In this document: positions 1 to 64,000 of the stretch, piece after piece
How positions within the stretch are numbered: position 1 is the first letter of the stretch
How the letters are laid out: every line of letters starts with the position of its first letter
DNA from: a virus
Taxonomy: Duplodnaviria > Heunggongvirae > Uroviricota > Caudoviricetes
Virus record (IMG/VR): IMGVR_UViG_2585427754_000004
DNA length: 64,000 nt
Direction: 5' to 3' (one strand)
The notes under the pieces: generated by a model
The model's input: only the letters and a program-made list of their open reading frames with translations
Told to the model about the DNA's origin: nothing
Databases searched by the model: none
Program-made: the position numbers and the translations under genes

Positions 1-568
1 TTCCATCAACAGCGGCTCTGGCGCGTGGATAGATATGCGTAACCAGAACGTCATCTTCGGGAGGAACGCTGTAAGTACAAGCTCTGCACAAGCGTTGTTG
101 AGACAAGACCACGCGGATCGCAAATTCTTCTTGGGTGGCTTGGGAAACAGTCAGTTTGGTTTTTACATGATCAACAACTCACGTACCGCAAACGGCACGG
201 ATGCGAACGCATACCTCCAGAATGATGGTACTTGGGTTTGTGGCGGTAATGGCAGCTTTAATGACGTTTATATCCGCTCTGACCGTCGTAGCAAACGCAA
301 TATTCGCAAGATTGAACGAGCGCTCGACAAGCTGGATCGGATCGAAGGTGTTCTGTACGAGATTCAGGTCTGTGACCGGTATGAGCAGTCTGGCGGCCTC
401 ATCGCTCAGGACGTCCAGAATGTTCAGCCTGAACTGGTAACGGTTGACCATAACGATCAGTCAGGAGAGCCTCGTCTGCGTCTTAACTACAACGGCGTTA
501 TCGGCATGTTGGTCGAGGCTGTCAAAGAGCTGCGCGAGGAAGTGCGCGAACTGAAGGCAAAAATGTAA
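1..568 (+). CDS. Tail fiber protein, C-terminal part with intramolecular chaperone (peptidase S74-like) domain; 5' end outside window
   Basis: Translation contains YIRSDRRSKRNIRKIE and GGLIAQDVQNVQPELV, matching the autoproteolytic chaperone domain of phage tail fibers and endosialidases. Open reading frame runs in from the window edge. Confidence 0.7.
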   Translation, partial: SINSGSGAWIDMRNQNVIFGRNAVSTSSAQALLRQDHADRKFFLGGLGNSQFGFYMINNSRTANGTDANAYLQNDGTWVCGGNGSFNDVYIRSDRRSKRNIRKIERALDKLDRIEGVLYEIQVCDRYEQSGGLIAQDVQNVQPELVTVDHNDQSGEPRLRLNYNGVIGMLVEAVKELREEVRELKAKM

Positions 569-634
569 TCAAGGTGAATGGTGAGGGGCCACCCTCACCA
601 ATTCAGGATATTCACATCAAAAAGGAGATTAGAT

Positions 635-1417
635 GTGCCAATTGTCGGTGTTCCCGGTTGGATTGGGTCTTCGGCTGTCAGTGTGACAGGCCAGAGATGG
701 ATGAGTGCAGCTCGAACGGCGGTGCAATTGTCTGCTGCTGGGAATATGTCTCAGTTAGCAGGTCGTTCTAAGGAAATTCAGTACAGCATCGGTGCGAATC
801 ATAACTACAACAAAGACACACTGATCAACTATTTAAAATCCCAGGGGGCGACGCCAGTCGTTGTTACCATTACAGGGGATCTGGTGTCGTCCAGTAGCGG
901 CGTGCCATGTTTAGATTTCCCGAGTTCACTTACCAACTCTTATATCAGCCTTGTAATCAACGCAGGTGTGACTGTCTATGGACGCGGTGGCAATGGTGGT
1001 AGTAACGCTGCCGGTGCTGCTGGTGGTAACGCAATTAATAATGGCATCGGTACACGCTTGCGTATTACGAATAATGGTGCAATCGCTGGAGGTGGCGGCG
1101 GCGGTGGCGGCGGTAACAGGGGTAAACTAATATTTGGCGGCGGCGGTGGTCGCCCATTCGGTGCTGGTGGGTCTTCCTCTCATATGAGTTCCGGTGCAAC
1201 TGCTGGTACTATTTCCGCTCCTGGTAAAGGATCTGTTGGTGAGGGGTCTCTTAGTGCATATACAGGCGGTTCGGGTGGTAATGTCGGTGCTGCTGGAGGA
1301 AGATGTAATACTCAAGGTAACGGTACAGAATATAACGGCGGAGCAGCTGGTAAAGCTGTTACTGGTAATGCTCCAACTTGGACTAAAGTTGGGGCAATTT
1401 ACGGCGCTCATGTGTAA
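635..1417 (+). CDS. Glycine-rich protein, candidate tail-fiber adhesin or host-range determinant
   Basis: Sits directly after the tail-fiber gene. Several poly-Gly tracts (GGGGGGGGGN, FGGGGGRPFGAGG) separate short variable segments, as in T2-type gp38 adhesins. Start uncertain: GTG at 635 follows AAGGAG by 7 nt; ORF track gives 578. Confidence 0.4.
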   Translation: MPIVGVPGWIGSSAVSVTGQRWMSAARTAVQLSAAGNMSQLAGRSKEIQYSIGANHNYNKDTLINYLKSQGATPVVVTITGDLVSSSSGVPCLDFPSSLTNSYISLVINAGVTVYGRGGNGGSNAAGAAGGNAINNGIGTRLRITNNGAIAGGGGGGGGGNRGKLIFGGGGGRPFGAGGSSSHMSSGATAGTISAPGKGSVGEGSLSAYTGGSGGNVGAAGGRCNTQGNGTEYNGGAAGKAVTGNAPTWTKVGAIYGAHV

Positions 1418-1479
1418 GTACTTACCTACCAAGTGTGGGCGTTTTATGATATAAAACCGCCATCCCGATTTGACGATTC

Positions 1480-1815
1480 ATGGAGGAAATAATGTCGAAC
1501 GAGATGGCAGGCGTAACGCCAGAGCAGGTAGAGCGCATTGCCGCTATCGTTGCGCGTGAAGTTGTCGGCAAATTAGGTAAGGAGTTGCGTGAGGAAATTG
1601 GCCAGGAGGTCAACGACCAGCTCAAAACCTACTTTGGCGATATGACGCCTTCGCAACACAGCATTCAGCACTCCAACCTGGACAAACTACTTAATCGGCT
1701 AGACGCCATCTCCAGCGGGTTCTTTGGCGGCATTATCTCAAAGATAACGTCGTTCCTGATTACCGCGCTGCTGCTGGGTCTGGCCGCTTATGGCGTGAAG
1801 AATGGACTGCAATAA
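1480..1815 (+). CDS. Small protein with C-terminal transmembrane helix (holin candidate)
   Basis: 111 aa with C-terminal hydrophobic segment ITSFLITALLLGLAAYGV; lies at the head of the lysis cassette. Confidence 0.3.
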   Translation: MEEIMSNEMAGVTPEQVERIAAIVAREVVGKLGKELREEIGQEVNDQLKTYFGDMTPSQHSIQHSNLDKLLNRLDAISSGFFGGIISKITSFLITALLLGLAAYGVKNGLQ

Positions 1816-1828
1816 CAGGAGATCAAGG

Positions 1829-2521
1829 ATGAAAACTCCGAGAGGCATTCGTAATAACAACCCTGGCAACCTCGACAAAGGTTCGCCGTGGCAGGGGCTA
1901 ATCGACAACCCTGCCGAACCGCGCTTTTGCACGTTTAAAGACCCTGTTTGGGGGATTCGTGCGCTGGCGGTGACTCTAATTACCTACCACGATAAACGTC
2001 GCGCAAAAGACGGCACAAGTATCGATACCATTCGTGAAGTTATTGAACGCTGGGCACCGCCGAATGAAAACAATACTGACGCCTACATTAATGAGGTGTC
2101 TAAAGCCGTTGGTGTAACCGCAGACATGATCATCGATCTGCATGATTACGACATCCTTCGACCTTTGGTTGAGGCAATCATTCGCCACGAGAATGGCCGA
2201 GGCCCGCTAAAAACGCTGAACACCTGGTATGCGGCAGAAGTTATTGAGGAAGGTCTGCGTCGAGCTGGCGTTGTTAAGCCGGTGAAAACCGTGAAGGCTG
2301 TTCCTGTAACTAAAGAAACCGCAGGCGCAACTGTTACAGCAGGTATTGGTCTGGCGCAGCTGGCCGATGTTATGCCGCAGGTTTCCGCTGCTATGGATAA
2401 AGCACAAGGTCATATCTCTAGCGGGGATACAGTACGCATCATCTTCGGTATTGCCACTATTGTTGTGGCAGGATTCATTGCCTGGTCGCAGGTAAGAAAA
2501 CACCAGAAAGGGATGGTCTAA
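1829..2521 (+). CDS. Conserved phage protein with N-terminal RGIRNNNPGN motif and C-terminal membrane anchor; lysis-associated candidate
   Basis: ATG at 1829 preceded by AGGAG. C-terminal hydrophobic helix IIFGIATIVVAGFIAWSQV. Sits between the holin candidate and the spanins. Enzymatic class not established. Confidence 0.3.
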   Translation: MKTPRGIRNNNPGNLDKGSPWQGLIDNPAEPRFCTFKDPVWGIRALAVTLITYHDKRRAKDGTSIDTIREVIERWAPPNENNTDAYINEVSKAVGVTADMIIDLHDYDILRPLVEAIIRHENGRGPLKTLNTWYAAEVIEEGLRRAGVVKPVKTVKAVPVTKETAGATVTAGIGLAQLADVMPQVSAAMDKAQGHISSGDTVRIIFGIATIVVAGFIAWSQVRKHQKGMV

Positions 2522-2522
2522 T

Positions 2523-2774
2523 ATGCTAGGCAGCCTGATGACAAAGCTAAAAGTTGCTTTGATTACGCTGGCTGCCGTTCTTTTCGTTCTTGTCGGCGCT
2601 TACACGATGGGCGGGAATGCGGCGCGACGAGCAATGGAAGAGAAGGCAAAACAGGAAGACAGAAAACGACTTCAAAACACAGTGAAAGTGGTGAATGAGA
2701 CGAGCAGTAAAATACGTCAGAAAGATGCTTCTGCCGTTCATCGTGAGTTGTATGATAAGTGGGTGCGTCATTAA
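2523..2774 (+). CDS. Inner-membrane spanin (Rz-like)
   Basis: N-terminal transmembrane segment followed by a charged coiled-coil region; overlaps the next gene in the classic Rz/Rz1 arrangement. Confidence 0.5.
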   Translation: MLGSLMTKLKVALITLAAVLFVLVGAYTMGGNAARRAMEEKAKQEDRKRLQNTVKVVNETSSKIRQKDASAVHRELYDKWVRH

Positions 2775-2910
2775 ACCACAAACAGCCAGCGTGTTGTTCT
2801 GCGATGGGGCTGAGCCTATCTATATCAGCAATAATGATGTAATGACTGAAGAAACCGAACGCCAAATCCTTTTTCACAATACGATGGGAGAGAGGGTTTG
2901 TGGTTGGTGA
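2695..2910 (+). CDS. Outer-membrane lipoprotein spanin (Rz1-like), start embedded in the Rz-like gene
   Basis: Signal peptide with lipobox (MISGC), short mature region with Cys residues, +1-frame overlap with 2523..2774. Confidence 0.5.
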   Translation: MRRAVKYVRKMLLPFIVSCMISGCVIKPQTASVLFCDGAEPIYISNNDVMTEETERQILFHNTMGERVCGW

Positions 2911-2942
2911 TGTCGAAGTTCCCCTCAAATGAGGGGAACACA

Positions 2943-3464
2943 TTATTCGTCGAACAATTTTTCGATAGATTTTGTAGGATAGAACAAAGAACGCTCGTTG
3001 TTACCAACCAGCTGGATAAAGCCTAAACTTTTATAAAACGCCTTGGCTTTGTCATTTAACGCCTCAACGAAAAGTCCATGAATGCCTACAGCAAGAGATG
3101 CATTGTACACAACGCGCATTGCATGTGTTACAAGCATTGAGCCAAATCCTTGACCTTGAAGGGACTTGTCCAAAGCCAGCCTACCCAAAGTAACACTTGG
3201 AACATTCCGATAAGGAACCTTCTTTTGTTTGCTTCTTGAAGGTAAGGACTCCTTTTCAAAACAACTACCTGACAAAGTGTAATATCCTAACACTTTTGGC
3301 CTTTCTTCTTGAGTGCAAAGCACATAAGCACGAAGAATTTTTCCCTCATGCTGCCTTTTTAAGTGGTTGGCTAAAAAGGCGTTTAGTGACTCTTCGCCGC
3401 AATCAAAACCGTTTAGATCATAATCTTTCTCTCCAGAGAAAATCTCTATCGTTGTATTGCTCAC
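2943..3464 (-). CDS. GNAT-family acetyltransferase toxin (TacT/KacT-like) of a type II toxin-antitoxin pair
   Basis: 173 aa with acetyl-CoA-binding signature QGQGFGSMLV; 7 bp downstream of a DUF1778-type antitoxin gene on the same strand. Confidence 0.75.
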   Translation of the reverse strand: MSNTTIEIFSGEKDYDLNGFDCGEESLNAFLANHLKRQHEGKILRAYVLCTQEERPKVLGYYTLSGSCFEKESLPSRSKQKKVPYRNVPSVTLGRLALDKSLQGQGFGSMLVTHAMRVVYNASLAVGIHGLFVEALNDKAKAFYKSLGFIQLVGNNERSLFYPTKSIEKLFDE

Positions 3465-3471
3465 GAGTAAA

Positions 3472-3741
3472 CTACTCCATGCTTTTCAGACGATCAGCAG
3501 CTCGTTTCAGCTTGTCGTTCGGTGCCGGAGGATTGCTTATAGCGTCCATAACCAGATTCCAGGATTCTTCATTCAGAACTAGTCTACGGTGTTGCTCTAT
3601 AACTTTCACGGCACGTTCAGATGCACTGCTAACCATAAACTGAGTAATGCTCTGGTTAGACATTGCGGCAGCTTCCTCGATGATGCTTTTATCGTCATCG
3701 GTTAATCTCAAATCGATGCGCTGCTTTTTTAGTGCTGACAT
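3472..3741 (-). CDS. DUF1778 ribbon-helix-helix antitoxin (TacA/KacA-like)
   Basis: Translation MSALKKQRIDLRLTDDDKSIIEEAA ... NPPAPNDKL is typical of DUF1778 antitoxins. ATG at 3741 (minus strand) preceded by AGGAGG; ORF track extends to 3780. Confidence 0.7.
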   Translation of the reverse strand: MSALKKQRIDLRLTDDDKSIIEEAAAMSNQSITQFMVSSASERAVKVIEQHRRLVLNEESWNLVMDAISNPPAPNDKLKRAADRLKSME

Positions 3742-3752
3742 GTATTCCTCCT

Positions 3753-3779
3753 GATGGCCGTGATGTAGGAAGGCCATCA
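3753..3779. promoter_or_regulatory. Inverted repeat TGATGGCC-N11-GGCCATCA upstream of the antitoxin gene (candidate autoregulatory operator)
   Basis: Perfect 8-bp arms immediately 5' of the antitoxin ribosome-binding site. Confidence 0.35.
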
Positions 3780-4059
3780 ATCTCCTCTGTTCAAACTGAG
3801 TTTTCGACTCAAAAATTACTTTAAAAGGCTATAGCCCATTACGTGTGCATTATCAAATTGTGTACGGCATATCACCGTACTTGTAATATAGATGTCATTG
3901 TTACTTTTTTCAACAGACAAATACAAGCTATGTTTGCCAATTGTTAATCACAACCTACCATTTAACCTTTACACCGCAGCCGTAGGCATTTAGGCTATAT
4001 CACATATAAGAAAACAAGTTGTTTCAGACGATAATTATATACGCAAAGGGAACTCTCCA

Positions 4060-4728
4060 ATGACCAAGATCTTTGTGGTTGGCGGCACAAAGGGCGGGCC
4101 TGGCAAATCCACCGTTGCCCAGCAAATTGCCGTTTGCCTGAAAGTCAAAAAGAAGAAGAAGGTTTATATTACCGATATAGATATTCAGCGCACGACAACG
4201 AGCTGGTGTGAAGACCGTCGACAGAACGAAGACCTTGAGCTGATTCCTTTTGCATACGTTCAGGATGACATCATTAAGCACCTAAAATCGCTTCAGGGTA
4301 GAGCTGAGTTTGTAGTGGTAGATGCTGGTGGCTTCGACTCCGAAATTCAGCGACAAGCGATGCTGATGGCTGACGTTATCATTATCCCGCTGCGTCCTAA
4401 GCGTCGTGATTTGAAATCTTTACGTGACATCGATCCTATTATCGACAATGTTCGCAATGTAAACGATAAAGTGAAGGTCCGCGCGGTCATGAACCAGTGC
4501 CCGGCTTTGCCATCACAAGTGTCTCGCATTCTGGCGGCTAAAGAGATTGTTGAGACGTTTGGAATCGAGTCTGCGCCAGTCAATCTATATAACCGCAACG
4601 TCTATGATGATGCGGAAGAGTCTGGTCGCTCTATCTTTGAAATGACCGGTAGCGAGCGCGACAAAAAGGCGGAAGCCGAGTTTGAAGAATTTGTAGATTA
4701 TCTGTTGAGTCTGGAGGAAGAAGAATAA
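4060..4728 (+). CDS. parA: ParA-family partition ATPase (small type Ib)
   Basis: Deviant Walker A GGTKGGPGKST at the N-terminus; 222 aa; followed by a small RHH protein. Confidence 0.75.
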   Translation: MTKIFVVGGTKGGPGKSTVAQQIAVCLKVKKKKKVYITDIDIQRTTTSWCEDRRQNEDLELIPFAYVQDDIIKHLKSLQGRAEFVVVDAGGFDSEIQRQAMLMADVIIIPLRPKRRDLKSLRDIDPIIDNVRNVNDKVKVRAVMNQCPALPSQVSRILAAKEIVETFGIESAPVNLYNRNVYDDAEESGRSIFEMTGSERDKKAEAEFEEFVDYLLSLEEEE

Positions 4729-5087
4729 TGTCCATGAAAATGGGTGACCTAGCAAAGCGCAAAGAGCCTGATGCACCGGCTAAGAACACAACTCCTTTGC
4801 GCCAACCAGTCAGACCACAGGGACGCCCGACTCGTGGCAAAGAGAAAATTAAAAGCCGCACAATGTCACTGGAGGACGAATACTTCGAACTGCTGGAGAT
4901 GATGAAGTTCATCCCTCGCTTCGAGAAATTCACCCGTTCAGACGTGATTCGCGCAGCCATTTTCCATCTGGCAGAGAAGTCACCGCAGGAAATCGAGGAC
5001 ATCGTGAAACTTAACGAGGCGATCACAGCTGCCGATGTCACGATGCGTACCGATGAAATCAAACGAGAGTTGATGAAAAAAGGTTAA
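4728..5087 (+). CDS. Ribbon-helix-helix partition protein (ParG/ParB-like centromere-binding candidate)
   Basis: 119 aa with basic N-terminal tail and C-terminal RHH-like segment (TRSDVIRAAIFHLAE); start overlaps the parA stop. Confidence 0.45.
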   Translation: MSMKMGDLAKRKEPDAPAKNTTPLRQPVRPQGRPTRGKEKIKSRTMSLEDEYFELLEMMKFIPRFEKFTRSDVIRAAIFHLAEKSPQEIEDIVKLNEAITAADVTMRTDEIKRELMKKG

Positions 5088-5092
5088 AAATC

Positions 5093-5123
5093 ATGCATTG
5101 GCGCGTACATTGCGCCAATGCAT
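5093..5123. terminator. Perfect 12-bp inverted repeat between the convergent partition and GIY-YIG genes
   Basis: ATGCATTGGCGC-gtacatt-GCGCCAATGCAT. Confidence 0.5.
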
Positions 5124-5139
5124 AACTACAGTGTCAGCT

Positions 5140-5907
5140 TTATGCCGCGCTAACACTATGTTCAGTCCTAACCACCCCAACCTTCACAAAAGGGCTACCG
5201 TAGCTTGGTGGTTTCTTGATTAATTTGCCTACATACAGTTTTCTAATATGCTCATCGGCTATTCTGCCAACAAATTCATAACGTTTTGTGTCGGGGCCAA
5301 GAGCTATATCCCTTGTAAAGTACTGCTGAGAACCGGCTTTGACCCAGCATTCAATCCGATAAACTTCCATTATCAGCCCACCATATGTAGCGTAGGCATA
5401 TTTGAGATTCTCGTCTCTTGGAACCTTTGCCCATACGCCACGCGTAGCTTCATATAATGCCAGAGCGGACATTCCTGACTTGTAGGTGCTGTTTAGCAGG
5501 AAGGCAAGACCGGCGTGCTCAGGAGCAATTTCAGTTTCCTCTTGCAGCACTAAGTGATGGTAGGCGTCCAGTGATATTCTGCCCATCATGGAACCACTTC
5601 CTCGTACCTTATTCGTAAGCTCTCCGACCCCCATAAGGTCGATGCATGTCGCCTCAACAAGTTTGGCTGTGGTTTCATCCATACCATGACGAAGTATATC
5701 TATGCCTAATTTTTTATTAGCCAAAAGTTCTTTGATCCGCATGGATTTGGGAGAGTCATCGGGATACTTGATGTGATCGAGACAACGAGTCGATTTGCCT
5801 TTTCCTATGTAAAACGGTCTTTTCATCTTGTCTTCTGTATCATAGAGACAGTAAACATAGTATTTAGCCTTATCCAATGATCTCGCGTATACCGATAAAT
5901 CGTCCAT
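5140..5907 (-). CDS. GIY-YIG domain protein (homing-endonuclease-like or other nuclease)
   Basis: N-terminus YYVYCLYD ... PFYIGKGK ... R ... H matches the GIY-YIG fold. Opposite orientation to its neighbours. Confidence 0.45.
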   Translation of the reverse strand: MDDLSVYARSLDKAKYYVYCLYDTEDKMKRPFYIGKGKSTRCLDHIKYPDDSPKSMRIKELLANKKLGIDILRHGMDETTAKLVEATCIDLMGVGELTNKVRGSGSMMGRISLDAYHHLVLQEETEIAPEHAGLAFLLNSTYKSGMSALALYEATRGVWAKVPRDENLKYAYATYGGLIMEVYRIECWVKAGSQQYFTRDIALGPDTKRYEFVGRIADEHIRKLYVGKLIKKPPSYGSPFVKVGVVRTEHSVSAA

Positions 5908-6017
5908 TATTGCATCTCTTAGCTACTGACTAATGCGTTCTATTTTACACATAAGTTTTTAATCAATTTAACAGGCTCAAAGTGTAGAGCTTCTGGGCGT
6001 CTAAGACGACAAGTTAT

Positions 6018-6075
6018 GCCTGCTTCTGTATATATATAAATAATAAGTAACTTATTAAATATATACGGAAGCAGG
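6018..6075. repeat. AT-rich palindromic element of about 58 bp, copy 1
   Basis: GCCTGCTTCTGTATATAT ... ATATACGGAAGCAGG with AATAAGTAACTTATT at the centre; a near-identical element occurs at 51287..51345. Confidence 0.6.
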
Positions 6076-6182
6076 TCTTTTAAAAGACACCACCAGAACA
6101 AGTCCCTTCCGTTTCCACTTCCAAAAACTGCCACCAGTCGCTATCATCCGCTCATTGTGATAAGTAAGTAACTACCTACCAG

Positions 6183-6932
6183 GTGAGCCACATGAGCCAA
6201 ATCTTTTTCGATACCATCGACAACGACCAGTACGACTTCATGACAGAGTGGAATACCGCTGTTATGGACAAGTGGGTCGCTGAAAACATTGGTTTGTCGC
6301 GCTGTAAAGATGAGGCTGAACTCTTCGAGACGAAGTGGTTTGATTACCGCGACATGCATCCTCTGATGGCCACCTGTCTATTTACGGAGGCATACAAACG
6401 TCAGTACTCAAATATCATGCTGACGCACGGTCGCGAACACTTTGAAACAGCTCCGTTCACCACCGGGTTAAAACGCCTGCCTTATCAGGAGTTGTCGACT
6501 GCCAATAAAACGTCGCTATGGAAAGCACGCCAGTTTGCGGATCGCTATTGCTGCTCATACGACTACTTTATCTCCACCGTTCTTTCCGCAGCTGCACGAC
6601 GGCTGTGGGACAAGCTGCCGCGTCCGCAGCATTTGTGGCAGCCAGAACTGATTGAGATATTTGAAGATAAATTAGCCAGACGCGCAACAACCCGTCTGGA
6701 TGACTCTCTGGTTAGCTTTAAGCATATGGGAGACATGCAGTTCAACCCGATTCAGGAAAGCTATTTTGAGTGGATTCTGGAGCGTTTGCGCACCATCCCC
6801 CGCAGCAAGCGCATACGCGCAATTTTCTCCGCTATCTGGCTAATGGAAATCGTTCCAGAGCGCCTTATTTCCGCCCACTTTCCAGAAGAACTGGAAGAAG
6901 CACGGCGGTTTATTGATCCCCTATCTAATTAA
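6183..6932 (+). CDS. Hypothetical protein (immediately upstream of the helicase)
   Basis: 249-aa ORF with upstream TAAGTA palindrome motif; no recognisable motif. Confidence 0.35.
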   Translation: MSHMSQIFFDTIDNDQYDFMTEWNTAVMDKWVAENIGLSRCKDEAELFETKWFDYRDMHPLMATCLFTEAYKRQYSNIMLTHGREHFETAPFTTGLKRLPYQELSTANKTSLWKARQFADRYCCSYDYFISTVLSAAARRLWDKLPRPQHLWQPELIEIFEDKLARRATTRLDDSLVSFKHMGDMQFNPIQESYFEWILERLRTIPRSKRIRAIFSAIWLMEIVPERLISAHFPEELEEARRFIDPLSN

Positions 6933-6975
6933 CTAATACTAGAAAACAATTTGTTTAAAAAACAAAGGAAAGCAC

Positions 6976-8316
6976 ATGACCGAACTTTGCCATACAGGAC
7001 GCGGGCTGTCCGAAGAGTTTGATGAAGATTTTCAGAACAGATTGACGGCCTATTTTTGTCGTGATCACGAGTTTCTTACTCGTGCTGGAGATCTGGTTGT
7101 ACCTAGCCAATTTGCCAATGCGGCCAATGCCATATTGGTTAATATGGTTTCGGGCTATTACCGTATGTACAAGAGCGCGCCCTCTTCATCTGCGATTCTG
7201 GATATGCTTAAGCGTGCGAAACGCGATAAGACTATCCGTGAGGAACTATTCGCCGATGTTGTTGCTGCGTTTAAGCGCATCCTTGCAGAAAAATTGTCTG
7301 ATACCTCGTACATGGTTGACCAGGTATCAACCTTCGCAAAAAGTGTAGCGTTTGATGATGCTCTGATTAAGGCTGCTGAACTGAAAGAGAAAGGCGACTT
7401 TCAGGGGGCGATGGCAATCATGGCCAAGGTTCAGCAGATTGGATCGAACGAAGCGACCGGAATCTATGACTACTACACCTCCGCAAGTGAGCGATTGAAG
7501 GCGCGTGAATATGAGGCTTCAGAGGAGTATGTGCCAAACAGCATTACAACTGGACTCCCTCTGCTCGATAGGTTGCTGTACCAAAAAGGCTGGGCGAAGC
7601 GTGAAATGGTGCTCTTCATGGGGTTCGCTAAATCCGGTAAATCGACCGCAATGGGTGAGTTTTCCATAAACGCAACACTTGCTGGCTACAATGTTCTGTA
7701 TCTCTCGCTGGAGGTTCACACCACCATTTTATCCGACCGTTTTGATGCAAGATTGTCGGAGACAGAAATGTCCAAGCTGGTGGAACGGCGCGATGAGGTT
7801 CATCGTAAGTTGGCAGAGTTGGGAGCCACGAAGGGGATTGGTAGTTTGTGGGTGGTTGAGCGTCCGTCAGGAAGTATGTCACCGGCAGATCTGGACCGTA
7901 TGCTTAACAGCATGAAAGCCAACGGCATGGTACCTGACATGGTTGTTGTCGACTACGCAGATTTGATGCGTGCCAGTTATGACCTTCGTGATGATCGCGC
8001 CAACATTCGTAGTATCTACACCGATTTACGTGCTCTTTATGACAAGCATAACGTTGCTGGGATCACGGCATCGCAGACAAACCGTGAAGGTGGCGCGTCA
8101 GAAGTTGCCACAATGATGCACGCTGCCGACAACATCGAAAAAGTACGTATTGCTGACCTGGTAATAACGATCAACAAAACCGAAGAAGAAGAAGCGAAAG
8201 GAGAGGCTCGTCTCTACTTTGCTGGTTCACGTAACCAGCAGGGAGGGATCAGCATTCGCGTTAAACAAAACCTCGAACAAATGCGCTTCATTGAGCGAAT
8301 CTTAGACGTTACCTAA
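6976..8316 (+). CDS. DnaB-family replicative DNA helicase
   Basis: Walker A GFAKSGKST, Walker B VVVDYADLM, RecA-like C-terminal domain; conserved upstream AAACAAnTTGTTT motif and shared translation-initiation sequence. Confidence 0.7.
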   Translation: MTELCHTGRGLSEEFDEDFQNRLTAYFCRDHEFLTRAGDLVVPSQFANAANAILVNMVSGYYRMYKSAPSSSAILDMLKRAKRDKTIREELFADVVAAFKRILAEKLSDTSYMVDQVSTFAKSVAFDDALIKAAELKEKGDFQGAMAIMAKVQQIGSNEATGIYDYYTSASERLKAREYEASEEYVPNSITTGLPLLDRLLYQKGWAKREMVLFMGFAKSGKSTAMGEFSINATLAGYNVLYLSLEVHTTILSDRFDARLSETEMSKLVERRDEVHRKLAELGATKGIGSLWVVERPSGSMSPADLDRMLNSMKANGMVPDMVVVDYADLMRASYDLRDDRANIRSIYTDLRALYDKHNVAGITASQTNREGGASEVATMMHAADNIEKVRIADLVITINKTEEEEAKGEARLYFAGSRNQQGGISIRVKQNLEQMRFIERILDVT

Positions 8317-8325
8317 AAAATAAGC

Positions 8326-9579
8326 GTGGAGAACACCTCCACGCTTGATTCATTGGTGAAACAACTTTTCTTTTGCCAAACCACAAAAGAAAAACACATG
8401 AGCCTTTATGTTATATCAACATTTAGGTTGGTCACAATATTGCCTGTTAAAAGTGGAATTATCGTGAGCGAGCTGAAAGAGCTAATTACCGAATTAGATT
8501 TTGAACAATGGTTGGATACTGAAGGTATCGTTTATCGACGTGGAGGCGTGAGTACTCGCGGTCGTGAAGTGAATATCAAGGAGTGTCCGGTATGTGGCAG
8601 CTCCAACTGGAAGGTATATTTCAATCTGACCAGTGGCGTCGGTAAATGCTTCGCTGGTGATCATCCCGAAGAGATTCAGTTCAATAAGCTGGTCTTCCTC
8701 AAGCACTACAGCGGCAAATCACGACGACAGTTCGAGGAATATGTGCAGAACGCCCTTCTTTCCCAGGGGTGGGCACCAAAGAAAGAAGAGATAGTGCTTG
8801 CAAGCACAGTCGAGTTAGAGGGACCACTTGCACTCCCTCGTCATTACGAACTTCCTATAGATGGCCGTCTTCCAGACTATCTGGTTGAACGAAACATATC
8901 GCCTGAAATGGCAAAGTATTTTGACCTACGATACTGCGTCGAAGGCAAGCACGCTTATGTAGATCCGTATACAGATCAGGTTAAAGGACAGATATTCGAT
9001 ATGCGAATACTGATACCGGTTTACGATCTGGATGGGGTAATGAAGACATTTCAGGGGCGAGACATTACCGGTACAGCTGAACGTCGCTACCTCTTTCCTA
9101 TGCAGCTTCCAGCTTCAGGTAAGTTTCTCTACAACGGCCATAATGCGGTCGGCAAACAGACTGTAGTTGTCTGTGAGGGGGCGTTCGATGTTATGGGAGT
9201 TAAACGAGCTATTTTTGATGAAGAAACATTACGTGATTACGTGGAACCGATAGGAACGTTCGGGATGCATCTATCTGGTAACACCACTCAGGATGCAGAA
9301 GATCAGTTGGGCGCGTTCCTGACGCTCAAGGCGCGTGGATTACGTAATGTGATCATGATGTGGGATAGTGAAAAGCAAGCTATACGCAACACTATGGCCG
9401 CAGCCAGGCGACTGACCAGTATTGGTCTTAATGTCAAAGTAGCATGTTTGGGCGAGGAAGGACTCGACCCAGGCGATGCAACGCCAGAACAAATTATCAA
9501 AGCCTATTATCGGGCAAAACCGTATACCAAACAGTTGGAGTTGCAAAGCAAGGTTTTGGGCATTAAGGCGCTATCGTAA
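8326..9579 (+). CDS. DNA primase (zinc-binding plus TOPRIM)
   Basis: CPVCGSS ... KCFAGDH zinc-binding element, TOPRIM-like VVVCEGAFDVMGV; adjacent to the helicase. Start may be an internal Met. Confidence 0.6.
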   Translation: MENTSTLDSLVKQLFFCQTTKEKHMSLYVISTFRLVTILPVKSGIIVSELKELITELDFEQWLDTEGIVYRRGGVSTRGREVNIKECPVCGSSNWKVYFNLTSGVGKCFAGDHPEEIQFNKLVFLKHYSGKSRRQFEEYVQNALLSQGWAPKKEEIVLASTVELEGPLALPRHYELPIDGRLPDYLVERNISPEMAKYFDLRYCVEGKHAYVDPYTDQVKGQIFDMRILIPVYDLDGVMKTFQGRDITGTAERRYLFPMQLPASGKFLYNGHNAVGKQTVVVCEGAFDVMGVKRAIFDEETLRDYVEPIGTFGMHLSGNTTQDAEDQLGAFLTLKARGLRNVIMMWDSEKQAIRNTMAAARRLTSIGLNVKVACLGEEGLDPGDATPEQIIKAYYRAKPYTKQLELQSKVLGIKALS

Positions 9580-9654
9580 CAAGTGCCGCTAAAATAAGTA
9601 GATGATTACTTATCTTTCTGTAAGAATACTTTCATCTGTTAGCTAGGAGTTGGT

Positions 9655-10431
9655 ATGAAAGACGAAATTCAGAAATTAGCCTGCGACATCATTGATAAAA
9701 CTGGTTTAGAAATCAGCGAGAGCAATCGACTAGACATCATTGAAAAAGCGGTAAAAACAGCAATGGATCATATCGCCACTCGTTTGGTCGAGATCCCGCT
9801 ACCGGGGCTACCTTATCTGAAGGTTAAGTTACACGTATGGGGTGAACCTTCTTGTGCACGGCGTTCTGCATTAGTTGTTTTTATTAGCAAAGAAAACCCG
9901 CTCAGTCTTAAAGTGCAGGTTGGTGCATGGATGGATGGCAAAGTGATCTACACAAATACCGTTTTTTGTCTTTCAAACGACGAAACTATTGAAGCGGCCA
10001 TTCAAGAAGCAGTTCTAGCAATGCGCAGCAGCGGTTTGATGAAGAATAACTACGAAGAGTACTTGCGTTCGATAAGTGGTGAAAAGACATTATCTCTGAA
10101 AGCAGATTTCGTTACCCCGAAAAACCTGTTGGAAGTCTTGCTTAATAAAGGGGCTAATGATGCCGTAAATGTAATCAGAGAGAGTGAGTATGCGTCTCTT
10201 TGCGACATGTGCAAAAGCCAGTTGGATCTGGTGCATATCGTTATTGATGCTGGGAAGGCATGTGATGGCGTAATGGCGGAATTTGCTTGGAAGGTGGTCA
10301 GGATTGCTAACGAATTACCGATGATAGAGCAAGAGGCCAAATCATACGCCACCAATCATGTCACAGAGCTTCTTGTCCCCTATCGCTTAGAAAGCAATCA
10401 GCGCAAGATGGTTAGCTGGGGAAGTTGGTAA
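9655..10431 (+). CDS. Hypothetical protein
   Basis: 258-aa ORF in the replication block. Confidence 0.3.
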   Translation: MKDEIQKLACDIIDKTGLEISESNRLDIIEKAVKTAMDHIATRLVEIPLPGLPYLKVKLHVWGEPSCARRSALVVFISKENPLSLKVQVGAWMDGKVIYTNTVFCLSNDETIEAAIQEAVLAMRSSGLMKNNYEEYLRSISGEKTLSLKADFVTPKNLLEVLLNKGANDAVNVIRESEYASLCDMCKSQLDLVHIVIDAGKACDGVMAEFAWKVVRIANELPMIEQEAKSYATNHVTELLVPYRLESNQRKMVSWGSW

Positions 10432-10486
10432 TCTCTCCGCGCGTCGTTTTTTACGCAAATAATGATAGGTAAGTACAAGATTATTT

Positions 10487-10969
10487 ATGGCGGTAGTTGT
10501 GAAAGCTGATTTGTCAAAAATCCCTTCTATTTCAGGAAATAACGGTTATTCACTTCGTTGTGAGGAAGTAAAGATAAACGGTGAGTCGGCATATTGCAGC
10601 TATTCCGTTTGCCAGCACACCATTCTTGCCTTCAAAGAAAACCGTCTTCCTCGAACTTCTTTCCAGTCGTGCGCAACCGCTATTAAAGCAGGCAAATGCA
10701 AGGCGTTAAAAATGATGGTTGAAGAGATTCGTAAAGGAGAATCTCTGTATTTCGAAGATATGACCGCGCTCATTAAGGAGGTTGAAGAACGGAATAAACA
10801 AGCCAGAACTATAAAACGAAAACGTGACAGTGTAACGATTAATAGCATGGTTAAGAAGAGCACCACATCACAAACAGCGATCACTGACGTGTATGCGGCG
10901 TTGCTTGAAGAAACAACAAAAGAAACACATGAGCAAATCGATCAACATATGGAGGCAAAACAACAATGA
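10487..10969 (+). CDS. Hypothetical protein
   Basis: 160-aa ORF; stop overlaps the ligase start. Confidence 0.3.
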   Translation: MAVVVKADLSKIPSISGNNGYSLRCEEVKINGESAYCSYSVCQHTILAFKENRLPRTSFQSCATAIKAGKCKALKMMVEEIRKGESLYFEDMTALIKEVEERNKQARTIKRKRDSVTINSMVKKSTTSQTAITDVYAALLEETTKETHEQIDQHMEAKQQ

Positions 10970-12288
10970 AAAAGTTGATCGCACTTAAGCATAAGCTGGA
11001 CGAAATGAAAGCTATGGGAACCAATGCAAAAAAAGAGGCATTGGCCAACATGGATGACTTCGAGCAAAGCATGGTTTCATTGATGCTCAACCCTTTCATC
11101 CGTTTTGGGGTAAAGAAATACAAAGTGGCAGAGCCGCTTAGTGAGTCCGTCCCAAGTGACGAAAAAGCCATTGATATACTGAATAAGCTGGCCTCTCGCG
11201 AGCTGACGGGGAACGCAGCAATAGCTGCTGTTGAGTCTATCGTGGCGTCAATGTGCGCCGATGGGCAGGACGTGTTCCGTCGTTTCCTCTTAAAAGATCC
11301 GAAAGCTGGCGTTGGGATTAGCCTATGCAACAAGGTTTTTGAAAATCCCATTCCGAAATTTGAGGTGCAGCTGGCGTCACCGTATAAAGAAAAAGGCGAC
11401 AAATACCCCTTCAAGCCAAATCCTAAAGCCAAATGGCCGATGATTGGCAGCCTTAAGCTCGATGGTTTGCGAGTAATTTGTGAGGTTATTGTTGACGAGG
11501 AAGAGGTGAACTTCCTTTCTCGTACTGGTAATCCAATCACGTCTCTCGATCACCTAAAGCCAGCCATGCTCGAATTAGGCAAACTTTCAGGCCACAAACA
11601 CATCTTCTTCGATGGTGAAGGAACAGCCGGTTCATTTAACCAGTCCGTATCTGCATTGCGCAAAAAGAACGTGCAGGCAATTGGCGCTATTTATCATGTT
11701 TTCGACTTCTTCCTACCGGAATGGCGGGCACAGGCTAAATCCAAAGAGTATGCAAAGACAGGTATGAAGCTGAAAGAGCGCCTGGCTATGCTCGTGGCGT
11801 TGTTCAAAAACGATCGCAGTGAAGGCTACGCACAAGACATTCACCTGCATCCGTTCTATATCATCCATAGCCACGAAGACTTCATCGAACGCTTCATGAA
11901 ACGCCTGGACGATAACGAAGAAGGGGAGATGGGCAAAGATCCGAACTCTGTTTACGAGTTTAAACGTACCCGCAGCTGGTGGAAGTTAAAAGACGAAGAT
12001 TCAGAAGATGGTGAAATTATCGATTTTGAGCCGGGCGATCCGGACTCTGGTTTTGCCAACACGCTTGGAAAAATTGTTATTCGCCTTGAAAACGGTGTGA
12101 TTGTTCGTGCGAGCGGCATTAAGCATAAATATCTGGACGAGATCTGGAACAACAAAGAGAAGTACCGTGGTCGTATTGTCGAGGTTCATTGTCACGAGAA
12201 AACGCAGGATGGCAGCTTACGCCACCCACGACTGAAATGGCCGCGTTGCTTACGCGATACAGAAGATCGAATCGGAGATAAAGAATGA
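10966..12288 (+). CDS. ATP-dependent DNA ligase
   Basis: Adenylation motif I KLDGLR (KxDGxR) and C-terminal lysine-rich motif; 440 aa. Confidence 0.7.
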   Translation: MKKLIALKHKLDEMKAMGTNAKKEALANMDDFEQSMVSLMLNPFIRFGVKKYKVAEPLSESVPSDEKAIDILNKLASRELTGNAAIAAVESIVASMCADGQDVFRRFLLKDPKAGVGISLCNKVFENPIPKFEVQLASPYKEKGDKYPFKPNPKAKWPMIGSLKLDGLRVICEVIVDEEEVNFLSRTGNPITSLDHLKPAMLELGKLSGHKHIFFDGEGTAGSFNQSVSALRKKNVQAIGAIYHVFDFFLPEWRAQAKSKEYAKTGMKLKERLAMLVALFKNDRSEGYAQDIHLHPFYIIHSHEDFIERFMKRLDDNEEGEMGKDPNSVYEFKRTRSWWKLKDEDSEDGEIIDFEPGDPDSGFANTLGKIVIRLENGVIVRASGIKHKYLDEIWNNKEKYRGRIVEVHCHEKTQDGSLRHPRLKWPRCLRDTEDRIGDKE

Positions 12289-12446
12289 TGCTCGGCTGGA
12301 TGATTGCATTTTTAGCAGTTGGTTTTTCATCGGTATTGTGGTGATGTCCAGTTGCATTAATGACTACATTAAAAACGGTGTTATAGAAAGACGAGGTCGC
12401 ATTTATCGCATTGTAGAAATAACCAACACCGTGAAGGAGATTAAGG

Positions 12447-12662
12447 ATGATCGTATTAAGTAAACGGGAGAAGGAAACGCTTCATGAAATCAGTAAGTGG
12501 CCGGAGTTCCCTGAGTACTGGAAGCCTAAAACGCGAGCTAAGTTAGAGCGGTTAGGGTTGGTTGCAAACGTTTCTGAAACGAAGTGTTCGGCCAACTACC
12601 AGTTAACTGATAAAGGGAAAGTATTGCTACAGCAATTAGTAGAATCAGGAGTGTTAAAATGA
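12447..12662 (+). CDS. Hypothetical small protein
   Basis: 71-aa ORF preceded by AAGGAG. Confidence 0.25.
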   Translation: MIVLSKREKETLHEISKWPEFPEYWKPKTRAKLERLGLVANVSETKCSANYQLTDKGKVLLQQLVESGVLK

Positions 12663-12916
12663 TTCCATACATCTCATTAGCTTTTATGGGTGGCTTCCTT
12701 ATCGGCTTCGGCATCTGTCGTGATTTAATTAAGCAGGAACTTAAAACCAAAACACTGTGCATCGGAAAGCGTGTGTATCGGGTAGTTCATGAAACAAAGG
12801 TGAAAAATGAGCAATTTAACTTCTTGGGAATGGTGGTTGGCCACCTATTTCTTAGCGGCCGGAGTCGCATTCGCCTTTTACGTAGGTCAGTTAGTCGTAA
12901 AACTGTTGCTGATTAA
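12659..12916 (+). CDS. Small membrane protein
   Basis: N-terminal hydrophobic helix; start overlaps previous stop; 3' end overlaps the next ORF by about 110 nt in another frame. Confidence 0.25.
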   Translation: MIPYISLAFMGGFLIGFGICRDLIKQELKTKTLCIGKRVYRVVHETKVKNEQFNFLGMVVGHLFLSGRSRIRLLRRSVSRKTVAD

Positions 12917-13097
12917 ATTTGCTAGTCATAAACGTATCGATGATGGTCTGTGGCGTCTTGGCACCCTGGTGGAAACTCGCTACGGGCAACTTAAGGAGAA
13001 CGAAACCATTACTATCCAGGCGAAACGATTCACTGCCACCATCACAAGAACACCTAGTCGTAGAGTGGCCTTGATCAAAAAAGTCACAACCGAATAA
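12807..13097 (+). CDS. Small membrane protein
   Basis: AAGGTG ribosome-binding site; N-terminal transmembrane helix WWLATYFLAAGVAFAFYV. Confidence 0.3.
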   Translation: MSNLTSWEWWLATYFLAAGVAFAFYVGQLVVKLLLIKFASHKRIDDGLWRLGTLVETRYGQLKENETITIQAKRFTATITRTPSRRVALIKKVTTE

Positions 13098-13875
13098 AAA
13101 CATCATGATAAGTATTTACTTACTTATCTTTTATGTATAAGATGACTTTGTTTTCGTTGAGACGCGACTGTTTGAACTTAAATACAAGTGCAAACGAAGA
13201 AGTCTATCTGGCAGTAGCCTAATAAGCCAAACACCAGCGAGGTCAGTTTCCAGCCTCGTTACCGAAATGGGACACACTGAGCGAGTGTGATTGCATAACG
13301 CAGGAGGGAACATTCATGTTCCCTCCGATGAAGTAACAGAATGGGCGGTTGGTATATTTTCAACTCCATATGACTCCCGGATTCTTAGCCACTGACCGCC
13401 CATCCTGTTACGTCATTTTGTTCAATTATGTCGTTTATACTGGGTTAAAAAGCGGCGACGTAGCCCGGCTGGTATGGTTAGCCAGCACACAACGTTGAGG
13501 CCATTACATTTTTATCAATTCTAAGGTTCTATTCACAGAGATACCGGCGAGCGTTGATATGTAACATGTTGGGCAAACATTCAATCGGAGTAGTGGCCTC
13601 AACGTTGTGAAGACAGGATTGTTGTGTAGGTTTAACCACTGTTGCCATTGGTGCCTGTTTTCACAACAAATGATTCCATACATCACATTGTATAAATTAC
13701 AAAGTAGGTGCTGTCCTCAGAAACATCATCTACTTAAAGATTTTGCCTTCTACTATTGAGCGAAGTCGAAAGCGTCTGGCACTAACGAAAAGTGCAAGTA
13801 GCGGTGCGTTTCCTGGCAGAAACTAAACCGTCGCGATTGGCACTGTTGAGTAATAAATACTGGCAGTGCTGAATT

Positions 13876-13950
13876 GATGGTGTAGCTCAGCGGTAGAGCA
13901 GTTGGCTGTTAACCAACTGGTCGGTGGTTCGAATCCACCCACCATCGCCA
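13876..13950 (+). tRNA. tRNA-Asn (anticodon GTT)
   Basis: Cloverleaf folded by hand: acceptor GATGGTG/CACCATC, anticodon loop CTGTTAA, T-arm GGTGGTTCGAATCCACC, discriminator G then CCA. Confidence 0.85.
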
Positions 13951-13955
13951 ATTTA

Positions 13956-14042
13956 GGGGAGTTAGTCCGTAGGGGCAGCGGGGTAGACTGTAAATCTACT
14001 GTCATTGCGACTCGGGTGGTTCGACTCCATCACTCCCCACCA
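13956..14042 (+). tRNA. tRNA-Tyr (anticodon GTA), type II with long variable arm
   Basis: Acceptor GGGGAGT/ACTCCCC, anticodon stem-loop GTAGA-CTGTAAA-TCTAC, T-arm GGTGGTTCGACTCCAT, CCA encoded. Confidence 0.8.
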
Positions 14043-14046
14043 AATT

Positions 14047-14122
14047 GCCGGTTTAGCTCAGTTGGTAGAGCGTCTGCCTTGTAAGCAGGATGTCAGCGGT
14101 TCGATCCCGTTAACCGGCACCA
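14047..14122 (+). tRNA. tRNA-Thr (anticodon TGT)
   Basis: Acceptor GCCGGTT/AACCGGC, D-arm GCTC ... GAGC, anticodon loop CTTGTAA, T-loop TTCGATC, CCA encoded. Confidence 0.75.
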
Positions 14123-14442
14123 ACACAACAGGTAAGAGCATTGGGCGAATCGGCGATACTGACCCACAAGCCCGTAAATCGATAGAGTCAGACCAGTGCT
14201 CTTACCGTTGTGAGGAAGTGCAGCTCTTTGAAGCAACCAGAAGATAAGCATCTGGCTTCACAACACAACGATAAGATCATTACGGTTAATCGTCGTTCAT
14301 GTGCACAATGACTGGTCGAAAGGTAGTGATCTTACCGTTGTGATGAATGCACAGGCTGATGTGCCGCAACTACAGTAGTGCGCGCTTTGCGGGGCTTGCT
14401 ACAACCCTGTGTCGGAGTTCAGCACCGACCATCACAATAGCT

Positions 14443-14529
14443 GGAGAGTAGGGAGCATGGTGCTCAAGCGGTCTTGAAAACCGTCCCATTGCGCAAGCGA
14501 TGATGGTTCGATTCCATTACTCTCCGCCA
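14443..14529 (+). tRNA. tRNA-Ser (anticodon TGA), type II
   Basis: Acceptor GGAGAGT/ACTCTCC, anticodon loop CTTGAAA, long variable arm, T-loop TTCGATT, CCA encoded. D-arm is atypical. Confidence 0.7.
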
Positions 14530-14684
14530 GACACAGCGTTGAGCGGTTTGGCCTTTTAATCACCCAGATTAAGACTCCGCTAACATAAACCAGACCGCTC
14601 AACGCTGTGATAGACAATTACGGCAGACGTTCTTAACCATAGCTTGCTAACATCCTAGCAACACTTTTTTTCAGCGCAAAATTC

Positions 14685-14708
14685 AAAGGGGCTTCGGCCC
14701 CTTTTTTG
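14685..14708 (+). terminator. Rho-independent terminator after the tRNA cluster
   Basis: GGGGCTTCGGCCCC followed by TTTTTT. Confidence 0.7.
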
Positions 14709-14750
14709 CAACTGAAAGAGTCAAGTCTACGAACTTTGTAGGAAGAAATA

Positions 14751-15101
14751 ATGACCAGCAAAGATAACACACCACTAAAAGTCACCCCTGAACACATTGA
14801 ACAACTCATTCAAAGTGAACATTATTTCACTGCATATGATGCCAGCCACGGGGATAACTTCATCTCTGTTTACAATTCAAAAACAGATATCGACAAAGGT
14901 CATGAGTCGTTAAAACTCTTAACGTTCTGCGTTATGGTTCTCAAAAATGGATATACCGTAACGGGAAAATCTGCGTGCGTAAGACCAGAAATCTTCAACT
15001 TTGATGTTGGTCGCGAGTACGCTCGAAAAGATGCTATCGATCAAATCTGGCCCCTGGAAGGCTATCTCCTGAAGCAAAAGTGGCATGAGGCAAAGCAATG
15101 A
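14751..15101 (+). CDS. Hypothetical protein
   Basis: 116-aa ORF preceded by GGAAG; stop overlaps the glutaredoxin start. Confidence 0.3.
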   Translation: MTSKDNTPLKVTPEHIEQLIQSEHYFTAYDASHGDNFISVYNSKTDIDKGHESLKLLTFCVMVLKNGYTVTGKSACVRPEIFNFDVGREYARKDAIDQIWPLEGYLLKQKWHEAKQ

Positions 15102-15343
15102 CGATCACTATCTACGGACGAGATAACTGCTCATACTGCAAACGTGCGGTCGAGCTGGCGAAGCAACTAAAGGGACATGGCTACGGTGATTATGAGTACA
15201 TCGACATCACCACTGCCGATATCGACAAGGAAAAACTTAGTGAAATTGTTGGTAAACCGGTAGAGACTATCCCCCAGGTGCTGATCGATGGCCAGCCGAT
15301 TGGCGGATACACAGAACTGGCTGCATACGTCAGCACCCTCTGA
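15098..15343 (+). CDS. Glutaredoxin (T4 NrdC-like)
   Basis: Active-site CSYC near the N-terminus and C-terminal IPQVLIDGQPIGGY, matching the glutaredoxin fold. Confidence 0.7.
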   Translation: MTITIYGRDNCSYCKRAVELAKQLKGHGYGDYEYIDITTADIDKEKLSEIVGKPVETIPQVLIDGQPIGGYTELAAYVSTL

Positions 15344-15348
15344 TTTTA

Positions 15349-15371
15349 ACGGCTCACAGGAGCCGTTTTTA
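15349..15371 (+). terminator. Rho-independent terminator
   Basis: ACGGCTC-acag-GAGCCGT followed by TTTTT. Confidence 0.6.
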
Positions 15372-15553
15372 TTCCCACCAAACTCACTCCCATTTCCCTT
15401 AAAATTCAAAAAACAACGTCAAAATGATTCCATACCTACTATGTATGGAATCATTAGTAAAAATGAGTTACTTTTACTCTTGATCCTATAAGAATCTATG
15501 CCTAATATACTGTTTACTTATACAGTACATCGGCGTAACTCGGTGATTGTCAT

Positions 15554-16657
15554 ATGAAAAATAGCTTTGACAGAGCACGCGCTGCGGAGAACACCTCAAA
15601 AGAGGCGATTGAGTATCTCGAAAGAGCATCTCAAATGCAGGCCGTTATGATCTCCCAGGTTAGCAATGACATGAGATTCTCGGACGCATTCATGTTATTC
15701 ACTCGCTTATCTCTGCTGATAACCAGACGTCGGCCAGAGATCGCTGTTCATTGTATTTTGATACATGTTTTGCCGCACATTGCCGATGTAAAAGTAAGTG
15801 ATATTAATAGGTTCATGGTGAACCAACTGGTCAACCCACTAATACTGGATGGCAAAATTGTTATGGGCCGCCGCGTTTTCTCTCTGATGAAGCAGTTCCT
15901 TAGCTGGTGCGCCTTCCAGGGGATGATAGACGTGTCACCGTTAAACGATATGTCACTTAACAAAGTTGCCGGTGGCGCAAAGCCCACGCCCCGCGAGCGG
16001 AAGCTGACTGACGCAGAGGTATGGGTGTTCTGGAATATATGGGACTACTTCAATGTGTGCGCTGGTACAAAATGGGCGGCCAGACTGTGTCTTGTATCAG
16101 CAAGACGACCTGACGAAGTACTGCGGGCTAAAAAAAGTGAGTTCAATCTTAAGCGTGGGGTTTGGAATCAAGGCAAGAGGAACAAATCTGCCCGTGAGCA
16201 TTCTCTGCCTTTAAGCTCATTAATGCGCACTTGTATTGAAGAGTTGTTCGAATATGGTAAAGACAGCCAGTGGCTCGTGCCTTCGAATAAAAAAATCGGG
16301 AAAGACCTTCCTATGTCTAAAGTGGCAATAGCCCAGGCATTACGTCGTATTCTGGAACGACCAGAACTGATGGAGCTTGAGCCATTTACACCCCGAGATT
16401 TGCGCCGTACTGCGCGTAGTTACTTCCCAGCATTAGGCATAAGCCAGGAGGTATCACGTAAAATCATGAACCACAGTCTTGAGGGGATAGATCGGGTCTA
16501 CGACCGTCACGATTATATGGACGAGATGCGAGACGCCTTAGAAAGTTTCTCGACGTACATCGCATCAATCGTAGAGCAACCGGATTTAGACGAAATTGAC
16601 CACAAATTTAAGGGAGATCGTCTATCAACAGAGCTTATTCGTGTAAATTTTTCATAG
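15554..16657 (+). CDS. int: Tyrosine recombinase / integrase
   Basis: C-terminal catalytic-domain pattern with Arg (RRPDEV), His and RDLRRTARS, then HS ... VYDRHDY carrying the putative Tyr. N-terminal start uncertain. Confidence 0.7.
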   Translation: MKNSFDRARAAENTSKEAIEYLERASQMQAVMISQVSNDMRFSDAFMLFTRLSLLITRRRPEIAVHCILIHVLPHIADVKVSDINRFMVNQLVNPLILDGKIVMGRRVFSLMKQFLSWCAFQGMIDVSPLNDMSLNKVAGGAKPTPRERKLTDAEVWVFWNIWDYFNVCAGTKWAARLCLVSARRPDEVLRAKKSEFNLKRGVWNQGKRNKSAREHSLPLSSLMRTCIEELFEYGKDSQWLVPSNKKIGKDLPMSKVAIAQALRRILERPELMELEPFTPRDLRRTARSYFPALGISQEVSRKIMNHSLEGIDRVYDRHDYMDEMRDALESFSTYIASIVEQPDLDEIDHKFKGDRLSTELIRVNFS

Positions 16658-17038
16658 AGACTTTATGGCCTCAACAACCTTTTGTGATGCGCCTTTCTCT
16701 TTACCGAATCGCTCGTTATATGCAGCAAGAACCTGTTTTTCGTCCTCGTTAAGAGGAGCAGTGCCTTCTTTGTATAAAAATGCTGCGAGTTCGGGTTGGC
16801 GTTCTTCCAGCACCATCATCATAAGACGACTTGGCTCAATGCCCAGCGCCAGCGCCAACGGACGAACCTTATCGATAGGCAAAGGAATTTTGCCACTTTT
16901 AATTAAAGAAAGGTTGTTGGCATTTTTGTAACCAATAAGTCTGGCTATTTGGGCCTGACTCATAGGTGAGGATTCAATCAACCCTGCGATAAAAGCAGCG
17001 TAGCGACTTTCTATAAATTCAATCTTGTTATCAGACAT
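16652..17038 (-). CDS. HTH (XRE-family) DNA-binding regulator
   Basis: Helix-turn-helix MSQAQIARLIGYKNANNLSLIKSGK; convergent with the integrase; palindromes in its upstream region. Confidence 0.5.
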   Translation of the reverse strand: MSDNKIEFIESRYAAFIAGLIESSPMSQAQIARLIGYKNANNLSLIKSGKIPLPIDKVRPLALALGIEPSRLMMMVLEERQPELAAFLYKEGTAPLNEDEKQVLAAYNERFGKEKGASQKVVEAIKSL

Positions 17039-17289
17039 GGTTACAACCTTTGCGCGTTCAATTCTCTCTGGTAAGTGCTTACCGATATTACATCAAAGGT
17101 TAGGGTTGTAAAGCTATTATCATTTTTTTCGATAGGCACTTAAAAGACCGGTTAAAGGCCATTGCACGGAGAAAAATTAGCCCAAAATAGGTAAGAAAAT
17201 CAACTTGCATATGATATGAATGTATTCAGTATTGATACAAATTTTAGTAGTATTCCTTACCATAGTATAAGTTAGAATGGATTGATTGA

Positions 17290-17502
17290 ATGAAAACCAC
17301 TATTTCCAGCCTAATCGCTCTTGAGATCGGACACGTACAGAAATTAGCTGATGAGTGTGTAGCTGACATCCTCACCGATCTACCGAATGAGCAGATTCAG
17401 GTTGGTGTGAATGACACAACTGGATTTATATTCGAACTTAACAACAAACGCTTCACGCTTCTCAATACCGGCTCCGGGTCTTTAGCCGTCAGAATCTGTT
17501 AA
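17290..17502 (+). CDS. Hypothetical small protein
   Basis: 70-aa ORF followed by a hairpin. Confidence 0.25.
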   Translation: MKTTISSLIALEIGHVQKLADECVADILTDLPNEQIQVGVNDTTGFIFELNNKRFTLLNTGSGSLAVRIC

Positions 17503-17600
17503 CCCCTCTTCTCCCTGCGCGAATGGCTTAGTTCCCTGTTCGCGCAGTGCTACATTAAACACACTAGTAAATAATTTGTTTTCATAACAAAGGATTAGCC

Positions 17601-19709
17601 ATGTCTAAAAAACGTTCCATCAAAGAGGTTCAGGACTTCCGTGACAGTGTAAAACGAGTAGTCGCTCTCCTTTCAGGTAAAAACATCCCTGTTGCAGAAC
17701 GAGGGGACGACGCTTATGTACGCTATAACGATGATGGAGAGCCAATTCTCGTAAACATCCCATCAATCCCGGATAACGCAACACCGGCATTGATGAATGC
17801 TGTGCGCGGATTTCTCGATCATGAGGTTGCTCACATTTTGTTTACCGATATTCGTGTGTCCAACAAAATGAGAGAAAAAGGACGCGTTCCTTCCTGGTCG
17901 CTATGGAATGCCTTAGAAGACGTGTTCATCGAGCGAAAAATGGGTCAGGTCTTTAACGGAACAAGACGTAATCTGATGGCAACTCAGCGCCTTATAATCG
18001 AAAAAGTCTTTAAACCAAAGGCTTCAGAGGCTATTGCTTATTGTGGCAAAGATCAGCGCGCGCTTTTTCTAAACTTCTTTCTCTGTCCGGTTGTAAGAGC
18101 CTGGGATGGCCAAGCACCGTTCGTAGATTTCATGGATGAATATTGGCCTGTCATTGAGAAACCAATTTCATTATTAAAAGAACATGGTATCGATGTGGCC
18201 GTGCGTAACATGTCTTGCACCGAGGATTGTGTAAAGGTGGCTGCGACCATAGCTAAGATCCTCAAAGACACTGAAAGTGAAAGCAAAGGTAAGGAGTCAG
18301 CTCCGGGAAAAACTTCCGATCCTTCAGACGCTGACCAGACGGATGCCTCTGGAGAAAACAATGAAGACAACGAAGATCATGAGACACCCTCATCGTTAGA
18401 TAATCACAAATCTATTAAATCAGAGTCACATAGTAAGCACAAACATGATAATAACGACAGTGATGATTCAGATAATCCTGAATCATCAGAAACAATATTC
18501 GATGATACAGAAAATGATAAAGCGGTATCAGATTCTGATGCTTCTGATAACGCGGCGTCAGAATCATTAACCGCTGACCACGAAAAAAGAAAAACGACAG
18601 AAGACGGCTCTTCAGACATTCCAACTCCGTCAAAAATGAGTCTGGAAGAGGCTTTAGAGGAGTTGGATAGCATGGAAGATGAAGTCGGAGGCATGACAGA
18701 AGATGCGCTATCCGAAACGATTAAAAGCGAGTTAACAGAAAGCTCGAAAAGCGAATACAGGCCATACAATCGCTCATACGACTTCATCGGCTCGATTGAT
18801 CAGGCAGAAGCCCATATCAAACGGCTTATTAAAACATTCTCCGATATTGATTTAGGTGGATATCCAATCAGCCGTTATCGCATCGTTCCTGAAGGCAACC
18901 AACTCTTCGACAAATATATTGAAAAGCACCTTTCGTCAGGTGTTTCGTCGACGCTGGCAAAAGACCTGGAACGTGCAATAGCAAGCAGAAACAGAGTTCA
19001 GTTTATACCTGGCCAGCGTCGGGGGCGCATTCATGGTTCAAGTATCTACAGATTAACAATGAATGATGATCGCGTGTTTCGTAAAAAAGAAGAATCTAAA
19101 GCCGTTAACGCCTGTGTTCAACAAGTGATTGATTTATCGGGTTCAATGAGTGGCGAAACGATAAAACTAGCTCTTGCAAGTGCATATACCATCGCCGATG
19201 CACTTGATCGAATAAATGTTCCCAACATTATCACCGGCTTCACTACATTTGGCAGTCATATGGCAGCAGGAGAACTTAAGGCTATCAAATATGAGTTCTC
19301 TCGCTTTGAATCTTTAATGCTACCTATCATCAAAAATTGGAATGAAAAAGCAAATTCTCGCGAAGTTCGCTCACGTATGGGGTGCGTAGGCTACACATTC
19401 CCACTTCTTAATAACGTGGATGGTGAAAGCATAGCCAGCCTTGCATCGTTATTTTCCGGTCGCTTGGAGGACAGGAAGATCATGCTTGTTCTGAGTGATG
19501 GCGCGCCGTGGGCTGTTGGGAGAGGTTTTGACGCTCATTTGCGTTCAGTTGCGAAGCAAATTGAAACGCAGACTGACATTGATTTGATGGCAATTGGCAT
19601 CATGACTGATGCACCGGAGAGATTTTACTCAAATCATGCCCTGGTAACGAGCGTTGATAGTCTTGGTTCATCTGTAGTTACTGAACTATCTCGTATCATT
19701 TTAAAGTGA
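17601..19709 (+). CDS. von Willebrand factor A (vWA) domain protein with long acidic Ser/Asp-rich insertion (CobT-like)
   Basis: MIDAS motif DLSGSMSGET in the C-terminal half; roughly 150-aa low-complexity acidic region in the middle; conserved upstream motif. Confidence 0.55.
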   Translation: MSKKRSIKEVQDFRDSVKRVVALLSGKNIPVAERGDDAYVRYNDDGEPILVNIPSIPDNATPALMNAVRGFLDHEVAHILFTDIRVSNKMREKGRVPSWSLWNALEDVFIERKMGQVFNGTRRNLMATQRLIIEKVFKPKASEAIAYCGKDQRALFLNFFLCPVVRAWDGQAPFVDFMDEYWPVIEKPISLLKEHGIDVAVRNMSCTEDCVKVAATIAKILKDTESESKGKESAPGKTSDPSDADQTDASGENNEDNEDHETPSSLDNHKSIKSESHSKHKHDNNDSDDSDNPESSETIFDDTENDKAVSDSDASDNAASESLTADHEKRKTTEDGSSDIPTPSKMSLEEALEELDSMEDEVGGMTEDALSETIKSELTESSKSEYRPYNRSYDFIGSIDQAEAHIKRLIKTFSDIDLGGYPISRYRIVPEGNQLFDKYIEKHLSSGVSSTLAKDLERAIASRNRVQFIPGQRRGRIHGSSIYRLTMNDDRVFRKKEESKAVNACVQQVIDLSGSMSGETIKLALASAYTIADALDRINVPNIITGFTTFGSHMAAGELKAIKYEFSRFESLMLPIIKNWNEKANSREVRSRMGCVGYTFPLLNNVDGESIASLASLFSGRLEDRKIMLVLSDGAPWAVGRGFDAHLRSVAKQIETQTDIDLMAIGIMTDAPERFYSNHALVTSVDSLGSSVVTELSRIILK

Positions 19710-19804
19710 ACAAAACAGCCTTAACGATAAGTAACCACTTACGATAGATAATGATATATTTATATAAGAAGTTGAACGCTCATTAGAAAACAAAGGAAAA
19801 ACGC

Positions 19805-21040
19805 ATGACTACTACTGCACTGCAAAATGAAAAAAATCCTTCTGATTACCTTGTTTGCAAGTGGTGCGGAAAATCATTTCACTATTTTAAGTCCCATGTA
19901 GCCAATGGTAATTGCGAGGGCATTCCTGAGTCAGTAAAAGATGCCGATCCTGACACCGTACTGAAAATGTACACAACACAGTTTCCAGATGAGCCAACGC
20001 TATCGAAAAAGGCACTTGATGCAATTCAAGCTAAACGTGCCGAGCAAAAAAGCGAAATGGCCAAATCATCTGGCGTGACCAGTAGCCCAGGCTACACAGG
20101 CACAGTTGAGTACAAGACAGATCTGGTCGCAGCTCACGAACTGCTAAATGTAACGGTGAAAGAACTCGGAACAAAACGTGGGACGCCGCTCATGGTTAGC
20201 GTCAACGTCAATACGCCGTATCCAGAGTTCGTTCCAGAAGTGAAGAAGGGCTACGTATATGGCGACTTCGAACTGATCAAAGATATTTTCATGATGCTTG
20301 AACTTGGCATACCTGGCTATTTGTGGGGTCATGCAGGAACAGGCAAATCGTCATTGCCTACACAGCTATGTGCTTTGCTCAATCGTCCGTTGATCCGTGC
20401 CCAACATACAGCATCAATGGAAGAGGCACATGTTACGGGGCAAATTCTGGCGCGTGATGGCTCTACGTATTTCGAGCCTGGCTTGCTTGCGCTCGCAATG
20501 AAGCATGGCTGGGTTTACCTCGCGGATGAATACGACTTTGCGTTTCCACAAATTCTTGGCGTGTATCAGCCAGTGCTGGAAGGTGAGGCGTTGGTCATCA
20601 AAGAGGCAACTCCAGAATGGCGTCGCATTACTCCGCATGAACGGTTTGCTTTCATTGGCACTGGCAACACAAACGGTTCTGGTGATGAAACCGGCTTGTA
20701 CCAGGGTACAAACATCCAGAACGCCGCGAACTTTTCGCGTTTTGGCATCGTTTCGAATGTGAAATACATGAGCAAAGAGGCAGAGATCAACATGTTGATA
20801 AATGCCGGTATCGTGGATGAATACGCAGAAAAGATGGTTAAGTTTGCCGGTATCGTTCGCGATGGATACGAAGAACACCTTATCAGTCAGCCAATTGGCC
20901 CTCGTGAACTTTTGTTGTCGGCCAAGATTGGAATGATGCGAGGCGACTTTGTGACAGGTATTGAGCGTTCTTTCATTAACAAACTCCCTTCAGCTTCTGC
21001 ACAAGCGGCTCGTGAAGTTGTTCAAAAAATATTTGGTTAA
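19805..21040 (+). CDS. AAA+ ATPase (MoxR/CobS-like)
   Basis: Walker A GHAGTGKSS, Walker B VYLADEYD; N-terminal Cys/His cluster; directly follows the vWA gene. Confidence 0.6.
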   Translation: MTTTALQNEKNPSDYLVCKWCGKSFHYFKSHVANGNCEGIPESVKDADPDTVLKMYTTQFPDEPTLSKKALDAIQAKRAEQKSEMAKSSGVTSSPGYTGTVEYKTDLVAAHELLNVTVKELGTKRGTPLMVSVNVNTPYPEFVPEVKKGYVYGDFELIKDIFMMLELGIPGYLWGHAGTGKSSLPTQLCALLNRPLIRAQHTASMEEAHVTGQILARDGSTYFEPGLLALAMKHGWVYLADEYDFAFPQILGVYQPVLEGEALVIKEATPEWRRITPHERFAFIGTGNTNGSGDETGLYQGTNIQNAANFSRFGIVSNVKYMSKEAEINMLINAGIVDEYAEKMVKFAGIVRDGYEEHLISQPIGPRELLLSAKIGMMRGDFVTGIERSFINKLPSASAQAAREVVQKIFG

Positions 21041-21220
21041 TCGTGCGTAAAGGATGTTTCGGCTCTCTTATCGCTGCTTCTGAAACTGGTAAGGCTTGTC
21101 TGGTGTGTCCAGACAAGCCCGATTGTCACCAATCAGCAAAAGAAGTTGCGATTTCGATGCATGGGAAGTTCGTAGGCTTCCCCAATGACAAAATCAAAAA
21201 AACCAGAAAGGTAAAAACAC

Positions 21221-24200
21221 ATGAAGGCACTGATGGTTCGAACTGACTTCTCACTTGGGGAGTCGGCTCTAAAAGCAGAAAACGCGGTGAAGATTGCCAG
21301 AGAAGCTGGCTACACCGCTGTAATTTCAGCAGATAGCATGAATATTGCGAGCGTTATTCCACTACAACGTGCCGCTGGTGACGACATGGCGGTTATTTGT
21401 GGTGTGAAACTAAACATTGTTGATGATCCCACATACGAACACCGGGCTAAACTTGCTAAAGAATCTATGAGATGTATGGAATCATTAGAGCGGGGACGTA
21501 ACTACTCGTTTACCGCTCTAATTAAAAATGAGCAAGGATATCGCGACATCTGCGAACTAATGACGGCGGCCAACACACGAGAACAGTTCTACTTTGTACC
21601 GCGTCTCTCGCTCGAACAGTTGGTTTCTACATATGCCAAAGGCAACATCATCCTGCTTACTTCCGACATCGGTAGCGTGTTCCAACGCAACGATTTTGCA
21701 AAAATCATAAGCACACTGATTACAGCGGGTGGAAAAGACAACTTCTATAGTGTGGTTTATCCGCACCCTACCCCATTCTACGACCAGATTAACGTCCGGG
21801 CGATGAAAGTCGCCAGCGCATTGAAAATAGAGCCAGTGGCGTTCTATCCCGCTTATTACGAATCGATCGACGATGCAGACATTAAAGACATCGCGCACAT
21901 GGTTACGAACAACATCAAAATCGACCAGCCGCATCGTCTGCGTATCCCCCACCAGCGAGATAACGCCGTCAATGGTCGCCGCCATCTCCTTGAGGCGCTT
22001 AAAGCCTTCTCCGTTCGCATGGATGTGCCTGTAACAGCTGCAATGGCCTCAACAACGCAGGATACCATTATCGATTCCTGCACATGGCGCTGGCATGAAT
22101 TGCCACCAGCACTGCCAAAGATGGCAGACGACGAGCCTGCAACGCTTATGAAACTGGCTGTTGCAGGGCTGCGTAAACGTCTTACCACAAAAGAGTTTGG
22201 CTACACACCACCTGCTTCTGAGAACAGGGTTTATGTTGAGCGGCTAAAGTACGAAATGGACACGCTGACTCGCCTGGGATTTTGTGGTTACTTCCTGATG
22301 GTACGCGATCTGATGAATCATAGTCGTGAAACTGGCATTCCCGTTGGGCCTGGTCGTGGTTCCTCTGCCGGTTCTCTGGTGGCGTGGTGCATAGGCATAA
22401 CCAACGTCGACCCAATCCGTCACGGTCTTCTGTTTGAGCGTTTCATCAACCCTGAGCGTCTCGACTTGCCGGATGCGGACTTGGACTTCAGCCAGGCACG
22501 TCGCCATGAGGTGATCGAGTATCTGAATGAACGCTACGGCGAAGATTACGTTGCGGGTATTCCGAACTTCACCTACCTGGGCGCAGCCTCTGCACTACGT
22601 GATACCGCTCGTATTTATGGTGTGGAGTCCGCAGATATGGCGGTATCAAAAGAACTGAAGAACGCTGAGGATGATAGCCTTCCATTGGAAGAACTGCGCG
22701 AACAACTGGCAAGTCTCGACAAATACGCAACAAAATATCCTGATGCATTCAATGCAGCCTGCAAGTTACAAAGCCTTATGCGTGGCTTTGGTAGACATGC
22801 GGCAGGGATGATCGTAGCAGGTGTTCCTCTGACAGAACGTACACCGGTTGAGCGCCGTGGTGACGCGCGTTGTATCGCATTTGACAAGCGTTACTGCGAG
22901 GCTATGGGCCTAATTAAGCTGGACGTGCTTGGCCTGGCAACTCTCGATTTGCTCGATAGTGCAAAACGCTACATAAAAGAGAACACAGGTGAAGATATCA
23001 ATCTTGATGCCATTTCTCTTGAAGATCGCAAGGTGCTGGATGGTTTTGCTGCTGGGTACACTCAAGGTGTTTTCCAGCTTGAATCAGGCCCAATGCGCAA
23101 GCTGCTTAAAGATTTAGGTGGTGGAATTGAGCCAATGAGCTTTAAAACGGTCGTCGCTACAACTGCGCTCTTCCGGCCGGGGCCAATTCAATCAGGCATG
23201 TTGGATGACTATGTTTCTGTCGCCAAAGGCTTTATGACGCCGGAATCATTACACCCCGTTCTTGATGAACTTACCGCGGAAACAAATGGCGTGATTCTCT
23301 ATCAGGAACAGACGATGAACGCGACTCGATTGCTTGCCGGCTTCACAATGGCTGAAGCTGACGCTGTGCGTTCCGCAATCGGTAAGAAGAACATGGAAAA
23401 AATGAAGAGCATGGGCGAGAAGTTCATCGTTCAGGCTCAAGCTGGCTGGATAGACGTTGAGCTGGAAGATGGCACTACACAGCGCATTCACCGTGCGGAA
23501 CATTTTAAATGCGAAGACGGAACTCTGAAAACTGTCGAAGAGGCACTTGAGCACGGCGCAAAACTACCTATAAACGCAGTACGCGTTACAGCGTCACATC
23601 CAGGGCTATCAGAGATGAAAGCGAAGGAGATCTGGACCGCATTTGAGAAAAACGGAGCCTATCAGTTCAATAAATCACACTCCGTTGCTTATTCTTTAAT
23701 CAGTTATCAGTCTATGTGGCTAAAGACGCACTACCCTGCTGAGTTCTTCGCAGCTGCGCTCACCATTCTGGGCGAGGATAAGCATCAGGGGCTGGTGAAG
23801 GATGCGCTGACCTATGGCATTCGCGTATTGCCACCAGACGTTAATGTGTCATCTAACCGAATTGAGATCCGCACACTCGAAGACGGCAGTCAGGCACTGT
23901 ATGCGCCATTCTCTGCTGTGAAAGGCTGTTCTGAAAATGGTTGTCAGGCAATTATGCGTGCGCGTGAGAAAGTTGGTGGCAAATTCGAGTCAGTGGCACA
24001 ATTCGATGAAGCGGTCGAGAAGCGTGCATGTAACAGTCGTGTACGCGAGTCGCTTCATAAAGTAGGGGCTTTTGCGTCAATTGAGCCAGGCAGTCTGCCA
24101 GCAACTGATCCTGAACGACTGCGCGACCAGGCTGAGCTGATGGGCAATCTCATCATTGACGCTGTTAAAGCATCACGTCCGTTCGAAATGAATCCTAAGC

Positions 24201-24739
24201 GTTCTGCCGAAATCAACGTACTCATGACACGTATGGCGGCTGAAATGGGCTTGGGTGAGGAGTTGATACGCCCGACTATTGGTATTAAACCCAAAATCAT
24301 GATCATTCTGGACAATGCGAACGGCAATGACGCTCGTACCGGCTACTTCATGGAGAACGGATACGACGACTTTAAGGCAAAACTACTGACAGTTGGAGAT
24401 CTGCGCATGGGCGATCTTTATGTCACGGGTGTTTGTAAGAAGGTTAAGGACAAAGAGAAAGACTATACCAAAGACGAGATAGGCCAGTTCACAGACTTTA
24501 TGCGGGAAGAAATTAATCTTGTACGACCAACCTACATTTTGACGTGTGGTAGTCGTTCAACCGCACTATTTAACAATAAGAGTAAACCATCAGATCTGAT
24601 TGGTCGTAAGGAGTACTTCCCAGAGCTTGATGCAACCGTCTTCTACGGATTTAACCCGAATATCCTGTACTTCCGACCGGAAGAAGGAGAGCGACTGGAG
24701 GCCATTCTGGCTGATATCGCGGAGACAATAAATAAGTAA
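21221..24739 (+). CDS. dnaE: DNA polymerase III alpha subunit (DnaE-type replicative polymerase)
   Basis: 1172 aa; GPGRGSSAGSLVAW, FERFINPER, PDADLDF catalytic triad region and FNKSHSVAYSL ... HYPAEFFAA align with bacterial DnaE signatures. N-terminal PHP-like region lacks the usual His residues. Confidence 0.85.
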   Translation: MKALMVRTDFSLGESALKAENAVKIAREAGYTAVISADSMNIASVIPLQRAAGDDMAVICGVKLNIVDDPTYEHRAKLAKESMRCMESLERGRNYSFTALIKNEQGYRDICELMTAANTREQFYFVPRLSLEQLVSTYAKGNIILLTSDIGSVFQRNDFAKIISTLITAGGKDNFYSVVYPHPTPFYDQINVRAMKVASALKIEPVAFYPAYYESIDDADIKDIAHMVTNNIKIDQPHRLRIPHQRDNAVNGRRHLLEALKAFSVRMDVPVTAAMASTTQDTIIDSCTWRWHELPPALPKMADDEPATLMKLAVAGLRKRLTTKEFGYTPPASENRVYVERLKYEMDTLTRLGFCGYFLMVRDLMNHSRETGIPVGPGRGSSAGSLVAWCIGITNVDPIRHGLLFERFINPERLDLPDADLDFSQARRHEVIEYLNERYGEDYVAGIPNFTYLGAASALRDTARIYGVESADMAVSKELKNAEDDSLPLEELREQLASLDKYATKYPDAFNAACKLQSLMRGFGRHAAGMIVAGVPLTERTPVERRGDARCIAFDKRYCEAMGLIKLDVLGLATLDLLDSAKRYIKENTGEDINLDAISLEDRKVLDGFAAGYTQGVFQLESGPMRKLLKDLGGGIEPMSFKTVVATTALFRPGPIQSGMLDDYVSVAKGFMTPESLHPVLDELTAETNGVILYQEQTMNATRLLAGFTMAEADAVRSAIGKKNMEKMKSMGEKFIVQAQAGWIDVELEDGTTQRIHRAEHFKCEDGTLKTVEEALEHGAKLPINAVRVTASHPGLSEMKAKEIWTAFEKNGAYQFNKSHSVAYSLISYQSMWLKTHYPAEFFAAALTILGEDKHQGLVKDALTYGIRVLPPDVNVSSNRIEIRTLEDGSQALYAPFSAVKGCSENGCQAIMRAREKVGGKFESVAQFDEAVEKRACNSRVRESLHKVGAFASIEPGSLPATDPERLRDQAELMGNLIIDAVKASRPFEMNPKRSAEINVLMTRMAAEMGLGEELIRPTIGIKPKIMIILDNANGNDARTGYFMENGYDDFKAKLLTVGDLRMGDLYVTGVCKKVKDKEKDYTKDEIGQFTDFMREEINLVRPTYILTCGSRSTALFNNKSKPSDLIGRKEYFPELDATVFYGFNPNILYFRPEEGERLEAILADIAETINK

Positions 24740-24744
24740 TAAAG

Positions 24745-24772
24745 AAAACCCGCCTGTTGGCGGGTTTATAAA
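24745..24772 (+). terminator. Terminator hairpin after dnaE
   Basis: AACCCGCC-tgtt-GGCGGGTT followed by TATAAAG. Confidence 0.5.
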
Positions 24773-25042
24773 GAATTATGGCGCTTGTTGAGGAAGTCAC
24801 TCCTCTTACGCACTTTGTTTTGCCATGCCGGCAGTTAGCTTCTGCCTTTGACTATTCATGCGGCAACCCCGCATTTCGCCACAATGGGCAATTCACTTTT
24901 ATGGAATAAACTGGCCGTTGTGTCGATTTAATTAGCATGGCCTTACCATGCTAATTTATTCAACTTGTACAATCCTGCAAATCTATCCACTCAGGCTTAC
25001 ACCGTCTTCGTTATTGTAGAAATGAGGATCATCAGCGTTGAA

Positions 25043-25258
25043 TCAGCTTAGAGCAACGACATTTGCTGCTGCTGGGCCTTTAGCCCCATTCTCGATAGAG
25101 AATTCGACCTGCTGGCCTTCTTCCAAAGTGCGGAAATTATTACTCTGAATTGCCGAAAAATGTACAAAAACATCTTTACTGCCATCAGCAGGAGAAATAA
25201 AGCCAAAGCCTTTATCAGAGTTAAACCATTTTACTAAACCAGTCATTTTATTAGACAT
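25043..25258 (-). CDS. Cold-shock protein (CspA family)
   Basis: [23 protein letters not shown] ... VFVHFSAIQ is near-canonical for a cold-shock domain with RNP1/RNP2 motifs. ATG at 25258 with SD; ORF track start at 25354 is probably too far upstream. Confidence 0.85.
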
Positions 25259-25587
25259 AGATATTACCTTCTTAATTTTGTGAGCCACATAGTGCGGCGA
25301 GAATTTGATCTGTATAGATTGGGACTTACTTAGGCACTTAAGGAGGAGACTCACGAAGAAGGGAAATCAGAAGATAACACTGAACTGAGACTGCTTTACT
25401 AAAACTGCTTACATAAGGTCTGTCTTGCAAACCAACGATGCTATTAACGCATACCCCTTCTTTTCATGCAACCTTTATTTTTCAAAGATAACTAATTTTT
25501 GTCACCATTGGTTTAGTAAACGTTAACGAACCAGACGATGCCAGACACCTTTACAGAGAACAGATGCCCGCCAATTGGCGGGCATCA

Positions 25588-26151
25588 TTATGCGCATTTC
25601 GCAATATCTTTGCGGCGTTTAATCAGTTTCTCCGCAATTTGCTCTATTTCGTTGAAATCTTTCGAGACGCTGTTTCGAAGCGCCAGATTCCATTTACTCA
25701 AAGTTCGGGCATTTTGGACAATTTGATCGCCCTCTTTAAGTCGTCCGTTATTCATGAGCCATTCAGCCACATCAGCCCAATCCCAGAGAGGAGACTGGCC
25801 TTTTATGCGTTGTACAGGGCAAGGGAAGTCGCCGCTTCCGCGCTTACCGTCTTTGAGCAACGCCACTGCCTGGCGAGACAGGTCTGTCAGTTCCGCGATA
25901 TCGCTTAAGCCCACAAGAGCCGAGTCGACGGATTCAACAATTGCACCGATACCGGCTGATTCAATATTGTCGACCGCAGATGCGATAGCTGCATCAAGTG
26001 ATTGTGCTTCGCGGTCAAATTCTACATAGACGGAGTTTCCATATGCGCAAATTAGCGCATCGTCACAGCCGTTTTGGTACAGCGCGTCTTCCAGTCCTTC
26101 CGTCTCATACGATACGCCTGAGAGCGTCAGAGTGAAGTTATAAAGCGCCAT
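25588..26151 (-). CDS. HTH-containing protein, candidate antitoxin or regulator
   Basis: Helix-turn-helix LSDIAELTDLSRQAVALL in the middle; start MALYNF with AAGGA ribosome-binding site; 60 bp downstream of a small ORF on the same strand. Confidence 0.4.
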   Translation of the reverse strand: MALYNFTLTLSGVSYETEGLEDALYQNGCDDALICAYGNSVYVEFDREAQSLDAAIASAVDNIESAGIGAIVESVDSALVGLSDIAELTDLSRQAVALLKDGKRGSGDFPCPVQRIKGQSPLWDWADVAEWLMNNGRLKEGDQIVQNARTLSKWNLALRNSVSKDFNEIEQIAEKLIKRRKDIAKCA

Positions 26152-26211
26152 AGTTTTCCTTTGAAGATAGTTGGACAGTTTCTGCAAAAGGCGGCTAATG
26201 CCGCCTTGAAA

Positions 26212-26436
26212 TCATTTACAACGATCAACCATTCGTTTGATCTGTTTGGCATGGTTTTCGGGATTACCCGGAGTCGACCATACGCTCATTTGGTGAGTTT
26301 TGTGTTCACCTTCTGGATTACCGCATCGCAGTCTGCAAAAACAATGTGCAGCACCACCAGCTGCTACCCAGATCCAGCCTTTACTTAATGCATAGTCAAT
26401 GGCTGCTTGAATATGCTTATTCGGATGTTGCTTCAT
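26212..26436 (-). CDS. Small protein, weak HicA-like toxin candidate
   Basis: 74 aa; LSKGW ... GGAAHCF loosely resembles the HicA fold; GGAGG ribosome-binding site; palindromic operator upstream. Confidence 0.3.
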   Translation of the reverse strand: MKQHPNKHIQAAIDYALSKGWIWVAAGGAAHCFCRLRCGNPEGEHKTHQMSVWSTPGNPENHAKQIKRMVDRCK

Positions 26437-26467
26437 TCGCCTCCGATAATAGTATTCTATTCACAGT

Positions 26468-26483
26468 GTTGACATCTGTCAAC
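26468..26483. promoter_or_regulatory. Palindrome GTTGACA-tc-TGTCAAC overlapping a -35-like hexamer for the small minus-strand gene
   Basis: Perfect 7-bp arms containing TTGACA; TATTAT-like hexamer about 17 bp downstream on the minus strand. Confidence 0.4.
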
Positions 26484-26690
26484 GGCGACTGAATTTCATC
26501 CGTTCATGCCACACCCCCATCCATCTCATGTATGTGACCTAAAGATGGTCAGCACAGCTTACCAAAATAAGACAACTAATTATCTTCGGTGATCTCAATA
26601 TTTTCCCCTGAACAAAGTTGACATGACGCCATAAACCCGTTCTCTGTTTGATATAATTGATACAGATTTTATAAGTAGGAACCTATTAGA

Positions 26691-27122
26691 GTGAACACTG
26701 ATATTTTTTCTAAAATCATGGCCGATCTGGAGTTCGACCGCGACAACCTTGAGGAAGTATGGCGTAAACAGCCACGGCTTTTAATGGAGTATGGGTCAAA
26801 ACTAGCGCAGGCAGATCGAGATGTCGCAGAGGCAAAACTTAACCTTGAAGCTGTTGAAGCAAAGCTATACGACACAGAGCGTAAGAACTTGAGTATGAAC
26901 GGCATTAAGTTCAACGAGTCTGTACTGGACGCTAAGGTTAAAACAAACCCACAGTATCTGTCTAAACGGCAGAAGTTGGATGAAGCACGGCACATCGCAG
27001 ACATATACAAACATGCTGTCGCCGCCTTTTCGCATCGCCGAGACATGATCGTTCAGGCGTCAAAGATGGCCATCGTTGAATTAGAGCGATTAGGCTCTGA
27101 ACGCTTTATTACTCCCCGTTGA
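26691..27122 (+). CDS. Hypothetical protein, possible UvsY-like recombination mediator
   Basis: 143 aa, predicted helical; position next to the SSB gene and loose similarity to T4 UvsY. GTG start. Confidence 0.3.
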   Translation: MNTDIFSKIMADLEFDRDNLEEVWRKQPRLLMEYGSKLAQADRDVAEAKLNLEAVEAKLYDTERKNLSMNGIKFNESVLDAKVKTNPQYLSKRQKLDEARHIADIYKHAVAAFSHRRDMIVQASKMAIVELERLGSERFITPR

Positions 27123-27239
27123 TTTTTGATAGATAATAAGTAAGTACTGATCTATCATTTAACAGCTCGAAAGAGCCACGAATGAACGAAAGCCCAACGC
27201 GCATAGCGCCATCGGCCAAATCACAACAAGGAGAAACAC

Positions 27240-28268
27240 ATGTCTAAGACATTACTTGATTTGCTTAACAAAACTCGTGAAGACATTGCCGCCAAACGTG
27301 GCAACAACGTTGATCTGACTCGCTTAAAAGACGGCGTCAACTATATCCGCATCTTCCCGAATAAAGACGACCCAAACGGTAAGTTCTTCCAGACTTTCGG
27401 TATGCACTACGTTAAGTATCAGAACGAGGAAGGTAAAGAAGCAACCAACGCTTATATTTGTGAGCAACATACTCACGGTCGCGCTTGTCAGCTATGCGAA
27501 ATGGTTATGGAAGGTCGCGCTCGTCACAAGGGCAACAAAGCAATGGAAGAACGCATCGGTCAAATGCGTGCCACTCCTCGCTACCTGGTCAACGGCATTC
27601 TTTCTGCTCGTGAGGATTTCGCAGATGCTGAGAAATGCCAGTTAATCGAGCTGCCGTCTACTGTATTCGATGATATCTGCAAAGCAATCACCGAAGACAT
27701 CGCTGATGATATCGGCAATCCACTGAGCAAAGAGGAAGGCTACGCATTCCTGATTAAACGTACTGGCTCTGGTCGCGATACCAAATATGACGTCTCGCCT
27801 AAGCGTAAAGTCTACAAAGGCGATATCGAAGATAAATTCTGGAACACCCAGCATGATCTGATCGCATACGCAAATCAGGCTGATGAAACTCGTCTTCTGT
27901 CGACAGTTCGCACTATGGGTCGTCTGATTGGCATCGCTGCACCAACTGCCGCAGCATCTGCACCAGCAATTTCCTCAACCGCGAAAACATCGGCTGCGGC
28001 ACTACCTGGATTTGGCTCTGTCACTGGTCATACGGAGGGTGCGACTGCTGTAGCAACCGCTCACACCCCAGCTTCTGAACCAACCAGTCTGGTTGATGAA
28101 GAAATCCTCCGTGCCGTTGAAACTGAATTTAAACCAGAAGCAAGTTCCGCTGCCGTTGCCGTATCAGTCAAAGAGTCTGAAGCAGTCGCAGCGACATCTG
28201 TAGCAGCCGCATCTGCGACGGAAGATGAAGGTCTGGATGACCTACTGAGAGAGCTGGACTCTCTGTAA
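27240..28268 (+). CDS. Single-stranded DNA-binding protein (T4 gp32-like)
   Basis: N-terminal YIRIFPNKDDPNG (compare gp32 RFLPSKNDEQ), Zn-binding HTHGRACQLCE, Ala/Ser-rich linker and acidic C-terminal tail DDLLRELDSL. Confidence 0.6.
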   Translation: MSKTLLDLLNKTREDIAAKRGNNVDLTRLKDGVNYIRIFPNKDDPNGKFFQTFGMHYVKYQNEEGKEATNAYICEQHTHGRACQLCEMVMEGRARHKGNKAMEERIGQMRATPRYLVNGILSAREDFADAEKCQLIELPSTVFDDICKAITEDIADDIGNPLSKEEGYAFLIKRTGSGRDTKYDVSPKRKVYKGDIEDKFWNTQHDLIAYANQADETRLLSTVRTMGRLIGIAAPTAAASAPAISSTAKTSAAALPGFGSVTGHTEGATAVATAHTPASEPTSLVDEEILRAVETEFKPEASSAAVAVSVKESEAVAATSVAAASATEDEGLDDLLRELDSL

Positions 28269-28285
28269 TCCCATTACGTGACCAG

Positions 28286-28313
28286 TAAGGCGTCTACGGA
28301 CGCCTTACTTTTT
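28286..28313 (+). terminator. Terminator hairpin (AGGCGTC family)
   Basis: GTAAGGCGTC-tacg-GACGCCTTAC followed by TTTTT. Confidence 0.6.
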
Positions 28314-28328
28314 GGAAGGAATGTACCG

Positions 28329-29273
28329 GTGAATTATCTCTTCGTAGATGGCAATAGCCTTGGTTATTACCACCAACAATCTGACAAATTGCACAACGGC
28401 GAAATGGAAGTACAGGCTGCTTTCGGCTTTGTTAAGAACGTCCGTCGTTATGCCTCCATCCTCCATGCCCGACCTATGATTCTTTGGGATGGATTTAGTG
28501 ACAAGCGTCGCGACTTTTACCCGGACTACAAAGCAAATCGCGACGACGATCCTGATATGAAAAAGATGAAGGAAGGCTTTGCTATCCAGAAGCCATACAT
28601 CCTAAAAATGATGACCGCGCTTGGAGTTACCCAACTCATTGCAAAAGATGCAGAAGCGGATGATCTGGCCGGGCTGCTGGTATCCCGCATGGCACCGCAG
28701 CCAACCGTTGAACACATCTATCTGTTAACAGGCGATAGCGACTGGCTTCAGTTAGTTCGTGAAAACGTAAGCTGGGTAAGCCTGCGTGAAGACGCCAAAA
28801 ACAAGCAGGTTAATTTTGAGCAATTTGCGGAGCTGACAGGATTCGCCACGCCTCGCGCATTTTTGGAAGCAAAAGCATTACAAGGCGATAACTCGGACAA
28901 CATTAGCGGTGTTGGTGGCATTGGTGCTGGCGGTGCGAAAGAGCTGCTGCATGAATGGGGAAGTGTCGCAACGATGGTACGCGGCATCAACGACGGCTCA
29001 ATCGTGGTTAATAAAGGGCGTCATAAGACCGCCTTCAACAAACTAGCGAAGAATGCCTTCAACGAGAAAACAGGCTGTCGAATGCTCGAAGCGTTCAAGA
29101 GAAACATCACGCTAATGAACCTGATTGAGACGAAGTTTCCGCCTACCGAAATCGAAACAATCAAAGGCAATCGTGACGTGAAAGCATTCGAGCAACTGTG
29201 CTACGAGCTGAATTTCCGTTCGTTCCTTGAAGACCTTGAAGTGTTTGTTCTTCCATTCGAAAGGTATTGCTAA
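28329..29273 (+). CDS. 5'-3' exonuclease / flap endonuclease (FEN family)
   Basis: DAEADDLAG, GDSDWLQL and H3TH motif LQGDNSDNISGVGGIGAGGAKEL. Start set at in-frame GTG after the upstream terminator; ORF track 28278. Confidence 0.75.
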   Translation: MNYLFVDGNSLGYYHQQSDKLHNGEMEVQAAFGFVKNVRRYASILHARPMILWDGFSDKRRDFYPDYKANRDDDPDMKKMKEGFAIQKPYILKMMTALGVTQLIAKDAEADDLAGLLVSRMAPQPTVEHIYLLTGDSDWLQLVRENVSWVSLREDAKNKQVNFEQFAELTGFATPRAFLEAKALQGDNSDNISGVGGIGAGGAKELLHEWGSVATMVRGINDGSIVVNKGRHKTAFNKLAKNAFNEKTGCRMLEAFKRNITLMNLIETKFPPTEIETIKGNRDVKAFEQLCYELNFRSFLEDLEVFVLPFERYC

Positions 29274-29539
29274 TGCTTAAATCGATTATCAATGGCGCTA
29301 CAACCACCCCTGCCCAACTGGCAAAAGAGATTGTCTTTTATCACGGTGAGTACGCTGTCATCGCACTGCCGTCAATTCTAGGCGCTGCCGGAATGAAAGC
29401 GACAGATCGCGAGTTTGGATTAGTCAGCGAGCAGGTCGTAAAAATCCTCGCTCGTGTATCCAGACTCCTTAACCACGATGCGATTGTATTCGATGAATCC
29501 GCCGCTTTAAAACGAATCAACGAAACAAAAGGAGCCTGA
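29267..29539 (+). CDS. Hypothetical protein
   Basis: 90-aa ORF overlapping neighbouring stop and start codons. Confidence 0.3.
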   Translation: MLMLKSIINGATTTPAQLAKEIVFYHGEYAVIALPSILGAAGMKATDREFGLVSEQVVKILARVSRLLNHDAIVFDESAALKRINETKGA

Positions 29540-29541
29540 TC

Positions 29542-30615
29542 ATGGCAAAAGGAAAATCCGCACTGGCACTTGCTCTGAAAAAGAAAATCGGTAGCAACGA
29601 CGAAATTCAGAAAGTAACTCATTGGATTGATACAGGCTTTCCACCGTTAAACAAAGCTATTTCTGGTCGTTACGATGGCGGCTTCCCATGTGGTCGTATC
29701 GTCGAAGTATTCGGTCCTCCAAGTGCAGGGAAAACGTTCCTTGCAACAGCAGCGATGATCTCCGCTCAAAAACAAGATGGTCTGGCGGTATTCCTCGATC
29801 ATGAAAACAGTTTTGACGTTGGCCTGGCTGTAGCCAATGGCCTGAACGCAGATGAGGATGACGGTCAGTGGGTATACAAGCAGCCAGATACCTTCGAAGA
29901 CTCTGTAGAGTTGATCGGCACAATACTTAAATTGGTTCGTGATGAAGAGCTTATCCCCGAATCAGCACCTATCTGTATCGTGGCTGACTCTCTTGCGTCT
30001 ATGGTTCCGAACTCCAAAGCCGAGAAGTTCGAAAAGATGGCTGAAGGCACTGCCAAAGACAAAGATCAGCTAAACATGAACGACAATACGGCACTGGCTC
30101 GTGCGACGAGTGCGAACTTCCCTACTCTGGCTTTGTGGGCACGCAAATACAACGCCTGCATCATCTTCTTGAATCAGGTTCGCACAAAAATCGGTGTAAT
30201 GTTTGGCGACCCTACTACGTCGCCAGGTGGAGATTCACCGAAGTTCTACGCTTCTGTACGTATCCGTCTTGGTGCATCGGTGATGAAGGATGGTAAAGAG
30301 AAGATCGGCCAGGACGTAGGCGCAGAATGCATCAAAAACAAAGTTGCACCACCGTATGGCAAATGCACCTGGAAATTCTACTTCGATCCTACTCGTGGCC
30401 TCGACGTTATCGAATCGCTCGTCGAGTACATGCTGGAAGAAGGATACCTGCCAAAGAACGCCAGCGGGCGAGTTGAAATTGGTGACAAGAAATACACAAA
30501 ATCGCAGATCGTCGAGATGTATCGGGAGAAGCCATTAGCAGAAATCATTGCTGCGTTACAGACGATAGATGACCGACGAGAGAAGACATCACCAACAGAA
30601 GAACTAGAAGATTAA
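29542..30615 (+). CDS. recA: RecA-family recombinase
   Basis: GRIVEVFGPPSAGKTFLA Walker A and IFLNQVRTKIGVMFGDPTTSPGGDSPKFYASVR closely match bacterial RecA core motifs. Confidence 0.85.
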   Translation: MAKGKSALALALKKKIGSNDEIQKVTHWIDTGFPPLNKAISGRYDGGFPCGRIVEVFGPPSAGKTFLATAAMISAQKQDGLAVFLDHENSFDVGLAVANGLNADEDDGQWVYKQPDTFEDSVELIGTILKLVRDEELIPESAPICIVADSLASMVPNSKAEKFEKMAEGTAKDKDQLNMNDNTALARATSANFPTLALWARKYNACIIFLNQVRTKIGVMFGDPTTSPGGDSPKFYASVRIRLGASVMKDGKEKIGQDVGAECIKNKVAPPYGKCTWKFYFDPTRGLDVIESLVEYMLEEGYLPKNASGRVEIGDKKYTKSQIVEMYREKPLAEIIAALQTIDDRREKTSPTEELED

Positions 30616-30620
30616 TTATC

Positions 30621-30646
30621 AGGCGTCCAAACGGACGCCTTTTTTG
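30621..30646 (+). terminator. Rho-independent terminator (AGGCGTCC family)
   Basis: AGGCGTCC-aaac-GGACGCCT followed by TTTTTTG. Confidence 0.7.
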
Positions 30647-30708
30647 TATATTGAAAATGTATAAGCACTTACTTATCATTAGCACACAATAACCACATAG
30701 GAAAACAC

Positions 30709-30909
30709 ATGATCAAACTCTATCTTATGGCAGTAGTTACAGGTCTATCTGTAGTTTTCATCTACTGTTTGCTGGTTCCGTCGCTGATCTCTACTAAAAG
30801 CGACATTGCCGTAATGCTTGGAATCATCGTTGCTTTTGGCGCTCCTGTGATCGGGTTTATTGCAGGTCGTAAGTTTCTAAAGTCACTCATCAATTCGAAG
30901 GAGAAGTAA
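30709..30909 (+). CDS. Small two-helix membrane protein (possible partner of the SPFH protein)
   Basis: 66 aa, two hydrophobic segments; stop 3 nt before the next start. Confidence 0.35.
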   Translation: MIKLYLMAVVTGLSVVFIYCLLVPSLISTKSDIAVMLGIIVAFGAPVIGFIAGRKFLKSLINSKEK

Positions 30910-30912
30910 GTA

Positions 30913-31743
30913 ATGAAGAAAGGTTTACTGGCAGTGATCGTGGCCGCTGTTTGCACAATGGGTCTTACTGGCTGCGATCGCGTGGAGCCTGGATACGTTG
31001 GCATCAAAGTAAACAAATTAGGTGAAGACAAAGGGATTGGTGAAGTGGTTGGCGTTGGTCGCCAATGGACAGGTCTTAACACCGAACTTTACGTATTCCC
31101 GACCTTCAAACAAATGAAGACCTACGACGAGCCGTTCACATTCCAGATGAGTGACGGTACTGCTATTGGTCACAAAATTGGCGTTGCGTATCTGGTTAAT
31201 CGTGACAAGGTAACGACGGTGTTCCAGACCTATCGCAAAGGCGTAGACGATATCACCGAATCAGATCTGCGTCAGAAAATTGCCGACTCTCTAAACCGTT
31301 TGGCCAGCCGTATGACCACTGACTCATTTATCGACGGTGGTAAGGCACAATTGCTGGACAACGCACTGAAAGATATTCAGAAAGAGATGTCTCCGGTTGG
31401 TATTGAGGTACTGAGCCTGTCATGGGTTGGAAAGCCTGATTACCCAAAAACCGTCATAGAATCTATCAACGCCAAAGTAACGGCTAACCAGCGTACTCTG
31501 CAACGTCAGCAGGAAGTAGAACAACGTAAAGCTGAGGCGAATATGCTGCGTGAACAGGCTAATGGTGAAGCTGATGCTATCCGTGCTCGTGCGCAGGCAG
31601 AAGCAGATGCCATTCGTCTGCGCGGTGAAGCTCTGCGTCAAAACCCGAACGTTATGGAACTGGAAGCCATCAATAAATGGAATGGCCAGTTACCGCAGTA
31701 CATGACTCAAGGGGCTAACACTCCTTTCATTACAGTGAAATAA
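30913..31743 (+). CDS. SPFH/Band-7 domain lipoprotein
   Basis: Signal peptide with lipobox LTGC; C-terminal Ala/Glu/Arg-rich helix (EQRKAEANMLREQANGEADAIRARAQAEADAIRLRGEA) typical of the prohibitin/HflK fold. Confidence 0.55.
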   Translation: MKKGLLAVIVAAVCTMGLTGCDRVEPGYVGIKVNKLGEDKGIGEVVGVGRQWTGLNTELYVFPTFKQMKTYDEPFTFQMSDGTAIGHKIGVAYLVNRDKVTTVFQTYRKGVDDITESDLRQKIADSLNRLASRMTTDSFIDGGKAQLLDNALKDIQKEMSPVGIEVLSLSWVGKPDYPKTVIESINAKVTANQRTLQRQQEVEQRKAEANMLREQANGEADAIRARAQAEADAIRLRGEALRQNPNVMELEAINKWNGQLPQYMTQGANTPFITVK

Positions 31744-31758
31744 CTCCCCTAAAAAGTT

Positions 31759-31785
31759 CAGGCGTCCAGTTGGACGCCTTTTTTA
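31759..31785 (+). terminator. Rho-independent terminator (AGGCGTCC family)
   Basis: AGGCGTCC-agtt-GGACGCCT followed by TTTTTT. Confidence 0.7.
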
Positions 31786-31834
31786 TCGCAATTATCTTAT
31801 TAAGAAAACAATTTGTTTAAAAGGATAAGAAAAC

Positions 31835-32260
31835 ATGACAGCTATTAAGAAACTCTACGATGCCGCAAACGTGGCTCTGGATGTTATTGATGATGAAGTA
31901 GCAAAAGGCTTTCCTGAACCTGATTGGGCGCATCAGCTACGAAACGCTATCGCAGAAATGACCCCACCAGATCCAACCCCCGACGAGACAGACTGGCAGC
32001 GATTCATCCGTATGTACGCTCAGGAAATAGGTCCAACGCCAACGGCAGAGCAGGCAATGCTGCTGAAATACTTCAAAGAGGCGGGAGAGGATTTACCAAT
32101 TGATGACTCAGCATATTGGTTCCACTGCGCATGGCGTAAGTATGACGTGATATTCACACAAGGCATGGGAAGCAAAGATATGGTTGTGTGGCATCTACTC
32201 CATATAGACACAGCCGTTGACAGAGTTATTGAACAGTTTTTCCCTAAACAAGAAGATTGA
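31835..32260 (+). CDS. Hypothetical protein
   Basis: 141-aa ORF with conserved upstream AAACAATTTGTTTAAAA motif. Confidence 0.35.
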   Translation: MTAIKKLYDAANVALDVIDDEVAKGFPEPDWAHQLRNAIAEMTPPDPTPDETDWQRFIRMYAQEIGPTPTAEQAMLLKYFKEAGEDLPIDDSAYWFHCAWRKYDVIFTQGMGSKDMVVWHLLHIDTAVDRVIEQFFPKQED

Positions 32261-32315
32261 TCGCCTATTCATAACTAACAAAATAAGTAAACACTAACCA
32301 CAAAAGGAAAAACAC

Positions 32316-32591
32316 ATGAGAGTTTTAGTTCGAATCGTTACCAGCACTGTCTATGACGTGTTTCCGCTTTTTATGGTCAAAGCCGATGGCCTTAACGACG
32401 AAGAAACTGACGCGCTGATCCAGCGTATTCTCGTTGAATATACAGGTCATGACGCTGATTCAGTGATGGTTGATGATGATGGTGTTTGTTGGCATAACGG
32501 CAACTGTTGGTACGTAGAAGAGACTCAACAAATCAGTGATGAAGATGCCGAACATCTTGAGCGTATTTTAAGCATCAGCACTTTTGAGTGA
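32316..32591 (+). CDS. Hypothetical acidic protein
   Basis: 91-aa ORF with the shared AAAGGAAAAACACATG initiation sequence. Confidence 0.35.
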   Translation: MRVLVRIVTSTVYDVFPLFMVKADGLNDEETDALIQRILVEYTGHDADSVMVDDDGVCWHNGNCWYVEETQQISDEDAEHLERILSISTFE

Positions 32592-32806
32592 GTTTACAGT
32601 AAAATTTATATAAGTTAGTATCTACCTATCATGAAGATTTTTATTGAATACTTGTTACTCATCGTTTCAATAGCTTTTGTCATCGACTGCATTTTCACTG
32701 GTGTCATTCGTAAAGTCTTTTCCCCGGTGCACGACGTAGTCATAAACGCTTTGGCTATCGTGCTCGTATTTAATTCAGCATTTGATGTAATCAAAGAGGT
32801 GGCAGC

Positions 32807-33142
32807 ATGAAGGCCATCCCATTCGCGCTGTTGTTCCTTTCTTCGATCGTTGTGGCCGACACCACTGTTTATCAGTGTGAAATGTCTGTAGCCGACGTTA
32901 AGAATGGCGCTCTTACCGACGTCATAAAAGCACCATATGGAGCGATGGTCGTAGACAGCGGCGACCAGTTCTATGTTGTGCGTGACGATCGAGTGTTGTC
33001 ATCCCCATATCTCACAAATCGTAATGGCAAATTAACCGGCGTCGGAGAAGACCACTTCGTATACAACAAATACAAGGGCTTCTATGGCGTTCACGCTTCT
33101 CAGCAAAGCTACCTTTTCGATGACTGCAAGGAGGTTGGATAA
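32807..33142 (+). CDS. Secreted/periplasmic hypothetical protein
   Basis: N-terminal signal peptide MKAIPFALLFLSSIVVA. Confidence 0.35.
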   Translation: MKAIPFALLFLSSIVVADTTVYQCEMSVADVKNGALTDVIKAPYGAMVVDSGDQFYVVRDDRVLSSPYLTNRNGKLTGVGEDHFVYNKYKGFYGVHASQQSYLFDDCKEVG

Positions 33143-33354
33143 TGGCATTAACACTGGCAGGTCTGGAAATCGAGAAAACAAGCGGCTACTGGCGTGCTAA
33201 GGGTTTCAAGCAGCCTGGCATTCTTGAGCGTCTGGAACGTGAAGATGGGTATATCGTCCACCAGCGGCGTGAATGGCGTATGTACGATCCAGAAACAGGA
33301 AAACTGACTACAAAAGCCGGAACACTTTGGGGTCTGTTGAAGAAAATTCACTGA
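33142..33354 (+). CDS. Hypothetical small protein
   Basis: 70-aa ORF, start overlaps previous stop. Confidence 0.25.
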   Translation: MALTLAGLEIEKTSGYWRAKGFKQPGILERLEREDGYIVHQRREWRMYDPETGKLTTKAGTLWGLLKKIH

Positions 33355-33360
33355 TAACAC

Positions 33361-33843
33361 CAACCACTGCGGTGAGTAGTCTGCTCACCGCATTCGTATC
33401 CAGCTCATTATCCACTGTAGTCAGTAACAAAACCTTCCTACATATCTGCTAACCACTGTAGCGAGTAGACAGCCTTTCATTCGCATCAAACAACCACTAT
33501 GGTGAGTATTGGAGTGAGATGTCCAGCGGGTATCCACTATGGTGAGTAAGCCTTTGCTGTTTTCAGTGGATATCCACTCGCCACAGTGGATACGCTCAAA
33601 GATGAGGGCGACAACAACCACTATAGACAGTAAATTTTCCAAGATACCCAGTGACCACTAACCTCGCAGCCCTTGTTTCATCAGTGTTAGTGATCACTAA
33701 CATTTAATTCAGTATTTGCATTCTACTGCCTACAGTGGTTATCAACAGATAACGATACTCACTATAGTGGATAGCGAATTACAGATATAAGTAAGGCTCA
33801 CTACAGTGGATAGTGAGCCTTACTACTAACTACAGTGGTTGGG
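33361..33843. repeat. Iteron array downstream of repA (about 10 copies, both orientations; incA-like copy-control candidate)
   Basis: Repeated AACCACTRTGGTGAGTA / CTAYAGTGGWT units, e.g. at 33363, 33446, 33492, 33530, 33614, 33757, 33795, 33828. Confidence 0.6.
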
Positions 33844-34899
33844 CTATTTGCGAGTCTTTGCCTTGCGCAACTCTTCGAGAAGCGCCAGTTCTTCTTTACT
33901 CAACATGACCATTTTGCCTTCTTTTTCGTCAGGCACAACGTCGATAATGTCATCTTGATTCTCATCTGGGAGGCTATATTCCGTCTCATCATTATCGATT
34001 TTTGTTGATATTTGTGCCTGGCGTAACTTTGGCCGCCTATAGTGGATGACGAAGTAGACCGAGTTTCCGCGCTTAACTTCCGTGTAATCGAGATATCCTA
34101 TCTCTCGCAGCTGTTCCATAGCCTTTCTTACCGTCGCATTCTGAGTAATAGTGCGACTTGTCAGATTAAGTCTGGCGCGTAAACGGGCTAGTGATATTGG
34201 TGCCGGATCAGGCGGCAAACTTTCAATAAAAGTATAAAGCGCCTGAGCGGATTCTTTTCTTGAGAGTTCGTTTATAGCCCGGAGTTGCAGAAGAACCTTT
34301 TTGTCGAACTGGTAGAGTTCGAAAATCTTGGGATCTGCTTTCAGTTCGACCGTATCGTGCTTGACACTATATTTTGCCGTTTGCACAAGATGCGTTACGT
34401 AAAACTCATCAGAGCCTTTGCTACGGAACGAGATGGTATTTGTGGCAATACGGCTTAGCGAACTGTCCAGGCGTTTGCGTAACTTCGCTGATGACCTGGC
34501 GGTCGGAATGCCACACAGCCTTACAAACTCAACGAACGGCAACGTGACAGTATCGCCAACGACCTTGTGTTTGGCAAACGCGTGGATTATTCCCACCCAC
34601 GTTTTAAAGTCGTTATCCATATCAAGCCGAAGGCCAGAGATCCTTATGTCTTCGTACCCTTCGGCTTTTGCCAGAGACAGCTGTTTGAGTTCAGCAGAGG
34701 CATCCATAGAGACCATTTGCCCCTTTCTTCCTCTGGATGTCGATTTCAGCGTCGGAACGAAGAGGCCCAGACGCATCAAAGCAACAGGCTGAACAGTGTT
34801 ATTAGTGTTAGGAACCAACGTAACAACTTCGCCTGTCTTTTTATCTGTTTCTGAAAATGCTTCAACGATCGCTATGTTTTTATTGCCGTTTTCGCTCAT
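33844..34899 (-). CDS. repA: Iteron-type plasmid replication initiator (RepA-like)
   Basis: 351 aa with winged-helix-like C-terminal region; flanked on both sides by iterons of the same sequence family; DnaA box and GATC cluster upstream. Confidence 0.55.
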
Positions 34900-34987
34900 T
34901 CCAAATGTCTCTTGTTATTCGACGGCTTTGGTGGCCTTTGCTGATTACAGTGGATAGTAGCACTCATCACAGCGGTTATCCTACCGT

Positions 34988-35059
34988 CTATAGTGGTTTT
35001 TCTCCTCTCTATAGTGGTTGCTTTGCTCCCTATAGTGGATTATTCGCTCTCTATAGTGG
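34988..35059. repeat. Four direct iterons (CTATAGTGG core) at exact 21-bp spacing upstream of repA
   Basis: Core starts at 34988, 35009, 35030, 35051. Confidence 0.7.
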
Positions 35060-35173
35060 ATATCGATCATGTCTGAAGGCAGATGGCACAACGGTTTGAG
35101 GTTGGCGGGGATCTTATTGGGTCTTTATGGGTCTCTTTGGTTCTCTTTGTGATCTGAATTACTGGATCGGGCC

Positions 35174-35182
35174 TGTGGATAA
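35174..35182 (-). promoter_or_regulatory. DnaA box (TTATCCACA on minus strand)
   Basis: TGTGGATAA on the plus strand is a perfect 9-mer consensus; two 8/9 matches nearby (35221..35229, 35548..35556). Confidence 0.5.
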
Positions 35183-35345
35183 AAATCAGAGGATTTCAAG
35201 AACAGGTAACTCTACTCTTCTGTGGATATTTAAGGACATAAGAATCATGACTAAGAGTAGAGTTTAAAATATATCTATTTATATCAGTATGTTAATGAAG
35301 AATTAAGTCATTAAGTTATCCATAAAAGACAATGTGCTCTACTCT

Positions 35346-35440
35346 CTACAGTGGATATATACAGCTCTCCAGAGTGGTTGTTTTACTCTTCATAGCGGTT
35401 ATTCAGCTCTCTACAGAGGTTTCTTTGCTCTCCATAGTGG
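35346..35440. repeat. Second array of five iterons at about 21-bp spacing
   Basis: CTACAGTGG, CAGAGTGG, CATAGCGG, CTACAGAGG, CATAGTGG cores at about 35346, 35369, 35390, 35411, 35432. Confidence 0.6.
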
Positions 35441-35483
35441 ATGGCAACACCCTTTCAGACCAGTAACCGCAACGGCTAGAGGC

Positions 35484-35541
35484 GATCGGGGATCTCTTTG
35501 GATCTTCTATTTGATCTTACTTGGGATCTCTTATTTGGATC
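35484..35541. promoter_or_regulatory. Cluster of six GATC sites in 58 bp (candidate Dam/SeqA-regulated origin region)
   Basis: GATC at 35484, 35491, 35501, 35513, 35525, 35538; a smaller cluster at 35065..35168. Confidence 0.5.
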
Positions 35542-35642
35542 TATCCAGTGGATAACTGGGATAAGTAAAACAGGCAAATGCAGATTAAGGTATGCCTAAT
35601 GAGTTATCGTAGCATCGGCCAATAACTACTGAAAAAACGATT

Positions 35643-36287
35643 ATGGATCTAAAACGCACGCGCTGGGTTCGTCGTCTTGATGACGGCTCCTACACTATCG
35701 AATCAAATTCCAACCTGAATAAGCAGAAGTTACTTTGTGATATCTGCGGTATAGCGGCGAAGTGCCCGATCTACGAAACCAGAATTAAACTTGATAAGGC
35801 TGGTGTGAACTTTCATTTGAATAGTTGTATCAGGTACGTTCCATTGCTCGCATTTCGTAAACCGATCATCGGATTGGATGCGCCCTACTTCAACACACTC
35901 CGTTCAGGAGTAACGTGGCGAGATCGTTTATCACCAGACAAACTGATTTGCCTTGTATCCGCAGATACAGGAAAAATCATTCGTTTTGGGAAAGTAGACA
36001 AGGTTTACTCAGGCCCAGTTGACGAGATGTTGCGGAAACACAGCCGGTTTAATCACCTCTGCATGGGTGGTGAGAAAATCGAGAAGGTTGAAGAAGTGAT
36101 CCGCAAATCCTACGGACACTTCCTGACCAAAGATAGCCTGCTCACTGCAATCTACATCAGACATGTAAAACGTGAGTTCGACCTTGAATACCATAGCGAA
36201 GAAGAACTGAACCTTGTCGATCCACGTCCTAAAGCTGGCGTCATAAGCATAAATGCAGCGCGTAAAAAGCCCACTGACGCGCTGTAA
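35643..36287 (+). CDS. Hypothetical protein adjacent to the origin
   Basis: 214-aa ORF preceded by a GATC-rich region. Confidence 0.3.
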   Translation: MDLKRTRWVRRLDDGSYTIESNSNLNKQKLLCDICGIAAKCPIYETRIKLDKAGVNFHLNSCIRYVPLLAFRKPIIGLDAPYFNTLRSGVTWRDRLSPDKLICLVSADTGKIIRFGKVDKVYSGPVDEMLRKHSRFNHLCMGGEKIEKVEEVIRKSYGHFLTKDSLLTAIYIRHVKREFDLEYHSEEELNLVDPRPKAGVISINAARKKPTDAL

Positions 36288-36541
36288 CCCTCCAGATCGT
36301 ATATTGGCGTAGATAGAATCTACGCCCCCTCAAAATAGCTCTCATAGCGTTCTACAGTGATCCTGTCTTATTTTTAGTCATACAGACAAGCAAAGTTGCG
36401 CCACGATAAATAGGTATATACTTACTTATAAATTTTGTATATTAAGGCGCTCGTTTCATTCCTAACATACCGTTATGCATAGTTGTTTACCTCCTCATTG
36501 CTCTTAGAATTTGTATCAAAATAACCACAAAGGAAAAACAC

Positions 36542-37627
36542 ATGACTTTGCCATACGGCGTCATTTCTGACTGCCACTACCACAAATGGGATGCGTTCTC
36601 CACGACGAACGCTGAGGGGCTTAACTCCAGACTTGAAATACAGTTGGAAGCAACGAAAGAAGCAGCCATCGCCATGAAGAAGGCCGGTTGTAAGTACATG
36701 TTGGTTGCCGGTGATACATTTCACGTCCGAGGAACTGTGTCCCCTTCTGTTTTGCATTACGTAACTGAAACGTACAAGTGGATTATCAACGAGCTTGATC
36801 TGACAGTAGTAATGCTGGCCGGTAATCACGATCTTGAAACCAACGATTCAGTATATAGCGCCAACGCAGCAGCATCGCTGAGTTCTATCGGCGTGGTAAT
36901 CGTATGTGGCAAGCGCCCACACTCAATAAAAATTGGCGATGTGACTGTCCACCTGATTAGCTGGCGTAACAATCATGCGGAGCTTATCAGCGATCTGAAA
37001 GCATTACGTAAGAGCGTAGAAGGTGATAATCATGACGTTGTTATCCATACATCCATTAACAAAGCCATTCCAACAATGCCTGACGTCGGTATCGATGCGC
37101 AGGAGTTAAAGGATATCGGCTTTCGTCTCGTGCTTAGTGGGCATTACCACAACCACAAAGAGGTCATTCCTGGAGTTATCAGTGTCGGTGCACTGACTCA
37201 TCAAAATTGGGGAGATGTTGGATCTCTGGCTGGCTACATGATCGTAAACCCGGACGGCAGTTTCAGTCACTACGAAACCAGTGCGCCTAAATTCATTAAC
37301 CTGGAAGATGATGTTGCTGATGACCAAATTCGCGGCAACTACGTGCGTTTCCGCGCCGTAATTGAGAACGATGAAGAAGGCATTAAGTACCAGAACATCC
37401 TCAAAACAATGGGTGCAAAAGGTGTCGTGTGCAACTTCATCCGTAAGTCATCAATGATGGAAGGTACAGCCAGCACAACTGAAACCAGCAAAATCGATAG
37501 CCTGGGAGAGTCGGTATCTGCTTATTGCAAGATTGTCCACGATACTGACGGCGGATTTGATCTGAGCAAATTGGATATTTTGTGTCAGGAAATCCTCACC
37601 GAAGCGGAGAGTTCGGAGGCTGTGTGA
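36542..37627 (+). CDS. Mre11/SbcD-family nuclease (T4 gp47-like)
   Basis: Calcineurin-like phosphoesterase motifs DCHYH, AGDTFH, LAGNHD, SGHYHNH; shared initiation sequence. Confidence 0.8.
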   Translation: MTLPYGVISDCHYHKWDAFSTTNAEGLNSRLEIQLEATKEAAIAMKKAGCKYMLVAGDTFHVRGTVSPSVLHYVTETYKWIINELDLTVVMLAGNHDLETNDSVYSANAAASLSSIGVVIVCGKRPHSIKIGDVTVHLISWRNNHAELISDLKALRKSVEGDNHDVVIHTSINKAIPTMPDVGIDAQELKDIGFRLVLSGHYHNHKEVIPGVISVGALTHQNWGDVGSLAGYMIVNPDGSFSHYETSAPKFINLEDDVADDQIRGNYVRFRAVIENDEEGIKYQNILKTMGAKGVVCNFIRKSSMMEGTASTTETSKIDSLGESVSAYCKIVHDTDGGFDLSKLDILCQEILTEAESSEAV

Positions 37628-37856
37628 AGCAAAGTCGTTATGGGAGCTTTCGAGACTTTGCCATCACGATGAAAAGACTTGAACGAGGCCAGACGGTGAT
37701 GTTTCACAAGCCCTACCCGCCACAAGGAAATCCCGTAGCGTTTTATCTTGGAAGGTTAACAAGAAAAGGCGTATTGAGGCGCAGATCCTTCCCGGCGCAT
37801 ACGGAGTTCAGATTGAAAGAAGGCCAAAAGCTAACACGCGGTATCAGAGGTGTTAT

Positions 37857-39773
37857 ATGAAGTTTTTAAAGCTCCAGGTTGAGAATTTTATGGCTATCGC
37901 CAGCGCGGAGGTCGAGTTAGATCAGCGTGGTTTAGTGCTTATTCAGGGTGTTAATAGTGATGATAGTTCCGCATCAAGTAATGGCTCTGGAAAGTCAACT
38001 CTAATGAATAGCCTGATGTGGTGTCTTTATGGCGAAACAGCTCATGGTGTGAAGGGTGACGATGTGTTGTCTACCGACCATGAAAAGAACTGTCGTGTTG
38101 CAGTAACCATCGAGGATGAAGGCAAGAGATACGCAATCATTCGTCACCGTAAACACAAAGAGTTCAAAAATCGTCTTATCGTTCGTGGTGAAGATGGCGA
38201 TATGACGAAAGGCAAAGATGCGCTGACGCAGGAGTTCGTCGAGCGTCTGATCGGTGCATCTAAAGAGGTTTTCATGGCTTCCATCTATGCGAGCCAAGAA
38301 GCTATGCCAGATTTACCTGGAATGTCCGACAAAAACCTCAAAACCATCGTAGAAGAAGCCGCTGGCGTTGACAGACTGACACGCGCCTACGCTATTGCTC
38401 GTGAGCGAGCTAATGCAGCTGCCGCACGTATGGATGTGGTTAAAACCAAATTGGAGTCGACAATCTCGACCATTGAGGCAACACAGTCAGAAATTGAGTC
38501 AGCGAAAGCCTCCTCTGAATCATGGGAGCAAGAGCGTTCTAAACGTTATGACGATGCCCTGGCTGGGCTGGCCAGTGCCGAAGTTGAGTTAACGGAAGTT
38601 GAACTTGAGATCCGCACTCTTCCCGAACAGATACGTGATACCGAGAAGGCAATCGAAAGTGAGCGCAAAAAGTTAGCCTCAAAAGAAGAACATGACGCCA
38701 AGTTGCTCAAAGTTCGTGGTGCGATAACTGATATTCGGGCAAGCATCAAAGCTACAGAAAATAGTCAGGCTGATGCAATGAACCGCGCGCGTAATTTTAA
38801 GACCAAAGCAGAAGAGGTTGGTACTAAAGTGGGATCACCATGCCCTACTTGTGGCAAAGCCTACTGCGAAGAAGATCTATCAACGGTGAAGGAGAGTTTC
38901 ATTGAACAAGCACGTCAGGAAATTGGTCAGGCGAAGACACTTGCAGAGGCAATGGCTAAACACAAAACGAATCTTGAGAAAGCGTTAAGCATTGAGTCTG
39001 CCCTTGTTAAAACGACACCTGATGTAACGGCTATCATTGCCCGGATTGAAGAGCTTACGAAACAACTCTCATCTTTGCGTCATCGTGAGAAGGAGGTTGT
39101 TGCTATTGAGTCTCTTGTGACTCGTGCTCGTACTGAGGTCGATCGTATATCAAAAGAGATTAATCCGTTTATTGCTCTTATCGCCAGACACGAAGATAAC
39201 TTGGTATCCAGTAAGTCTACCTTCAAGTCCTTAAAAGATGAGTTGAAGGCTATTCAGGAACAAACGTTGCTATTGGAAAAAGCTCGTCAGGTCTACTCTC
39301 CTGCCGGGGTGCGTTCTCATATTTTGACGTCTGTTACGCCTTTCCTGAATACACGCACTGCCGAGTATCTCAATACGTTGTCTGACGGGAATATTACTGC
39401 TGAGTGGTCGACGATGGATGTCACTAAAAAAGGTGAGTATCGCGACAAATTCAACATTAGTGTGCAGAAGAAAGGTTCAAGTAAGTCGTTCCAGACCCTC
39501 TCTGGTGGTGAGAAGCGGAAGGTTCGCATTGCGTGTTCTTTGGCATTGCAGGATCTGGTTAGTAACCGGGCGAGTAAAAACATCGATTTGTTTATCGGCG
39601 ACGAAATTGACGATGCACTCGATACAGCCGGTCTTGAACGCCTCATGGGTATTCTGGAGTCCAAAGCTCGCGAGCGAGGTACTGTGCTGATTATCTCCCA
39701 TAAAGAGATGAAGTCATGGTTCCGGGAAACTATTACGCTGGAAGTTAAAGAGGGGCGCAGCTATGTCGTTTAA
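37857..39773 (+). CDS. Rad50/SbcC-family ATPase (T4 gp46-like)
   Basis: Walker A GSGKST, long coiled coil with CPTCGKAYC zinc-hook-like motif, C-terminal signature LSGGEKRKVRIA and Walker B FIGDEIDDALD. Confidence 0.8.
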   Translation: MKFLKLQVENFMAIASAEVELDQRGLVLIQGVNSDDSSASSNGSGKSTLMNSLMWCLYGETAHGVKGDDVLSTDHEKNCRVAVTIEDEGKRYAIIRHRKHKEFKNRLIVRGEDGDMTKGKDALTQEFVERLIGASKEVFMASIYASQEAMPDLPGMSDKNLKTIVEEAAGVDRLTRAYAIARERANAAAARMDVVKTKLESTISTIEATQSEIESAKASSESWEQERSKRYDDALAGLASAEVELTEVELEIRTLPEQIRDTEKAIESERKKLASKEEHDAKLLKVRGAITDIRASIKATENSQADAMNRARNFKTKAEEVGTKVGSPCPTCGKAYCEEDLSTVKESFIEQARQEIGQAKTLAEAMAKHKTNLEKALSIESALVKTTPDVTAIIARIEELTKQLSSLRHREKEVVAIESLVTRARTEVDRISKEINPFIALIARHEDNLVSSKSTFKSLKDELKAIQEQTLLLEKARQVYSPAGVRSHILTSVTPFLNTRTAEYLNTLSDGNITAEWSTMDVTKKGEYRDKFNISVQKKGSSKSFQTLSGGEKRKVRIACSLALQDLVSNRASKNIDLFIGDEIDDALDTAGLERLMGILESKARERGTVLIISHKEMKSWFRETITLEVKEGRSYVV

Positions 39774-40506
39774 ATTAAGCCGCTCGCAGTTTTTGCAGGT
39801 ATTTGCAGTGATGCAGTCGATAAAACTGATCAATGGGCATACTTCCAATGGTGCGGCTCCACGTATTCTGTGGGGCAGCAACAATATTGACGGAGTACAA
39901 TTCGCCGCGTTGCTTGGTCTAATATCCGAGACGCCATTGATGCAAAGTTTGAAATCACTACCACCTGGATGTATTGCGCCGATCCTGATTAATCCTTTTG
40001 TTGAGGGGGGATATCTTCCCAACGTCGGGCCTGGGTTTATTGCATCCCATGAAACTGAAGATCTTAACATTAATAGCGAAGGGTTCTTTGGGGGAATGGG
40101 TGCGCATCACTGTATGGCTTTCACGAACCTTATTCGACTTGCCAATAAGCGGGTGGATAGTTTGGCATCGCCAGGTGATGCTTTTACTGGTTTCCTTATC
40201 CAAAGGAGGGATAAAAAGTACAGTGCGGACAAACTACAGTTTGTTGGTAAGTATGGAGAAATGGTAGAAATCGAACTTCAGCTCCCTCATGTTTTAGCAA
40301 ACGATAGTGCAGACAGTCGGAGGCTATTGGGCATCATGCGTCATTTCATAGCAAGTGGTGTTAAACATGCCGCAGATAAACGTGTCACGCAGGAAAATGA
40401 GTATTCAGACTTTGCAAACTATCCCCAACCAACGTTGCAAACGGCAATAGTAGCCAATTCGTTGGAGGCGAGATTATTGGAAAACCCTATATGGGGAACA
40501 TGGTAA
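39763..40506 (+). CDS. Hypothetical protein
   Basis: 247-aa ORF overlapping the SbcC-like stop. Confidence 0.3.
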   Translation: MSFKLSRSQFLQVFAVMQSIKLINGHTSNGAAPRILWGSNNIDGVQFAALLGLISETPLMQSLKSLPPGCIAPILINPFVEGGYLPNVGPGFIASHETEDLNINSEGFFGGMGAHHCMAFTNLIRLANKRVDSLASPGDAFTGFLIQRRDKKYSADKLQFVGKYGEMVEIELQLPHVLANDSADSRRLLGIMRHFIASGVKHAADKRVTQENEYSDFANYPQPTLQTAIVANSLEARLLENPIWGTW

Positions 40507-40515
40507 GGAGACTAT

Positions 40516-41085
40516 ATGAGTAAAAAAATCAGCGTAGTTGGTGTTGATCCCTCAATGAGCAACTTTGGGCTTGCTGTGGGCACTTTAGACCTTGAGACGG
40601 ACGAACTTGAGATTCACGGCCTTACTCTTGTTGAGACTAAAGCGGGGAGTAACAAAAAGACCGTTCGTGTGAACAGTGACGATCTGCGCCGCGCCAGTGA
40701 AATATGGCGTGTTGCGAAGCCAATCATTGATAAGGCAAATATGGTTTTTTGTGAGCTACCGGTTGGGAGCCAAAACTCTCGTTCGCAGACGTCTTACGGT
40801 ATTTGTATCGGTGTACTTGCGTGTGTGGATAAGCCATTGATCCAGGTTACTCCAAACGAAATCAAGCATTTTGTCGGCAATAAACTTACTACATCGAAAG
40901 AAGAGATTATCCAGTGGGCTACGAAAAAACACCCTAAAGCACCGTGGCTGCGTCGTAAGCAATCTGGACAGGATGTTCTCGTGAACAAAAACGAACATTT
41001 GGCTGATGCGGTGGCTGCCATCCATACCGGTATGCAAACAGATCAGTTCCGCCAGGTGCGCGATGTTCTTAAGTCTCTCATTTGA
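40516..41085 (+). CDS. RuvC-like Holliday junction resolvase candidate
   Basis: N-terminal ISVVGVDPSMSNFGLAVG (compare RuvC ILGIDPGSRVTGYGV) and C-terminal EHLADAVAAIH (compare RuvC DAADALA). Confidence 0.45.
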   Translation: MSKKISVVGVDPSMSNFGLAVGTLDLETDELEIHGLTLVETKAGSNKKTVRVNSDDLRRASEIWRVAKPIIDKANMVFCELPVGSQNSRSQTSYGICIGVLACVDKPLIQVTPNEIKHFVGNKLTTSKEEIIQWATKKHPKAPWLRRKQSGQDVLVNKNEHLADAVAAIHTGMQTDQFRQVRDVLKSLI

Positions 41086-41118
41086 TTTCATTGATAGGTA
41101 AGTGCTTATCTATTAACA

Positions 41119-41149
41119 TGGGCCACTATATTTAGTGGCCCTCTTTATT
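41119..41149 (+). terminator. Rho-independent terminator
   Basis: GGGCCACTA-tattt-AGTGGCCC followed by TCTTTATTT. Confidence 0.6.
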
Positions 41150-41158
41150 TGGTGATAC

Positions 41159-43474
41159 ATGATAAGCATCGTAAAACGTAACGGCCAAACAGAGCCGTTA
41201 TCCGAAGAAAAATACAACCGCGTCGTAATGTATGGCGTAGAAGGCATTCGTGGTGTAAGCGCATCCGCTGTAGCAATGGGAGCTGCGGCCAGCATTTTTG
41301 ATGGGATTACCACCAGCCAGTTGCATGAGGCTTTGGTTAAATCTGCCGCTGATTTGATCTCACCAGAAGCACCAAATTACTCACAGGTGGCTGCCCGCCT
41401 GAACATTTTTAAAATCCGCAAAGATGCCTTCGGTCGTTACGACTATCCGAACTTCTACCAACACATTGTCAAGAACGTTAACAAGGGCGTTTATGACAAG
41501 GATTTGCTGACACATTATTCGTTTGAAGAGATCGAAGAACTCGGCAATTACATTAAGCCGAAACGTGACGATCTTTTTGGCTATGCAGCTACGGTGCAGT
41601 TGCAAAGCAAATACCTCGTTCAAAACCGTGTTACTGGTGAGATTCATGAGGGGCCGCAACATATCTATATGCTGGTAGGCATGTGTCTGTTCCAGAATTG
41701 GGAAGACGACTGCGCTGGCAAAACACGTATGGAGATGGTCAAAGGTTTCTATGACGTTACAAGTACGTTCAAACTGTCTCTGCCCACACCAATCATGGCC
41801 GGCGTCCGTACTCCAACCCGTCAGTTCTCCAGTTGTGTGCTGATTGAGTCTGGCGATAGTCTGAAAGGGATTAGTGCAGCTTCAGCCGCAATTATCGACT
41901 ACGTTTCACGTCGTGCTGGAATTGGTATTGGTTTTGGCCGTATCCGTGCGCTGGGCAGCGAGATCCGCAATGGTGAAGCCACCCATACTGGAGTTATTCC
42001 ATTCCTGAAGCATTTCCAGACGGCTGTTAAATCTTGTTCGCAAGGTGGTGTTCGTGGTGGCGCAGCAACAGCGTTTTACCCGATCTGGCATCTTGAAGTT
42101 GAAAGTCTGCTGGTGGTGAAAAATAACCGTGGTATTGATGAAAACCGCGTTCGCCATCTTGATTACGGCGTCATGAGTAACCGTCTAATGTACCGTCGAC
42201 TCGTCAGAAGCGAGAACATCACTCTGTTCAGCCCGCATGATGTGCCTGATATGTACGAAGCCTTCTTCACAGACCAGGAGCTGTTTGAAAAGCTGTACCA
42301 TAAATACGAAGCCGATGATTCAATTCGCAAGAAGTCAGTACCTGCCATTGAGCTGTTCTCATCTCTGATGCAGGAACGAGCGTCCACGGGCCGAATTTAT
42401 ATTGCGAACGTCGATCATATTAACGAGCATGGCGCTTTCATTCCTGCTCTTGCACCTGTTCGCCAGTCAAACCTGTGCATGGAGATCACTCTACCCACTC
42501 GTCCACTGGCATTTACCGACGACCCGAACGGTGAGATCGCGCTATGCACTTTATCCGCTTTTAACCTCGGAGCCATCCGTTCACTGGAGTCTCTTAAAGA
42601 GGTGGCGTTCTATGCCGTTGCTGCACTGGATTCGTTACTGGATTATCAAGACTATCCGATGGAGGCAGCCGAAGTGCCTGCCAAAGCTCGTCGTAGCTTG
42701 GGAATTGGTGTAACCAACTTTGCTTATTACCTGGCAAAGAATGGCGTTCGTTATTCTGATACCGCTGGCAATAAACTGGTGCATGAAACGTTCGAAGCTA
42801 TCCAGTATTACCTTCTTGATGCCAGCTGCCGACTTGCTGAAGCAAAAGGTGAGTGTGACTGGTTTGAGCAGACCAAGTACGCAATTGGTCAGTTGCCGAT
42901 CGACCATTACCGTTCTTCATTAGACGAAAGTGGCGAAACCAACTTTGAGTTAAAGATGCCGTGGGAAGAACTGCGTGAACGTATTGCAAAATACGGCCTT
43001 CGCAACTCCACACTGACGGCACAAATGCCATGCGAGACTTCCAGCCAGATCACTAATTCCACCAACGGCATCGAACCGCCTCGTGGACCGGTGTCGGTGA
43101 AATCTTCTAAGGACGGCATCGTTAAGATGGTCGTGCCTGAGTTTGAAAAACTGAAGGAACAGTATGAATACCTGTGGGATATGCCGGACAACCGCGGCTA
43201 TCTGACAAAGGTGGCGATCATCCAGAAGTTCTTTGACCAGGCTATTTCAGCCAATACCAACTATGACCCTTCTCGCTTTGAAGGCGATAAAGTCCCAATG
43301 ATGACGCTACTGTCAGATTTGCTTCTCGCCTACAAGATGGGAGTTAAAACGCTTTACTACCACAACACCAGAGATGGTGCAGGAAAGCGTGATGACGACG
43401 AAGCGCAGAATCCACTTACGCAAGCTGTAGCCGTCGAGCCAGAAGATGAGTGCGACGGAGCCTGCAAAATCTGA
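41159..43474 (+). CDS. nrdA: Ribonucleotide reductase class Ia alpha subunit
   Basis: N-terminal ATP-cone, active-site region NLCMEI and C-terminal CDGACKI redox tail; 771 aa. Confidence 0.9.
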   Translation: MISIVKRNGQTEPLSEEKYNRVVMYGVEGIRGVSASAVAMGAAASIFDGITTSQLHEALVKSAADLISPEAPNYSQVAARLNIFKIRKDAFGRYDYPNFYQHIVKNVNKGVYDKDLLTHYSFEEIEELGNYIKPKRDDLFGYAATVQLQSKYLVQNRVTGEIHEGPQHIYMLVGMCLFQNWEDDCAGKTRMEMVKGFYDVTSTFKLSLPTPIMAGVRTPTRQFSSCVLIESGDSLKGISAASAAIIDYVSRRAGIGIGFGRIRALGSEIRNGEATHTGVIPFLKHFQTAVKSCSQGGVRGGAATAFYPIWHLEVESLLVVKNNRGIDENRVRHLDYGVMSNRLMYRRLVRSENITLFSPHDVPDMYEAFFTDQELFEKLYHKYEADDSIRKKSVPAIELFSSLMQERASTGRIYIANVDHINEHGAFIPALAPVRQSNLCMEITLPTRPLAFTDDPNGEIALCTLSAFNLGAIRSLESLKEVAFYAVAALDSLLDYQDYPMEAAEVPAKARRSLGIGVTNFAYYLAKNGVRYSDTAGNKLVHETFEAIQYYLLDASCRLAEAKGECDWFEQTKYAIGQLPIDHYRSSLDESGETNFELKMPWEELRERIAKYGLRNSTLTAQMPCETSSQITNSTNGIEPPRGPVSVKSSKDGIVKMVVPEFEKLKEQYEYLWDMPDNRGYLTKVAIIQKFFDQAISANTNYDPSRFEGDKVPMMTLLSDLLLAYKMGVKTLYYHNTRDGAGKRDDDEAQNPLTQAVAVEPEDECDGACKI

Positions 43475-43479
43475 CATAT

Positions 43480-43510
43480 GGTGGGGTATATCCCCACCTT
43501 ATCTTTGATT
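43480..43510 (+). terminator. Terminator hairpin after nrdA
   Basis: GGTGGGG-tatat-CCCCACC followed by a T-rich run. Confidence 0.6.
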
Positions 43511-43574
43511 TGTAAGCCTTGTTTAAACACATAAGATAACAACTTGTTTAAACACATCAAAAAAGGAAAAACAC

Positions 43575-44717
43575 ATGTCATATTCAACGTTCCGTTTGGG
43601 TGCTAATGATGCAACCAAAGAGCCTATGTTCCTCGGACAATCTGTCAACGTGGCACGTTACGATCAGCAAAAATACCGTGATTTTGAAAAGTTGATTGAA
43701 CGTCAATTGTCTTTCTTCTGGCGGCCGGAAGAAGTTGATATTTCGAGTGATCGTATCGACTTCAACACGAAGCTGCGGGACCACGAACGTCACATTTTTC
43801 TGAGCAATCTCCGTTATCAAACGTTACTCGATTCAGTTCAGGGACGTAGCCCAAATGCAACGCTTCTGCCGCTTATCTCTATTCCTGAACTGGAAACGTG
43901 GGTTGAAACATGGTCTTTCTCTGAGACTATCCATAGCCGCAGCTACACCCACATTATTCGTGGCATGGTGGACGATCCGAGTATTGTTTTTGACGGTATT
44001 GTTACGGATGAAGAAATCATCAACCGAGCGATCAGTATCTCTGCTGAATATGACAGGCTTTATGGGATGACCTGCGAGCGCCAGTCGTTAGGTGAGAAAG
44101 AGTTTGAACGTCTGTACGTAAATGAATATGGCTGGGAGCCATACCCTTTGCACCGTCAGCTTTTCCGCACGTTGGTGTCCATTAATGCGCTTGAGGCGAT
44201 CCGTTTCTATGTAAGTTTTGCATGTACGTTTGCCTTTGGCGAACGGAAGTTGCTTGAGGGTAACACCAAAATTATGCGCTTTATTGCCCGTGATGAAGCT
44301 CTGCATTGCGAAGGAACTGAACGCATGATCCGCTTCATGCGTACCGGTCGCGAAGGCTTATTGTGGAAAGAGATTGCTGCTGATGAAGAAAACGTCATTT
44401 ACGACACCATGAAATCAGTCGCCGAACAAGAAATGAACTGGGCAGACTATCTCTTCAAAGACGGTTCGATGATTGGTTTAAACGCGGATATTCTGAAGAC
44501 CTATGTAAAATACCGCACCAATCTGGCTATGAATCGTCTTGGCCTGAAGGCTTTATTTCCAGAAGTTACCACAGATCCGCTGGTCTGGATGAACAAGTGG
44601 TTGTTAACCGACACACTGCAAATTGCACCACAAGAGGCAGAGCAAAGCACATATCTGGTAGGTCAGATCGATTCTACCGTGGATAAGGCTTCTCTAAGCC
44701 AGTTTGCAGACCTGTAA
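43575..44717 (+). CDS. nrdB: Ribonucleotide reductase class Ia beta subunit
   Basis: Di-iron/tyrosyl radical motifs ([23 protein letters not shown]); 380 aa; no intron interruption seen. Confidence 0.9.
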
Positions 44718-44794
44718 ACCGATACAAAGCATTATGTGGCCTGGCAACGCTGGGCCACAATGGATCACAAGAATTAAGAAGGAACAAAACTAGC

Positions 44795-45664
44795 ATGAAC
44801 TTTACCAAACTGACTGACCACCTGAAACTTGCCACCGATCGTCTCATTGGATTTAAGCCAGAACCATATGAGTTGCATGAAGGTCATGGTGTAGCTACTG
44901 AAAGTATTTACAAGATGGTCGATCAGTTTCATGAACTCTTCCTGCATCCGAGACGCGTTATGCCGACACCAGAGCTGCTTCGTCTCCGTGCAAGCCTGAT
45001 TCATGAAGAAGCTGTAGTGGAAGGTATTCCAGCCGCAATGAATGGGGATATTGAGCAACTGCTGGATGCAATGGCCGACTTTTTATACGTTGGTGTTGGT
45101 ACGATGGTCGCCATCAAAGGTGGTATTTCTACCGGCATGACCTATTACACGCAGGAACAGAGCATTGATCGCTTTATGCAGACAATTTTTGTGCCCGGTA
45201 ACACTGTTTTCGATGATATGGCAATGCCATTTCAGGAAGCTCGTGAGGCGTCATGTATGCTCGAAGAGCTGGCAGATAAACTTGAGAACAAGACTGTTAA
45301 GGATTCTGAGCTGATTCAGGAACTGCGCCGTGTCATGAACAAAATCTATGTGGCGTGCATGATGACCTATCGACTGGCTGATTTCCTCGGTATCAATGTA
45401 GTCGAGCTGGTTGGAGAAATTCATCGGTCTAACATGACAAAATTATGGCCTGCTGATGTAGAGGAACGTCGCCAGGCTGTGGCCAACTGCAAATACGACT
45501 CTTCAGACCTGGGATTTCGCCATGCTGATGGTACCGATAAGATGATCGGTTTTCGAATTTCCGATGGAAAGATTCTGAAGTCTCCAACCTATAGTGATGT
45601 CGATTTATCCTCCTTTGTTGAGCAAGCTAAAGCCTCAGCAATGTACGGAATGATCAAAAAATAA
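44795..45664 (+). CDS. Hypothetical protein, possible all-alpha NTP pyrophosphohydrolase (MazG-like)
   Basis: Segment EEAVVEGIPAAMNGDIEQLLDAMADFLYVGVG resembles the MazG/HisE metal-binding helix pair; weak. Confidence 0.3.
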   Translation: MNFTKLTDHLKLATDRLIGFKPEPYELHEGHGVATESIYKMVDQFHELFLHPRRVMPTPELLRLRASLIHEEAVVEGIPAAMNGDIEQLLDAMADFLYVGVGTMVAIKGGISTGMTYYTQEQSIDRFMQTIFVPGNTVFDDMAMPFQEAREASCMLEELADKLENKTVKDSELIQELRRVMNKIYVACMMTYRLADFLGINVVELVGEIHRSNMTKLWPADVEERRQAVANCKYDSSDLGFRHADGTDKMIGFRISDGKILKSPTYSDVDLSSFVEQAKASAMYGMIKK

Positions 45665-45732
45665 TTGTAGGTAGTTATCTATCTGTGTATATTTAACATG
45701 CGTAATAAAACTCTGGAATGACTATTCGTTTT

Positions 45733-45758
45733 GGTGGCCTATGGCCACCATTTTTTTA
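45733..45758 (+). terminator. Rho-independent terminator
   Basis: TGGTGGCC-tat-GGCCACCA followed by TTTTTTT. Confidence 0.7.
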
Positions 45759-45834
45759 TCTGTCTGGTCTTGTTCTCTCAATGAATGTAAACTCACACGA
45801 TGAATAAGTAATTACTTATCTTTGTGAGGTTTTT

Positions 45835-46938
45835 GTGTCACTCCTTTTGAATCGAGAGCATACGAACGGTCAGGTAACAAACGCATCGTATGCAAAAGTT
45901 ATTGAGACGGTGCTTAAAAGCGGCGTGCAGGCTGATGATCGCACAGGCACTGGTACTTTAAGCACCTGCTACGTTCCCTCTTACTACATGCTTACTGGTG
46001 GGACTGTGCCGCTTATTTCTGGAAAGGCGGTAAATCTTAAGCCACTACTTGTCGAACTTGAGTGGTATCTGAAAGGCACGGGCAACATCCAATTTCTCAA
46101 GGATAACGGCGTTAAGATTTGGGATGCATGGGCCGATGAGAATGGCGATTTGGGGCCGGTTTACGGTAAGCAGTGGCGTCGATGGGAAGATACCCGCATC
46201 GTGAGCCATAGTGAATATCTGAGCAAGATCGCTACTTTCCGTGAACGCGGGTACAAAGTCGAGGGATACCTGGGTATCAGTGAAGATCGCGTAGTGCTGT
46301 CCCGTGAAATCGATCAGCTACAGCGTATTGTCGATACACTGCGCACGAACCATACCGATCGTCGCATCATGCTTAACGCATGGAACGTAGGCGAGCTTGA
46401 GGATATGAAACTGCCACCTTGCCACTTTGTCTTCTCTTTGTGGAGTCGTGAGCTGGATTTTGAAACCCGTTTAACGATGGCAACTGACATTGGTCTTCAA
46501 CACAGTCGCCTCGGTTACGAGTCTATCTACACCAAGATGCTATACGATCTGGAGATGGACGGCAGTGTTACTGAAGCTGAACTGGATGAACTTGGAATCC
46601 CCAAACGCATCCTCAACTCCTGCCTCGTACAGCGTAGCGTAGACACTTTTGTTGGTATGCCATTCAATATTGCTGGCTATGGCATTCTCACTCATTTTCT
46701 CGCGAAGATTACGGGTCACATGGCCGGTGCATTTGTGCATTTTGGCTTTGACGTGCATTTGTACAACAACCACATGGAAGGTGTGTGTGAGCTAATGAAA
46801 CGACAGGCTCCAGAGCATTCAGATCCGGTCGTTATTTTCCCTCATGAATGGTCAGAGTTGGATGATTTCAAATGGGACGAGGTTTTAATTCTTGGCTATG
46901 ACCCTCTACCGTGGATCAAGGTTCCAGTGGCGGTGTGA
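45835..46938 (+). CDS. thyA: Thymidylate synthase (ThyA family) with two internal insertions
   Basis: DRTGTGT, catalytic PPCH, QRSVD ... PFNIAGY (Asn indicates dUMP specificity), DVHLYNNHMEG and C-terminal GYDPLPWIKVPVAV. GTG start. Confidence 0.8.
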   Translation: MSLLLNREHTNGQVTNASYAKVIETVLKSGVQADDRTGTGTLSTCYVPSYYMLTGGTVPLISGKAVNLKPLLVELEWYLKGTGNIQFLKDNGVKIWDAWADENGDLGPVYGKQWRRWEDTRIVSHSEYLSKIATFRERGYKVEGYLGISEDRVVLSREIDQLQRIVDTLRTNHTDRRIMLNAWNVGELEDMKLPPCHFVFSLWSRELDFETRLTMATDIGLQHSRLGYESIYTKMLYDLEMDGSVTEAELDELGIPKRILNSCLVQRSVDTFVGMPFNIAGYGILTHFLAKITGHMAGAFVHFGFDVHLYNNHMEGVCELMKRQAPEHSDPVVIFPHEWSELDDFKWDEVLILGYDPLPWIKVPVAV

Positions 46939-46939
46939 T

Positions 46940-47353
46940 ATGGCAAGAGGTATGTATGTCTTATGCGAAATTGAAGGTGTGCTGGCAAATGCCAGCCATC
47001 GTAAATCAGTATCTGACGCGGATGCAGGCCAGCTCATTGCCGGTGATGAACTCATTTTCCCCACCAGCCGTATGTTGCGTGGTTTTGCTCGCTCAGGGGC
47101 TGAAGTGGTGCTTATCAGTAGCCGCTCTGAAACTCTTGAAGCGCCAACTAAACGATGGCTGAAAGATTTTGGCGTTGATTATGACTGGCTTCATCTTGTA
47201 CCGAATGGCACCAGTTATGAGAAGCATATTAAGCGCACATTAGCGGAGCATAAAGGCGATCTGCTTATCGCTGCGCTGGTGCACGATCCTCGACTCCGTG
47301 CCGCTTTAGCCGACTCTCACCATCGACCGGTCATCTATGAGGTGAGCAAATGA
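46940..47353 (+). CDS. Hypothetical protein
   Basis: ORF between thyA and the DHFR gene; start set at first ATG after the thyA stop. Confidence 0.3.
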   Translation: MARGMYVLCEIEGVLANASHRKSVSDADAGQLIAGDELIFPTSRMLRGFARSGAEVVLISSRSETLEAPTKRWLKDFGVDYDWLHLVPNGTSYEKHIKRTLAEHKGDLLIAALVHDPRLRAALADSHHRPVIYEVSK

Positions 47354-47826
47354 AGATGATCGCTGCTGTTGGCCGTAACTATGAGATCGGCATAGCGAAT
47401 GAACTCCCCTGGCGTTGTTCTACCGATCTGAAGCTATTTAAGAGACTCACCAAAAACGCCACTGTCGTTATGGGGCGTAAAACGATGGAAAGTCTCAAAC
47501 GCCCTCTTCCAGAGCGTCATAACCTCGTTTTGACGCGCTCTCATGGCTTTGTACCAAATGGATTCTACCCTGCTGGTGTGGATGATGTGTTGCGATTACC
47601 AGAGCCTGTGTGGGTGATTGGCGGGGAACAAATTTACTCGCTATTCATGCCGCATGTTGAAGAGATTTGGCTCTCCCACATCGGCGTTGATGTACCAAAC
47701 GCCGATGCATTCTTCCCGGCAAGCATGATGCGTAACTTAGGCTTTGTGCCTGTTGAAACAGCTTATACCCAACGAGCCAGCGAGGAAGAGCCTGGCTTTT
47801 CGCAGATCGTATACAGAAGGTCGTAA
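47350..47826 (+). CDS. Dihydrofolate reductase
   Basis: MIAAVGRNYEIGIANELPW ... VMGRKT ... VWVIGGEQIY matches the DHFR fold signature; 158 aa. Confidence 0.8.
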   Translation: MKMIAAVGRNYEIGIANELPWRCSTDLKLFKRLTKNATVVMGRKTMESLKRPLPERHNLVLTRSHGFVPNGFYPAGVDDVLRLPEPVWVIGGEQIYSLFMPHVEEIWLSHIGVDVPNADAFFPASMMRNLGFVPVETAYTQRASEEEPGFSQIVYRRS

Positions 47827-48470
47827 TGGATTACCGGATTGGGATCACTGGTGCTCAGGGCAGTGGGAAAACAACCCTGGCAAAATATATCGACAAACAT
47901 TACGGAATCCCTTACGTGGATGCTGGTGTCGGAAGTTTGATGAGCCGCCTCGGTGTTCGAGTAGGTGAGTCTATGCCTCTATATGAGCGGCTTCAGATTC
48001 AAATGGAAATAGCAAAGCATATAGAGCTACTTACGCGTGGTGTTGAAGGCTTTGTTATCGATCGCACACCTGCTGATGTTATGGCCTACACGTTGGATTT
48101 GGTCGGCCATACCAATGAAGATCGATGTATTGAGTTAGCCCTCGATATCGAAAAGTTTTGCCACAAAACTGCTATTTCAAACTTTAACGCCATTGCTGGC
48201 TTACGCCCGGGAGTCGCTCTCTCAGAGCGAGATTACTTGCGATCACAACGAGCATCATTAGACCGTCTGTATGTCGCTCGTATTGATGCGTTGATGTGCG
48301 GGGAACTGACAAAAATTCACCTGCATCCGCAAAGGGGGGATCTGCAAACCTTCGTCGTTTCCAACCGATATCGCACGGTTGAAGCAAGAGCCAGATCAGT
48401 GATGAGAATGCTAGATAACGCTGTAGAAAAGATAGAAAACCGGTTCTGTGGCCGAGTGACCGTTCATTAG
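47826..48470 (+). CDS. P-loop nucleotide kinase-like protein (dNMP kinase candidate)
   Basis: N-terminal Walker A GITGAQGSGKTT; sits in the nucleotide-metabolism block. Confidence 0.45.
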   Translation: MDYRIGITGAQGSGKTTLAKYIDKHYGIPYVDAGVGSLMSRLGVRVGESMPLYERLQIQMEIAKHIELLTRGVEGFVIDRTPADVMAYTLDLVGHTNEDRCIELALDIEKFCHKTAISNFNAIAGLRPGVALSERDYLRSQRASLDRLYVARIDALMCGELTKIHLHPQRGDLQTFVVSNRYRTVEARARSVMRMLDNAVEKIENRFCGRVTVH

Positions 48471-48531
48471 AAATTGTTCGCCTCTTCGACATTGCGACAA
48501 TAAAACTCTCAAAATGGGTTAAGGATAAAAA

Positions 48532-48951
48532 ATGTTTAGTGAAATGTTGCTTGAAGATGAACTGGATCGGAAAACAACAGAGGCTTTGATTCGTGTAGCG
48601 GACGAACATTCCCGGTCGCTTATGAGCGATCGAGAGGCTCGTCTGGCTATTCGTGCCATATTCGAAACTGCGCAGGGGCTTGTTGGCGCACAAGTAGGTG
48701 AAGCCATTAACATCGCCATGTCTCAGTTCAGTGAAGACAGTAAAAAGCCTCTGTTTCCTATGCATTTGATGCTGGCTGGTGGCACGGTGCTTTATATCTC
48801 TGTTTGTCTGGATAGCAACCAAATCAATATTCTCAACACTGCGTCAGGTAAGTGGAAAGATCCGATTGTCTGTGAAACCAGTGAAGAAACTTTGAAAAAA
48901 GCGGCTCAATTTGTACGTAGCGCACTACTTAAGGGCGCTAAGAAGTTGTAA
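48532..48951 (+). CDS. Hypothetical protein
   Basis: 139-aa ORF. Confidence 0.3.
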   Translation: MFSEMLLEDELDRKTTEALIRVADEHSRSLMSDREARLAIRAIFETAQGLVGAQVGEAINIAMSQFSEDSKKPLFPMHLMLAGGTVLYISVCLDSNQINILNTASGKWKDPIVCETSEETLKKAAQFVRSALLKGAKKL

Positions 48952-48960
48952 GGAGTTCTG

Positions 48961-49518
48961 ATGACAACGATTGTTGCAGGCATCGATATCGAGTCTACGG
49001 GACTGGATTTCCTTGCTGGTCATAAAATTATTGAAATCGCAATTACCCGCTATGAACTGGAGACACAGAGACATATTGATAGTCTGGAGATGCGTTTTAA
49101 CCCTCGCAGAAACATAGATCCGAAAGCTCAAGCCGTTCATGGCATTTCATTAGAACAGCTCGCAGCTGAACCTTTGTTGTCAAATCATGCCAGCGAAATT
49201 GGCGCTTATATGGGGGCATGTAGTGCGTGGATTGCTCATAACGGCGAAGCGTTTGATATACCATTTATTCGACACGAGTTTTCAGGGTATGGAGTAAGAC
49301 TGCCAGACGTTCCCGTTATAGATACTATGTTATCGGGATTGTGGGCCACAGAAGACGGTAAACGTCCTCGCCTTGAAGAGTTGGCCTTCTCTCTTGGCTT
49401 TATATACGATCATGCCAAAGCACATAGTGCCTTATATGACACAAACTTAATGATGCAATGCTTCTTTAAGGCACGTAATAAGTACGGATTTTTTAAATTA
49501 CCCTCTGAAATTGTGTAA
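48961..49518 (+). CDS. DnaQ-like 3'-5' exonuclease (DEDDh family), likely proofreading partner of DnaE
   Basis: Exo I GIDIESTGL, Exo II AHNGEAFDIPF, Exo III HSALYDT. Confidence 0.75.
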   Translation: MTTIVAGIDIESTGLDFLAGHKIIEIAITRYELETQRHIDSLEMRFNPRRNIDPKAQAVHGISLEQLAAEPLLSNHASEIGAYMGACSAWIAHNGEAFDIPFIRHEFSGYGVRLPDVPVIDTMLSGLWATEDGKRPRLEELAFSLGFIYDHAKAHSALYDTNLMMQCFFKARNKYGFFKLPSEIV

Positions 49519-49678
49519 AACAAAAGCCTACTTTAAAGAGAGTTTAAAGTAGGCTTTCTTTTAAAGAACAGCCGCCTTTCAATCATTTCCTGCCTGTATT
49601 TAATACTTTTCCGCCTGATAGGTTTAGTCAAAATGTAGCTATCGAAACGCAAATGTAACCAAGCAGAAGGAGACTTAC

Positions 49679-50488
49679 ATGAGTTCGGTTGAAAATGTAA
49701 TGACAAATGATGATCTGGACGAGCTGACAGCCATGTTGCAATCACTTGATGAACCAGTAAAAAAAGCCGCACAGGTTGAAAATACTGATGATATTGACGA
49801 TCTGCTGCTCGGCCTCGATGCTGGCGTAGCCATGAGTTCTGATGATGTTGCCGAAGAACTGTTCAATGAAGAAAAAGCAGGTGATTTCAGCTCTGCTTTA
49901 AATGAGTTGGAGTTAGCGCATGAGCCTATAAACGTAATTAACGCTGAAAGTGTTGAATCTGCCGAAAACGAGCCAGAACAATTGGGATTGATTGAGGTTG
50001 AAGAGTGTGTTGATGTTAATGATGAATTAAAAGTTCAACAGTCAAATGATAGCAACACAAATAAAAAAGCGCGTACTGCAAGAGGTCCTCGTTTTACTTT
50101 AAGTGATAAAGATGATTCGTTTTTCAATAAAGCAGGCTTAGAAACAGATATTTTCTTAGACGCTTACGAAAACGCGCCTGTCAAAGCAAAGGATAAGATA
50201 TTAAACCTTCTTAATTGGTTTAGCGGAGGTCCAGATATTAGTGTTTACACGGTAATTTCCATGAGACACCTTCTCACAGAAAAGAAGGCTACAAGTAATA
50301 GTATTAAGATTGCTTTAATGAGCAATCCAGAAAAACCGTATCCGCTTAACACTGCGTCAACTCAGGCTGGGCAAATGATGGCTGTATTTCCAGCGACAGG
50401 AATTGCCGTTAGAGACGGTGGAAATCTAACATTGAACGAAGAATCACCGATCGTTAAGAAGTTTGTAGCGGAGTACACTATTGGATGA
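49679..50488 (+). CDS. Highly acidic hypothetical protein
   Basis: N-terminal 120 aa dominated by Asp/Glu; 269 aa. Confidence 0.3.
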   Translation: MSSVENVMTNDDLDELTAMLQSLDEPVKKAAQVENTDDIDDLLLGLDAGVAMSSDDVAEELFNEEKAGDFSSALNELELAHEPINVINAESVESAENEPEQLGLIEVEECVDVNDELKVQQSNDSNTNKKARTARGPRFTLSDKDDSFFNKAGLETDIFLDAYENAPVKAKDKILNLLNWFSGGPDISVYTVISMRHLLTEKKATSNSIKIALMSNPEKPYPLNTASTQAGQMMAVFPATGIAVRDGGNLTLNEESPIVKKFVAEYTIG

Positions 50489-50671
50489 CGTCCCCCTACT
50501 GAAAATAAAGCCCATAGAGAGCTTTATAGTGCTGGGTAAGCCAATCACATATCCAGCACCACAAAAACGCGCCAGAGAGCTTCTCGTTTGCATTTCTGGC
50601 GCGTTTTATTTGATTGCCAGACATAAAATCAAATGCAAAAATAGGTAATCACTTACCTATCGAGAAAGACG

Positions 50672-51265
50672 ATGATTGCAGCCGAAAAAATCAAACAGCG
50701 AAAGCGCGACAACTCTCTTCGTGACCTCTGGAGAACACCTGACTGGCTGTTTTCTGCCATTCAACGTTATCTTGGAGTGACATTTGATGTTGACGTTGCC
50801 TGCAACAAGGACAATGCGAAGCTGCCTAATTTCATAGGCGTTGAGCGTGATGCTTTGAAATCTGAATGGGGACAGCCAGGTACAATTGCCTTCCTCAATC
50901 CACCCTACTCCAAAATCTCCCCCTGGATTGATGCGGCTATACGTGAGCAGGCTCGCGGAGTTACAACAGTGATGCTAATTCCTCAATCCCTCGATACAAA
51001 GTGGTATGAGCGTGCAACAGAGTGTGCGAATGAGACGATTATTCTGTCTGGTGGCCGCGTAGCGTTTGTCGAGCCTGACGTCAATTTGGGTCAGGTAGAA
51101 GTAAACATCAACCCCGGTGGCAGTATGCTCGTTGTTTTTCGAGGATTTTGTCAGGACGCTGGGCACTCTATAAGCAAGATCCCTTTGGATGTCATGAAAA
51201 GTCTGGGAGGGTATGATCCTGCGAATGTGATCAGGAAAAAAAGACCATCAAAGAAGGCTGCTTAG
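50672..51265 (+). CDS. Small phage-type DNA N6-adenine methyltransferase
   Basis: Motif IV NPPYS in a roughly 190-aa protein. Confidence 0.55.
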   Translation: MIAAEKIKQRKRDNSLRDLWRTPDWLFSAIQRYLGVTFDVDVACNKDNAKLPNFIGVERDALKSEWGQPGTIAFLNPPYSKISPWIDAAIREQARGVTTVMLIPQSLDTKWYERATECANETIILSGGRVAFVEPDVNLGQVEVNINPGGSMLVVFRGFCQDAGHSISKIPLDVMKSLGGYDPANVIRKKRPSKKAA

Positions 51266-51286
51266 TTTGTTCTGGCGTCTGTAATT

Positions 51287-51345
51287 AGCCTGCTTCTGTA
51301 TATATAAATAACTACATATTAATTATTAATATACGGAAGCAGGCT
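51287..51345. repeat. AT-rich palindromic element, copy 2 (also a likely terminator)
   Basis: AGCCTGCTTCTGTATATA ... TATACGGAAGCAGGCT followed by TGTTTTA; near-identical arms to the element at 6018..6075. Confidence 0.6.
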
Positions 51346-51427
51346 GTTTTATATCAGAGACTCCCAGACCTGAACACCACTACAGAATCCACTAGAACCC
51401 CTTCCCAGACGCTTTAAAATCGATTTT

Positions 51428-51682
51428 ATGAACCACTTTAAGGAAACCAACATGTCATACCCGACTAATGTCGTTGCGCTCGTAGAGAGCGATTTTCTGG
51501 CCCAGGCTCGTGAAATGATGAAAGATCGTGAGCAGGCTTTCAACTTGTACGAGTGGGCAATTAAGTGCTTACATCTTGGCGAGCATCGCGAACTTGTTGA
51601 ACAGCTTTTAGGTGAGTTGATCAATGAGGTGTTTGCCTTGAATGTTCAACTACATGGTCGAGAAAATAATCAATCACAATGA
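51428..51682 (+). CDS. Hypothetical protein
   Basis: 84-aa ORF preceded by GGAAACC. Confidence 0.3.
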   Translation: MNHFKETNMSYPTNVVALVESDFLAQAREMMKDREQAFNLYEWAIKCLHLGEHRELVEQLLGELINEVFALNVQLHGRENNQSQ

Positions 51683-52263
51683 TAGATAAGTACAAACTAT
51701 TCATAAAGTGAATTGTAAGTGCTAAGATCTGATAGTTTCCAGTCGTAGACTGGAGGCTCGACCTGATGGGTGGGGGTAAGCGTCACTGGCGTCAGGTTTA
51801 AAAAAGCTCACTACCAGCGTAGAACCGGTGCCGTATAGGTGTCGGGGAAGGGGGAACCAAAGTGAGCAGAGACAAGGGTCACTTTATGATTGTCGAGTCT
51901 GGGGTGTTTCGAGAGGTTGAATCCAGTACTCCCCTTCATAAAGTGTGGGAAGATCTCGGTTCTGGGGTGCTGTCATCCATAACTTCCCAAGTCTAAGCTG
52001 GCAGTAGACTTAGACCATAGCTTTTCAGGTTATGAAACGACCAGGTTGGTGAGGAATTTTATACTCACCTCCCTGGGAGAGTATTACCTGAAAAGACAAC
52101 CTCTCACTTCGTTCGAGGTGAACTTCACTCACTTCGTTCGTTCAGTTCAGGTTTATAAAAACCTGTTCTGGGAAGTAATTTGTTTATTTTAATAATTATT
52201 AACACGCACGCGTGTGCGCACGCGCGAGGAAAAATCGGCGCGGCGCTTGATTCAGGAGTTTAT
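51683..52263. other. 580-bp non-coding region with G-rich blocks, a 13-bp direct repeat and an alternating GC palindrome
   Basis: No convincing ORF. CTCACTTCGTTCG at 52103 and 52128; ACACGCACGCGTGTGCGCACGCGCG at 52201..52229; GTCTGGGG repeats. Confidence 0.4.
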
Positions 52264-52854
52264 ATGACGACGAAGACACCAGCCCGATCGCAAGCAAAAA
52301 CTCGCAAAAAAGACAAAAACAAAAATTCTCCCCGCACCAATCCCACAACGCCTGTCGTAGAGTTCAATCCCCAGCTCAAAACCGTGAAAATCTTTAGTGA
52401 TGGCTCTTGCCTTAAAAATCCGGGTGGCCCGGGCGGTTACGGTATCGTTCTCCAGTATCGTGGTGAGGAACGCGAGTTCTCAGATGGTTTTCATAGCACC
52501 ACCAATAACCGCATGGAGATGATGGGGGCACTTATCGGGCTGGAGCGTTTGAAATATCCATGCAACGTTATTTTGCACTCTGATAGCCAGTATCTGAAAA
52601 ACGGCATGACACAGTGGATGAAATGGTGGAAACGCAATGGATGGATGACTTCTGACAAAAAACCGGTAAAGAATGTTGATCTGTGGAAGCGTCTGGATGA
52701 GGCCGCAAGTCGACATAATGTTCGCTGGAAGTGGGTTAAAGGTCACGCCGGGCATCGTGAAAATGAAATATGTGATCGACTCGCGAAGATCGCAGCTTTT
52801 TCAGCAGCAGATATGCCTCACAAGAAAGATATTGGTTTTGTTTATAACAAATAG
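52264..52854 (+). CDS. rnhA: Ribonuclease HI
   Basis: FSDGSC ... GGPGGYG ... HSDSQY ... [18 protein letters not shown] matches RNase H catalytic motifs. Start at MTTKT; ORF track begins at 52180. Confidence 0.8.
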
Positions 52855-53002
52855 TAAGTAAGTGTTTACCTATCATTTTAAATCATGTATCTTATCGGCG
52901 TCAGGATGACAATGTGTCGGTAAGACACAGTTCCAGGATGGAACGAGAAAGGCGGCTGGCAATCGCCAGCCGCAACTCTTTCTGACACTGGATGGAGTCC
53001 AC

Positions 53003-53497
53003 ATGGCACGTCAAACCTATTTCACTTCTGCAACTAAACGTCCTCGTTCACTACGTCAAATTTTGGCCGAATTATTTAGCGGTCGTGTTCTGTCACGTCT
53101 TGATGAACTGGAGACTACCGTTCGGTTGCTGAATGAACGTTTAGATAAGCAAGCGTCAGTTGTTGCGAACGTGGGGGCGATTGTTACCTCTGGTTCTTCA
53201 CACCAAGCGAAAAATGCACGGCCTTTAGTGAAGGAGAAAAACAACAAGGACAGTTCGAATGGAAAATTTTCAAAGAAAGAGGCTGAAACCAATGGCCTAC
53301 GTTCTCATTATAGTTTCACTGGCGACGGTAGCTGTTCCAGCCGGCCAGAGCCTTTTGATGCCGGATTCATCCATCACCACACCTCCGTCGACGACAATTA
53401 CCACCACTCCAGTAGAGCGTCCTGTCACTCTGGATGGGATGACGGTGGATGCGATACCTCAATTTCATCCAGTTACTCAGGATCATGTTGTGACTAA
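53003..53497 (+). CDS. Hypothetical protein (frame conflict with 53292..53510)
   Basis: N-terminal 90 aa look coiled-coil; C-terminal part is Ser/Cys/His-rich and overlaps a second frame that encodes a signal-peptide protein. Confidence 0.25.
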   Translation: MARQTYFTSATKRPRSLRQILAELFSGRVLSRLDELETTVRLLNERLDKQASVVANVGAIVTSGSSHQAKNARPLVKEKNNKDSSNGKFSKKEAETNGLRSHYSFTGDGSCSSRPEPFDAGFIHHHTSVDDNYHHSSRASCHSGWDDGGCDTSISSSYSGSCCD

Positions 53498-53506
53498 GGC
53501 GGTTGT

Positions 53507-53695
53507 ATGAACTTGTTTTCAAATCACTTTGGAAAAATTTGGCTGGCAATTCTGGCCCTCATGGCCGCCGGTTGGGTATCGAACATTATAAAACTTGTTT
53601 GCTCTGGCGATCTCCAGTTTCAGGCTGGCATGACCTTGGCTCGTGTAGTTGGGGTTTTTGTTTTTCCAGTCGGTTCGGTACTTGGTTATTTCTGA
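53507..53695 (+). CDS. Small membrane protein
   Basis: 62 aa, two hydrophobic segments. Confidence 0.3.
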   Translation: MNLFSNHFGKIWLAILALMAAGWVSNIIKLVCSGDLQFQAGMTLARVVGVFVFPVGSVLGYF

Positions 53696-53788
53696 CGGCT
53701 GTTAGTGCATATGCATTGACCATCTTTGCGTAAGCAATTTATGAAACTATAAAACAACTTGTTTTGACAAATAACAAAAGGAAAACAC

Positions 53789-54214
53789 ATGTTAGGTTTC
53801 TTCAAAAAGAAAACTCGTAAAGCTGTTATCGAAGTCAAAAAAATGGAGAACCGTGATGCGGTTGAGGCCACCGTGTGGGGCGCGTACATGATCTCCTATG
53901 CCGACGGCACATGTGACGCAAAAGAAATTGCCATTCTTGAGAAGACAATTGCAGCTCTGCCTGCGTTTTCTCCGTTTGCTGGTGAAATTGCCCAAATGAG
54001 CGCCAATATCCGTGCTCGTTACGAAGCGTCCCCTCGTTCTGCTAATGCACAGGCTATTCGTGAGCTGTCTGATATTGCGGGTACTCCAGAGGCGGTCGAT
54101 GTTCTGTGTCTGTGCCTTGATATTGCCGATCAGGACGGCATTGGCGAACAAGAAGAGCAGGCACTTAAAAAGATCGCCCAGGCGCTTCAGTTGTCACTGG
54201 ATGCTTATCTCTAA
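53789..54214 (+). CDS. TerB-like domain protein
   Basis: MLGFFKKK ... ISYADGTCDAKEIAILEK ... CLCLDIADQDGIGEQEEQALKKIA follows the TerB two-repeat pattern; conserved upstream motif. Confidence 0.45.
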   Translation: MLGFFKKKTRKAVIEVKKMENRDAVEATVWGAYMISYADGTCDAKEIAILEKTIAALPAFSPFAGEIAQMSANIRARYEASPRSANAQAIRELSDIAGTPEAVDVLCLCLDIADQDGIGEQEEQALKKIAQALQLSLDAYL

Positions 54215-54374
54215 TGCTTGAGAGATTCCGGCTTGTGATCGTCATTGCTCTTCTGGTGATGGCGGTGTTGGTGGATTTTACGGGAAAGATGATGTCTGTC
54301 ATTTCTGATGGCGTCCTCATTGGTCTGGCGATCTACTTCGCTTATCCGCTAGTCCGTAAAGCAACGTGTTAATG

Positions 54375-54403
54375 ACAAGGGCCAAATGGCCCTTGTGTTT
54401 CGT
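54375..54403 (+). terminator. Rho-independent terminator
   Basis: ACAAGGGCC-aaat-GGCCCTTGT followed by GTTTCGTT. Confidence 0.6.
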
Positions 54404-54511
54404 TGACCGAAATAGAGAGTTTGCACCTTTACGTTTAGCTTGCTCCCCTTTTATGCCACATCACAATAAAGCCAATAAGAAAACAACTTGTTTAAGCATT
54501 AGGAAAAACAC

Positions 54512-55081
54512 ATGTGCAAGAAATGCAAAGCGATAGCTGATGAACAAAACGCCTTATTCGAAGAAATGGATGCTAATGAACTGGTCAAAATGTTAGCCAT
54601 TCTTCGAGGAATAGAAGACGTTTCCATATTTGAGAGAGTGGTTACAGCACTTAATTTTGAGTCCACCTTTGAAGAGCCAACTCAGGTTGTAGCTTTAGCA
54701 CATCATTTCGGTGTTCATTATCTTGCTGAAAAAGAGCGCGCTGATAAGTTGCAGGCGACTTTGGATATGGTGAGCGAGACTCAACGAACTGATGACACTA
54801 ACAAGAGTGAGGCGATTATTGCCAGCAAAGATCGTGAAATTGCTGGGCTTAAATCCTCTCTAACGATGTTGATGTCTGCGTTCAATCTTATGTCTTCTCA
54901 GGCGGGTTATAAAATGCCATCACTAAACAGCGATGATCCGATGGCCGTTCGTCAGCTTTTGGGAGCAATGGCCGACCAACTCGACGACACAAAGAGTCGG
55001 CTTGAAGACATGATGCGTGAGTTAAGCCATCGACATAACCTCGCAACACAGCCACACAAAGCCTTTCAAAGCTCTAATTGA
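54512..55081 (+). CDS. Hypothetical protein
   Basis: 189-aa ORF with conserved upstream motif. Confidence 0.35.
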   Translation: MCKKCKAIADEQNALFEEMDANELVKMLAILRGIEDVSIFERVVTALNFESTFEEPTQVVALAHHFGVHYLAEKERADKLQATLDMVSETQRTDDTNKSEAIIASKDREIAGLKSSLTMLMSAFNLMSSQAGYKMPSLNSDDPMAVRQLLGAMADQLDDTKSRLEDMMRELSHRHNLATQPHKAFQSSN

Positions 55082-55136
55082 TCTGATATGGCCGCATGAT
55101 CGGCCATATTGTGTTGATAAAAAACAAGGATGAAAA

Positions 55137-55418
55137 ATGGCATACGGTACAGGGATTTACAACAATAAAGGAATTAACGTTACTGGCTTCCTTACTCCTA
55201 TTTTTTTTCTTGATCGATTTACTGCGTCATCAGGCTCTAAGACGTACTCCAATCCGCCACCGGGTAAATCGCTACATGCCGTGTGGTCATTGATGCCTCT
55301 TAACAACGACAACTACATTAATTTACCTGTTCCAACAGTTACTATTAATGGAAATACGGTTAGTTGGTCAAATTTATATACGGGGCTTGGTTCTTACATA
55401 TACACATACTGGGGATAA
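55137..55418 (+). CDS. Hypothetical protein in low-GC segment (contains T8 tract)
   Basis: 93-aa ORF; T8 at 55201..55208; 3' end overlaps the next ORF by 55 nt. Confidence 0.3.
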   Translation: MAYGTGIYNNKGINVTGFLTPIFFLDRFTASSGSKTYSNPPPGKSLHAVWSLMPLNNDNYINLPVPTVTINGNTVSWSNLYTGLGSYIYTYWG

Positions 55419-56035
55419 TTATGTTCGGGATGTCAATTACTCAATCAGATGGAAGTTTGTGGATGAGTCCAGAATTTACTCCGCAAAATCTGATTAATAA
55501 AGGGACAATGTCTACATCTAAAGGTTCTGTTTTTCAAACATCAATCCCATCAAACAAATCATGTTTTTTTTTCATAAAAAGCAGTAATAAGGCGAACATG
55601 ATGTTTATTCATGAGCATAGTAACGGATACAATGCTCTCAGATTGCATCAGGTAAATGGTAGCCCCGGAACAATAACAGTTTATGCTTTTTCTGATATGG
55701 TGTTACCACATTCTGGCTATGGCATTGCCATGTATAACAGCGCAGGCGCAATGGTGTATCACGGTGAGATGATGCCCCTTGATGCGAAACTTATCACTAT
55801 TTCTGACCCTCAATTTACAATAGATATGGGGTATCCATGTGCGGTAATGCCTGCTATGGTTGGGGTATATAACTATAGACGAACCGATTACGACAGACCT
55901 GTCTATGTAACAATGACAGGTGCAACTGGAAACCAAGTATATAACGGTCAATGGTATTCCGGTAATGTCACATGGGATATTAAGAAGATTTATACAAACA
56001 AAATTCTGGTGATAAATACCTCCAAGTATGATTAG
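55364..56035 (+). CDS. Hypothetical aromatic-rich protein in low-GC segment (contains T9 tract)
   Basis: 223-aa ORF; T9 at 55564..55572 encodes CFFF. Confidence 0.35.
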   Translation: MVKFIYGAWFLHIHILGIIMFGMSITQSDGSLWMSPEFTPQNLINKGTMSTSKGSVFQTSIPSNKSCFFFIKSSNKANMMFIHEHSNGYNALRLHQVNGSPGTITVYAFSDMVLPHSGYGIAMYNSAGAMVYHGEMMPLDAKLITISDPQFTIDMGYPCAVMPAMVGVYNYRRTDYDRPVYVTMTGATGNQVYNGQWYSGNVTWDIKKIYTNKILVINTSKYD

Positions 56036-56138
56036 CCAATGCCTTTATTTGAACGATTGCCTGTTTATTTCTATTTAGTACCTTTTCATTTTTGAAATAA
56101 TTGCACCATTAAACAAATCACTTCTTAATGGTGCAATT

Positions 56139-57824
56139 ATGAATACAGCCCTTTCCATCATCGACGATGCCAACTCAAACACTGCTATCGACTATCGGCA
56201 GGAAATGAACGTCATCCACGAAATTGTGGCCGAGTGCGAGAAAGAGATCGCCTTCATGTATCAGGTACACGACTTCGTTTATGGCGACGAACGCCACAAC
56301 ATGATTAATCGCCTGCTGAGACTAAACCATCGACCAGATGAAGATCGCTCGCGTTTAAATCGAGGTTGGTTGGATAAAGTCGATCTGGAATGGGTGAAAC
56401 AGAATATTTGGGCCGAGTACTGGAGTAAGGTCACGGACATGACTAACGTTTTGCTGATCATGCCAGCTTCCCGTCGAGATGAGTGGCGCGAGCAGTTTAT
56501 AGAGGGCAAACAGGAAGTCATCAAAACTGACAGAACCGGCTACCAGATGAAGGTTAAAGAGTTCGTTGGTGTACCGGAGTTCAAAGCAGAAACGGTCATA
56601 CCCACGATGCTTAATTTGCTGAATGACAGGCACAAATATCTCTCTGAGCGCGTGTATGGCTTGTTTAAGGCGCTGAGTCCTGCGCACAAGACAAATAAGA
56701 CAAACGGTTTCAGCGAGCGTCTGATAATCGCTGACTGCATTTCTGATTTCTGGCGGGACAGCGTTAGCGTGAACTATCGCAAAGAGGACTACATCGACGA
56801 TCTGCGTGTCTTGCTTCATTTCTTCGCGCACAAAGAATTTATTACCATCAACCGCACTGCTGAGGTGCTATCAGCTGCGTATCGAGCAAACGACTGCCAG
56901 ACCGGTGACTGGATGAACGTCGATGGAAATCTGATGCGCGTGAAGATGTTCAAGAACGGCAACGTTCACTTTGAAATACATCCTGACGTGGCCTGGAAGT
57001 TGAATGAGGTGCTGGCTTACAGTATGCCTGCTGCAATCCCCGCGCCATGCCGAACTGCGCCAAAAACACGGGCACCAAAGCAGTTCGGGTTAATCCAGAA
57101 GACGATCTCCGTGCCGGTTCGCACTGCGCTTCGTGACGGGCGATTGAGCAAAGACAAAGGCGTATGGTACTTCTCTGATTCAGCTCTCCAGAAGTCGCAG
57201 GTGGAAGAGCTTGAGCGCACACTGAGCTTCATTGGCGGCGTGCAGGAGAAAAAGCACTGGCAGTTCCCGTATGACATCGGCCATACGCTAAATACGATTG
57301 TGGCTACCGGTTTAATACCGGATACAAAATCACACCAGTTCTACCCTACCCCACGCTTGATTGCTGAGTACGTTGCCAGAGCCACTGAATTGAAGCCTGG
57401 TGAGAAGCTGCTGGAGCCTCAAGCCGGACGTGGGGATCTTCTGGCCTATATTAACGCCGATCTGGAAGATGTTACCTGCATAGAAATCGCACCTCTCTTC
57501 GCTGATATCCTGCGTGGAAAAGGGTATACGAACACGATTTGCTGCGACTTCATAAAGTGGTCTGAGGACAACGCAGGTTATCAGTTCGACAAAATCGTTA
57601 TGAACCCGCCGTACTCGCTTGGTCGTCATAGAGAGCACACGCTGGCTGCGCTGGGGCATCTGAAAGTCGGCGGGCGTCTTGTAGCAGTATTGCCGGGCAC
57701 TGCGCCAATACTGGACTGGATGACGATGGATAATTACGTTTATGCCAGAGGGAAGTCGTTTACCAACGAGTTTGAAGACACAGGGATCACAGTCAGCGTA
57801 TACGTTTTCAAACGCGTTAAATGA
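56139..57824 (+). CDS. Large protein with C-terminal SAM-dependent N6-adenine methyltransferase domain
   Basis: Motif I LEPQAGRGDL followed by motif IV MNPPYS in the C-terminal third; about 370-aa N-terminal region of unknown function. Confidence 0.5.
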   Translation: MNTALSIIDDANSNTAIDYRQEMNVIHEIVAECEKEIAFMYQVHDFVYGDERHNMINRLLRLNHRPDEDRSRLNRGWLDKVDLEWVKQNIWAEYWSKVTDMTNVLLIMPASRRDEWREQFIEGKQEVIKTDRTGYQMKVKEFVGVPEFKAETVIPTMLNLLNDRHKYLSERVYGLFKALSPAHKTNKTNGFSERLIIADCISDFWRDSVSVNYRKEDYIDDLRVLLHFFAHKEFITINRTAEVLSAAYRANDCQTGDWMNVDGNLMRVKMFKNGNVHFEIHPDVAWKLNEVLAYSMPAAIPAPCRTAPKTRAPKQFGLIQKTISVPVRTALRDGRLSKDKGVWYFSDSALQKSQVEELERTLSFIGGVQEKKHWQFPYDIGHTLNTIVATGLIPDTKSHQFYPTPRLIAEYVARATELKPGEKLLEPQAGRGDLLAYINADLEDVTCIEIAPLFADILRGKGYTNTICCDFIKWSEDNAGYQFDKIVMNPPYSLGRHREHTLAALGHLKVGGRLVAVLPGTAPILDWMTMDNYVYARGKSFTNEFEDTGITVSVYVFKRVK

Positions 57825-57884
57825 TAGGTAAATACTTACTTAATTTGTGTAAGAATGTAATAACTAAACGATAAGAGAAAACAC

Positions 57885-58589
57885 ATGAACAACCTCCAGT
57901 TAGAGCATTTTAACGTCACAGGCCATTCTGATTTTCCTTTCAAGTTTACATTGAAAGGTTATGCAGAGGATGCGGTAGGCCAGATCATTATTGATAAAGG
58001 CATCGTTAAGTTTGAGGGGGATTTTGATGAATCCGCGAAAACATTCATAGACTTCGTTGCCAAACGTTGGAGCGAGCAATGGAAAGACCTGGAAAAGCGC
58101 GCTAGTGAGTTTGATCGGTTCATGGATGCAATGGATACAGCAAAAGAGGCTCTTGCTGCCGGGACTCCGTTAGATCTGGAGTCACTTTTCAACGGCGAAG
58201 TGGCCTCTGCGATGTTCGCCACCATGTTCGCGGGTGAGTTCGTCCGCAGCGGTGCCAAAAACTACCTTGAGCTGGATTACAACGTCCCTGCAATTGGCGA
58301 TTTCGTCGTTACCATCCAACGCAAAGAAGGTAAGACGCCAGGTGAACGCGTCGCAGAGCTTGAGGCCGTTGTGGATCAGCGTAACGGAGAGTGTGACCGT
58401 TTGATCAACGAGCTTCATGCACTTCGGGAAGAAAGAATATGCGCGGGTAGCAATACACGTAATGCAGCGGATATCTACTTCCAGTTAGTTGAGGAATGCC
58501 AGATTCCACCAGGCGGCTCTCTTGTCGATTACGTCAGACATTTAATGACGGAAGTTAACTCCAGCCATAAAGATGGTGAGGTGCGCTGA
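57885..58589 (+). CDS. Hypothetical protein
   Basis: 234-aa ORF with AAAACACATG initiation sequence. Confidence 0.35.
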   Translation: MNNLQLEHFNVTGHSDFPFKFTLKGYAEDAVGQIIIDKGIVKFEGDFDESAKTFIDFVAKRWSEQWKDLEKRASEFDRFMDAMDTAKEALAAGTPLDLESLFNGEVASAMFATMFAGEFVRSGAKNYLELDYNVPAIGDFVVTIQRKEGKTPGERVAELEAVVDQRNGECDRLINELHALREERICAGSNTRNAADIYFQLVEECQIPPGGSLVDYVRHLMTEVNSSHKDGEVR

Positions 58590-58969
58590 TGTTTGGCATT
58601 GACGCACAGCGTGTAGCCGCTTTTGCAAAAAGCCCTCTTGATAATCCCTTGTCTCGTAGTGAGCAAATGGAGCTGGCAAGGCTTTTTCTTCACATTCAAA
58701 AACAGGCAGACATTTTCAATAACATGCCTAATCAACCTATTCTGGATGGTCACATCCAGATGGTCATTAACAGTCATGAGAAAGGCTGGGCTGCAATCGT
58801 CCCCTGCACAATTACATACAAGTTGGCGAAAGAGGTTCAAGAGTTTCGAAAAGCCAGTGTCGAATCGGAGTCTACCAAAGCCGCAATAAACACTCTTATT
58901 CGCATGGGGTTCACATGGACCGGTGGAGCCTACTGGCAAGCACCTCAACCCATTTTATCCGGCAATTAG
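58589..58969 (+). CDS. Hypothetical protein
   Basis: 126-aa ORF, start overlaps previous stop. Confidence 0.3.
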   Translation: MFGIDAQRVAAFAKSPLDNPLSRSEQMELARLFLHIQKQADIFNNMPNQPILDGHIQMVINSHEKGWAAIVPCTITYKLAKEVQEFRKASVESESTKAAINTLIRMGFTWTGGAYWQAPQPILSGN

Positions 58970-59107
58970 GCGCTACAAATCCTTCTGCATGAATAAATAA
59001 AGGCCATAAGTTATGGCCTTAAATAAATTGTTTTCTACCTTTTCTTATTTGTGAAAATAAACCAGCACTTGGTAGTGCTTATGTAACAGCAAAGAAGAGA
59101 AAAACAC

Positions 59108-59659
59108 ATGAGTAACAAAATCGAAAATCCCGTAGTTCTCATTCACAAGCGCGAGAACCACGACTCCTATGCGGTGGCGATCACCAATGGGAGTCACGAT
59201 TTTTACGATGGCCTGCTAATGGCCTCAGTGTCGCCTGATGAGGCAGATAACTCTTTTGCCGTCTTCGCTATGGTTGGTTACTACATGGCTGCCGAAATTG
59301 AGAAGTTGCGGGCGCAGAGAGACGCATTAGCGGCGGAGAATGTGGCATTGCGATCTAAGGCTGCGGAACTGGCACATGAAGCGTCAAAAATTTACTCGGC
59401 ATATAACGCCACTATCACAGAGCCTGACGGGGATTTTATGGACATGCAGACATTGCATGAAATGCAGTGCATAGAAACTCCAGCCACCGATGCTTTTCTG
59501 GCTGAAGTACGTGCGCAGGGCGTGGATATGGCTCGTAACGCGATGATTGATTTTGTTGATGGTGAAGTTGGGCCAAACAAGAACGTTCCGGGGCTGATTA
59601 GAGGCGCAGAGATATGCGTAAGTATTGCTGAACAGCTTCGCAAAGGAGGCAACCAGTGA
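59108..59659 (+). CDS. Hypothetical protein
   Basis: 183-aa ORF with AAAACACATG initiation sequence. Confidence 0.35.
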   Translation: MSNKIENPVVLIHKRENHDSYAVAITNGSHDFYDGLLMASVSPDEADNSFAVFAMVGYYMAAEIEKLRAQRDALAAENVALRSKAAELAHEASKIYSAYNATITEPDGDFMDMQTLHEMQCIETPATDAFLAEVRAQGVDMARNAMIDFVDGEVGPNKNVPGLIRGAEICVSIAEQLRKGGNQ

Positions 59660-60732
59660 GCAAGATTGACTATCAGGCACTGCGTGAAAAGGCAGAGAAA
59701 GCAACGTGTGGCGAGTGGTCGCTAGAATATGGAGATGGCAGATTTGATGGTGATGATGCACTAATTCATCGCGAGGCTGCTGGATATATTCCCATTTGCA
59801 GAATTGAAGGAGCGCATCCTGAAAGCGGTTTCGATGAAGATTTCCAAATGGAGCAGCAGGCCAATGCTGAATTCATCGCCGCAGCCAACCCGGCTACTGT
59901 GCTGGTATTACTGGATGAACGGGAAAGGAACCAGCAATACATCAAACGCCGTGACCAGGAGAACGAGGATATTGCGCTAACGGTTGGGAAGCTGCGCGTT
60001 GAGCTGGAAGCCGCAGAGAAGCGCATTGCTGAACTGGAGTCACTGATGGAACCAAAGTTACCGCAGCCAGCGGTGGTTGACAACGATAAGTTCCGAGCGG
60101 ATTTTGAACGGTGGATGGTTGAGGATGAAAAGTGCATCGTAGGAAGCTCTGACCCTTATCCAGCTGGGATTGAGTCACGCAACTGGAGAGCATGGAACGC
60201 CTGCCGCGCCGCCATGCTTCAGAGTCAAGATAGTGGCATTAAGGATAGCTGGATAAGCTGTAGTGAGCGAATGCCTGTAATCGGCGAGCTAAATTGGAGA
60301 ACTGGTTTTCCTTTGCTGATTACGTGTGAGATCGGCGTTATACCAGCTTATTACGGCTTTGTGAGCGTTAATGGGGGTAAGCATTATGGTTTTATGGAAA
60401 GTTTTAAATACGGAGACGATAACGGCAACCATCCTCAAACTAATGAATATGGTCTGATTAGCAATGTCACACACTGGATGCCACTACCAGAACGCCGCAG
60501 GAGTCGAACAGTGAATAATGCAGAGTTATTTCAGAAAATATCGGCTCTCGCGACTGAATGCCACGCTATAGCATCTGAGCTTGATGTTGGCGATGAACGA
60601 ACCGAGATGTTCGAAATATACAGTGTGCTGCGCAATCTCTGTCGGCGTGGCTACGCCACTCAAGTAGGGCGAATGACTAACCCACTACTCTCATCCTGTG
60701 ATGAGGATGACTCGGATGAGGATGACGAATGA
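59656..60732 (+). CDS. Hypothetical protein with central coiled coil (possibly Ead/Ea22-like)
   Basis: 358-aa ORF overlapping neighbours; coiled-coil segment LTVGKLRVELEAAEKRIAELESL. Confidence 0.3.
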   Translation: MSKIDYQALREKAEKATCGEWSLEYGDGRFDGDDALIHREAAGYIPICRIEGAHPESGFDEDFQMEQQANAEFIAAANPATVLVLLDERERNQQYIKRRDQENEDIALTVGKLRVELEAAEKRIAELESLMEPKLPQPAVVDNDKFRADFERWMVEDEKCIVGSSDPYPAGIESRNWRAWNACRAAMLQSQDSGIKDSWISCSERMPVIGELNWRTGFPLLITCEIGVIPAYYGFVSVNGGKHYGFMESFKYGDDNGNHPQTNEYGLISNVTHWMPLPERRRSRTVNNAELFQKISALATECHAIASELDVGDERTEMFEIYSVLRNLCRRGYATQVGRMTNPLLSSCDEDDSDEDDE

Positions 60733-61112
60733 TGCATAAATCAGTAGCCGGTGAGTTTCAGAAGGAAGTCGATAATACCACTGATCTATTGGACGATATT
60801 TTAAGCATTCTCGCGCTGCTTGAGGCTGGCGATTGGTCAGAACATTGCACTAAAACAGAGCTAGGCGGTCGGCTTGAAAGAGAGATTACACGACTGATTA
60901 GCGATGCCCAAAATGATTTGTCACCTGAGCATCTCCCCTGCGATGTAGTTCTTGTGCCAGGGATGAGGATACACGAAGGCGTCAGAACGAAAACATTATT
61001 AACCGCATTACAGAGAAGAGCCGAACTAAGCTCGCGGATAAAGTTGATGCCATCCAAAATATTTGATGTCGTCAAATTTACGCCATCGCAACATACCGAG
61101 AGAGATAAATGA
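60729..61112 (+). CDS. Hypothetical protein
   Basis: 127-aa ORF, translationally coupled to neighbours. Confidence 0.3.
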   Translation: MMHKSVAGEFQKEVDNTTDLLDDILSILALLEAGDWSEHCTKTELGGRLEREITRLISDAQNDLSPEHLPCDVVLVPGMRIHEGVRTKTLLTALQRRAELSSRIKLMPSKIFDVVKFTPSQHTERDK

Positions 61113-61735
61113 GCACGGTAGCGAAAGATCTCACAGAAGATATTCTCAATGAAATTATTGCTGGTGCAAATACCTCGCTTGAGCAACTTCTTGCGTTAGC
61201 ACTGAGAGCCGAACGTCGAGACAGAAATCGTTTTTATGAGCGATTACCAGGGAAGCGACCAGATAGATCGGATGAAGAAGGTTGCGATATAGACTACATG
61301 GAGCCTTCAGAGATTTATCAACTTGGTAAAGATGACGGCTGGAACGCTTATCACGATGCTGTGATGAAGTTGGATGAAAAAGTTAAACCTCTTTCTCGAC
61401 CGGTAGATCACGGTTTCCGCGATAACTGCGAATGCTCTAGTTGCCAGACCACGGCCCGTATTTGTTCCGAATTGACAGATAAGTCCAGCCTAATCTACGA
61501 AGTTAATGTAGGCGGTAATACATGGGTCGAATGCACAAGAGCTGCATACGTAAGAGCAAAAGACAAGGGTGAATTAACCAGAGTTGTTACCAATCACCCA
61601 AATAATGAGCTTAAAGATCACCAGATTCGAGAACTGGTGAACGAGTTGAGAGATATTGCGGTTCAGTACCACGGAACGCAGCAATTGCGGGAGAAGATTG
61701 CCAGAGCAGTGAACAACTCAGTCCGTAAAAAATAA
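61109..61735 (+). CDS. Hypothetical protein (last gene of the co-directional block)
   Basis: 208-aa ORF followed by a hairpin at 61753..61777. Confidence 0.3.
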   Translation: MSTVAKDLTEDILNEIIAGANTSLEQLLALALRAERRDRNRFYERLPGKRPDRSDEEGCDIDYMEPSEIYQLGKDDGWNAYHDAVMKLDEKVKPLSRPVDHGFRDNCECSSCQTTARICSELTDKSSLIYEVNVGGNTWVECTRAAYVRAKDKGELTRVVTNHPNNELKDHQIRELVNELRDIAVQYHGTQQLREKIARAVNNSVRKK

Positions 61736-61948
61736 GCAATAGTACGATAAAGAGGCCCCATGCTCTTGATGGGGCCTGTAGCAACTAGCGTTATGGACGC
61801 TGGTTTACGTACTCAATGATCGCTTTGATAATCGCGAACATCGGCGGCACGATTTTGAACAGTAAGTTAACCATAACAGGCCTCACTTAGTTTTATCGCG
61901 CCTAGCTGCAAATACCTTTGGGATTGCCTTTGCAGTTGCAATATCTGT

Positions 61949-61968
61949 AGTCGCCAGATACTTACGGC
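61949..61968 (+). repeat. 20-bp direct repeat, copy 1 (AGTCGCCAGATACTTACGGC)
   Basis: 19/20 identical to the copy at 62122..62141, 173 bp away, in the non-coding stretch between the mobile element and the umuD-like gene. Confidence 0.6.
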
Positions 61969-62121
61969 ACGATTTCGAGTTAAGGTAAGGTTTTAGAGTC
62001 ACCAAAAACCTGGACTTAAATCTTCTTTGAGAACAACGATGTTTAGTAAATGGTCATTATTACCTGGTATGACCACTCAACGTTTCTTGATGAATCCAGT
62101 ACATTCGGTTAATCTTAATTC

Positions 62122-62141
62122 AGTCGCCAGATACTTATGGC
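62122..62141 (+). repeat. 20-bp direct repeat, copy 2 (AGTCGCCAGATACTTATGGC)
   Basis: See copy 1. Confidence 0.6.
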
Positions 62142-62174
62142 TCAGGAACAGAGCCTCAAACTCTGTTTCCCTTT

Positions 62175-62205
62175 AAAAAGCCCAGCCTAGTCAACTGGGC
62201 TTTTT
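62175..62205. terminator. Bidirectional terminator hairpin
   Basis: AAAAAGCCCAG-cctagtcaa-CTGGGCTTTTT, preceded by a second hairpin at 62145..62170. Confidence 0.6.
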
Positions 62206-62500
62206 AATGTCTATTTTTAACCCAACATACCCTCAATACTGCAACATCAGTGTCTTGCGAATTAAGATAGTGTGAATAGATTTTTCATGCAAGTGCATAA
62301 GCCTGTGGATAACTCAGGAAGGAAAAAGTGACTTCTGCGCACTTTAGACCGGACAAGGCGTTCGAAAAAGTCAATGGGAAGAAAAAATTTGTTAAAAATA
62401 ACGTTTGTTTGAATTGTATATATTTATGCCTTTCAATAGTTAGCATCTTATTAACATCTTTTTTAAGAGATAGAGTTCAAAAATATATAGCTTCAATATA

Positions 62501-62520
62501 TACTGTATGTGTATACAGTA
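62501..62520 (+). promoter_or_regulatory. LexA (SOS) box
   Basis: TACTGTATGTGTATACAGTA fits CTGT-N8-ACAG and is nearly a perfect palindrome; 16 bp upstream of the umuD-like start, with AAGAGG ribosome-binding site between. Confidence 0.75.
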
Positions 62521-62536
62521 TTAAGAGGCGAGTATT

Positions 62537-62926
62537 ATGGGCTTCCCTTCTCCTGCGGCGGATTATGCTGAGAGCCGTATTTCTCTTGATCAGCAGATAA
62601 TTAGACATCCTTCAGCGACCTACTTCATGAGGGCAGCTGATAGTCATCATCGTGAGGGAATATTACAGGGTGCATTGCTGGTGGTCGATTCCTCACTTAC
62701 CCCGGTTGATGGTTCTCTGCTTGTATGCGCTCTGGATGGGGAATATCGCGTAAAAAGATACCGGAAGTACCCACGTCAGCATCTGGAGGATTTAAGAACC
62801 GGTAAGAAGGAAGCATTGCCAAAGGATGACGATGGATGCACGGGCAGCAATGCCGTGTTTGGTGTGATCACTCACATTATCAACGACGCAAGAAGTGGCG
62901 AGTTTGATGATTGTCCCGTGATGTAG
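62537..62926 (+). CDS. umuD: UmuD'-like protein (LexA/S24 peptidase fold) encoded without the N-terminal arm
   Basis: Starts MGFPSPAADY, i.e. at the Cys-Gly cleavage site of UmuD; retains the Ser (AADSH) and Lys (RVKR) dyad and GVITHII near the C-terminus. No umuC follows. Confidence 0.65.
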   Translation: MGFPSPAADYAESRISLDQQIIRHPSATYFMRAADSHHREGILQGALLVVDSSLTPVDGSLLVCALDGEYRVKRYRKYPRQHLEDLRTGKKEALPKDDDGCTGSNAVFGVITHIINDARSGEFDDCPVM

Positions 62927-62938
62927 GAGAACTGATTA

Positions 62939-62963
62939 GGCGGTGCAATGCACCGCCTTTTTA
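62939..62963. terminator. Bidirectional terminator between the umuD-like gene and apbC
   Basis: GGCGGTGCA-a-TGCACCGCC followed by TTTTTA. Confidence 0.65.
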
Positions 62964-64000
62964 TCACACTGCGCGGAATGCGATTTCGCCAGGTATTACT
63001 TCACCTTGCCAATACATTTGGGCGGCAACGCGATCTGCGAGGTCACGATAAATAGCCGTAAATTCGCTATCTGGACGACTAATAACGGTTGGTGTTCCGT
63101 TATCCAGATCTTCACGAAGAGAGATATGAAGTGGCATTTGGCCTAACAACTGCGTGTTGTATTTCTCGGCCAGTTTCTGTGCGCCACCGGTGCCAAAAAT
63201 TGGCTCGTGATGACCGCAGTTACTGCAAATATGCACACTCATGTTTTCGACGATACCCAGTACCGGCACTTCGACTTTTTCGAACATCACAATGCCTTTC
63301 TTCGCATCGATCAGCGCGATGTCTTGCGGCGTAGTTACCACAACCGCACCAGTTACAGGAATGTTCTGCGCCAGCGTCAACTGAATATCACCAGTGCCCG
63401 GCGGCATATCGAGAACGAGATAGTCCAGATCAGGCCATAGAGTTTCCTGCAACATCTGCATCAGCGCCTTGCTGGCCATCGGTCCACGCCACACCATTGC
63501 ATTGTCGTCGGTGACCAGATAACCAATAGAGTTGGTTGCCAGGCCATGAGACATGATAGGTGCCATGTGAGTACCGTCAGGTGAGGTTGGACGTTGGTTT
63601 TCCGCGCCCAGCATGGTTGGAATTGATGGACCATAGATATCGGCATCCAAAATACCAACTTTCGCACCTTCAGCAGCCAACGCCAGTGCCAGGTTTACCG
63701 CCGTGGAGGATTTACCCACGCCGCCCTTGCCTGAGCTGACGGCGATAATGTTCTTAACGCCATTAATGCCTGGTTGGTTTTTGACGCGCTTAAGCGTGGC
63801 AATGTTGTACGACAGCTTCCAGTCAATAGCCTTTGCGCCAGTGATACGGAGCAGATCACCACTACATTGCTCTTTCAGGTCTTCAAAAGGCTTATTCCAC
63901 ACGAAAGGCATGATTAGTTCGACATGCAGTGTGTCATCCATCAACGCAACATGGTGTAACGCTTTAAGCGTAGTCAGGTTGTGTTTCAGGGTTGGGTGCT
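62964..64000 (-). CDS. apbC: Fe-S cluster carrier ATPase ApbC/Mrp, 3' portion (5' end outside window)
   Basis: Near-identical to enterobacterial ApbC over the visible length: Walker A SSGKGGVGKSSTAVNLALALA, CSNCGHHEP and C-terminal WQGEVIPGEIAFRAV. ORF runs off the window end. Confidence 0.9.
   Translation of the reverse strand, partial: HPTLKHNLTTLKALHHVALMDDTLHVELIMPFVWNKPFEDLKEQCSGDLLRITGAKAIDWKLSYNIATLKRVKNQPGINGVKNIIAVSSGKGGVGKSSTAVNLALALAAEGAKVGILDADIYGPSIPTMLGAENQRPTSPDGTHMAPIMSHGLATNSIGYLVTDDNAMVWRGPMASKALMQMLQETLWPDLDYLVLDMPPGTGDIQLTLAQNIPVTGAVVVTTPQDIALIDAKKGIVMFEKVEVPVLGIVENMSVHICSNCGHHEPIFGTGGAQKLAEKYNTQLLGQMPLHISLREDLDNGTPTVISRPDSEFTAIYRDLADRVAAQMYWQGEVIPGEIAFRAV

What the first reader, a model, noticed from the sequence alone, without database searches (positions are those of the whole stretch)
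15554..17111. Integrase and convergent HTH regulator with operator-like palindromes, far from the element end
A tyrosine recombinase lies 1 kb from the tRNA cluster. Its convergent neighbour is an XRE-type HTH protein whose upstream region holds GGTAAGTGCTTACC and the inverted repeat TTACAACCTTT ... AAAGGTTAGGGTTGTAA. In a phage-plasmid this recombinase may resolve dimers (like Cre of P1) rather than integrate, and the HTH protein may be the lysogeny repressor.
Basis: inference. Interest (0 to 1): 0.45.

Follow-up and report, generated by a model that had tools for sequence, protein, structure and literature searches.

The report
Phage-plasmid recombinase with loxP-like site
The genes are real but already annotated; what is new is that this plasmid-only recombinase has its own perfectly symmetrical, loxP-like target site just upstream and a DNA-damage (LexA) switch on its promoter, so it most likely untangles plasmid copies as Cre does in phage P1, rather than inserting the phage into the chromosome.

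Summary
The window is an SSU5/pSLy3-type phage-plasmid, 98% identical to E. coli phage Cyrano. It has a 367-aa tyrosine recombinase (15554-16657, +) and a converging, 6-bp-overlapping 128-aa XRE-type HTH gene (16652-17038, -), and the quoted motifs are present.

A perfect 13-7-13 palindrome (15423-15455) lies 98 bp upstream of int, and a LexA box (15508-15527) overlaps the int promoter. The palindrome sits beside the recombinase gene in 57/58 species genomes and 79/80 viral contigs. Its arms co-vary with the recombinase clade while the spacer varies, and there is one copy per replicon.

The element and the site occur only on plasmids: 252 E. coli genomes, 0 chromosomal places. The protein comes from P4-type integrases but lacks their arm-binding domain. 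The best reading is a Cre/loxP-like multimer-resolution system that is SOS-responsive and marks the backbone/cargo boundary.

The HTH protein is plausibly the lysogeny repressor. It is expressed in lysogens, and GGTAAGTGCTTACC lies at its transcription start. That palindrome belongs to a dispersed 20-bp family with 13 copies in the window. Isolated recombinase half-sites, one kept inside dnaE, remain unexplained. No function has been tested experimentally.

The parts
15423..15455 (.). Candidate recombination core site: perfect palindrome AATGATTCCATAC-CTACTAT-GTATGGAATCATT, with 13-bp arms and a 7-bp spacer
   Evidence: locate it. It is conserved with co-varying arms and a variable spacer upstream of every family member examined. 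There is one copy per replicon.
15406..15415 (.). Conserved A-rich box (TTCAAAAAAC) 8 bp left of the left arm. It may be an accessory part of the site. Homology between relatives ends just left of it.
15480..15508 (+). Inferred int promoter: -35 TTGATC (15480-15485), 17-nt spacer, -10 TAATAT (15503-15508)
   Evidence: Invariant columns in alignment A2. It falls below the threshold of the consensus scan, so the promoter is inferred.
15508..15527 (.). LexA (SOS) box TACTGTTTACTTATACAGTA, matching the consensus at 17/20 positions and overlapping the -10 hexamer and the likely transcription start of int
   Evidence: Conserved in Klebsiella, pMT1, pHCM2 and K. quasipneumoniae plasmids and in 76/80 IMG/VR loci. 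int RNA rises about 25-fold in an SOS-inducing condition.
15554..16657 (+). Tyrosine recombinase, 367 aa. It has P4-type central and catalytic domains, no arm-binding domain, and a helical N-terminus.
16160..16171 (-). Degenerate recombinase half-site inside int (TTGATTCCAAAC, 2 mismatches here). The 11-mer TGATTCCATAC is exact in 7 of the 9 lineages scanned; the window and L072 lack it.
16652..17038 (-). XRE-type HTH regulator, 128 aa, converging on int with a 6-bp overlap. It is the candidate lysogeny repressor and homologue of CYRAN_45.
17067..17086 (.). Operator-like palindrome with core GGTAAG-TG-CTTACC (17070-17083). It lies just downstream of the -10 hexamer of the HTH promoter and is one member of a dispersed 20-bp family.
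17085..17112 (-). Promoter-like site for the HTH gene (-35 TTTACA, 16 nt, -10 TAATAT).
   Evidence: Both hexamers are invariant in alignment A3.
17129..17147 (.). Second, degenerate copy of the operator (TCGATAGGCACTTAA) in inverted orientation
   Evidence: (I3)
17290..17502 (+). 70-aa ORF (PHROG 2627, unknown function). It is the first gene of the rightward CobT/VWA-AAA-DnaE block that diverges from the HTH gene.
   Evidence: Its Cyrano homologue is induced about 85-fold in macrophages.
12658..12670 (+). Isolated recombinase half-site 1 (AATGATTCCATAC+ATC), at the stop/start junction of two small genes
13669..13681 (+). Isolated half-site 2, about 205 bp upstream of the tRNA cluster
21474..21486 (-). 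Isolated half-site 5, inside the dnaE-like gene. It is conserved at the DNA level beyond what the coding sequence requires.
   Evidence: One search shows no rearrangement at this site.

Best explanation
The interval holds two separate functional units of an SSU5/pSLy3-type phage-plasmid.

**Unit 1: a self-contained site-specific recombination module.**
- The enzyme is a catalytically intact tyrosine recombinase. It descends from P4-type integrases but has lost their arm-binding domain.
- Its cognate simple site is the 13-7-13 palindrome at 15423-15455.
- Two recombinase monomers are expected to bind the two arms and exchange strands across the 7-bp spacer, as Cre does at loxP.
- Each replicon carries exactly one site and the element lives only as a plasmid. 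The most likely job is therefore to convert plasmid multimers back to monomers so that the low-copy prophage segregates faithfully. It may also circularise incoming DNA.
- The same hot site marks the sharp boundary between the conserved backbone and the variable cargo. That cargo slot holds the caf1 capsule operon in Y. pestis pMT1.
- Transcription of int starts at a promoter overlapped by a LexA box, so expression is low but detectable in lysogens and rises when the SOS response is on.

**Unit 2: the converging HTH gene.** It most likely encodes the prophage's maintenance repressor. It is transcribed in lysogens from a promoter whose start region carries the GGTAAG-TG-CTTACC palindrome, suggesting autoregulation. 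It faces the silent rightward CobT-AAA-DnaE block.

**Shown here:** gene and site anatomy, conservation, co-variation of arms with recombinase clade, plasmid-only distribution, and domain loss. Expression changes are taken from published data.

**Inferred:** that the palindrome is the recombination substrate, that the reaction is multimer resolution, that LexA binds the box, and that the HTH protein binds the palindrome and maintains lysogeny.
For: **The site and the enzyme belong together.**
- A scan of 185,579 species genomes for TGAYTCCAKAC-N7-GTMTGGARTCA found 58 loci, one per genome.
- 57 of the 58 have a homologue of this recombinase (45-86% identity) starting 47-255 bp away and always reading away from the site.
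- 79 of 80 IMG/VR recombinase loci have the intact palindrome 97-101 bp upstream of the ATG.
- Both arms change together. They read ATTCCATAC where the recombinase is at least 57% identical and ACTCCAGAC where it is 52% or less. 57 of 58 loci are symmetric, although the search pattern allowed mixed arms.
- The 7-bp spacer takes more than 10 forms.

**The protein looks like an active, simple recombinase.**
- R185, K211, R284 and Y316 are invariant across 30 sequences down to 43% identity, H307 is nearly invariant (at least 90%), and R281 is an invariant Arg at the usual His position.
- About 110 family members lack PF13356. The next relatives, at 34% identity or less, are P4-type integrases that have it.
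- The NCBIfam PRK09692 match begins at model position 137 of 413.
- The AF2 model (pLDDT 82) superposes best on the lambda Int core-binding plus catalytic domains.

**The lifestyle is plasmid-only.**
- The int-HTH region hits 254 places in 252 of 5,426 complete E. coli genomes, with 0 on chromosomes.
- A 47-mer containing the palindrome, searched at E up to 10, hits the same 252 genomes with 0 chromosomal places and one site each.
- 981 plasmids carry a homologue, including non-phage Pantoea, Rahnella and Erwinia megaplasmids that have the module without the HTH gene.
- It is the only site-specific recombinase annotated in Cyrano, and no dif/cer-like Xer site was found.
- Cyrano is present at about 5.5 copies per cell (PMC9928086).

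**The site marks the backbone/cargo boundary.**
- The 300 nt to the right of the site fall into 8 clusters. The 300 nt to the left fall into 22.
- 214 of 695 locus pairs that are at least 97% identical on the right are under 60% identical on the left.
- The cargo at this position includes caf1R-M-A-caf1, an ars operon, a class 1 integron and a type I restriction-modification system.

**SOS control.**
- The box matches the LexA consensus at 17/20 positions and overlaps the conserved -10 hexamer.
- The whole Cyrano genome has only two full LexA boxes. The other precedes a UmuD-like gene.
- In strand-specific RNA-seq, int rises from log2 5.6 to 10.3 and the UmuD-like gene from 7.2 to 12.2 in macrophages, an SOS-inducing niche. 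Meanwhile dnaE and the terminase large subunit stay near log2 4 (terminase small subunit about 5).
- int reads 49.5 against a background of 9.8 in LB, so some expression exists in lysogens.

**HTH protein.**
- It is expressed at 10 times background in lysogens and was labelled the master repressor by the Cyrano authors.
- Its promoter hexamers and the palindrome are conserved.
- Its recognition-helix region is nearly invariant while the rest of the protein diverges to 56-60% identity.
- The family is confined to contigs of about 100-115 kb.
- Related palindromes occur at 13 window sites against 0.31 expected, and 16 of 17 copies in Cyrano are intergenic.
Against: - No recombination product was observed or can be computed. 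The assignment of the palindrome as substrate rests on anatomy and co-variation. It could in principle be only an autoregulatory operator.
- LexA repression is odd for a housekeeping resolvase. A resolvase induced during lytic growth could work against concatemer packaging.
- The homology break between relatives lies at the outer edge of the left arm and the A-box, not demonstrably inside the spacer. Cargo turnover therefore cannot be tied to the enzyme.
- Isolated half-sites kept at three or four fixed positions have no role in a simple resolution model.
- The nearest sequence relatives are true integrases.
- Three contigs of 0.2-1 Mb carrying a family member were not inspected. Their neighbours within 10 kb were reported as the same as in plasmids.
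- For the HTH protein, Pfam scores are below threshold and fold matches are weak, with E at least 0.007. It has no RecA-cleavable domain, although Cyrano is induced 39-fold by ciprofloxacin.
- The palindrome family also lies in late-gene regions and directly after stop codons. It could therefore be a promoter, terminator or processing element bound by something else.
Confidence: 0.6

Rival explanations
1. The recombinase is a true integrase. The palindrome is an attP used to insert the phage-plasmid into a chromosomal attB, for example a tRNA gene, as in its P4-type relatives.
For: Its closest sequence relatives outside the family are P4-type integrases. It lies 1 kb from a tRNA cluster. The 7-bp spacer flanked by symmetric arms is the geometry of tRNA-loop att sites (my own knowledge of tRNA-targeting integrases, not tested here).
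Against: There are no chromosomal places for the region or for the palindrome in 5,426 complete E. coli genomes. The palindrome is intact next to int in 57/58 species genomes and 79/80 viral contigs and is never seen split. The arm-binding domain that integrative relatives use is missing. The arms are 11-13 bp perfect repeats, longer than any tRNA stem, and the spacers vary between close relatives.
Confidence: 0.06
2. In the phage-plasmids the module has been recruited into the SOS-triggered lysis-lysogeny switch. LexA cleavage turns on Pint. Then either transcription running through int into the converging, overlapping HTH gene, or recombinase binding at the isolated half-sites (dnaE, upstream of the tRNAs, the small-gene junction), helps start the lytic programme. 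Dimer resolution is secondary.
For: Cyrano is induced 39-fold by ciprofloxacin, yet the putative repressor has no cleavage domain. Pint carries one of only two full LexA boxes in the genome and is the only one next to the immunity region. The int/HTH convergent overlap is kept in all phage-plasmid lineages, including Xenorhabdus and Photorhabdus. The LexA box and the half-sites occur only in the phage-plasmid branch, not in megaplasmids. Half-site 5 is under DNA-level selection.
Against: HTH RNA does not fall when int RNA rises: log2 6.6 in LB, 10.3 and 9.9 in macrophages. In that condition int is high but no virions are made. A candidate terminator hairpin inside the HTH gene is not conserved. 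No mechanism for monomer binding at half-sites is known to me.
Confidence: 0.2
3. The module is an integron-like cargo-capture platform. It would be an SOS-controlled recombinase inserting circular DNA at the palindrome and so building the variable region that abuts it. The same-orientation half-sites 1 and 2 would be hybrid sites left by earlier insertions.
For: The topology cargo - site - LexA-controlled promoter - int mirrors attI/Pint/intI. The variable region starts at the site. Half-sites 1 and 2 lie on the cargo side in the orientation such insertions would leave.
Against: The spacers of the half-sites (ATCTCAT, ATCACAT) differ from the palindrome's (CTACTAT). Half-site 5 lies inside an essential gene on the backbone side. 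Cargo items carry their own mobility elements such as IS elements, a class 1 integron and TA modules. There is no attC-like element. No cargo junction could be placed inside the spacer.
Confidence: 0.08
4. The HTH protein is only a local regulator, of int, of its own gene or of the 70-aa ORF operon, or a directionality factor. Lysogeny is maintained by another protein. The dispersed 20-bp palindromes are promoter or terminator elements read by a different factor.
For: The copy at the HTH promoter matches the family only in its 12-bp core. Family members sit after stop codons and in late-gene regions, often giving a TATNAT -10-like hexamer. Other regulators exist, such as CYRAN_114 and CYRAN_123. 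Fold matches are as close to C-proteins and HigA antitoxins as to phage repressors.
Against: Apart from the HicB antitoxin and a putative antitoxin, it is the only gene with a DNA-binding or regulator annotation transcribed well above background in the lysogen. It faces the silent replication block. Departures between the two arms of family copies are not compensatory, which favours a dimeric DNA-binding protein.
Confidence: 0.3

Closest known systems
Cre/loxP of phage-plasmid P1
   Same: Both are tyrosine recombinases without an arm-binding domain, encoded by a plasmid prophage. Each acts, or here is presumed to act, on a single simple site with 13-bp inverted arms around a short asymmetric spacer near its own gene. 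The role is plasmid multimer resolution and possibly cyclisation. The site behaves as a recombination and reassortment landmark.
   Different: There is no detectable sequence relationship: phmmer against PDB finds nothing at E up to 1, and Foldseek gives Cre at E 0.014-0.1 against lambda Int at 6e-7. The spacer is 7 bp, not 8. The promoter is LexA-controlled. Extra isolated half-sites are present. The ancestry lies in P4-type integrases. Activity is untested.
P4-type (CP4-57 / PRK09692) tRNA-targeting integrases
   Same: They are the closest sequence relatives, at 26-34% identity. They share the Phage_int_M central domain and the catalytic domain, including the DLRRT motif.
   Different: The N-terminal arm-binding domain PF13356 is absent. 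The NCBIfam score is 33.9 against a cut-off of 434. Arg replaces His in the HxxR motif in all members. The site is palindromic rather than derived from a tRNA. No integrated copy has been found.
Plasmid multimer-resolution recombinases of large low-copy plasmids (ResD/rfsF of F, Rsd/crs of Salmonella virulence plasmids, XerCD at cer/psi) - named from my own knowledge
   Same: There is one cis site per replicon next to, or serving, a tyrosine recombinase on large low-copy plasmids. The module is also present on non-phage megaplasmids.
   Different: These proteins were not compared directly here. No accessory-sequence architecture like cer/psi is evident. SOS control has not, to my knowledge, been described for them.
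Integron integrase IntI with attI and LexA-regulated Pint
   Same: A LexA box overlaps the recombinase promoter. The recombination site lies between the recombinase gene and a highly variable gene array.
   Different: There are no attC sites or cassettes. Foldseek places IntI at E about 1e-3, behind lambda Int. The cargo consists of IS elements, operons and TA modules, and sometimes contains a genuine class 1 integron of its own.
P1 C1 repressor with dispersed operators (for the HTH protein and the palindrome family) - named from my own knowledge
   Same: A phage-plasmid has many copies of one operator-like sequence scattered through intergenic regions, including one at the regulator's own promoter.
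   Different: P1 operators are asymmetric 17-mers, whereas these are 20-bp palindromes. No homology to C1 was shown. Binding of the HTH protein to them is untested.

Membership tests
Tyrosine recombinase superfamily | Catalytic residues Arg-Lys-His-Arg-His/Trp-Tyr in the C-terminal domain | tested here: met
   R185, K211, R284 and Y316 are invariant and H307 nearly invariant (at least 90%) in 30 sequences. The first His of HxxR is an invariant Arg (R281). Pfam PF00589 scores 40.6 bits, above the 27.1 cut-off.
Tyrosine recombinase superfamily | Two-domain fold, core-binding plus catalytic | tested here: met
   AF2 model with pLDDT 82.3. Foldseek finds lambda Int 1z1b at E 5.8e-7, followed by Tn1549 Int, XerA/D/H, IntI and Cre.
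P4-type integrases (NCBIfam PRK09692) | N-terminal arm-type DNA-binding domain (PF13356/DUF4102) | tested here: not met
   No PF13356 hit. It is absent from about 110 family members and present in the next relatives P0114-P0120. The model match starts at position 137 of 413. The predicted N-terminus is helical.
P4-type integrases (NCBIfam PRK09692) | Score above the family cut-off | tested here: not met
   33.9 bits against a cut-off of 434.
P4-type integrases (NCBIfam PRK09692) | Integration at a chromosomal (tRNA) attB, with the element found integrated | tested here: not met
   0 chromosomal places in 5,426 E. coli genomes for the region or for the site. The palindrome is intact in 57/58 and 79/80 loci.
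Cre family | Sequence homology to Cre | tested here: not met
   phmmer against all PDB chains, which include Cre, gives no hit at E up to 1. Structural similarity is only at the superfamily level.
Simple-site plasmid multimer-resolution system (works like Cre/loxP) | A single symmetric core site per replicon, adjacent to the recombinase gene | tested here: met
   One palindrome in the whole 108-kb Cyrano genome. One per genome in 252 E. coli genomes and in 58 species. It lies 47-255 bp from int.
Simple-site plasmid multimer-resolution system (works like Cre/loxP) | The site's arms are specified by the recombinase (co-variation) | tested here: met
   There are two arm types that follow the recombinase clade, not the host family. 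57/58 loci are symmetric.
Simple-site plasmid multimer-resolution system (works like Cre/loxP) | Recombinase-dependent resolution of dimers, and plasmid instability without it | not testable with these tools
   This needs in vivo or in vitro recombination and stability assays.
LexA (SOS) regulon member | CTGT-N8-ACAG box overlapping the promoter | tested here: met
   17/20 match to the consensus at 15508-15527, overlapping the conserved -10 hexamer. Present in 76/80 loci.
LexA (SOS) regulon member | LexA binding and DNA-damage induction | tested here: inconclusive
   The evidence is only correlative. int RNA rises about 25-fold in macrophages, in parallel with the other LexA-box gene. No lexA mutant or binding data are available.
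Integron | attC-flanked cassettes and the IntI-type enzyme | tested here: not met
   The cargo consists of operons, IS elements and TA modules. The half-site spacers do not match the palindrome. IntI is a weaker fold match than lambda Int. No dedicated attC search was run.
XRE-family HTH regulator | Helix-turn-helix domain of the Cro/C1 type | tested here: inconclusive
   Pfam HTH_19 scores 18.9 bits, below the 30.2 cut-off. PHROG 8 gives E 6.6e-12. The PDB profile hit is 2kpj, an HTH domain, at E 0.088. Foldseek finds C.BclI, HigA and the 434 repressor at E 0.007-0.05.
Prophage maintenance (lysogeny) repressor | Expressed in the lysogen while neighbouring lytic genes are silent | tested here: met
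   Published strand-specific RNA-seq shows the HTH gene at 10 times background, with CobT, AAA and DnaE at background.
Prophage maintenance (lysogeny) repressor | Binds operators at lytic promoters; loss causes induction; confers immunity | not testable with these tools
   Only the conserved palindrome at its own promoter and the dispersed family are seen.

The most novel reading that the evidence does not exclude
In SSU5-type phage-plasmids the LexA-controlled recombinase is the entry point of the DNA-damage signal into the lytic switch. On SOS induction the enzyme, or transcription from its promoter into the overlapping repressor gene, would act at the palindrome and at the conserved isolated half-sites. 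One half-site lies inside the phage's own dnaE gene and one lies upstream of the tRNA genes. The action could be as a roadblock, an architectural factor or a site-specific nickase that primes the T4-like recombination-dependent replication these phages encode. A site-specific recombinase would then double as an induction factor. This would also explain how a prophage with an uncleavable repressor is induced by ciprofloxacin.
Probability: 0.12. Interest if true: 0.75.

Novelty: new variant of a known kind. Interest (0 to 1): 0.45.

Why it matters
**Scale.** The module sits on roughly a thousand sequenced enterobacterial plasmids. These include Yersinia pestis pMT1/pFra, Salmonella Typhi pHCM2, Klebsiella and E. 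coli phage-plasmids that carry resistance genes, and the large Pantoea, Rahnella and Erwinia plasmids. In records and papers it is simply called 'integrase'.

**If the reading is right:**
- These elements have a Cre/loxP-like maintenance system that evolved independently from an integrase by loss of the arm-binding domain.
- The 33-bp site is the fixed edge of the main cargo slot. That slot holds the F1 capsule operon in plague plasmids and integrons or ars operons elsewhere. This gives a concrete landmark for studying how these plasmids swap cargo.
- Naturally diversified arm and spacer variants would offer a set of potentially orthogonal recombinase/site pairs for genome engineering.
- The LexA box and the half-sites make the unknown induction pathway of SSU5-type phage-plasmids experimentally approachable.

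**If it is wrong,** the finding is an ordinary, already annotated integrase-regulator pair.

Tried and rejected
- **Long-range inverted repeat as operator pair.** TTACAACCTTT / AAAGGTTAGGGTTGTAA was rejected. The arms are the ribosome-binding site and the -35 region, they do not co-vary, and the match is no rarer than chance.
- **Half-sites as an active inversion or deletion system (shufflon-like).** 794 of 815 plasmids are contiguous across the dnaE half-site. Half-site spacers match only in the E. coli lineage, sites 1 and 5, and not in Klebsiella, pMT1 or pHCM2.
- **Terminator after int inside the HTH gene (16878-16894).** The hairpin is not conserved in other lineages.
- **Antisense knock-down of the repressor by Pint.** Published RNA levels do not support it.
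- **Xer-type resolution site.** The best dif/cer-like match is only 17/22.
- **Sequence match of the recombinase to any solved structure.** None at E up to 1.
- **Rfam scan of 11000-22000.** It found only the four tRNAs and one sub-threshold tmRNA-like hit.
- **Dispersed palindromes as plain intrinsic terminators.** T-rich tails are inconsistent and arm deviations are not compensatory. This is not settled.
- **Literature.** No held paper contains the site sequences in a relevant context or discusses the function of the SSU5-type integrase. My guessed PMC ids for the original pMT1 sequence paper and for Gilcrease & Casjens 2018 were not held. Prior description in those papers therefore cannot be excluded.
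- **Large contigs.** Contigs of 0.2-1 Mb carrying a family member could not be displayed, because they were collapsed with identical neighbourhoods.


Full report
**What the window is.** The region 14500-18000 is 98% identical to Escherichia phage Cyrano (pLF82) and 99% identical to many E. coli, E. albertii and Shigella plasmids of about 110 kb. More distant matches include Klebsiella, Enterobacter, Yersinia pestis, Salmonella and Citrobacter plasmids, 755 plasmids in all. It is therefore an SSU5-supergroup phage-plasmid of the pSLy3/E. coli type (PMC7969092).

The local gene order is as follows:
- DNA ligase
- small ORFs
- four tRNAs (13876-14529)
- Gp49-family protein
- GrxA
- the recombinase
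- the HTH gene on the opposite strand
- a 70-aa ORF
- CobT/VWA
- AAA (MoxR-like)
- DnaE-like polymerase

**Checking the observation.**
- The recombinase passes the Pfam Phage_integrase threshold.
- The HTH call is sub-threshold in Pfam. It is supported by PHROG 8, by source annotations and by a helical AF2 model with weak matches to C-proteins, HigA, the 434 repressor and Stl.
- GGTAAGTGCTTACC (17070-17083), TTACAACCTTT (17041-17051) and AAAGGTTAGGGTTGTAA (17096-17112) are all present.

An alignment of seven lineages separates what is real from what is not.
- The 6-2-6 palindrome and the two hexamers of a minus-strand promoter are conserved while the surroundings diverge. The hexamers are -35 TTTACA at 17112-17107 and -10 TAATAT at 17090-17085.
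- The palindrome lies 2 nt beyond the -10 hexamer, so it covers the likely transcription start.
- The long inverted repeat is the Shine-Dalgarno region on one side and the -35 region on the other. It loses its complementarity in pHCM2, Kluyvera and Buttiauxella.

A perfect palindrome, AATGATTCCATAC-CTACTAT-GTATGGAATCATT, occupies 15423-15455. It lies between the GrxA terminator and int, 98 bp upstream of the int start codon.

I tested whether it belongs to the recombinase in three independent collections.
- **Selected plasmids.**
  - Klebsiella pJN2-26, pMT1, pHCM2 and a K. quasipneumoniae plasmid (recombinase 59% identical) all have a palindrome of the same geometry at the same place.
  - Pantoea and Rahnella megaplasmids (recombinase 47-48% identical) have it too.
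  - Their spacers differ: TTGGTAG, CTATTAA, CTATAGA, TTATTAG, TTAATAG.
  - The most distant members have different arms (TGACTCCAGAC).
- **Species genomes.**
  - A pattern search of one genome per species, 185,579 species in all, allowed either arm type independently in each arm. It returned 58 loci, one per genome.
  - In 57 of them tblastn finds the recombinase homologue 47-255 bp away, always transcribed away from the site. The 58th lies at the edge of the fetched locus.
  - Only one locus has unlike arms.
  - Arm type follows the recombinase clade rather than the host family. Chimaeribacter and Rahnella are both Yersiniaceae but differ.
- **Viral contigs.** Starting from the protein in IMG/VR, 79 of 80 loci have the intact palindrome 97-101 bp upstream. 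Seven spacer variants occur.

Long palindromes are not rare in this genome. I found 17 with arms of 11 bp, 6-8 bp spacers and at most one mismatch, mostly GC-rich terminators. The argument therefore rests on conservation and co-variation, not on the palindrome alone. Symmetric arms that track the enzyme, around a 7-bp variable spacer, are the anatomy of a simple tyrosine-recombinase core site.

**What kind of recombinase.**
- A search of 5.8 billion proteins gives a sharply bounded family of about 110 clusters. They are at least 44% identical, mostly 340-380 aa, and have the central (PF22022) and catalytic (PF00589) domains.
- After a gap come ordinary P4-type integrases at 26-34% identity, which additionally carry the arm-binding domain PF13356.
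- The NCBIfam P4-like model matches only from position 137 onward and far below its cut-off.
- R185, K211, R284 and Y316 are invariant and H307 is nearly invariant (at least 90%). The His of the HxxR motif is an invariant Arg. Catalysis is therefore under selection.
- The AF2 model (pLDDT 82) has a helical N-terminus. It superposes best on the lambda Int core-binding plus catalytic domains. Cre is much further away.
- No solved structure is detectable by sequence.

The enzyme is thus a derivative of the integrase lineage that has lost the domain integrases use to build directional intasomes. This fits action on a simple site.

**Integration or plasmid maintenance.**
- In 5,426 complete E. coli genomes the int-HTH region occurs in 252 genomes, at 254 places, all on plasmids.
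- A 47-mer containing the palindrome, searched with short words at E up to 10, finds the same 252 genomes with one site each and nothing on a chromosome.
- The protein is on 981 plasmids in PLSDB. On Pantoea, Rahnella and Erwinia megaplasmids it occurs with its site but without any phage genes or the HTH neighbour.
- It is the only site-specific recombinase annotated in Cyrano. I found no dif/cer-like Xer site.
- Cyrano is kept at about 5.5 copies per cell.

One site per low-copy replicon, next to its enzyme and never seen split, is what a multimer-resolution system looks like. I could not find this function discussed for SSU5-type elements in the held literature. My guessed PMC ids for the original pMT1 paper and for Gilcrease & Casjens 2018 were not held.

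**The site is the edge of the cargo slot.**
- Immediately left of the palindrome the sequence differs even between near-identical relatives. The window has nothing there, while Cyrano has the very highly expressed moron CYRAN_43.
- Other lineages carry a YafO toxin pair, IS elements, a sulfatase, an ars operon, a class 1 integron or a type I restriction-modification system.
- In Y. pestis pMT1 the slot holds the whole caf1R-caf1M-caf1A-caf1 capsule operon.
- In 80 IMG/VR loci the 300 nt on the int side form 8 clusters and the 300 nt on the other side form 22. Of 695 pairs at least 97% identical on the int side, 214 are unrelated (under 60% identical) on the other side.
- A short A-rich box (15406-15415) between cargo and left arm is conserved across the whole family. 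The visible homology break is therefore at the outer edge of the site. I cannot show that exchanges happen inside the spacer.
- Different spacers occur within one backbone cluster, including CTATTAA and its reverse complement.

**SOS control.**
- Between the palindrome and the int start codon lies a conserved weak promoter (TTGATC, 17 nt, TAATAT). TACTGTTTACTTATACAGTA overlaps its -10 hexamer. This is a 17/20 match to the LexA consensus with both CTGT and ACAG intact.
- The box is kept, with 11 sequence variants of the interior, in 76 of 80 IMG/VR loci. It is also present in pMT1, pHCM2, Klebsiella and K. quasipneumoniae plasmids. It is absent from the megaplasmid branch.
- The whole Cyrano genome has only one other full box, in front of a UmuD-like gene whose window homologue is at 62537-62926.
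- Published strand-specific RNA-seq of LF82 (PMC9928086 S1 Table) fits this.
  - int is at 5 times the local background in stationary LB.
  - It rises about 25-fold at 6 h inside macrophages, a niche the authors describe as SOS-inducing.
  - The UmuD-like gene rises about 32-fold.
  - dnaE, helicase and the terminase large subunit stay near log2 4-5.

This evidence is correlative. No LexA binding or mutant data exist.

**Isolated half-sites (unexplained).**
- The 12-mer ATGATTCCATAC occurs exactly five times in the window and in the whole 108-kb Cyrano genome. No copies with one mismatch exist.
- Two copies are the palindrome arms. The other three are single copies at 12658 (+), 13669 (+) and 21474 (-), each followed by ATC.
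- Across the eight SSU5-group lineages examined, the dnaE copy is exact in all eight. Copies 1 and 2 are present wherever that region was fetched and has not been replaced by cargo.
- A further copy lies inside int in most lineages (exact 11-mer in 7 of 9) but is degenerate in the window.
- The copy inside dnaE is under DNA-level constraint. Third codon positions vary at 49 of 61 sites outside it and at 0 of 4 inside. The longest invariant run in 195 nt is TGTATGGAATCATT.
- The half-sites are not sites of visible rearrangement. 794 of 815 plasmids are contiguous across the dnaE copy.
- They are absent from the megaplasmid loci.
- Their role is unknown. Together with the LexA box they are specific to the phage-plasmid branch. 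This is why I keep open a reading in which the recombinase also takes part in the SOS-triggered switch.

**The HTH protein and the 'operator'.**
- The Cyrano authors list the homologue (CYRAN_45) as the putative master repressor. It is expressed at 10 times background in the lysogen, and Cyrano is induced 39-fold by ciprofloxacin.
- The protein family is confined to phage-plasmid-sized contigs. Its recognition-helix region is nearly invariant although overall identity falls to 56-60%. This matches the near-invariant palindrome.
- It has no peptidase domain, so induction cannot be by RecA-mediated self-cleavage.
- The palindrome is not unique to this promoter. It is a core-only member of a 20-bp family, ATAGGTAAGT/ACTTACCTAT.
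  - There are 13 copies in the window against 0.31 expected.
  - Cyrano has 17, of which 16 are intergenic.
  - Klebsiella pJN2-26 has 19, two of them perfect.
- Copies lie before early genes (nrdA, thyX, dam, sbcD) and in the late region (terminase/portal, after the capsid gene, before the holin). They are often right after a stop codon.
- Differences between the two arms are not compensatory. This favours a dimeric DNA-binding protein over a mere RNA hairpin.
- Promoter, terminator or processing roles, and a different binding protein, are not excluded.
- HTH RNA does not drop when int RNA rises. This argues against simple antisense silencing by read-through from Pint, despite the conserved convergent overlap.

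**Verdict.**
- The 'Cre-like, not integrative' interpretation is supported on new grounds but is not a family membership.
- The repressor idea is plausible and already published as an annotation.
- One of the two quoted operators is real and the other is not.

The substantive result is a conserved recombinase/site module with SOS control, shared by about a thousand enterobacterial plasmids including pMT1 and pHCM2. It is a new variant of a known kind. Its activity, its link to cargo turnover, the half-sites and the palindrome family all need experiments.

Noticed in passing
window 1410, 6160, 13108, 17067, 27136, 30657, 32610, 36410, 41094, 45804, 50641, 52854, 57824 (each 20 bp): A dispersed 20-bp palindrome family with consensus ATAGGTAAGT/ACTTACCTAT. 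The window has 13 copies against 0.31 expected, Cyrano has 17 (16 intergenic) and Klebsiella pJN2-26 has 19. Copies lie mostly just after stop codons, before both early and late genes. They may be dispersed repressor operators, phage-specific promoter elements or processing sites.
   Followed up: partly
window 12658-12670 (+), 13669-13681 (+), 21474-21486 (-), 16160-16171 (-, degenerate): Isolated copies of the recombinase half-site ATGATTCCATAC followed by ATC, kept at the same positions in lineages about 75-80% identical in DNA. The copy inside dnaE is conserved beyond its coding needs. No rearrangements occur at it.
   Followed up: partly
L006 (Y. pestis pMT1) 1115-6243, next to the palindrome at 6872: The F1 capsule operon caf1R-caf1M-caf1A-caf1 occupies the cargo slot that abuts the recombination site. 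It replaces the tRNA/Gp49/GrxA segment and half-site 2.
   Followed up: partly
window 62501-62520, upstream of ORF 62537-62926: The second full LexA box (TACTGTATGTGTATACAGTA, 18/20) lies in front of a UmuD/HumD-like S24 peptidase gene, homologue of CYRAN_98. It is induced about 32-fold in macrophages in published data.
   Followed up: partly
window 35347-35366: An imperfect LexA-like box (TACAGTGGATATATACAGCT, 15/20) in the intergenic region upstream of the RepA gene (between RepA and the ASCH-domain gene).
   Followed up: no
window 13100-13670: About 570 bp of conserved non-coding DNA between the small ORFs and half-site 2, upstream of the tRNA cluster. A sub-threshold tmRNA-like Rfam hit lies at 13171-13273 (17 bits, E 0.046). 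The number of tRNA genes differs between close relatives: 4 here, 3 in Cyrano, and 1 annotated in the fetched parts of Klebsiella pJN2-26.
   Followed up: no
IMG/VR loci L080-L159: Within one near-identical backbone cluster the 7-bp spacer of the palindrome can differ completely (CTATTAA, TTGTAAG) or be reverse-complemented (TTAATAG). The spacer therefore turns over faster than its surroundings.
   Followed up: partly
window 17290-17502: The 70-aa ORF (PHROG 2627, no known domain) is the first gene facing the HTH gene. Its Cyrano homologue is the most strongly induced Cyrano gene in macrophages, about 85-fold, while the genes after it stay low. It is a candidate Cro-like or anti-repressor function.
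   Followed up: no
window 18270-18700 within ORF 17601-19709: The CobT/VWA protein carries a long acidic Asp/Ser/Glu-rich low-complexity insert between its CobT and VWA parts. The gene's length varies between lineages: 702 aa here and 743-789 aa in the other lineages examined.
   Followed up: no
L004 5065-7404 (Cyrano RecA) versus window 29542-30615: Cyrano's annotated RecA gene is 2.3 kb whereas the window ORF at the corresponding position (29542-30615; not checked for RecA homology) is 1.07 kb. In Enterobacter L071 the dnaE region is annotated as several ORFs, including one annotated as a uracil-DNA glycosylase. This suggests insertions, perhaps inteins or homing elements, in replication genes of some lineages.
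   Followed up: no

Follow-up and report, generated by a model that had tools for sequence, protein, structure and literature searches.

The window analysed in this study (64,000 nucleotides) is part of an SSU5-like E. coli phage-plasmid and carries two neighbouring genes whose products, judged from their sequences, are relatives of the enzyme that inserts cobalt during vitamin B12 synthesis yet do not constitute a cobaltochelatase. We consider it probable that they form a phage-type CobT/CobS-like pair, in which a non-chelatase AAA+ motor of the MoxR class cooperates with a VWA adaptor by the mechanism proposed below. In the best reading of the data, the two products form a machine, driven by ATP and probably tethered to DNA, for the remodelling or processing of proteins.

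Both open reading frames were confirmed. The first (17601-19709, + strand; 702 aa) encodes a CobT-like adaptor composed of a zincin-like N-domain, an acidic linker, a shaft segment and a VWA/MIDAS domain, and the second (19805-21040, + strand; 411 aa) encodes a CobS-like AAA+ ATPase of the MoxR class with an N-terminal extension of approx. 140 aa. At the nucleotide level the pair is 98-99% identical to that of phage Cyrano/CMS-2020a, and plasmids with a 98-99% identical pair are present in 244 of 5,426 complete E. coli genomes. The adaptor matched phrog_1576 over its full length (E 1e-300) and the ATPase matched phrog_249 (E 1e-106), which excludes chance as the source of the domain matches.

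The pair is already known as the catalogued "CobT/CobS-like" gene pair of SSU5-type phage-plasmids. It belongs with SSU5 gp49/gp50 'cobT/cobS' (PHROG 1576/249), to which the matches are full-length and whose genome position is equal, and the pairs of enterobacterial SSU5-like elements (65-99% identity) show no substantive difference from it. The names assigned by PGAP are 'cobaltochelatase CobT-related protein' for the adaptor (the annotated adaptors being 98-99% identical) and 'AAA family ATPase'. We found no experiments on any phage-type pair in the literature, where its function is called uncertain. Two of its features have so far been under-described, namely the zincin motif of the phage-type CobT and the Ros/MucR-type finger of the ATPase.

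Pfam analysis of the adaptor revealed CobT (aa 9-292, E 3e-27) and CobT_C/VWA (aa 492-701, E 1.5e-82), and with a family profile the protein matched the solved CobT structures (9uka_G/21vt; E 3.9e-63). The VWA domain (aa 492-702; 19074..19706, +), delimited by Pfam CobT_C and by alignment to 21vt/9uka_G, contains the MIDAS motif DLSGS (aa 511-515). Alignment with solved CobT, using the residues listed in the CobSTN preprint (bioRxiv 10.64898/2026.07.21.739949), identified the MIDAS residues as D511, S513, S515, N605 and D633, all of which are invariant in 51 diverse homologues. Profile alignment to 9uka_G placed a shaft-equivalent segment at aa ~463-500 (18987..19100, +), corresponding to CobT Q373-R413, which enters the pore of the CobS ring (bioRxiv 10.64898/2026.07.21.739949); this segment is near-invariant in A1. 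The CobS-docking residues R69 and D73 are also invariant, and by homology the N-domain of the adaptor would use the small subdomain of the ATPase as its docking site.

The N-terminal domain (aa 1-221; 17601..18263, +) is a homologue of CobT_N, which has been termed an M48C-like domain (bioRxiv 10.64898/2026.07.21.739949), and its putative zincin-like fold was modelled with confidence, the zinc site and peptidase activity being likewise putative. An HExxH motif, HEVAH (aa 74-78; 17820..17834, +), marks the putative zinc site or catalytic site, and the segment NALEDVFIE (aa 103-111; 17907..17933, +) forms a downstream Glu helix with a candidate third zinc ligand; in the predicted model the motif helix spans residues 62-81 and the Glu helix residues 99-117. 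No variation is seen at H74, E75, H78, N103, E106, D107 and E111 across 51 diverse homologues, down to approx. 30% identity. HExxH is retained in 142 of 146 and 109 of 111 family representatives, and the extended motif HExxH..NxxE[DE]xx[ILVM]E in 132 and 108 of them, respectively; HExxH also occurs in the Vibrio, Roseobacter, Gordonia and Rhizobium phage versions. It was absent from all five cellular CobT proteins examined. In approximately 3% of lineages, Pseudomonas phage nickie among them, the N-domain persists but HExxH is gone, which indicates that catalysis is dispensable there and that docking is a further role of the domain.

The acidic, Ser-rich stretch of the adaptor (aa 222-385; 18264..18755, +) was recognized by its composition and by comparison with the family. 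Its 164 residues comprise 30% D+E, 27% S+T and 10% hydrophobic residues (net charge -35), compared with 11-13% D+E and 35-38% hydrophobic residues in the flanking domains. It consists of a hypervariable part (aa 222-345) and a conserved acidic segment (aa 346-385); among close relatives identity in the variable part falls to 14-23%, with numerous indels, against 75-78% in the flanking domains. The net charge of this region is negative in 380 of 381 family members and its length ranges from 58 to 356 aa; at 164 aa the linker of the window is fairly short (medians 179-206) and lies at the short end of its clade, in which adaptors measure 649-790 aa. The first-pass annotation described a MIDAS-containing vWA protein with an Asp/Ser/Glu-rich insert. 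The MIDAS and the acidic, Ser-rich composition were borne out, but the segment is not a special insertion: it is the usual flexible linker of the family, and genuine CobT also has one. Since the homologous linker of CobT is disordered in cryo-EM maps (bioRxiv 10.64898/2026.07.21.739949), the linker of the window is probably, by analogy, a disordered tether.

The reading of the second gene product as a MoxR/CobS-like AAA+ ATPase with an N-terminal Cys/His cluster was confirmed. The protein matched Pfam AAA_5 (E 2e-15) and solved CobS (9ujv, E 1.8e-25), as well as Midasin, CbbQ and NorQ, and CbbQ_C was found in 29 of 45 homologues. The AAA+ core and lid (aa 142-411; 20228..21037, +) align to residues 39-315 of CobS 9ujv. 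When this alignment was mapped to the residue list of the preprint (bioRxiv 10.64898/2026.07.21.739949), the nucleotide-site residues were all found to be intact, including Walker A (G175-S182; 20327-20350, +), Walker B (D241-E242; 20513-20536, +), sensor-1 N288, the R-finger R312 and sensor-2 R367. The earlier view that vWA plus AAA+ pairs of this kind act as chaperone-like remodelling machines was likewise correct.

The Cys/His cluster at the N-terminus of the ATPase (CKWCGKSFHYFKSHVANGNC, aa 18-37) is probably a Ros/MucR-type C2H2 zinc finger (aa ~15-70; 19847..20014, +), as suggested by the family consensus and by profile matches; DNA binding is putative. The ligands would be C18, C21 and H31, which are correctly spaced, with C37 as a possible fourth, and a Y..FPDEPTLS motif follows. 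In the family the consensus is KIxCxxCGxxxHxIxxHLxxxHPD..Y..FPDAPxLS, with C18 invariant and C21 and H31 conserved in at least 90% of the members. The CxxCx9H pattern is present in 103 of 113 ATPase homologues and the second His in 70; in the clade of the window, a 12-residue insertion displaces the last His, for which C37 may substitute, and one subclade lacks the second Cys. Pfam ROS_MUCR (PF05443) was matched by 9 of 44 homologues (best E 1.4e-6), the family profile matched PDB 2jsp (Ros87) with E 0.027, hhalign gave a probability of 87%, and the AlphaFold2 pLDDT is approx. 80-93 over aa 11-80. Most family members thus share the CxxCx9Hx4H spacing of the Ros/MucR domain and the Y..(F/Y)P.AP motif that follows it, but here the finger is fused to an AAA+ ATPase rather than to an oligomerising regulator. 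The finger suggests a link to DNA that is separate from the acidic segment. The ICP2, Roseobacter and Gordonia versions lack it, which means that tethering to DNA cannot be a general property.

A rightward operon that begins beside a repressor-like gene has the pair as its first large cistrons and continues with dnaE and genes for a gp32-type SSB, a 5'-3' exonuclease and RecA; the operon structure and its early expression are suggested by gene order only. The repressor-like gene (16652..17038, - strand), an XRE/HTH gene with weak Pfam matches (HTH_19/HTH_37) that PGAP names 'helix-turn-helix transcriptional regulator', is divergent from the cobT-like operon, in the context of a lysis-lysogeny switch; the layout is alike in L007 and L008. 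Between the ATPase gene and dnaE (21221..24739, +; DnaE-type DNA polymerase III alpha with Pfam PHP, DNA_pol3_alpha, finger and HHH_6) lies a Cys-rich ORF of 67 aa (21043..21246, +; phrog_6337, E 3e-45), which overlaps the dnaE start by 26 nt, occupies the position of SSU5 gp51 and is given here as context only.

The following mechanism would account for these features. By homology, the ATPase would assemble into a hexameric ring; upon nucleotide binding the shaft of the adaptor (aa ~463-500) would enter the ring pore, with the N-domain docked on the ATPase's small subdomain. In the chelatase the VWA/MIDAS face binds CobN; here it would capture a different protein client, and the acidic linker, as a disordered tether, would allow the N-domain and the VWA domain to span the ring and the client. 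We infer that the N-domain, with its intact HExxH...E, cleaves the client or grips it in a metal-dependent manner, and the Ros/MucR-type fingers of the ATPase may place the machine on DNA. Since the pair heads an early operon by the repressor, before the replication genes, its expected time of action is when lytic or plasmid replication begins, and its expected target is a protein associated with DNA or with the replisome.

The architecture common to CobNST, with an AAA+ CobS and a CobT containing an N-domain, linker, shaft and VWA-MIDAS, is found in the pair. Compared with the CobS-CobT motor (CobNST; 9ujv, 9uka, 21vt), it has a ring subunit of the same MoxR class with identical ATP-site residues, the same order of adaptor parts and conserved residues for docking of the N-domain to the ATPase. 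The two systems differ in several respects: in the cellular motor the gene order is S->T (T->S in the window), CobN is the partner, cob genes form the context, HExxH has been lost, the CobT linker is ~90 aa long (164 aa in the window, family median ~180-206), and the ATPase has neither the extra ~140-aa N-terminal extension nor the zinc finger. The scores of the two proteins against the NCBIfam models TIGR01651 (CobT; 69.2 bits, cut-off 759.05) and TIGR01650 (CobS; 85 bits, cut-off 558.55) are far below the cut-offs, and in a rough neighbour-joining tree of the C-domains, drawn without support values, five cellular CobT proteins stand apart from the phage-type group. The first-pass annotation had named two outcomes that would speak against its reading, a clustering of the pair with bona fide cobaltochelatase subunits and the absence of the acidic segment from its homologues. 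Neither was observed, because the pair falls in a separate clade and the segment is present in all homologues. No CobN is encoded in the window, where the only ORF near CobN size is DnaE (1172 aa), nor is any gene annotated as CobN elsewhere in the Cyrano genome (98% identical), where the other ORFs above 1000 aa carry the annotations tape measure, tail J and tail fibre.

These observations bear directly on the usual reading in virome papers, that of an auxiliary metabolic pair in which phage CobS and CobT join a host CobN and boost cobalt insertion and vitamin B12 production. The homology of the pair to CobS and CobT and database names such as 'porphyrin/cobalamin biosynthesis' speak for this explanation, but some of these names reflect a collision with the unrelated CobT/CobS of Salmonella. 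The Salmonella route is CbiK-type and anaerobic. The low equivalog scores, the separate clade, the intact HExxH that chelatase CobT has lost, an element without CobN, and a replication operon with no cob genes around it all argue against a chelatase function. Moreover, the aerobic pathway and its substrate are missing from E. coli, and approx. 30 heterologous genes, including cobN, are needed to establish that pathway there (PMC6249242). We regard this explanation as barely credible. The first-pass suggestion that the acidic segment mimics nucleic acid, and so ties up DNA-binding proteins of the host (restriction enzymes or nucleoid proteins, for example), found no support in our data and is very unlikely. 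Its appeal lies in the net charge of -35 over 164 aa, and acidic DNA mimics (Ocr, ArdA) are known from phages and plasmids. These known mimics are, however, folded and have fixed charge arrays, whereas the linker is hypervariable in sequence and length and is rich in indels between conserved flanks, which fits a flexible spacer and not a mimic shaped to a fixed surface. Its variability and its homology to the disordered spacer of genuine CobT are not those of a conserved folded acidic surface imitating B-form DNA. Among the PADLOC defence models the only hit of the adaptor was DrmE (16 bits, E 7e-4) and the ATPase had none, leaving defence and anti-defence models unmatched, and we found no literature support for a DNA-mimic role of the segment.

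A role in virion assembly, as a chaperone with a processing protease, would follow the example of the jumbo-phage MoxR + metallopeptidase-vWA pair, for which Iyer et al. 2021 proposed such a role (PMC7824862), and of the MoxR-VWA pair of Acidianus two-tailed virus. [quoted passage not shown] The window pair differs in its location in a replication operon and in the zinc finger of its ATPase, which is of a DNA-binding type not expected of a capsid or tail chaperone. In Cyrano the pair lies at 43-46 kb, amid genes for helicase, primase, ligase, DnaE, SSB, exonuclease and RecA and away from the morphogenesis module (terminase to tail fibre; 0.1-26.5 kb), and non-structural placement recurs in six other groups of elements (Rhizobium, Ralstonia, Pseudomonas, Vibrio, Roseobacter and Gordonia). 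Virion assembly is therefore an improbable function. Unlikely, too, is a chaperone that inserts metal into a phage enzyme or activates it, for instance at the metal site in the PHP domain of the neighbouring DnaE, by analogy with NorQ/NorD, CoxD/CoxE and CbbQ/CbbO. The matches of the ATPase to NorQ and CbbQ and of the adaptor VWA domain to NorD agree with this idea, HExxH could hold a metal instead of hydrolysing, and cobT-cobS-dnaE adjacency is kept across Alpha-, Beta- and Gammaproteobacterial elements, including those of Rhizobium, Ralstonia and Pseudomonas. However, this synteny is confounded by shared ancestry, as it may reflect only the common descent of a ~110-kb phage lineage, and in ICP2, CRP-810 and Gordonia phages the pair is found although DnaE is absent. 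The alternative to be taken most seriously, although we do not favour it, is that the zincin site is vestigial, the N-domain serving only to dock the ATPase and the pair being a pure remodeller without proteolysis. The homologous domain of genuine CobT works without HExxH, and the motif is gone from a few phage lineages; against this, seven motif residues are invariant at only ~30% identity and the motif persists in more than 95% of ~260 representatives, a pattern that points to selection acting on the metal site as such.

The preferred reading, a remodelling or processing machine, places the pair among the MoxR-class AAA+ plus VWA systems, as an AAA_5 protein with an intact ATP site adjoins a VWA protein with a complete MIDAS. 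The similarity to NorQ/NorD, CbbQ/CbbO, RavA/ViaA and BchI/BchD is distant (E 1e-5 to 1e-3 with a single sequence). These systems likewise consist of an AAA+ ring (AAA_5/CbbQ_C) and a client-capturing VWA-MIDAS adaptor, and charged flexible linkers recur in them. They differ from the pair in lacking a zincin N-domain and a Ros/MucR finger, and their clients are respiratory or carboxylase enzymes, or tetrapyrroles.

The first-pass annotation had described a MIDAS-containing vWA protein followed by an AAA+ ATPase, and both ORFs lie exactly where it had placed them: a 702-aa CobT-like VWA adaptor (17601-19709, + strand) and a 411-aa CobS-like, MoxR-class AAA+ ATPase (19805-21040, + strand). The adaptor matched Pfam CobT (aa 9-292, E 3e-27), CobT_C, i.e. 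the VWA domain of CobT (aa 492-701, E 1.5e-82), and, over its full length, phrog_1576 (E 1e-300); its MIDAS motif, DLSGS, occupies aa 511-515. The ATPase matched AAA_5 (E 2e-15) and phrog_249 (E 1e-106), and the N-terminal Cys/His cluster previously ascribed to it is present at aa 18-37 (CKWCGKSFHYFKSHVANGNC). The CobT/CobS-like pair is therefore a real feature, already known and annotated, and its general interpretation as a MoxR-VWA remodeller was right, the architecture following by homology to CobS-CobT.

Solved structures of CobS and of CobS-CobT-CobN are available (9ujv, 9uka, 21vt; bioRxiv 10.64898/2026.07.21.739949). According to this preprint, the N-domain of CobT resembles an M48C peptidase domain and docks on the CobS small subdomain, the disordered linker comprises approx. 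90 residues, the shaft enters the pore of the CobS ring upon nucleotide binding, and the MIDAS of the VWA domain faces CobN. All four parts of CobT (N-domain, linker, shaft and VWA) are recognisable in the window adaptor, with the shaft equivalent at aa ~463-500 and the MIDAS residues D511, S513, S515, N605 and D633. Docking is clearly a role of the N-domain, in which the docking residues R69 and D73 are invariant. A profile of 51 adaptor family members matched solved CobT (E 3.9e-63), and the ATPase aligned to CobS residues 39-315 (E 1.8e-25), with conservation of the Walker A, Walker B, sensor-1, arginine finger and sensor-2 elements. The motor-adaptor architecture is established by homology.

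The identification of the pair as a cobaltochelatase was rejected on several grounds. The NCBIfam equivalog scores were 69 and 85 bits (cut-offs 759 and 558), and the phage-type proteins did not cluster with bona fide cobaltochelatase, a point that the first-pass annotation had proposed to check: in a rough neighbour-joining tree they were separated from five cellular CobT proteins (Cereibacter, Rhizobium, Sphingomonas, Pandoraea and Caballeronia), all of which adjoin CobS. The gene order is S→T in the five cellular loci, whereas it is T→S in the phage-type pair. Nothing resembling CobN is encoded in the window or in the rest of the genome of Escherichia phage Cyrano; the aerobic pathway in E. 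coli takes about 30 heterologous genes, cobN among them (PMC6249242). Given the lack of CobN, the separate clade and the intact zincin site (see below), the enterobacterial pair cannot be a chelatase.

This result corrects a habitual annotation, which is wrong for enterobacterial hosts: the pair commonly carries the label "cobalamin/porphyrin biosynthesis" and is listed among viral auxiliary metabolic genes. On E. coli plasmids the genes of the region are annotated as "cobaltochelatase CobT-related protein", "AAA family ATPase" and dnaE, and in Cyrano (OV696614.1, 43137-46573, equivalent to window 17601-21037) the pair is named "dimethylbenzimidazole phosphoribosyltransferase" and "cobalamin synthetase". 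Some of the database names arose by confusion with the unrelated Salmonella proteins that are also called CobT and CobS. The same mistake is made for phage cobS/cobT in a 2024 roseophage paper (PMC11288001), which also calls the function of phage cobS uncertain; a literature search on the cobT/cobS genes of SSU5 found no functional study.

The acidic, Ser-rich segment of the adaptor (aa 222-385) is real. It comprises 164 aa with 30% D+E, 27% S+T, 10% hydrophobic residues and a net charge of -35, while the domains on either side contain 11-13% D+E and 35-38% hydrophobic residues. It is not an insertion, as had been assumed, but the ordinary linker of the family. Among 381 homologues in which the limits of both domains could be set, linker length ranges over 58-356 aa (medians 179-206), which puts the linker of the window on the shorter side, and the D+E content is 34-37%; the linker is net negative in 380 of them, so otherwise similar proteins lacking the acidic segment, which the earlier reading had left to be looked for, did not emerge. 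Genuine CobT also has an acidic linker (the PDB chain and the Cereibacter and Rhizobium proteins). Within the SSU5 clade, identity between relatives is 75-78% in the flanking domains but drops to 14-23% in linker residues 222-345, where indels abound; the final 40 residues of the linker (346-385) are conserved and are probably part of the structured C-terminal portion. Such variability between conserved domains is the signature of an intrinsically disordered tether, as which the segment is predicted to serve, and argues against a shaped DNA mimic; the suggestion that it imitates nucleic acid is therefore unsupported. A literature search revealed nothing tying phage cobaltochelatase genes to anti-defence. 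There was also no evidence for recent repeat expansion as the origin of the linker, for Tandem Repeats Finder detected only one 9-bp unit (2.6 copies, score 32) in its DNA and no repeat array.

The N-domain of the adaptor (aa 1-221) contains an intact zincin site, with HEVAH (aa 74-78) followed by NALEDVFIE (aa 103-111). Across 51 sequences, which outside the window's own clade are only about 30-40% identical to the window protein, residues H74, E75, H78, N103, E106, D107 and E111 are invariant. In two sets of full-length representatives from the wider family, HExxH is kept in 142 of 146 and in 109 of 111 proteins, and the versions of Vibrio phage ICP2, Roseobacter phage CRP-810, Gordonia phage Jams and the Rhizobium phage-plasmids have it too; the corresponding positions of all five cellular CobT proteins are occupied by S/A, M/F/A and R/Q. 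An AlphaFold2 model of aa 1-225 was confident (pLDDT 89.3, pTM 0.85) and consisted of a helix, a three-stranded sheet, the HExxH helix and the Glu helix. Foldseek gave no significant match for this domain, and phmmer with the domain alone against PDB gave only spurious HLA and superoxide dismutase matches, because the domain is too diverged for a single-sequence search. The conservation pattern suggests that most lineages very probably retain function at the predicted metal site.

Degenerate forms of HExxH were found in ~3% of lineages. The adaptor of Pseudomonas phage nickie (6974-9058) and four other phage-type family members (P0176, P0209, P0227 and P0264) are among those with such forms (DSEISK, DKEVAN, DHQVAL, DQQVAR and DSQVSQ); these adaptors keep the N-domain, linker and MIDAS, which parallels the loss in cellular CobT. 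The zincin-like domain may also occur on its own, with no VWA part: a stand-alone homologue of window aa 1-187 (33% identity), annotated as "conserved hypothetical protein", is encoded in Salmonella Typhimurium (AB571791.1, 31364-31855).

The Cys/His cluster of the ATPase is a probable Ros/MucR-type zinc finger. The N-terminal family consensus is KIxCxxCGxxxHxIxxHLxxxHPD..Y..FPDAPxLS; of 113 homologues, 103 contain CxxCx9H and 70 a second His at Ros spacing. Pfam ROS_MUCR matched 9 of 44 homologues (best E 1.4e-6), the window sequence by itself falling below this model. The family profile matched the Ros87 structure 2jsp (E 0.027), which was, among the profile matches listed, the only one confined to the N-terminal ~45 positions and the only DNA-binding domain there, and hhalign gave 87% probability against a manually entered Ros sequence. 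In the window clade a 12-residue insertion displaces the last His of the finger, and C37 may replace it as a ligand. The ATPases of ICP2 and of the Roseobacter and Gordonia phages lack the finger. Our literature search found no description of a Ros/MucR finger fused to such an ATPase.

The pair is surrounded by genes for a DnaB-like helicase, a primase, an ATP-dependent ligase, four tRNAs, an integrase, a divergent XRE-type repressor and a 70-aa ORF, and is followed by a 67-aa Cys-rich ORF, DnaE, a gp32-type SSB, a 5'-3' exonuclease and RecA. The order [integrase, repressor (-), small ORF,] CobT-like, CobS-like, small/sigma-like gene, DnaE, SSB, exonuclease, RecA recurs in Rhizobium phage-plasmids, a Ralstonia prophage, metagenomic contigs and phage nickie. 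A scan of 16500-21400 found promoter and terminator sites no more numerous than in shuffled sequence, so operon structure was deduced from gene order only.

We favour, with moderate confidence in the steps taken jointly, a role of the pair as an ATP-driven machine, built on the plan of the CobS-CobT motor, that remodels or processes a client. This client would be captured by the VWA/MIDAS face of the adaptor, the parts would be joined through the disordered acidic tether, the zincin domain would contribute a metal site that is probably catalytic, the zinc fingers would, in the window's lineage, position the ring on DNA, and the pair would act early, alongside the replication genes; client, proteolysis, DNA binding and timing are what we infer beyond the homology. 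A MoxR and metallopeptidase-vWA pair has been noted in jumbo phages, with a proposed role in virion assembly (Iyer et al. 2021, PMC7824862); in none of the inspected genomes was the pair inside a morphogenesis module. A role as a specific partner of DnaE is weakened, because the pair occurs without DnaE in ICP2, CRP-810 and the Gordonia phages, and a defence-system reading was rejected in view of the lack of any PADLOC match to defence-system models.

We regard as improbable a narrower version, in which the pair is a DNA-tethered, ATP-driven metalloprotease: a MoxR ring standing on six Ros/MucR-type fingers, whose VWA domain would capture, and whose zincin domain would cleave, a target at the start of phage-plasmid replication. 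This target would be a DNA- or replisome-bound host or phage protein, e.g. a nucleoid silencer, a repressor or a replication block. If true, cobaltochelatase CobT would have derived from such machines by loss of protease activity, and the protease and DNA-tethering reading would point to how the chelatase motor arose. As for the processing machine that we prefer, the intact zincin site and the Ros/MucR finger are concrete, testable handles. In the E. coli phage-plasmid copy, Walker B, MIDAS, HExxH and the zinc finger are clear targets for point mutation, which makes the old, modest question of cobS/cobT function testable.

Escherichia phages Cyrano, CMS-2020a and PhiR41_1 share 97-98% identity with the 3.6-kb pair region, and Salmonella phage SSU5 ~75%. 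The region is present in 244 of 5,426 complete E. coli genomes, in every case on ~110-kb plasmids, and together these matches identify the window as an SSU5-type phage-plasmid. Such pairs are very widespread. The CobT-like family forms >5,000 clusters at 50% identity, and many contigs carrying its members are ~104-115 kb long. CobT_C-like genes were found on 1,021 PLSDB plasmids (including Klebsiella 345, Escherichia 228, Acinetobacter 147, Yersinia 63 and Salmonella 49) and CobS-like genes in 802 phage records.

Several further features of the region were observed. Four tRNA genes (Asn-GTT, Tyr-GTA, Thr-TGT and Ser-TGA; 13876-14529) immediately precede the Gp49-like, glutaredoxin and integrase genes; in SSU5, tRNA-Asn alone is annotated upstream of the cobT-like gene. 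The non-structural part of the element also encodes a GrxA-type glutaredoxin (15098-15343) and an SPFH/Band-7 (flotillin-like) protein (30913-31743). The tyrosine integrase gene (15554-16657, +) and the XRE/HTH repressor-like ORF (16652-17038, -) are convergent with a 6-nt overlap, and the 70-aa ORF (17290-17502, phrog_2627) occupies the expected position of a Cro-like gene. The same layout precedes the CobT-like gene in the Ralstonia prophage and in two metagenomic contigs (L008/L009), whose elements are integrated beside uvrC-pgsA. Between the 70-aa ORF and the cobT-like start there is an inverted repeat (~17516-17548) with a 9-bp stem (CTGCGCGAA ... TTCGCGCAG) and no T-run after it, which could be an operator or an RNA hairpin.

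The 67-aa ORF (21043-21246, GTG start, phrog_6337; C5, C19, C22, C28 and H29) starts 3 nt past the ATPase stop, overlaps the dnaE start by 26 nt and is conserved as SSU5 gp51; alpha- and betaproteobacterial relatives have a sigma-70-region-2-like gene in its place. The C-terminal ~150-250 aa of the window DnaE (21221-24739, 1172 aa) match separate PHROGs (4335 and 13175), and the DnaE of the Ralstonia and metagenome relatives has a Pfam UDG (uracil-DNA glycosylase) match at its C-terminus.

In the E. coli plasmid pAMPD1 (NZ_CP058356.1, 99.2% identical), the Tn3-family transposon TnAs1 is inserted within the DNA ligase gene, with a methyl-accepting chemotaxis gene alongside. The dnaE gene of this plasmid is frameshifted and its cobT/cobS-like pair is intact; the element is probably a defective phage-plasmid.

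Follow-up and report, generated by a model that had tools for sequence, protein, structure and literature searches.

What is a cold-shock gene doing inside the replication block of a phage, running against the genes at either end of its slot? The window (the whole stretch analysed, 64,000 nucleotides of Caudoviricetes DNA, IMG/VR record IMGVR_UViG_2585427754_000004) carries such a gene, here called csp, at 25043..25258 on the minus strand, where all features described below lie unless stated otherwise. The answer developed here is that csp probably represents a self-contained, functional cold-shock cassette, a moron that an SSU5-like phage-plasmid carries as accessory cargo in its variable dnaE/uvsY slot. 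This cassette comprises a cspA-type promoter, a cold box, a leader of ~178 nt, a 71-aa protein, a 3'UTR of ~300 nt with a four-helix RNA domain, and a terminator.

The csp gene and its slot

The csp ORF is intact, with an ATG start at 25258, a stop at 25043, and AAGG located 9-12 nt upstream of the start codon; a 103-aa GTG ORF in the program-made list is its in-frame upstream extension. The 71-aa product matches the Pfam cold-shock domain PF00313 over residues 5-69 (115 bits, E 1.4e-33, cut-off 27), has intact RNP1 (KGFGFI) and RNP2 (VFVHF) motifs, and keeps the conserved residues W11, F18, F20, F31, H33, and F34. The domain match and the two motifs confirm the near-canonical CspA-like ORF proposed in the sequence-only reading. 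The protein also exceeds the cut-off of the NCBIfam CspA subfamily NF007679 (140.2 bits against 130), matches PHROG 729 ‘cold shock protein’, and is recognized by the PDB structure of CspA, 2L15, at E 1.4e-32. With the CspA family taken to consist of full-length, single cold-shock domains of ~70 aa scoring over curated cut-offs, the product is assigned to this family by its architecture and motifs.

RefSeq plasmids already label the gene cspG. This name appears to be a label rather than a statement of orthology, because the CspG equivalog NF007378 is barely passed (146.6 against a cut-off of 144), the protein is equally near K-12 CspG and CspB (81.7% each), the K-12 synteny cspH-cspG-ymcF-ymcE is not matched at the dnaE/uvsY slot, and the 3' architecture is cspB-like. 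A link to retrons was also considered and rejected; the Se72 CSD effector reached 53.6 bits against an NCBIfam cut-off of 82, a score that reflects no more than the shared cold-shock domain, and the csp locus showed no reverse transcriptase.

The window is 99.8% identical to the phage-plasmid Cyrano, in line with the earlier view that this csp is borne by a mobile element; it is an E. coli phage-plasmid of the SSU5 type, similar to Cyrano and pLF82. Window positions 24740-25587 correspond to 50264-51111 in Cyrano coordinates. The replication and recombination block around csp includes dnaE, a uvsY-like gene, a gp32-like SSB, an exonuclease, and RecA. The gene had been described as lying opposite to its neighbours, which is true of the outer genes, dnaE and the uvsY-like gene, both on the plus strand, but not of the two genes directly upstream (25588-26151 and 26212-26436), which are also on the minus strand. 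These two and csp make up an islet of three minus-strand genes within the variable dnaE/uvsY slot.

The two upstream genes, encoding 187 and 74 aa, are named HicB antitoxin and HicA toxin, respectively, in the Cyrano record, labels that received no support from Pfam or NCBIfam, where neither gene has a hit, or from PHROGs; their PHROG matches are 2620 ‘excisionase and transcriptional regulator’ and 5923, function not assigned. In Y. pestis pMT and p88COLEC-2 the pair is found where csp is absent, and the Klebsiella csp carriers have neither gene; the two constitute an independent module within the same islet. For LF82 lysogens, the genes labelled hicB and hicA are listed as morons, at 14x and 30x background (PMC9928086).

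The cassette itself is delimited by two hairpins that share the core CCCGCC-N4-GGCGGG. The left boundary is the csp terminator (24746..24767; AAACCCGCC AACA GGCGGGTTT, then TTCTTTATT), recovered by the terminator scan 7 nt past the stop codon of the convergent dnaE, while the right boundary is a terminator hairpin (25563..25586; GATGCCCGCC AATT GGCGGGCATC) that follows the upstream minus-strand gene. The relative p88COLEC-2, which is 99% identical, lacks exactly the ~820-bp csp cassette and has one hairpin at the place where the window has two, ~820 bp apart. In close relatives the cassette is thus either wholly present or wholly missing, and the existence of relatives without it indicates that it is dispensable for the element. 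The slot is vacant in pF404-2, is occupied by other cargo in Y. pestis pMT and Salmonella, and contains csp in Klebsiella. In SSU5-like phage-plasmids, among them Yersinia pestis pMT1 and the pHCM2-like plasmids of Salmonella, the dnaE/uvsY junction is a cargo slot, and its cassettes are exchanged at the terminator hairpins. The GC content of the csp cassette is 0.37-0.44, compared with about 0.5 in the flanks; with its own promoter and terminator, variable presence, and deviant composition, the cassette displays the traits of a moron.

The term ‘host-like’ had suggested a recent acquisition from the host, and this part of the earlier view has to be abandoned. Amino acid identity to the K-12 paralogues is 81.7% for CspG, 81.7% for CspB, 80.3% for CspI, and 71.8% for CspA, and the best chromosomal DNA match in E. 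coli, the Qin cspB locus, reaches about 71.5%, values that rule out recent capture from the E. coli chromosome. The nearest relatives are found in Klebsiella SSU5-like phage-plasmids (93-94% aa) and on the chromosomes of Yersinia, Shimwellia, and Citrobacter (93-94%). The comparison with the Klebsiella orthologues yielded 33 synonymous and 4-5 non-synonymous codon differences, so that csp is under purifying selection, and decay to a pseudogene in related elements, which would have spoken against the gene, was not encountered. The gene is widespread: it occurs at ≥99% identity in 63 PLSDB plasmids (and at 80-90% in another 83) and in 90 of the E. coli RefSeq records searched, and 567 IMG/VR contigs carry a close relative. 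The 63 plasmids compare with about 76 that carry the flanks at ≥99%.

Promoter and leader

The csp promoter (25443..25483) was read from the sequence, and its function is predicted by homology. It contains a UP-like AT-rich stretch, GAAAAATAAAGG (25483-25472), a -35 element, TTGCAT (25471-25466), and, after a 17-nt spacer ending in TGC (extended -10), a -10 element, GTTAAT (25448-25443). The region and the promoters of K-12 cspA, cspG, cspB, and cspI line up column by column, with AAAATAA, TTGC, and ATGCGTTAAT kept. A generic sigma-70 scan misses this promoter because its rule requires the second base of the -10 hexamer to be A.

Downstream lies a 5'UTR of ~178 nt (25259..25436) of the cspA-thermoregulator type, identified with Rfam RF01766 and by an alignment that took in K-12 cspA/G/B/I and the Klebsiella phage-plasmid csp; the position of +1 was deduced from the start of the RF01766 model and the spacing from the -10. 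The csp mRNA over 25436..25018 scores 185.7 bits against RF01766 (gathering score 78, model positions 1-428), mostly from its coding part and with several model pairs non-canonical, and the leader by itself reaches 28.4 bits (E 6.7e-6, model positions 1-159), far under the gathering score. The earlier reading had suggested a look for a cold-box motif in 25259..25560, and a hairpin that aligns with the cold boxes of cspA/G/B, GGTTTGCAAGACAGACC, is indeed present at 25433-25417. Further along the leader are an ‘upstream box’ hairpin, GCCGCACTATGTGGC (25298-25284), and the SD sequence AAGG (25270-25267). The layout is that of class I csp genes, namely a leader of at least 145 nt that begins with the cold box and follows a cspA-type promoter, TTGCAT-17-TGcGTTAAT.

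Partition-function folding with ViennaRNA at 37, 25, 15, and 10 °C left the accessibility of the SD and AUG unchanged in csp and likewise in K-12 cspA, the positive control; equilibrium folding cannot see the kinetic switch. The roughly 300 bp of non-coding DNA noted earlier on each side of csp are real, measuring 303 bp (24740-25042) and 329 bp (25259-25587). Their attribution to a long structured 5'UTR is correct for the 5' flank, which is a csp-type leader, but not for the 3' flank, which is unrelated to it.

The structured 3' flank

The proximal part of the csp 3'UTR (24890..25042) was delimited by alignments and is 52-53% identical to its relatives overall. It includes a short conserved box, CAATAACGAAGACGG..GCCTGAGTGG (about 25016-24987), common to the 3' regions of Qin cspB and Klebsiella csp, and a window-specific, AT-rich hairpin of 11 bp (24961-24928) that has no T-run after it and was not called a terminator by the scan. 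The latter hairpin surfaced in the Rfam search as a chance ‘mir-2187’ match.

Beyond this region, conservation, covariation, and a covariance model (CM) define a four-helix RNA domain of ~110 nt (24775..24885). Helix P1 pairs 24885-24877 with 24783-24775 and encloses P2 (24874-24858), P3 (24846-24830), an invariant unpaired stretch of 24 nt, GGCAUGGCAAAACAAAGUGCGUAA (24829-24806), and P4 (24805-24790). The domain is 81% identical to the Qin copy, compared with 53% for the adjoining non-coding DNA. Together with the terminator, which is homologous to the one behind the Qin and Klebsiella elements, it is conserved to the same degree as the csp coding sequence. The minimum free energy fold is identical for three sequence types; each of the helices P1-P4 shows one double compensatory change, 95.9% of cells are paired, and none of 500 shuffles reached the observed covariation. 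The CM matches the window at 24887..24730 with 144.4 bits. MAFFT plus RNAalifold, applied to all five sequence types, recovered P2 and P4 only; P1 was missed because its 3' strand was misaligned, so the helices had to be specified by hand, a weaker form of evidence.

Several identities for the domain were considered. Rfam 15 gave no match in 24775-24885, even at E≤1, and the sole resemblance is that of the terminator to the end of sroH on its 3' side, with 17.7 bits where the gathering score is 80. A tRNA-like or tmRNA identity was rejected, as ARAGORN found none and the loop and junction sizes do not fit. An antisense ORF of 43 aa (24778..24909, plus strand) is not the reason for the conservation, given 1-nt indels between sequence types and G-U pairs that fit the csp-sense strand only. 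A riboswitch for downstream genes was dismissed, since nothing lies downstream on the minus strand in the window, where dnaE is convergent, and inspection showed no conserved alternative pairing of the domain with the terminator. A PR'-tR' leader of the 6S/StxS type was likewise judged unlikely, the locus not having the layout of such a leader. In Tritos, a promoter-like site and a bidirectional terminator stand within ~130 nt past Q, and cspF and cspB lie between these and the four-helix domain; the phage-plasmid has no Q at the csp locus, and the promoter scan found no promoter-like site upstream of the domain in the window.

The four-helix domain is always linked with cspB-type genes of Qin-like prophages, that of K-12 included, and of phage-plasmids. 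In K-12 it lies unannotated in the essQ-cspB spacer, the stretch of interest between ynfU and cspB being at about 1,640,980-1,641,340 on the minus strand, and it occurs in the cspB-type locus of ~31% of complete E. coli genomes. A literature search by sequence and locus names returned only uses of this spacer for primers and as an integration site. Large synthetic constructs are integrated into the K-12 essQ-cspB intergenic region (PMC2847246), a use that was counted against the best explanation. In Klebsiella pJN2-26, csp is kept without the domain, which is thus dispensable for keeping csp.

The domain and terminator (24885..24746) may form an undescribed family of structured RNA that moves with cspB-type cassettes between lambdoid prophages and SSU5-like phage-plasmids, acting as a 3'-end element that sets how long csp mRNA lasts during cold shock and afterwards, or as a stable regulatory RNA derived from the 3'UTR; to this reading as a whole we give somewhat less than an even chance. 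Under the first option, the 3' end would be guarded from PNPase, RNase R, or RNase II, possibly via ProQ or Hfq. Under the second, the invariant 24-nt unpaired stretch of the released RNA would pair with host targets. Inside the window, the best duplexes of this stretch, at -23 to -25 kcal/mol, did not outdo shuffled seeds, which gave -24 to -32. Most likely, and by way of conjecture, the domain would decide what becomes of the 3' end of the csp mRNA, through protection from 3'-exonucleases or through release of a stable fragment. Provided that it has a function, the domain would add a new component to the control of cold-shock mRNA, open to direct tests in K-12.

Role of the cassette and its known counterparts

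As a gene, csp is of a known kind: phage csp genes are common, and prophage cold-shock genes have long been recognized (cspB, cspF, and cspI of Qin; PHROG 729). By analogy with E. coli cspA/B/G/I, its promoter would fire constitutively, and at 37 °C the mRNA would be short-lived and little translated. Upon temperature downshift, the leader would take a translatable fold and the mRNA would be stabilised, resulting in a pulse of a small chaperone that binds single-stranded RNA/DNA and is able to melt RNA structure, aid translation, and let RNA polymerase pass terminators. This scheme draws on the cspA mRNA thermosensor, reportedly established by Giuliodori in 2010, on the cold box, reportedly the work of Jiang, Fang, and Inouye from 1996 to 1998, and on the antiterminator activity that Bae et al. 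are said to have described for CspA-family proteins in 2000. In LF82, the plasmid is present at about 5.5 copies per chromosome (PMC9928086). At such a copy number, the plasmid csp would add to the host pool of cold-inducible Csps, and the extra Csp would help the lysogen, and hence the element, away from the warm gut. The Cyrano reference record has no annotation for the gene, and for this reason it has no value in the LF82 transcriptomes (supplementary tables) and is omitted from the published LF82 moron list. The omitted csp, an accessory gene on a Crohn's-associated E. coli plasmid, is likely strongly regulated.

A second reading, which we consider unlikely, is that Csp serves the phage-plasmid itself as a chaperone or antiterminator on the element's own transcripts, for example in read-through of terminators in the replication block, in replication or lytic expression at low temperature, or upon dilution from stationary phase at 37 °C. 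The position of the gene inside the replication and recombination block in both the E. coli and Klebsiella lineages, the intrinsic terminators that flank it, the antitermination mentioned above, and the location of lambdoid cspB-type genes in the late operon, from Q to holin, would all suit such a role. However, the slot is a general cargo site that contains unrelated genes or nothing in well-replicating relatives, the promoter and leader are of the host cold-shock type rather than under phage control, and no terminator-rich target is evident.

Highly improbable is the view that the cassette is a neutral hitch-hiker, captured by recombination at the terminator hairpins and devoid of a selected function. 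Its presence or absence among 99%-identical relatives, with junctions within near-identical hairpins, its AT-rich composition, and a mosaic look (in a three-way comparison, the leader is nearest to Klebsiella csp and the 3' domain is shared only with Qin cspB) are compatible with this view. Yet the ORF and its cis-elements are intact in two lineages ~19% apart in DNA, with a strong synonymous excess, and most Cyrano-type plasmids, as counted by their flanks, carry the cassette.

Overproduction of the cspA leader was reportedly found by Jiang, Fang, and Inouye in 1996 to derepress cspA, cspB, and csdA at 15 °C. With this precedent, a conserved cold box, and a plasmid present at about 5.5 copies in LF82 (PMC9928086), the active product could be the RNA, whose cold box and leader would titrate a shut-off factor for host cold-shock genes and prolong the response; this is the least probable reading of all, since the codon differences show strong purifying selection and hence that it is the protein that is retained, and five copies are far under the overproduction of the classical experiments.

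The preferred reading, a functional cold-shock cassette carried as cargo, places csp beside three groups of known genes. With chromosomal E. coli cspA/B/G/I it has in common the domain protein (72-82% aa), the cold box, the long leader, the SD context, the start of the coding sequence, and a promoter layout consisting of a UP-like stretch, TTGCAT, and TGn followed by a weak -10. Unlike these genes, csp resides on a phage-plasmid; its leader measures about 178 nt compared with 159 in cspA, where cspA has the ‘upstream box’ GCC-GAAA-GGC, csp has a longer hairpin, GCCGC-ACUAU-GUGGC, and its 300-nt 3'UTR holds the structured domain that K-12 cspA, cspG, and cspI do not have.

The second group comprises the cspB genes of Qin-like lambdoid phages (the Qin cryptic prophage, Tritos, 2H10, PhiR63_1, and HannyBb). 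These are also phage-carried morons with their own promoter, and their 3' end has the same conserved proximal box, four-helix RNA domain, and CCCGC-type terminator. Qin-type cspB is located between the antiterminator gene Q and holin in the late operon, beside cspF, whereas csp occupies the replication block; identity amounts to 80-82% for the protein, 66% for the leader, and 81% for the 3' domain. Prophage cspB and cspI are among the top-expressed morons of LF82, with Tritos cspB at 59x the prophage background (PMC9928086).

The closest counterparts are the csp genes of Klebsiella pJN2-26 and pKp_SB617_1, which share the dnaE/uvsY slot and the orientation of csp (93-94% aa, leader 84%). These phage-plasmids differ in having no hicAB-like genes adjoining csp and an extra plus-strand ORF after dnaE. 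The SB617-type csp also has the 3' domain (132 bits), while that of pJN2-26 does not. The pJN2-26 gene is annotated as ‘putative portal protein’, with a note naming a CSP-family cold-shock protein.

For the 3' domain, two systems may indicate how it works. StxS, the PR'-tR' RNA of Stx phages, was reportedly described by Sy et al. in 2020 as a short, terminated transcript of the phage that acts in regulation. At the 3' end of cspE, bound ProQ guards against RNase II (PMC8464044). Neither the cspE 3' end nor StxS has a sequence relation to the 3' domain, and the domain of the window has no promoter of its own; the likeness that would make them functional leads is that of a structured RNA placed right before an intrinsic terminator, in this case at the end of a csp mRNA.

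An intact csp gene with the cis-regulatory outfit of cold-inducible csp genes

The csp gene (25258..25043, minus strand) is an intact, selected member of the CspA subfamily and carries the full set of cis-regulatory elements of cold-inducible csp genes. The CspA-like reading frame proposed by the sequence-only reading is a real gene, whose product matches the Pfam CSD model (115 bits, E 1.4e-33) and E. coli CspA structures (E 1e-32) and retains both the RNP1 and RNP2 motifs. While a mechanical ORF list gives a 103-aa GTG ORF at 25043..25354, homologues and the ribosome-binding site point to the ATG at 25258, and hence to a protein of 71 aa. NCBIfam places this product in the CspA subfamily (140.2 bits, cut-off 130); the cut-off for the CspG equivalog is only just exceeded (146.6 against 144), and the RefSeq name cspG is barely justified as a label. 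PHROGs has a phage family matching the product, and 567 viral contigs in IMG/VR encode close relatives.

Of the non-coding flanks of about 300 bp noted earlier, the 3' one measures 303 bp and the 5' one 329 bp. The proposed orientation against the neighbours applies to dnaE (21221..24739) and the uvsY-like gene (26691..27122), but not to the pair of genes immediately upstream (25588-26151 and 26212-26436), which share the minus strand. Together with csp they form a three-gene islet, towards which dnaE is convergent and from which the uvsY-like gene is divergent. The Cyrano record labels the upstream pair HicB and HicA, respectively; these labels were not reproduced, for neither gene gives a hit in Pfam or NCBIfam, and PHROGs lists the larger gene as "excisionase and transcriptional regulator" and the smaller as unknown.

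On the 5' side, the Rfam cspA thermoregulator RF01766, which models the entire cspA mRNA, aligns over its full length with 25436..25018 at 185.7 bits (gathering score 78), and the leader alone matches model positions 1-159 (28.4 bits, E 6.7e-6). When the cassette was aligned with K-12 cspA, cspG, cspB and cspI and with the Klebsiella phage-plasmid csp, its classical csp cis-elements fell in register. On the minus strand, an AT-rich stretch precedes a -35 element TTGCAT (25471-25466), followed by a 17-nt spacer ending in TGC, a -10 element GTTAAT (25448-25443) and a transcript start near 25436. The cold-box motif that the sequence-only reading had suggested seeking is present as the hairpin GGTTTGCAAGACAGACC at 25433-25417, in register with the K-12 genes. 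Further along the leader lie a TAGTAAAGCAG block, an "upstream box" hairpin lengthened here to GCCGC-ACUAU-GUGGC, and the Shine-Dalgarno (SD) sequence AAGG with conserved first codons. Equilibrium folding at four temperatures gave no opening of the SD/AUG region; since the authentic cspA control likewise shows none, this result says nothing about csp.

Recent acquisition from the host, which had been proposed for testing against host paralogues, is not what the comparison indicates: identity to K-12 proteins is 81.7% for CspG and CspB, 80.3% for CspI and 71.8% for CspA, and in 5,426 E. coli genomes the best chromosomal DNA match, which falls on the cspB locus of the cryptic K-12 prophage Qin, is about 71.5%. 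Closer proteins, at 93-94%, are the Csps of Klebsiella SSU5-like phage-plasmids and the chromosomal Csps of Yersinia, Shimwellia and Citrobacter. Codon differences from the Klebsiella orthologues comprise 33 synonymous and 4-5 non-synonymous changes, so that the protein is under purifying selection and csp is no pseudogene.

The csp cassette and the phage-plasmid that carries it

The gene is packaged as a mobile cassette in a phage-plasmid cargo slot. Judged from the sequences compared, the dnaE/uvsY junction (24740-26690 in the window, and the corresponding loci of its relatives) is a cargo slot of SSU5-like phage-plasmids whose content varies. E. coli pF404-2 has nothing there; p88COLEC-2, with flanks 99.3% identical to those of the window, carries the hicAB-labelled pair alone; in Yersinia pestis pMT this pair is accompanied by an extra ORF; Klebsiella pJN2-26 and pKp_SB617_1 have csp together with an extra ORF; and a Salmonella plasmid has another gene. 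The window differs from p88COLEC-2 by a clean block of ~820 bp. In p88COLEC-2 a single terminator hairpin (AAAACCCGCCAACTGGCGGGTTT) stands between the stops of dnaE and hicB; at the corresponding place in the window, the cassette is enclosed by a pair of related hairpins (24746-24767 and 25563-25586) that share CCCGCC-N4-GGCGGG. Cassette GC content is 0.37-0.44 and that of the flanks ~0.5. Its own promoter, its own terminator, its gain or loss as a unit and its foreign composition fit a moron. The leader has its closest relative in the csp of Klebsiella phage-plasmids (84% identity; 66% to Qin cspB), while the distal 3'UTR is common to the window and Qin cspB (81%). The cassette looks mosaic.

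Around csp, the sequence shares 99.8% identity with Escherichia phage Cyrano (OV696614, 108 kb), which is pLF82, an SSU5-like phage-plasmid of adherent-invasive E. coli LF82 that is maintained at ~5.5 copies per chromosome and makes siphovirus particles (PMC9928086). Nearly identical circular plasmids of ~108 kb are present in 90 E. coli records of RefSeq and number 63 in PLSDB. In Cyrano, RecA (779 aa; L001 12842-15181) is interrupted directly behind the Walker A motif GPPSAGK by an intein of 422 aa, annotated by PGAP as a LAGLIDADG homing endonuclease; the RecA of the window (29542-30615, 357 aa) is without it, and the window is thus an intein-free relative rather than Cyrano itself. The window also carries a plus-strand tRNA cluster at 13876-14529 (Asn-GTT, Tyr-GTA, Thr-TGT, Ser-TGA), three of whose four genes are confirmed by Rfam at gathering score.

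In LF82 lysogens, the hicAB-labelled neighbours are expressed at 14x and 30x background, and cspB and cspI of the Qin-like prophage Tritos at 59x and 93x (PMC9928086). Cyrano csp is missing from these values because the record leaves 50264-51111 unannotated. The orthologous gene of Klebsiella pJN2-26 (L002 3989-4204) is mislabelled "putative portal protein" in GenBank. Such annotation errors conceal csp from comparative and transcriptome work.

A structured RNA domain in the csp 3'UTR

Homology to the Qin cspB locus spans the whole 3' flank as far as the terminator. The 3' domain (24885..24775, minus strand, ~110 nt) is 81% identical to the Qin copy, equal to the coding sequence, and the DNA between it and the csp stop codon is 53% identical. 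In its minimum free energy fold, a closing helix P1 surrounds hairpins P2, P3 and P4 and an unpaired 24-nt stretch; the intrinsic terminator (24746-24767) follows after 7 nt (z = -3.4, terminator included). Between the window and Qin types, each helix shows exactly one double compensatory substitution, and additional one-sided changes pass through G-U pairs, which can form on the csp-sense strand only. Overall, 95.9% of cells are paired, and the observed covariation is equalled by none of 500 column shuffles and by no slid register. Across five sequence types the helices keep fixed positions, with four versions of P1 and six of P4 all pairing, while one type has a weak P2 and P3 changes register. 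Unguided MAFFT/RNAalifold recovers P2 and P4 only, and support for the divergent types, which relies on hand-specified helices, is weaker.

Conservation of a reading frame is excluded by the 1-nt indels separating the window and Qin types, and a tRNA by a tRNA search. Rfam gave no matching family for the domain, and no promoter for it was found in the window; the simplest view is that the domain there belongs to a csp mRNA of ~700 nt.

In IMG/VR, scanning for the exact pattern yielded at least 120 copies, and a scan over one genome per species found the domain in Escherichia and Shigella only. In 115 of 117 assessable loci, the conserved GCAAAACAAAG core lies 219-230 nt downstream of the end of a csp gene; in the other two, the upstream part is interrupted by unrelated sequence that looks like IS elements. 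These copies were used to build a covariance model, which matches Klebsiella pKp_SB617_1 at 132 bits and, at 41-70 bits, lambdoid Q-cspF-cspB-holin loci of greater divergence. The K-12 copy lies unannotated between ynfU and cspB, in a spacer that is used for integrating large synthetic constructs (PMC2847246). Since pJN2-26 has csp but no 3' domain, the gene can be retained without it.

Two further features lie in the proximal 3'UTR. A perfect AT-rich 11-bp hairpin (24928-24961; TTAATTAGCATGG CCTTA CCATGCTAATT) is specific to the Cyrano-type cassette; at this position, Qin-type loci have an ORF of 11 codons (MKQWLAYLAKS) preceded by a strong SD (AAGGAGG). A short box directly after the csp stop (24987-25016, minus strand; CGATAACGAAGA.GG...GCCTGAGT.G) is kept in the window, Qin cspB and pJN2-26 csp, in a surrounding 3'UTR of ~53% identity.

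Proposed role and relation to known systems

Cold would induce the post-transcriptionally controlled synthesis of an RNA chaperone or antiterminator that would supplement the host's own Csp set, and the gain would go to the lysogen at low temperature. An action of csp in the element's own gene expression is unlikely; that the cassette is a neutral hitch-hiker is distinctly less probable, and titration through the cold box is the least credible reading.

For the 3' domain, one precedent is the cspE mRNA, whose 3' end is bound by ProQ and protected from RNase II (PMC8464044); by this analogy, control of csp mRNA 3'-end stability would be the most economical guess. The alternative is a 3'UTR-derived regulatory RNA. 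Within the window, no target of the invariant unpaired stretch stands out. The csp gene itself belongs to an already known kind, annotated in RefSeq as cspG, and the 3' domain may represent a new family of RNAs associated with mobile cassettes of the cspB type.
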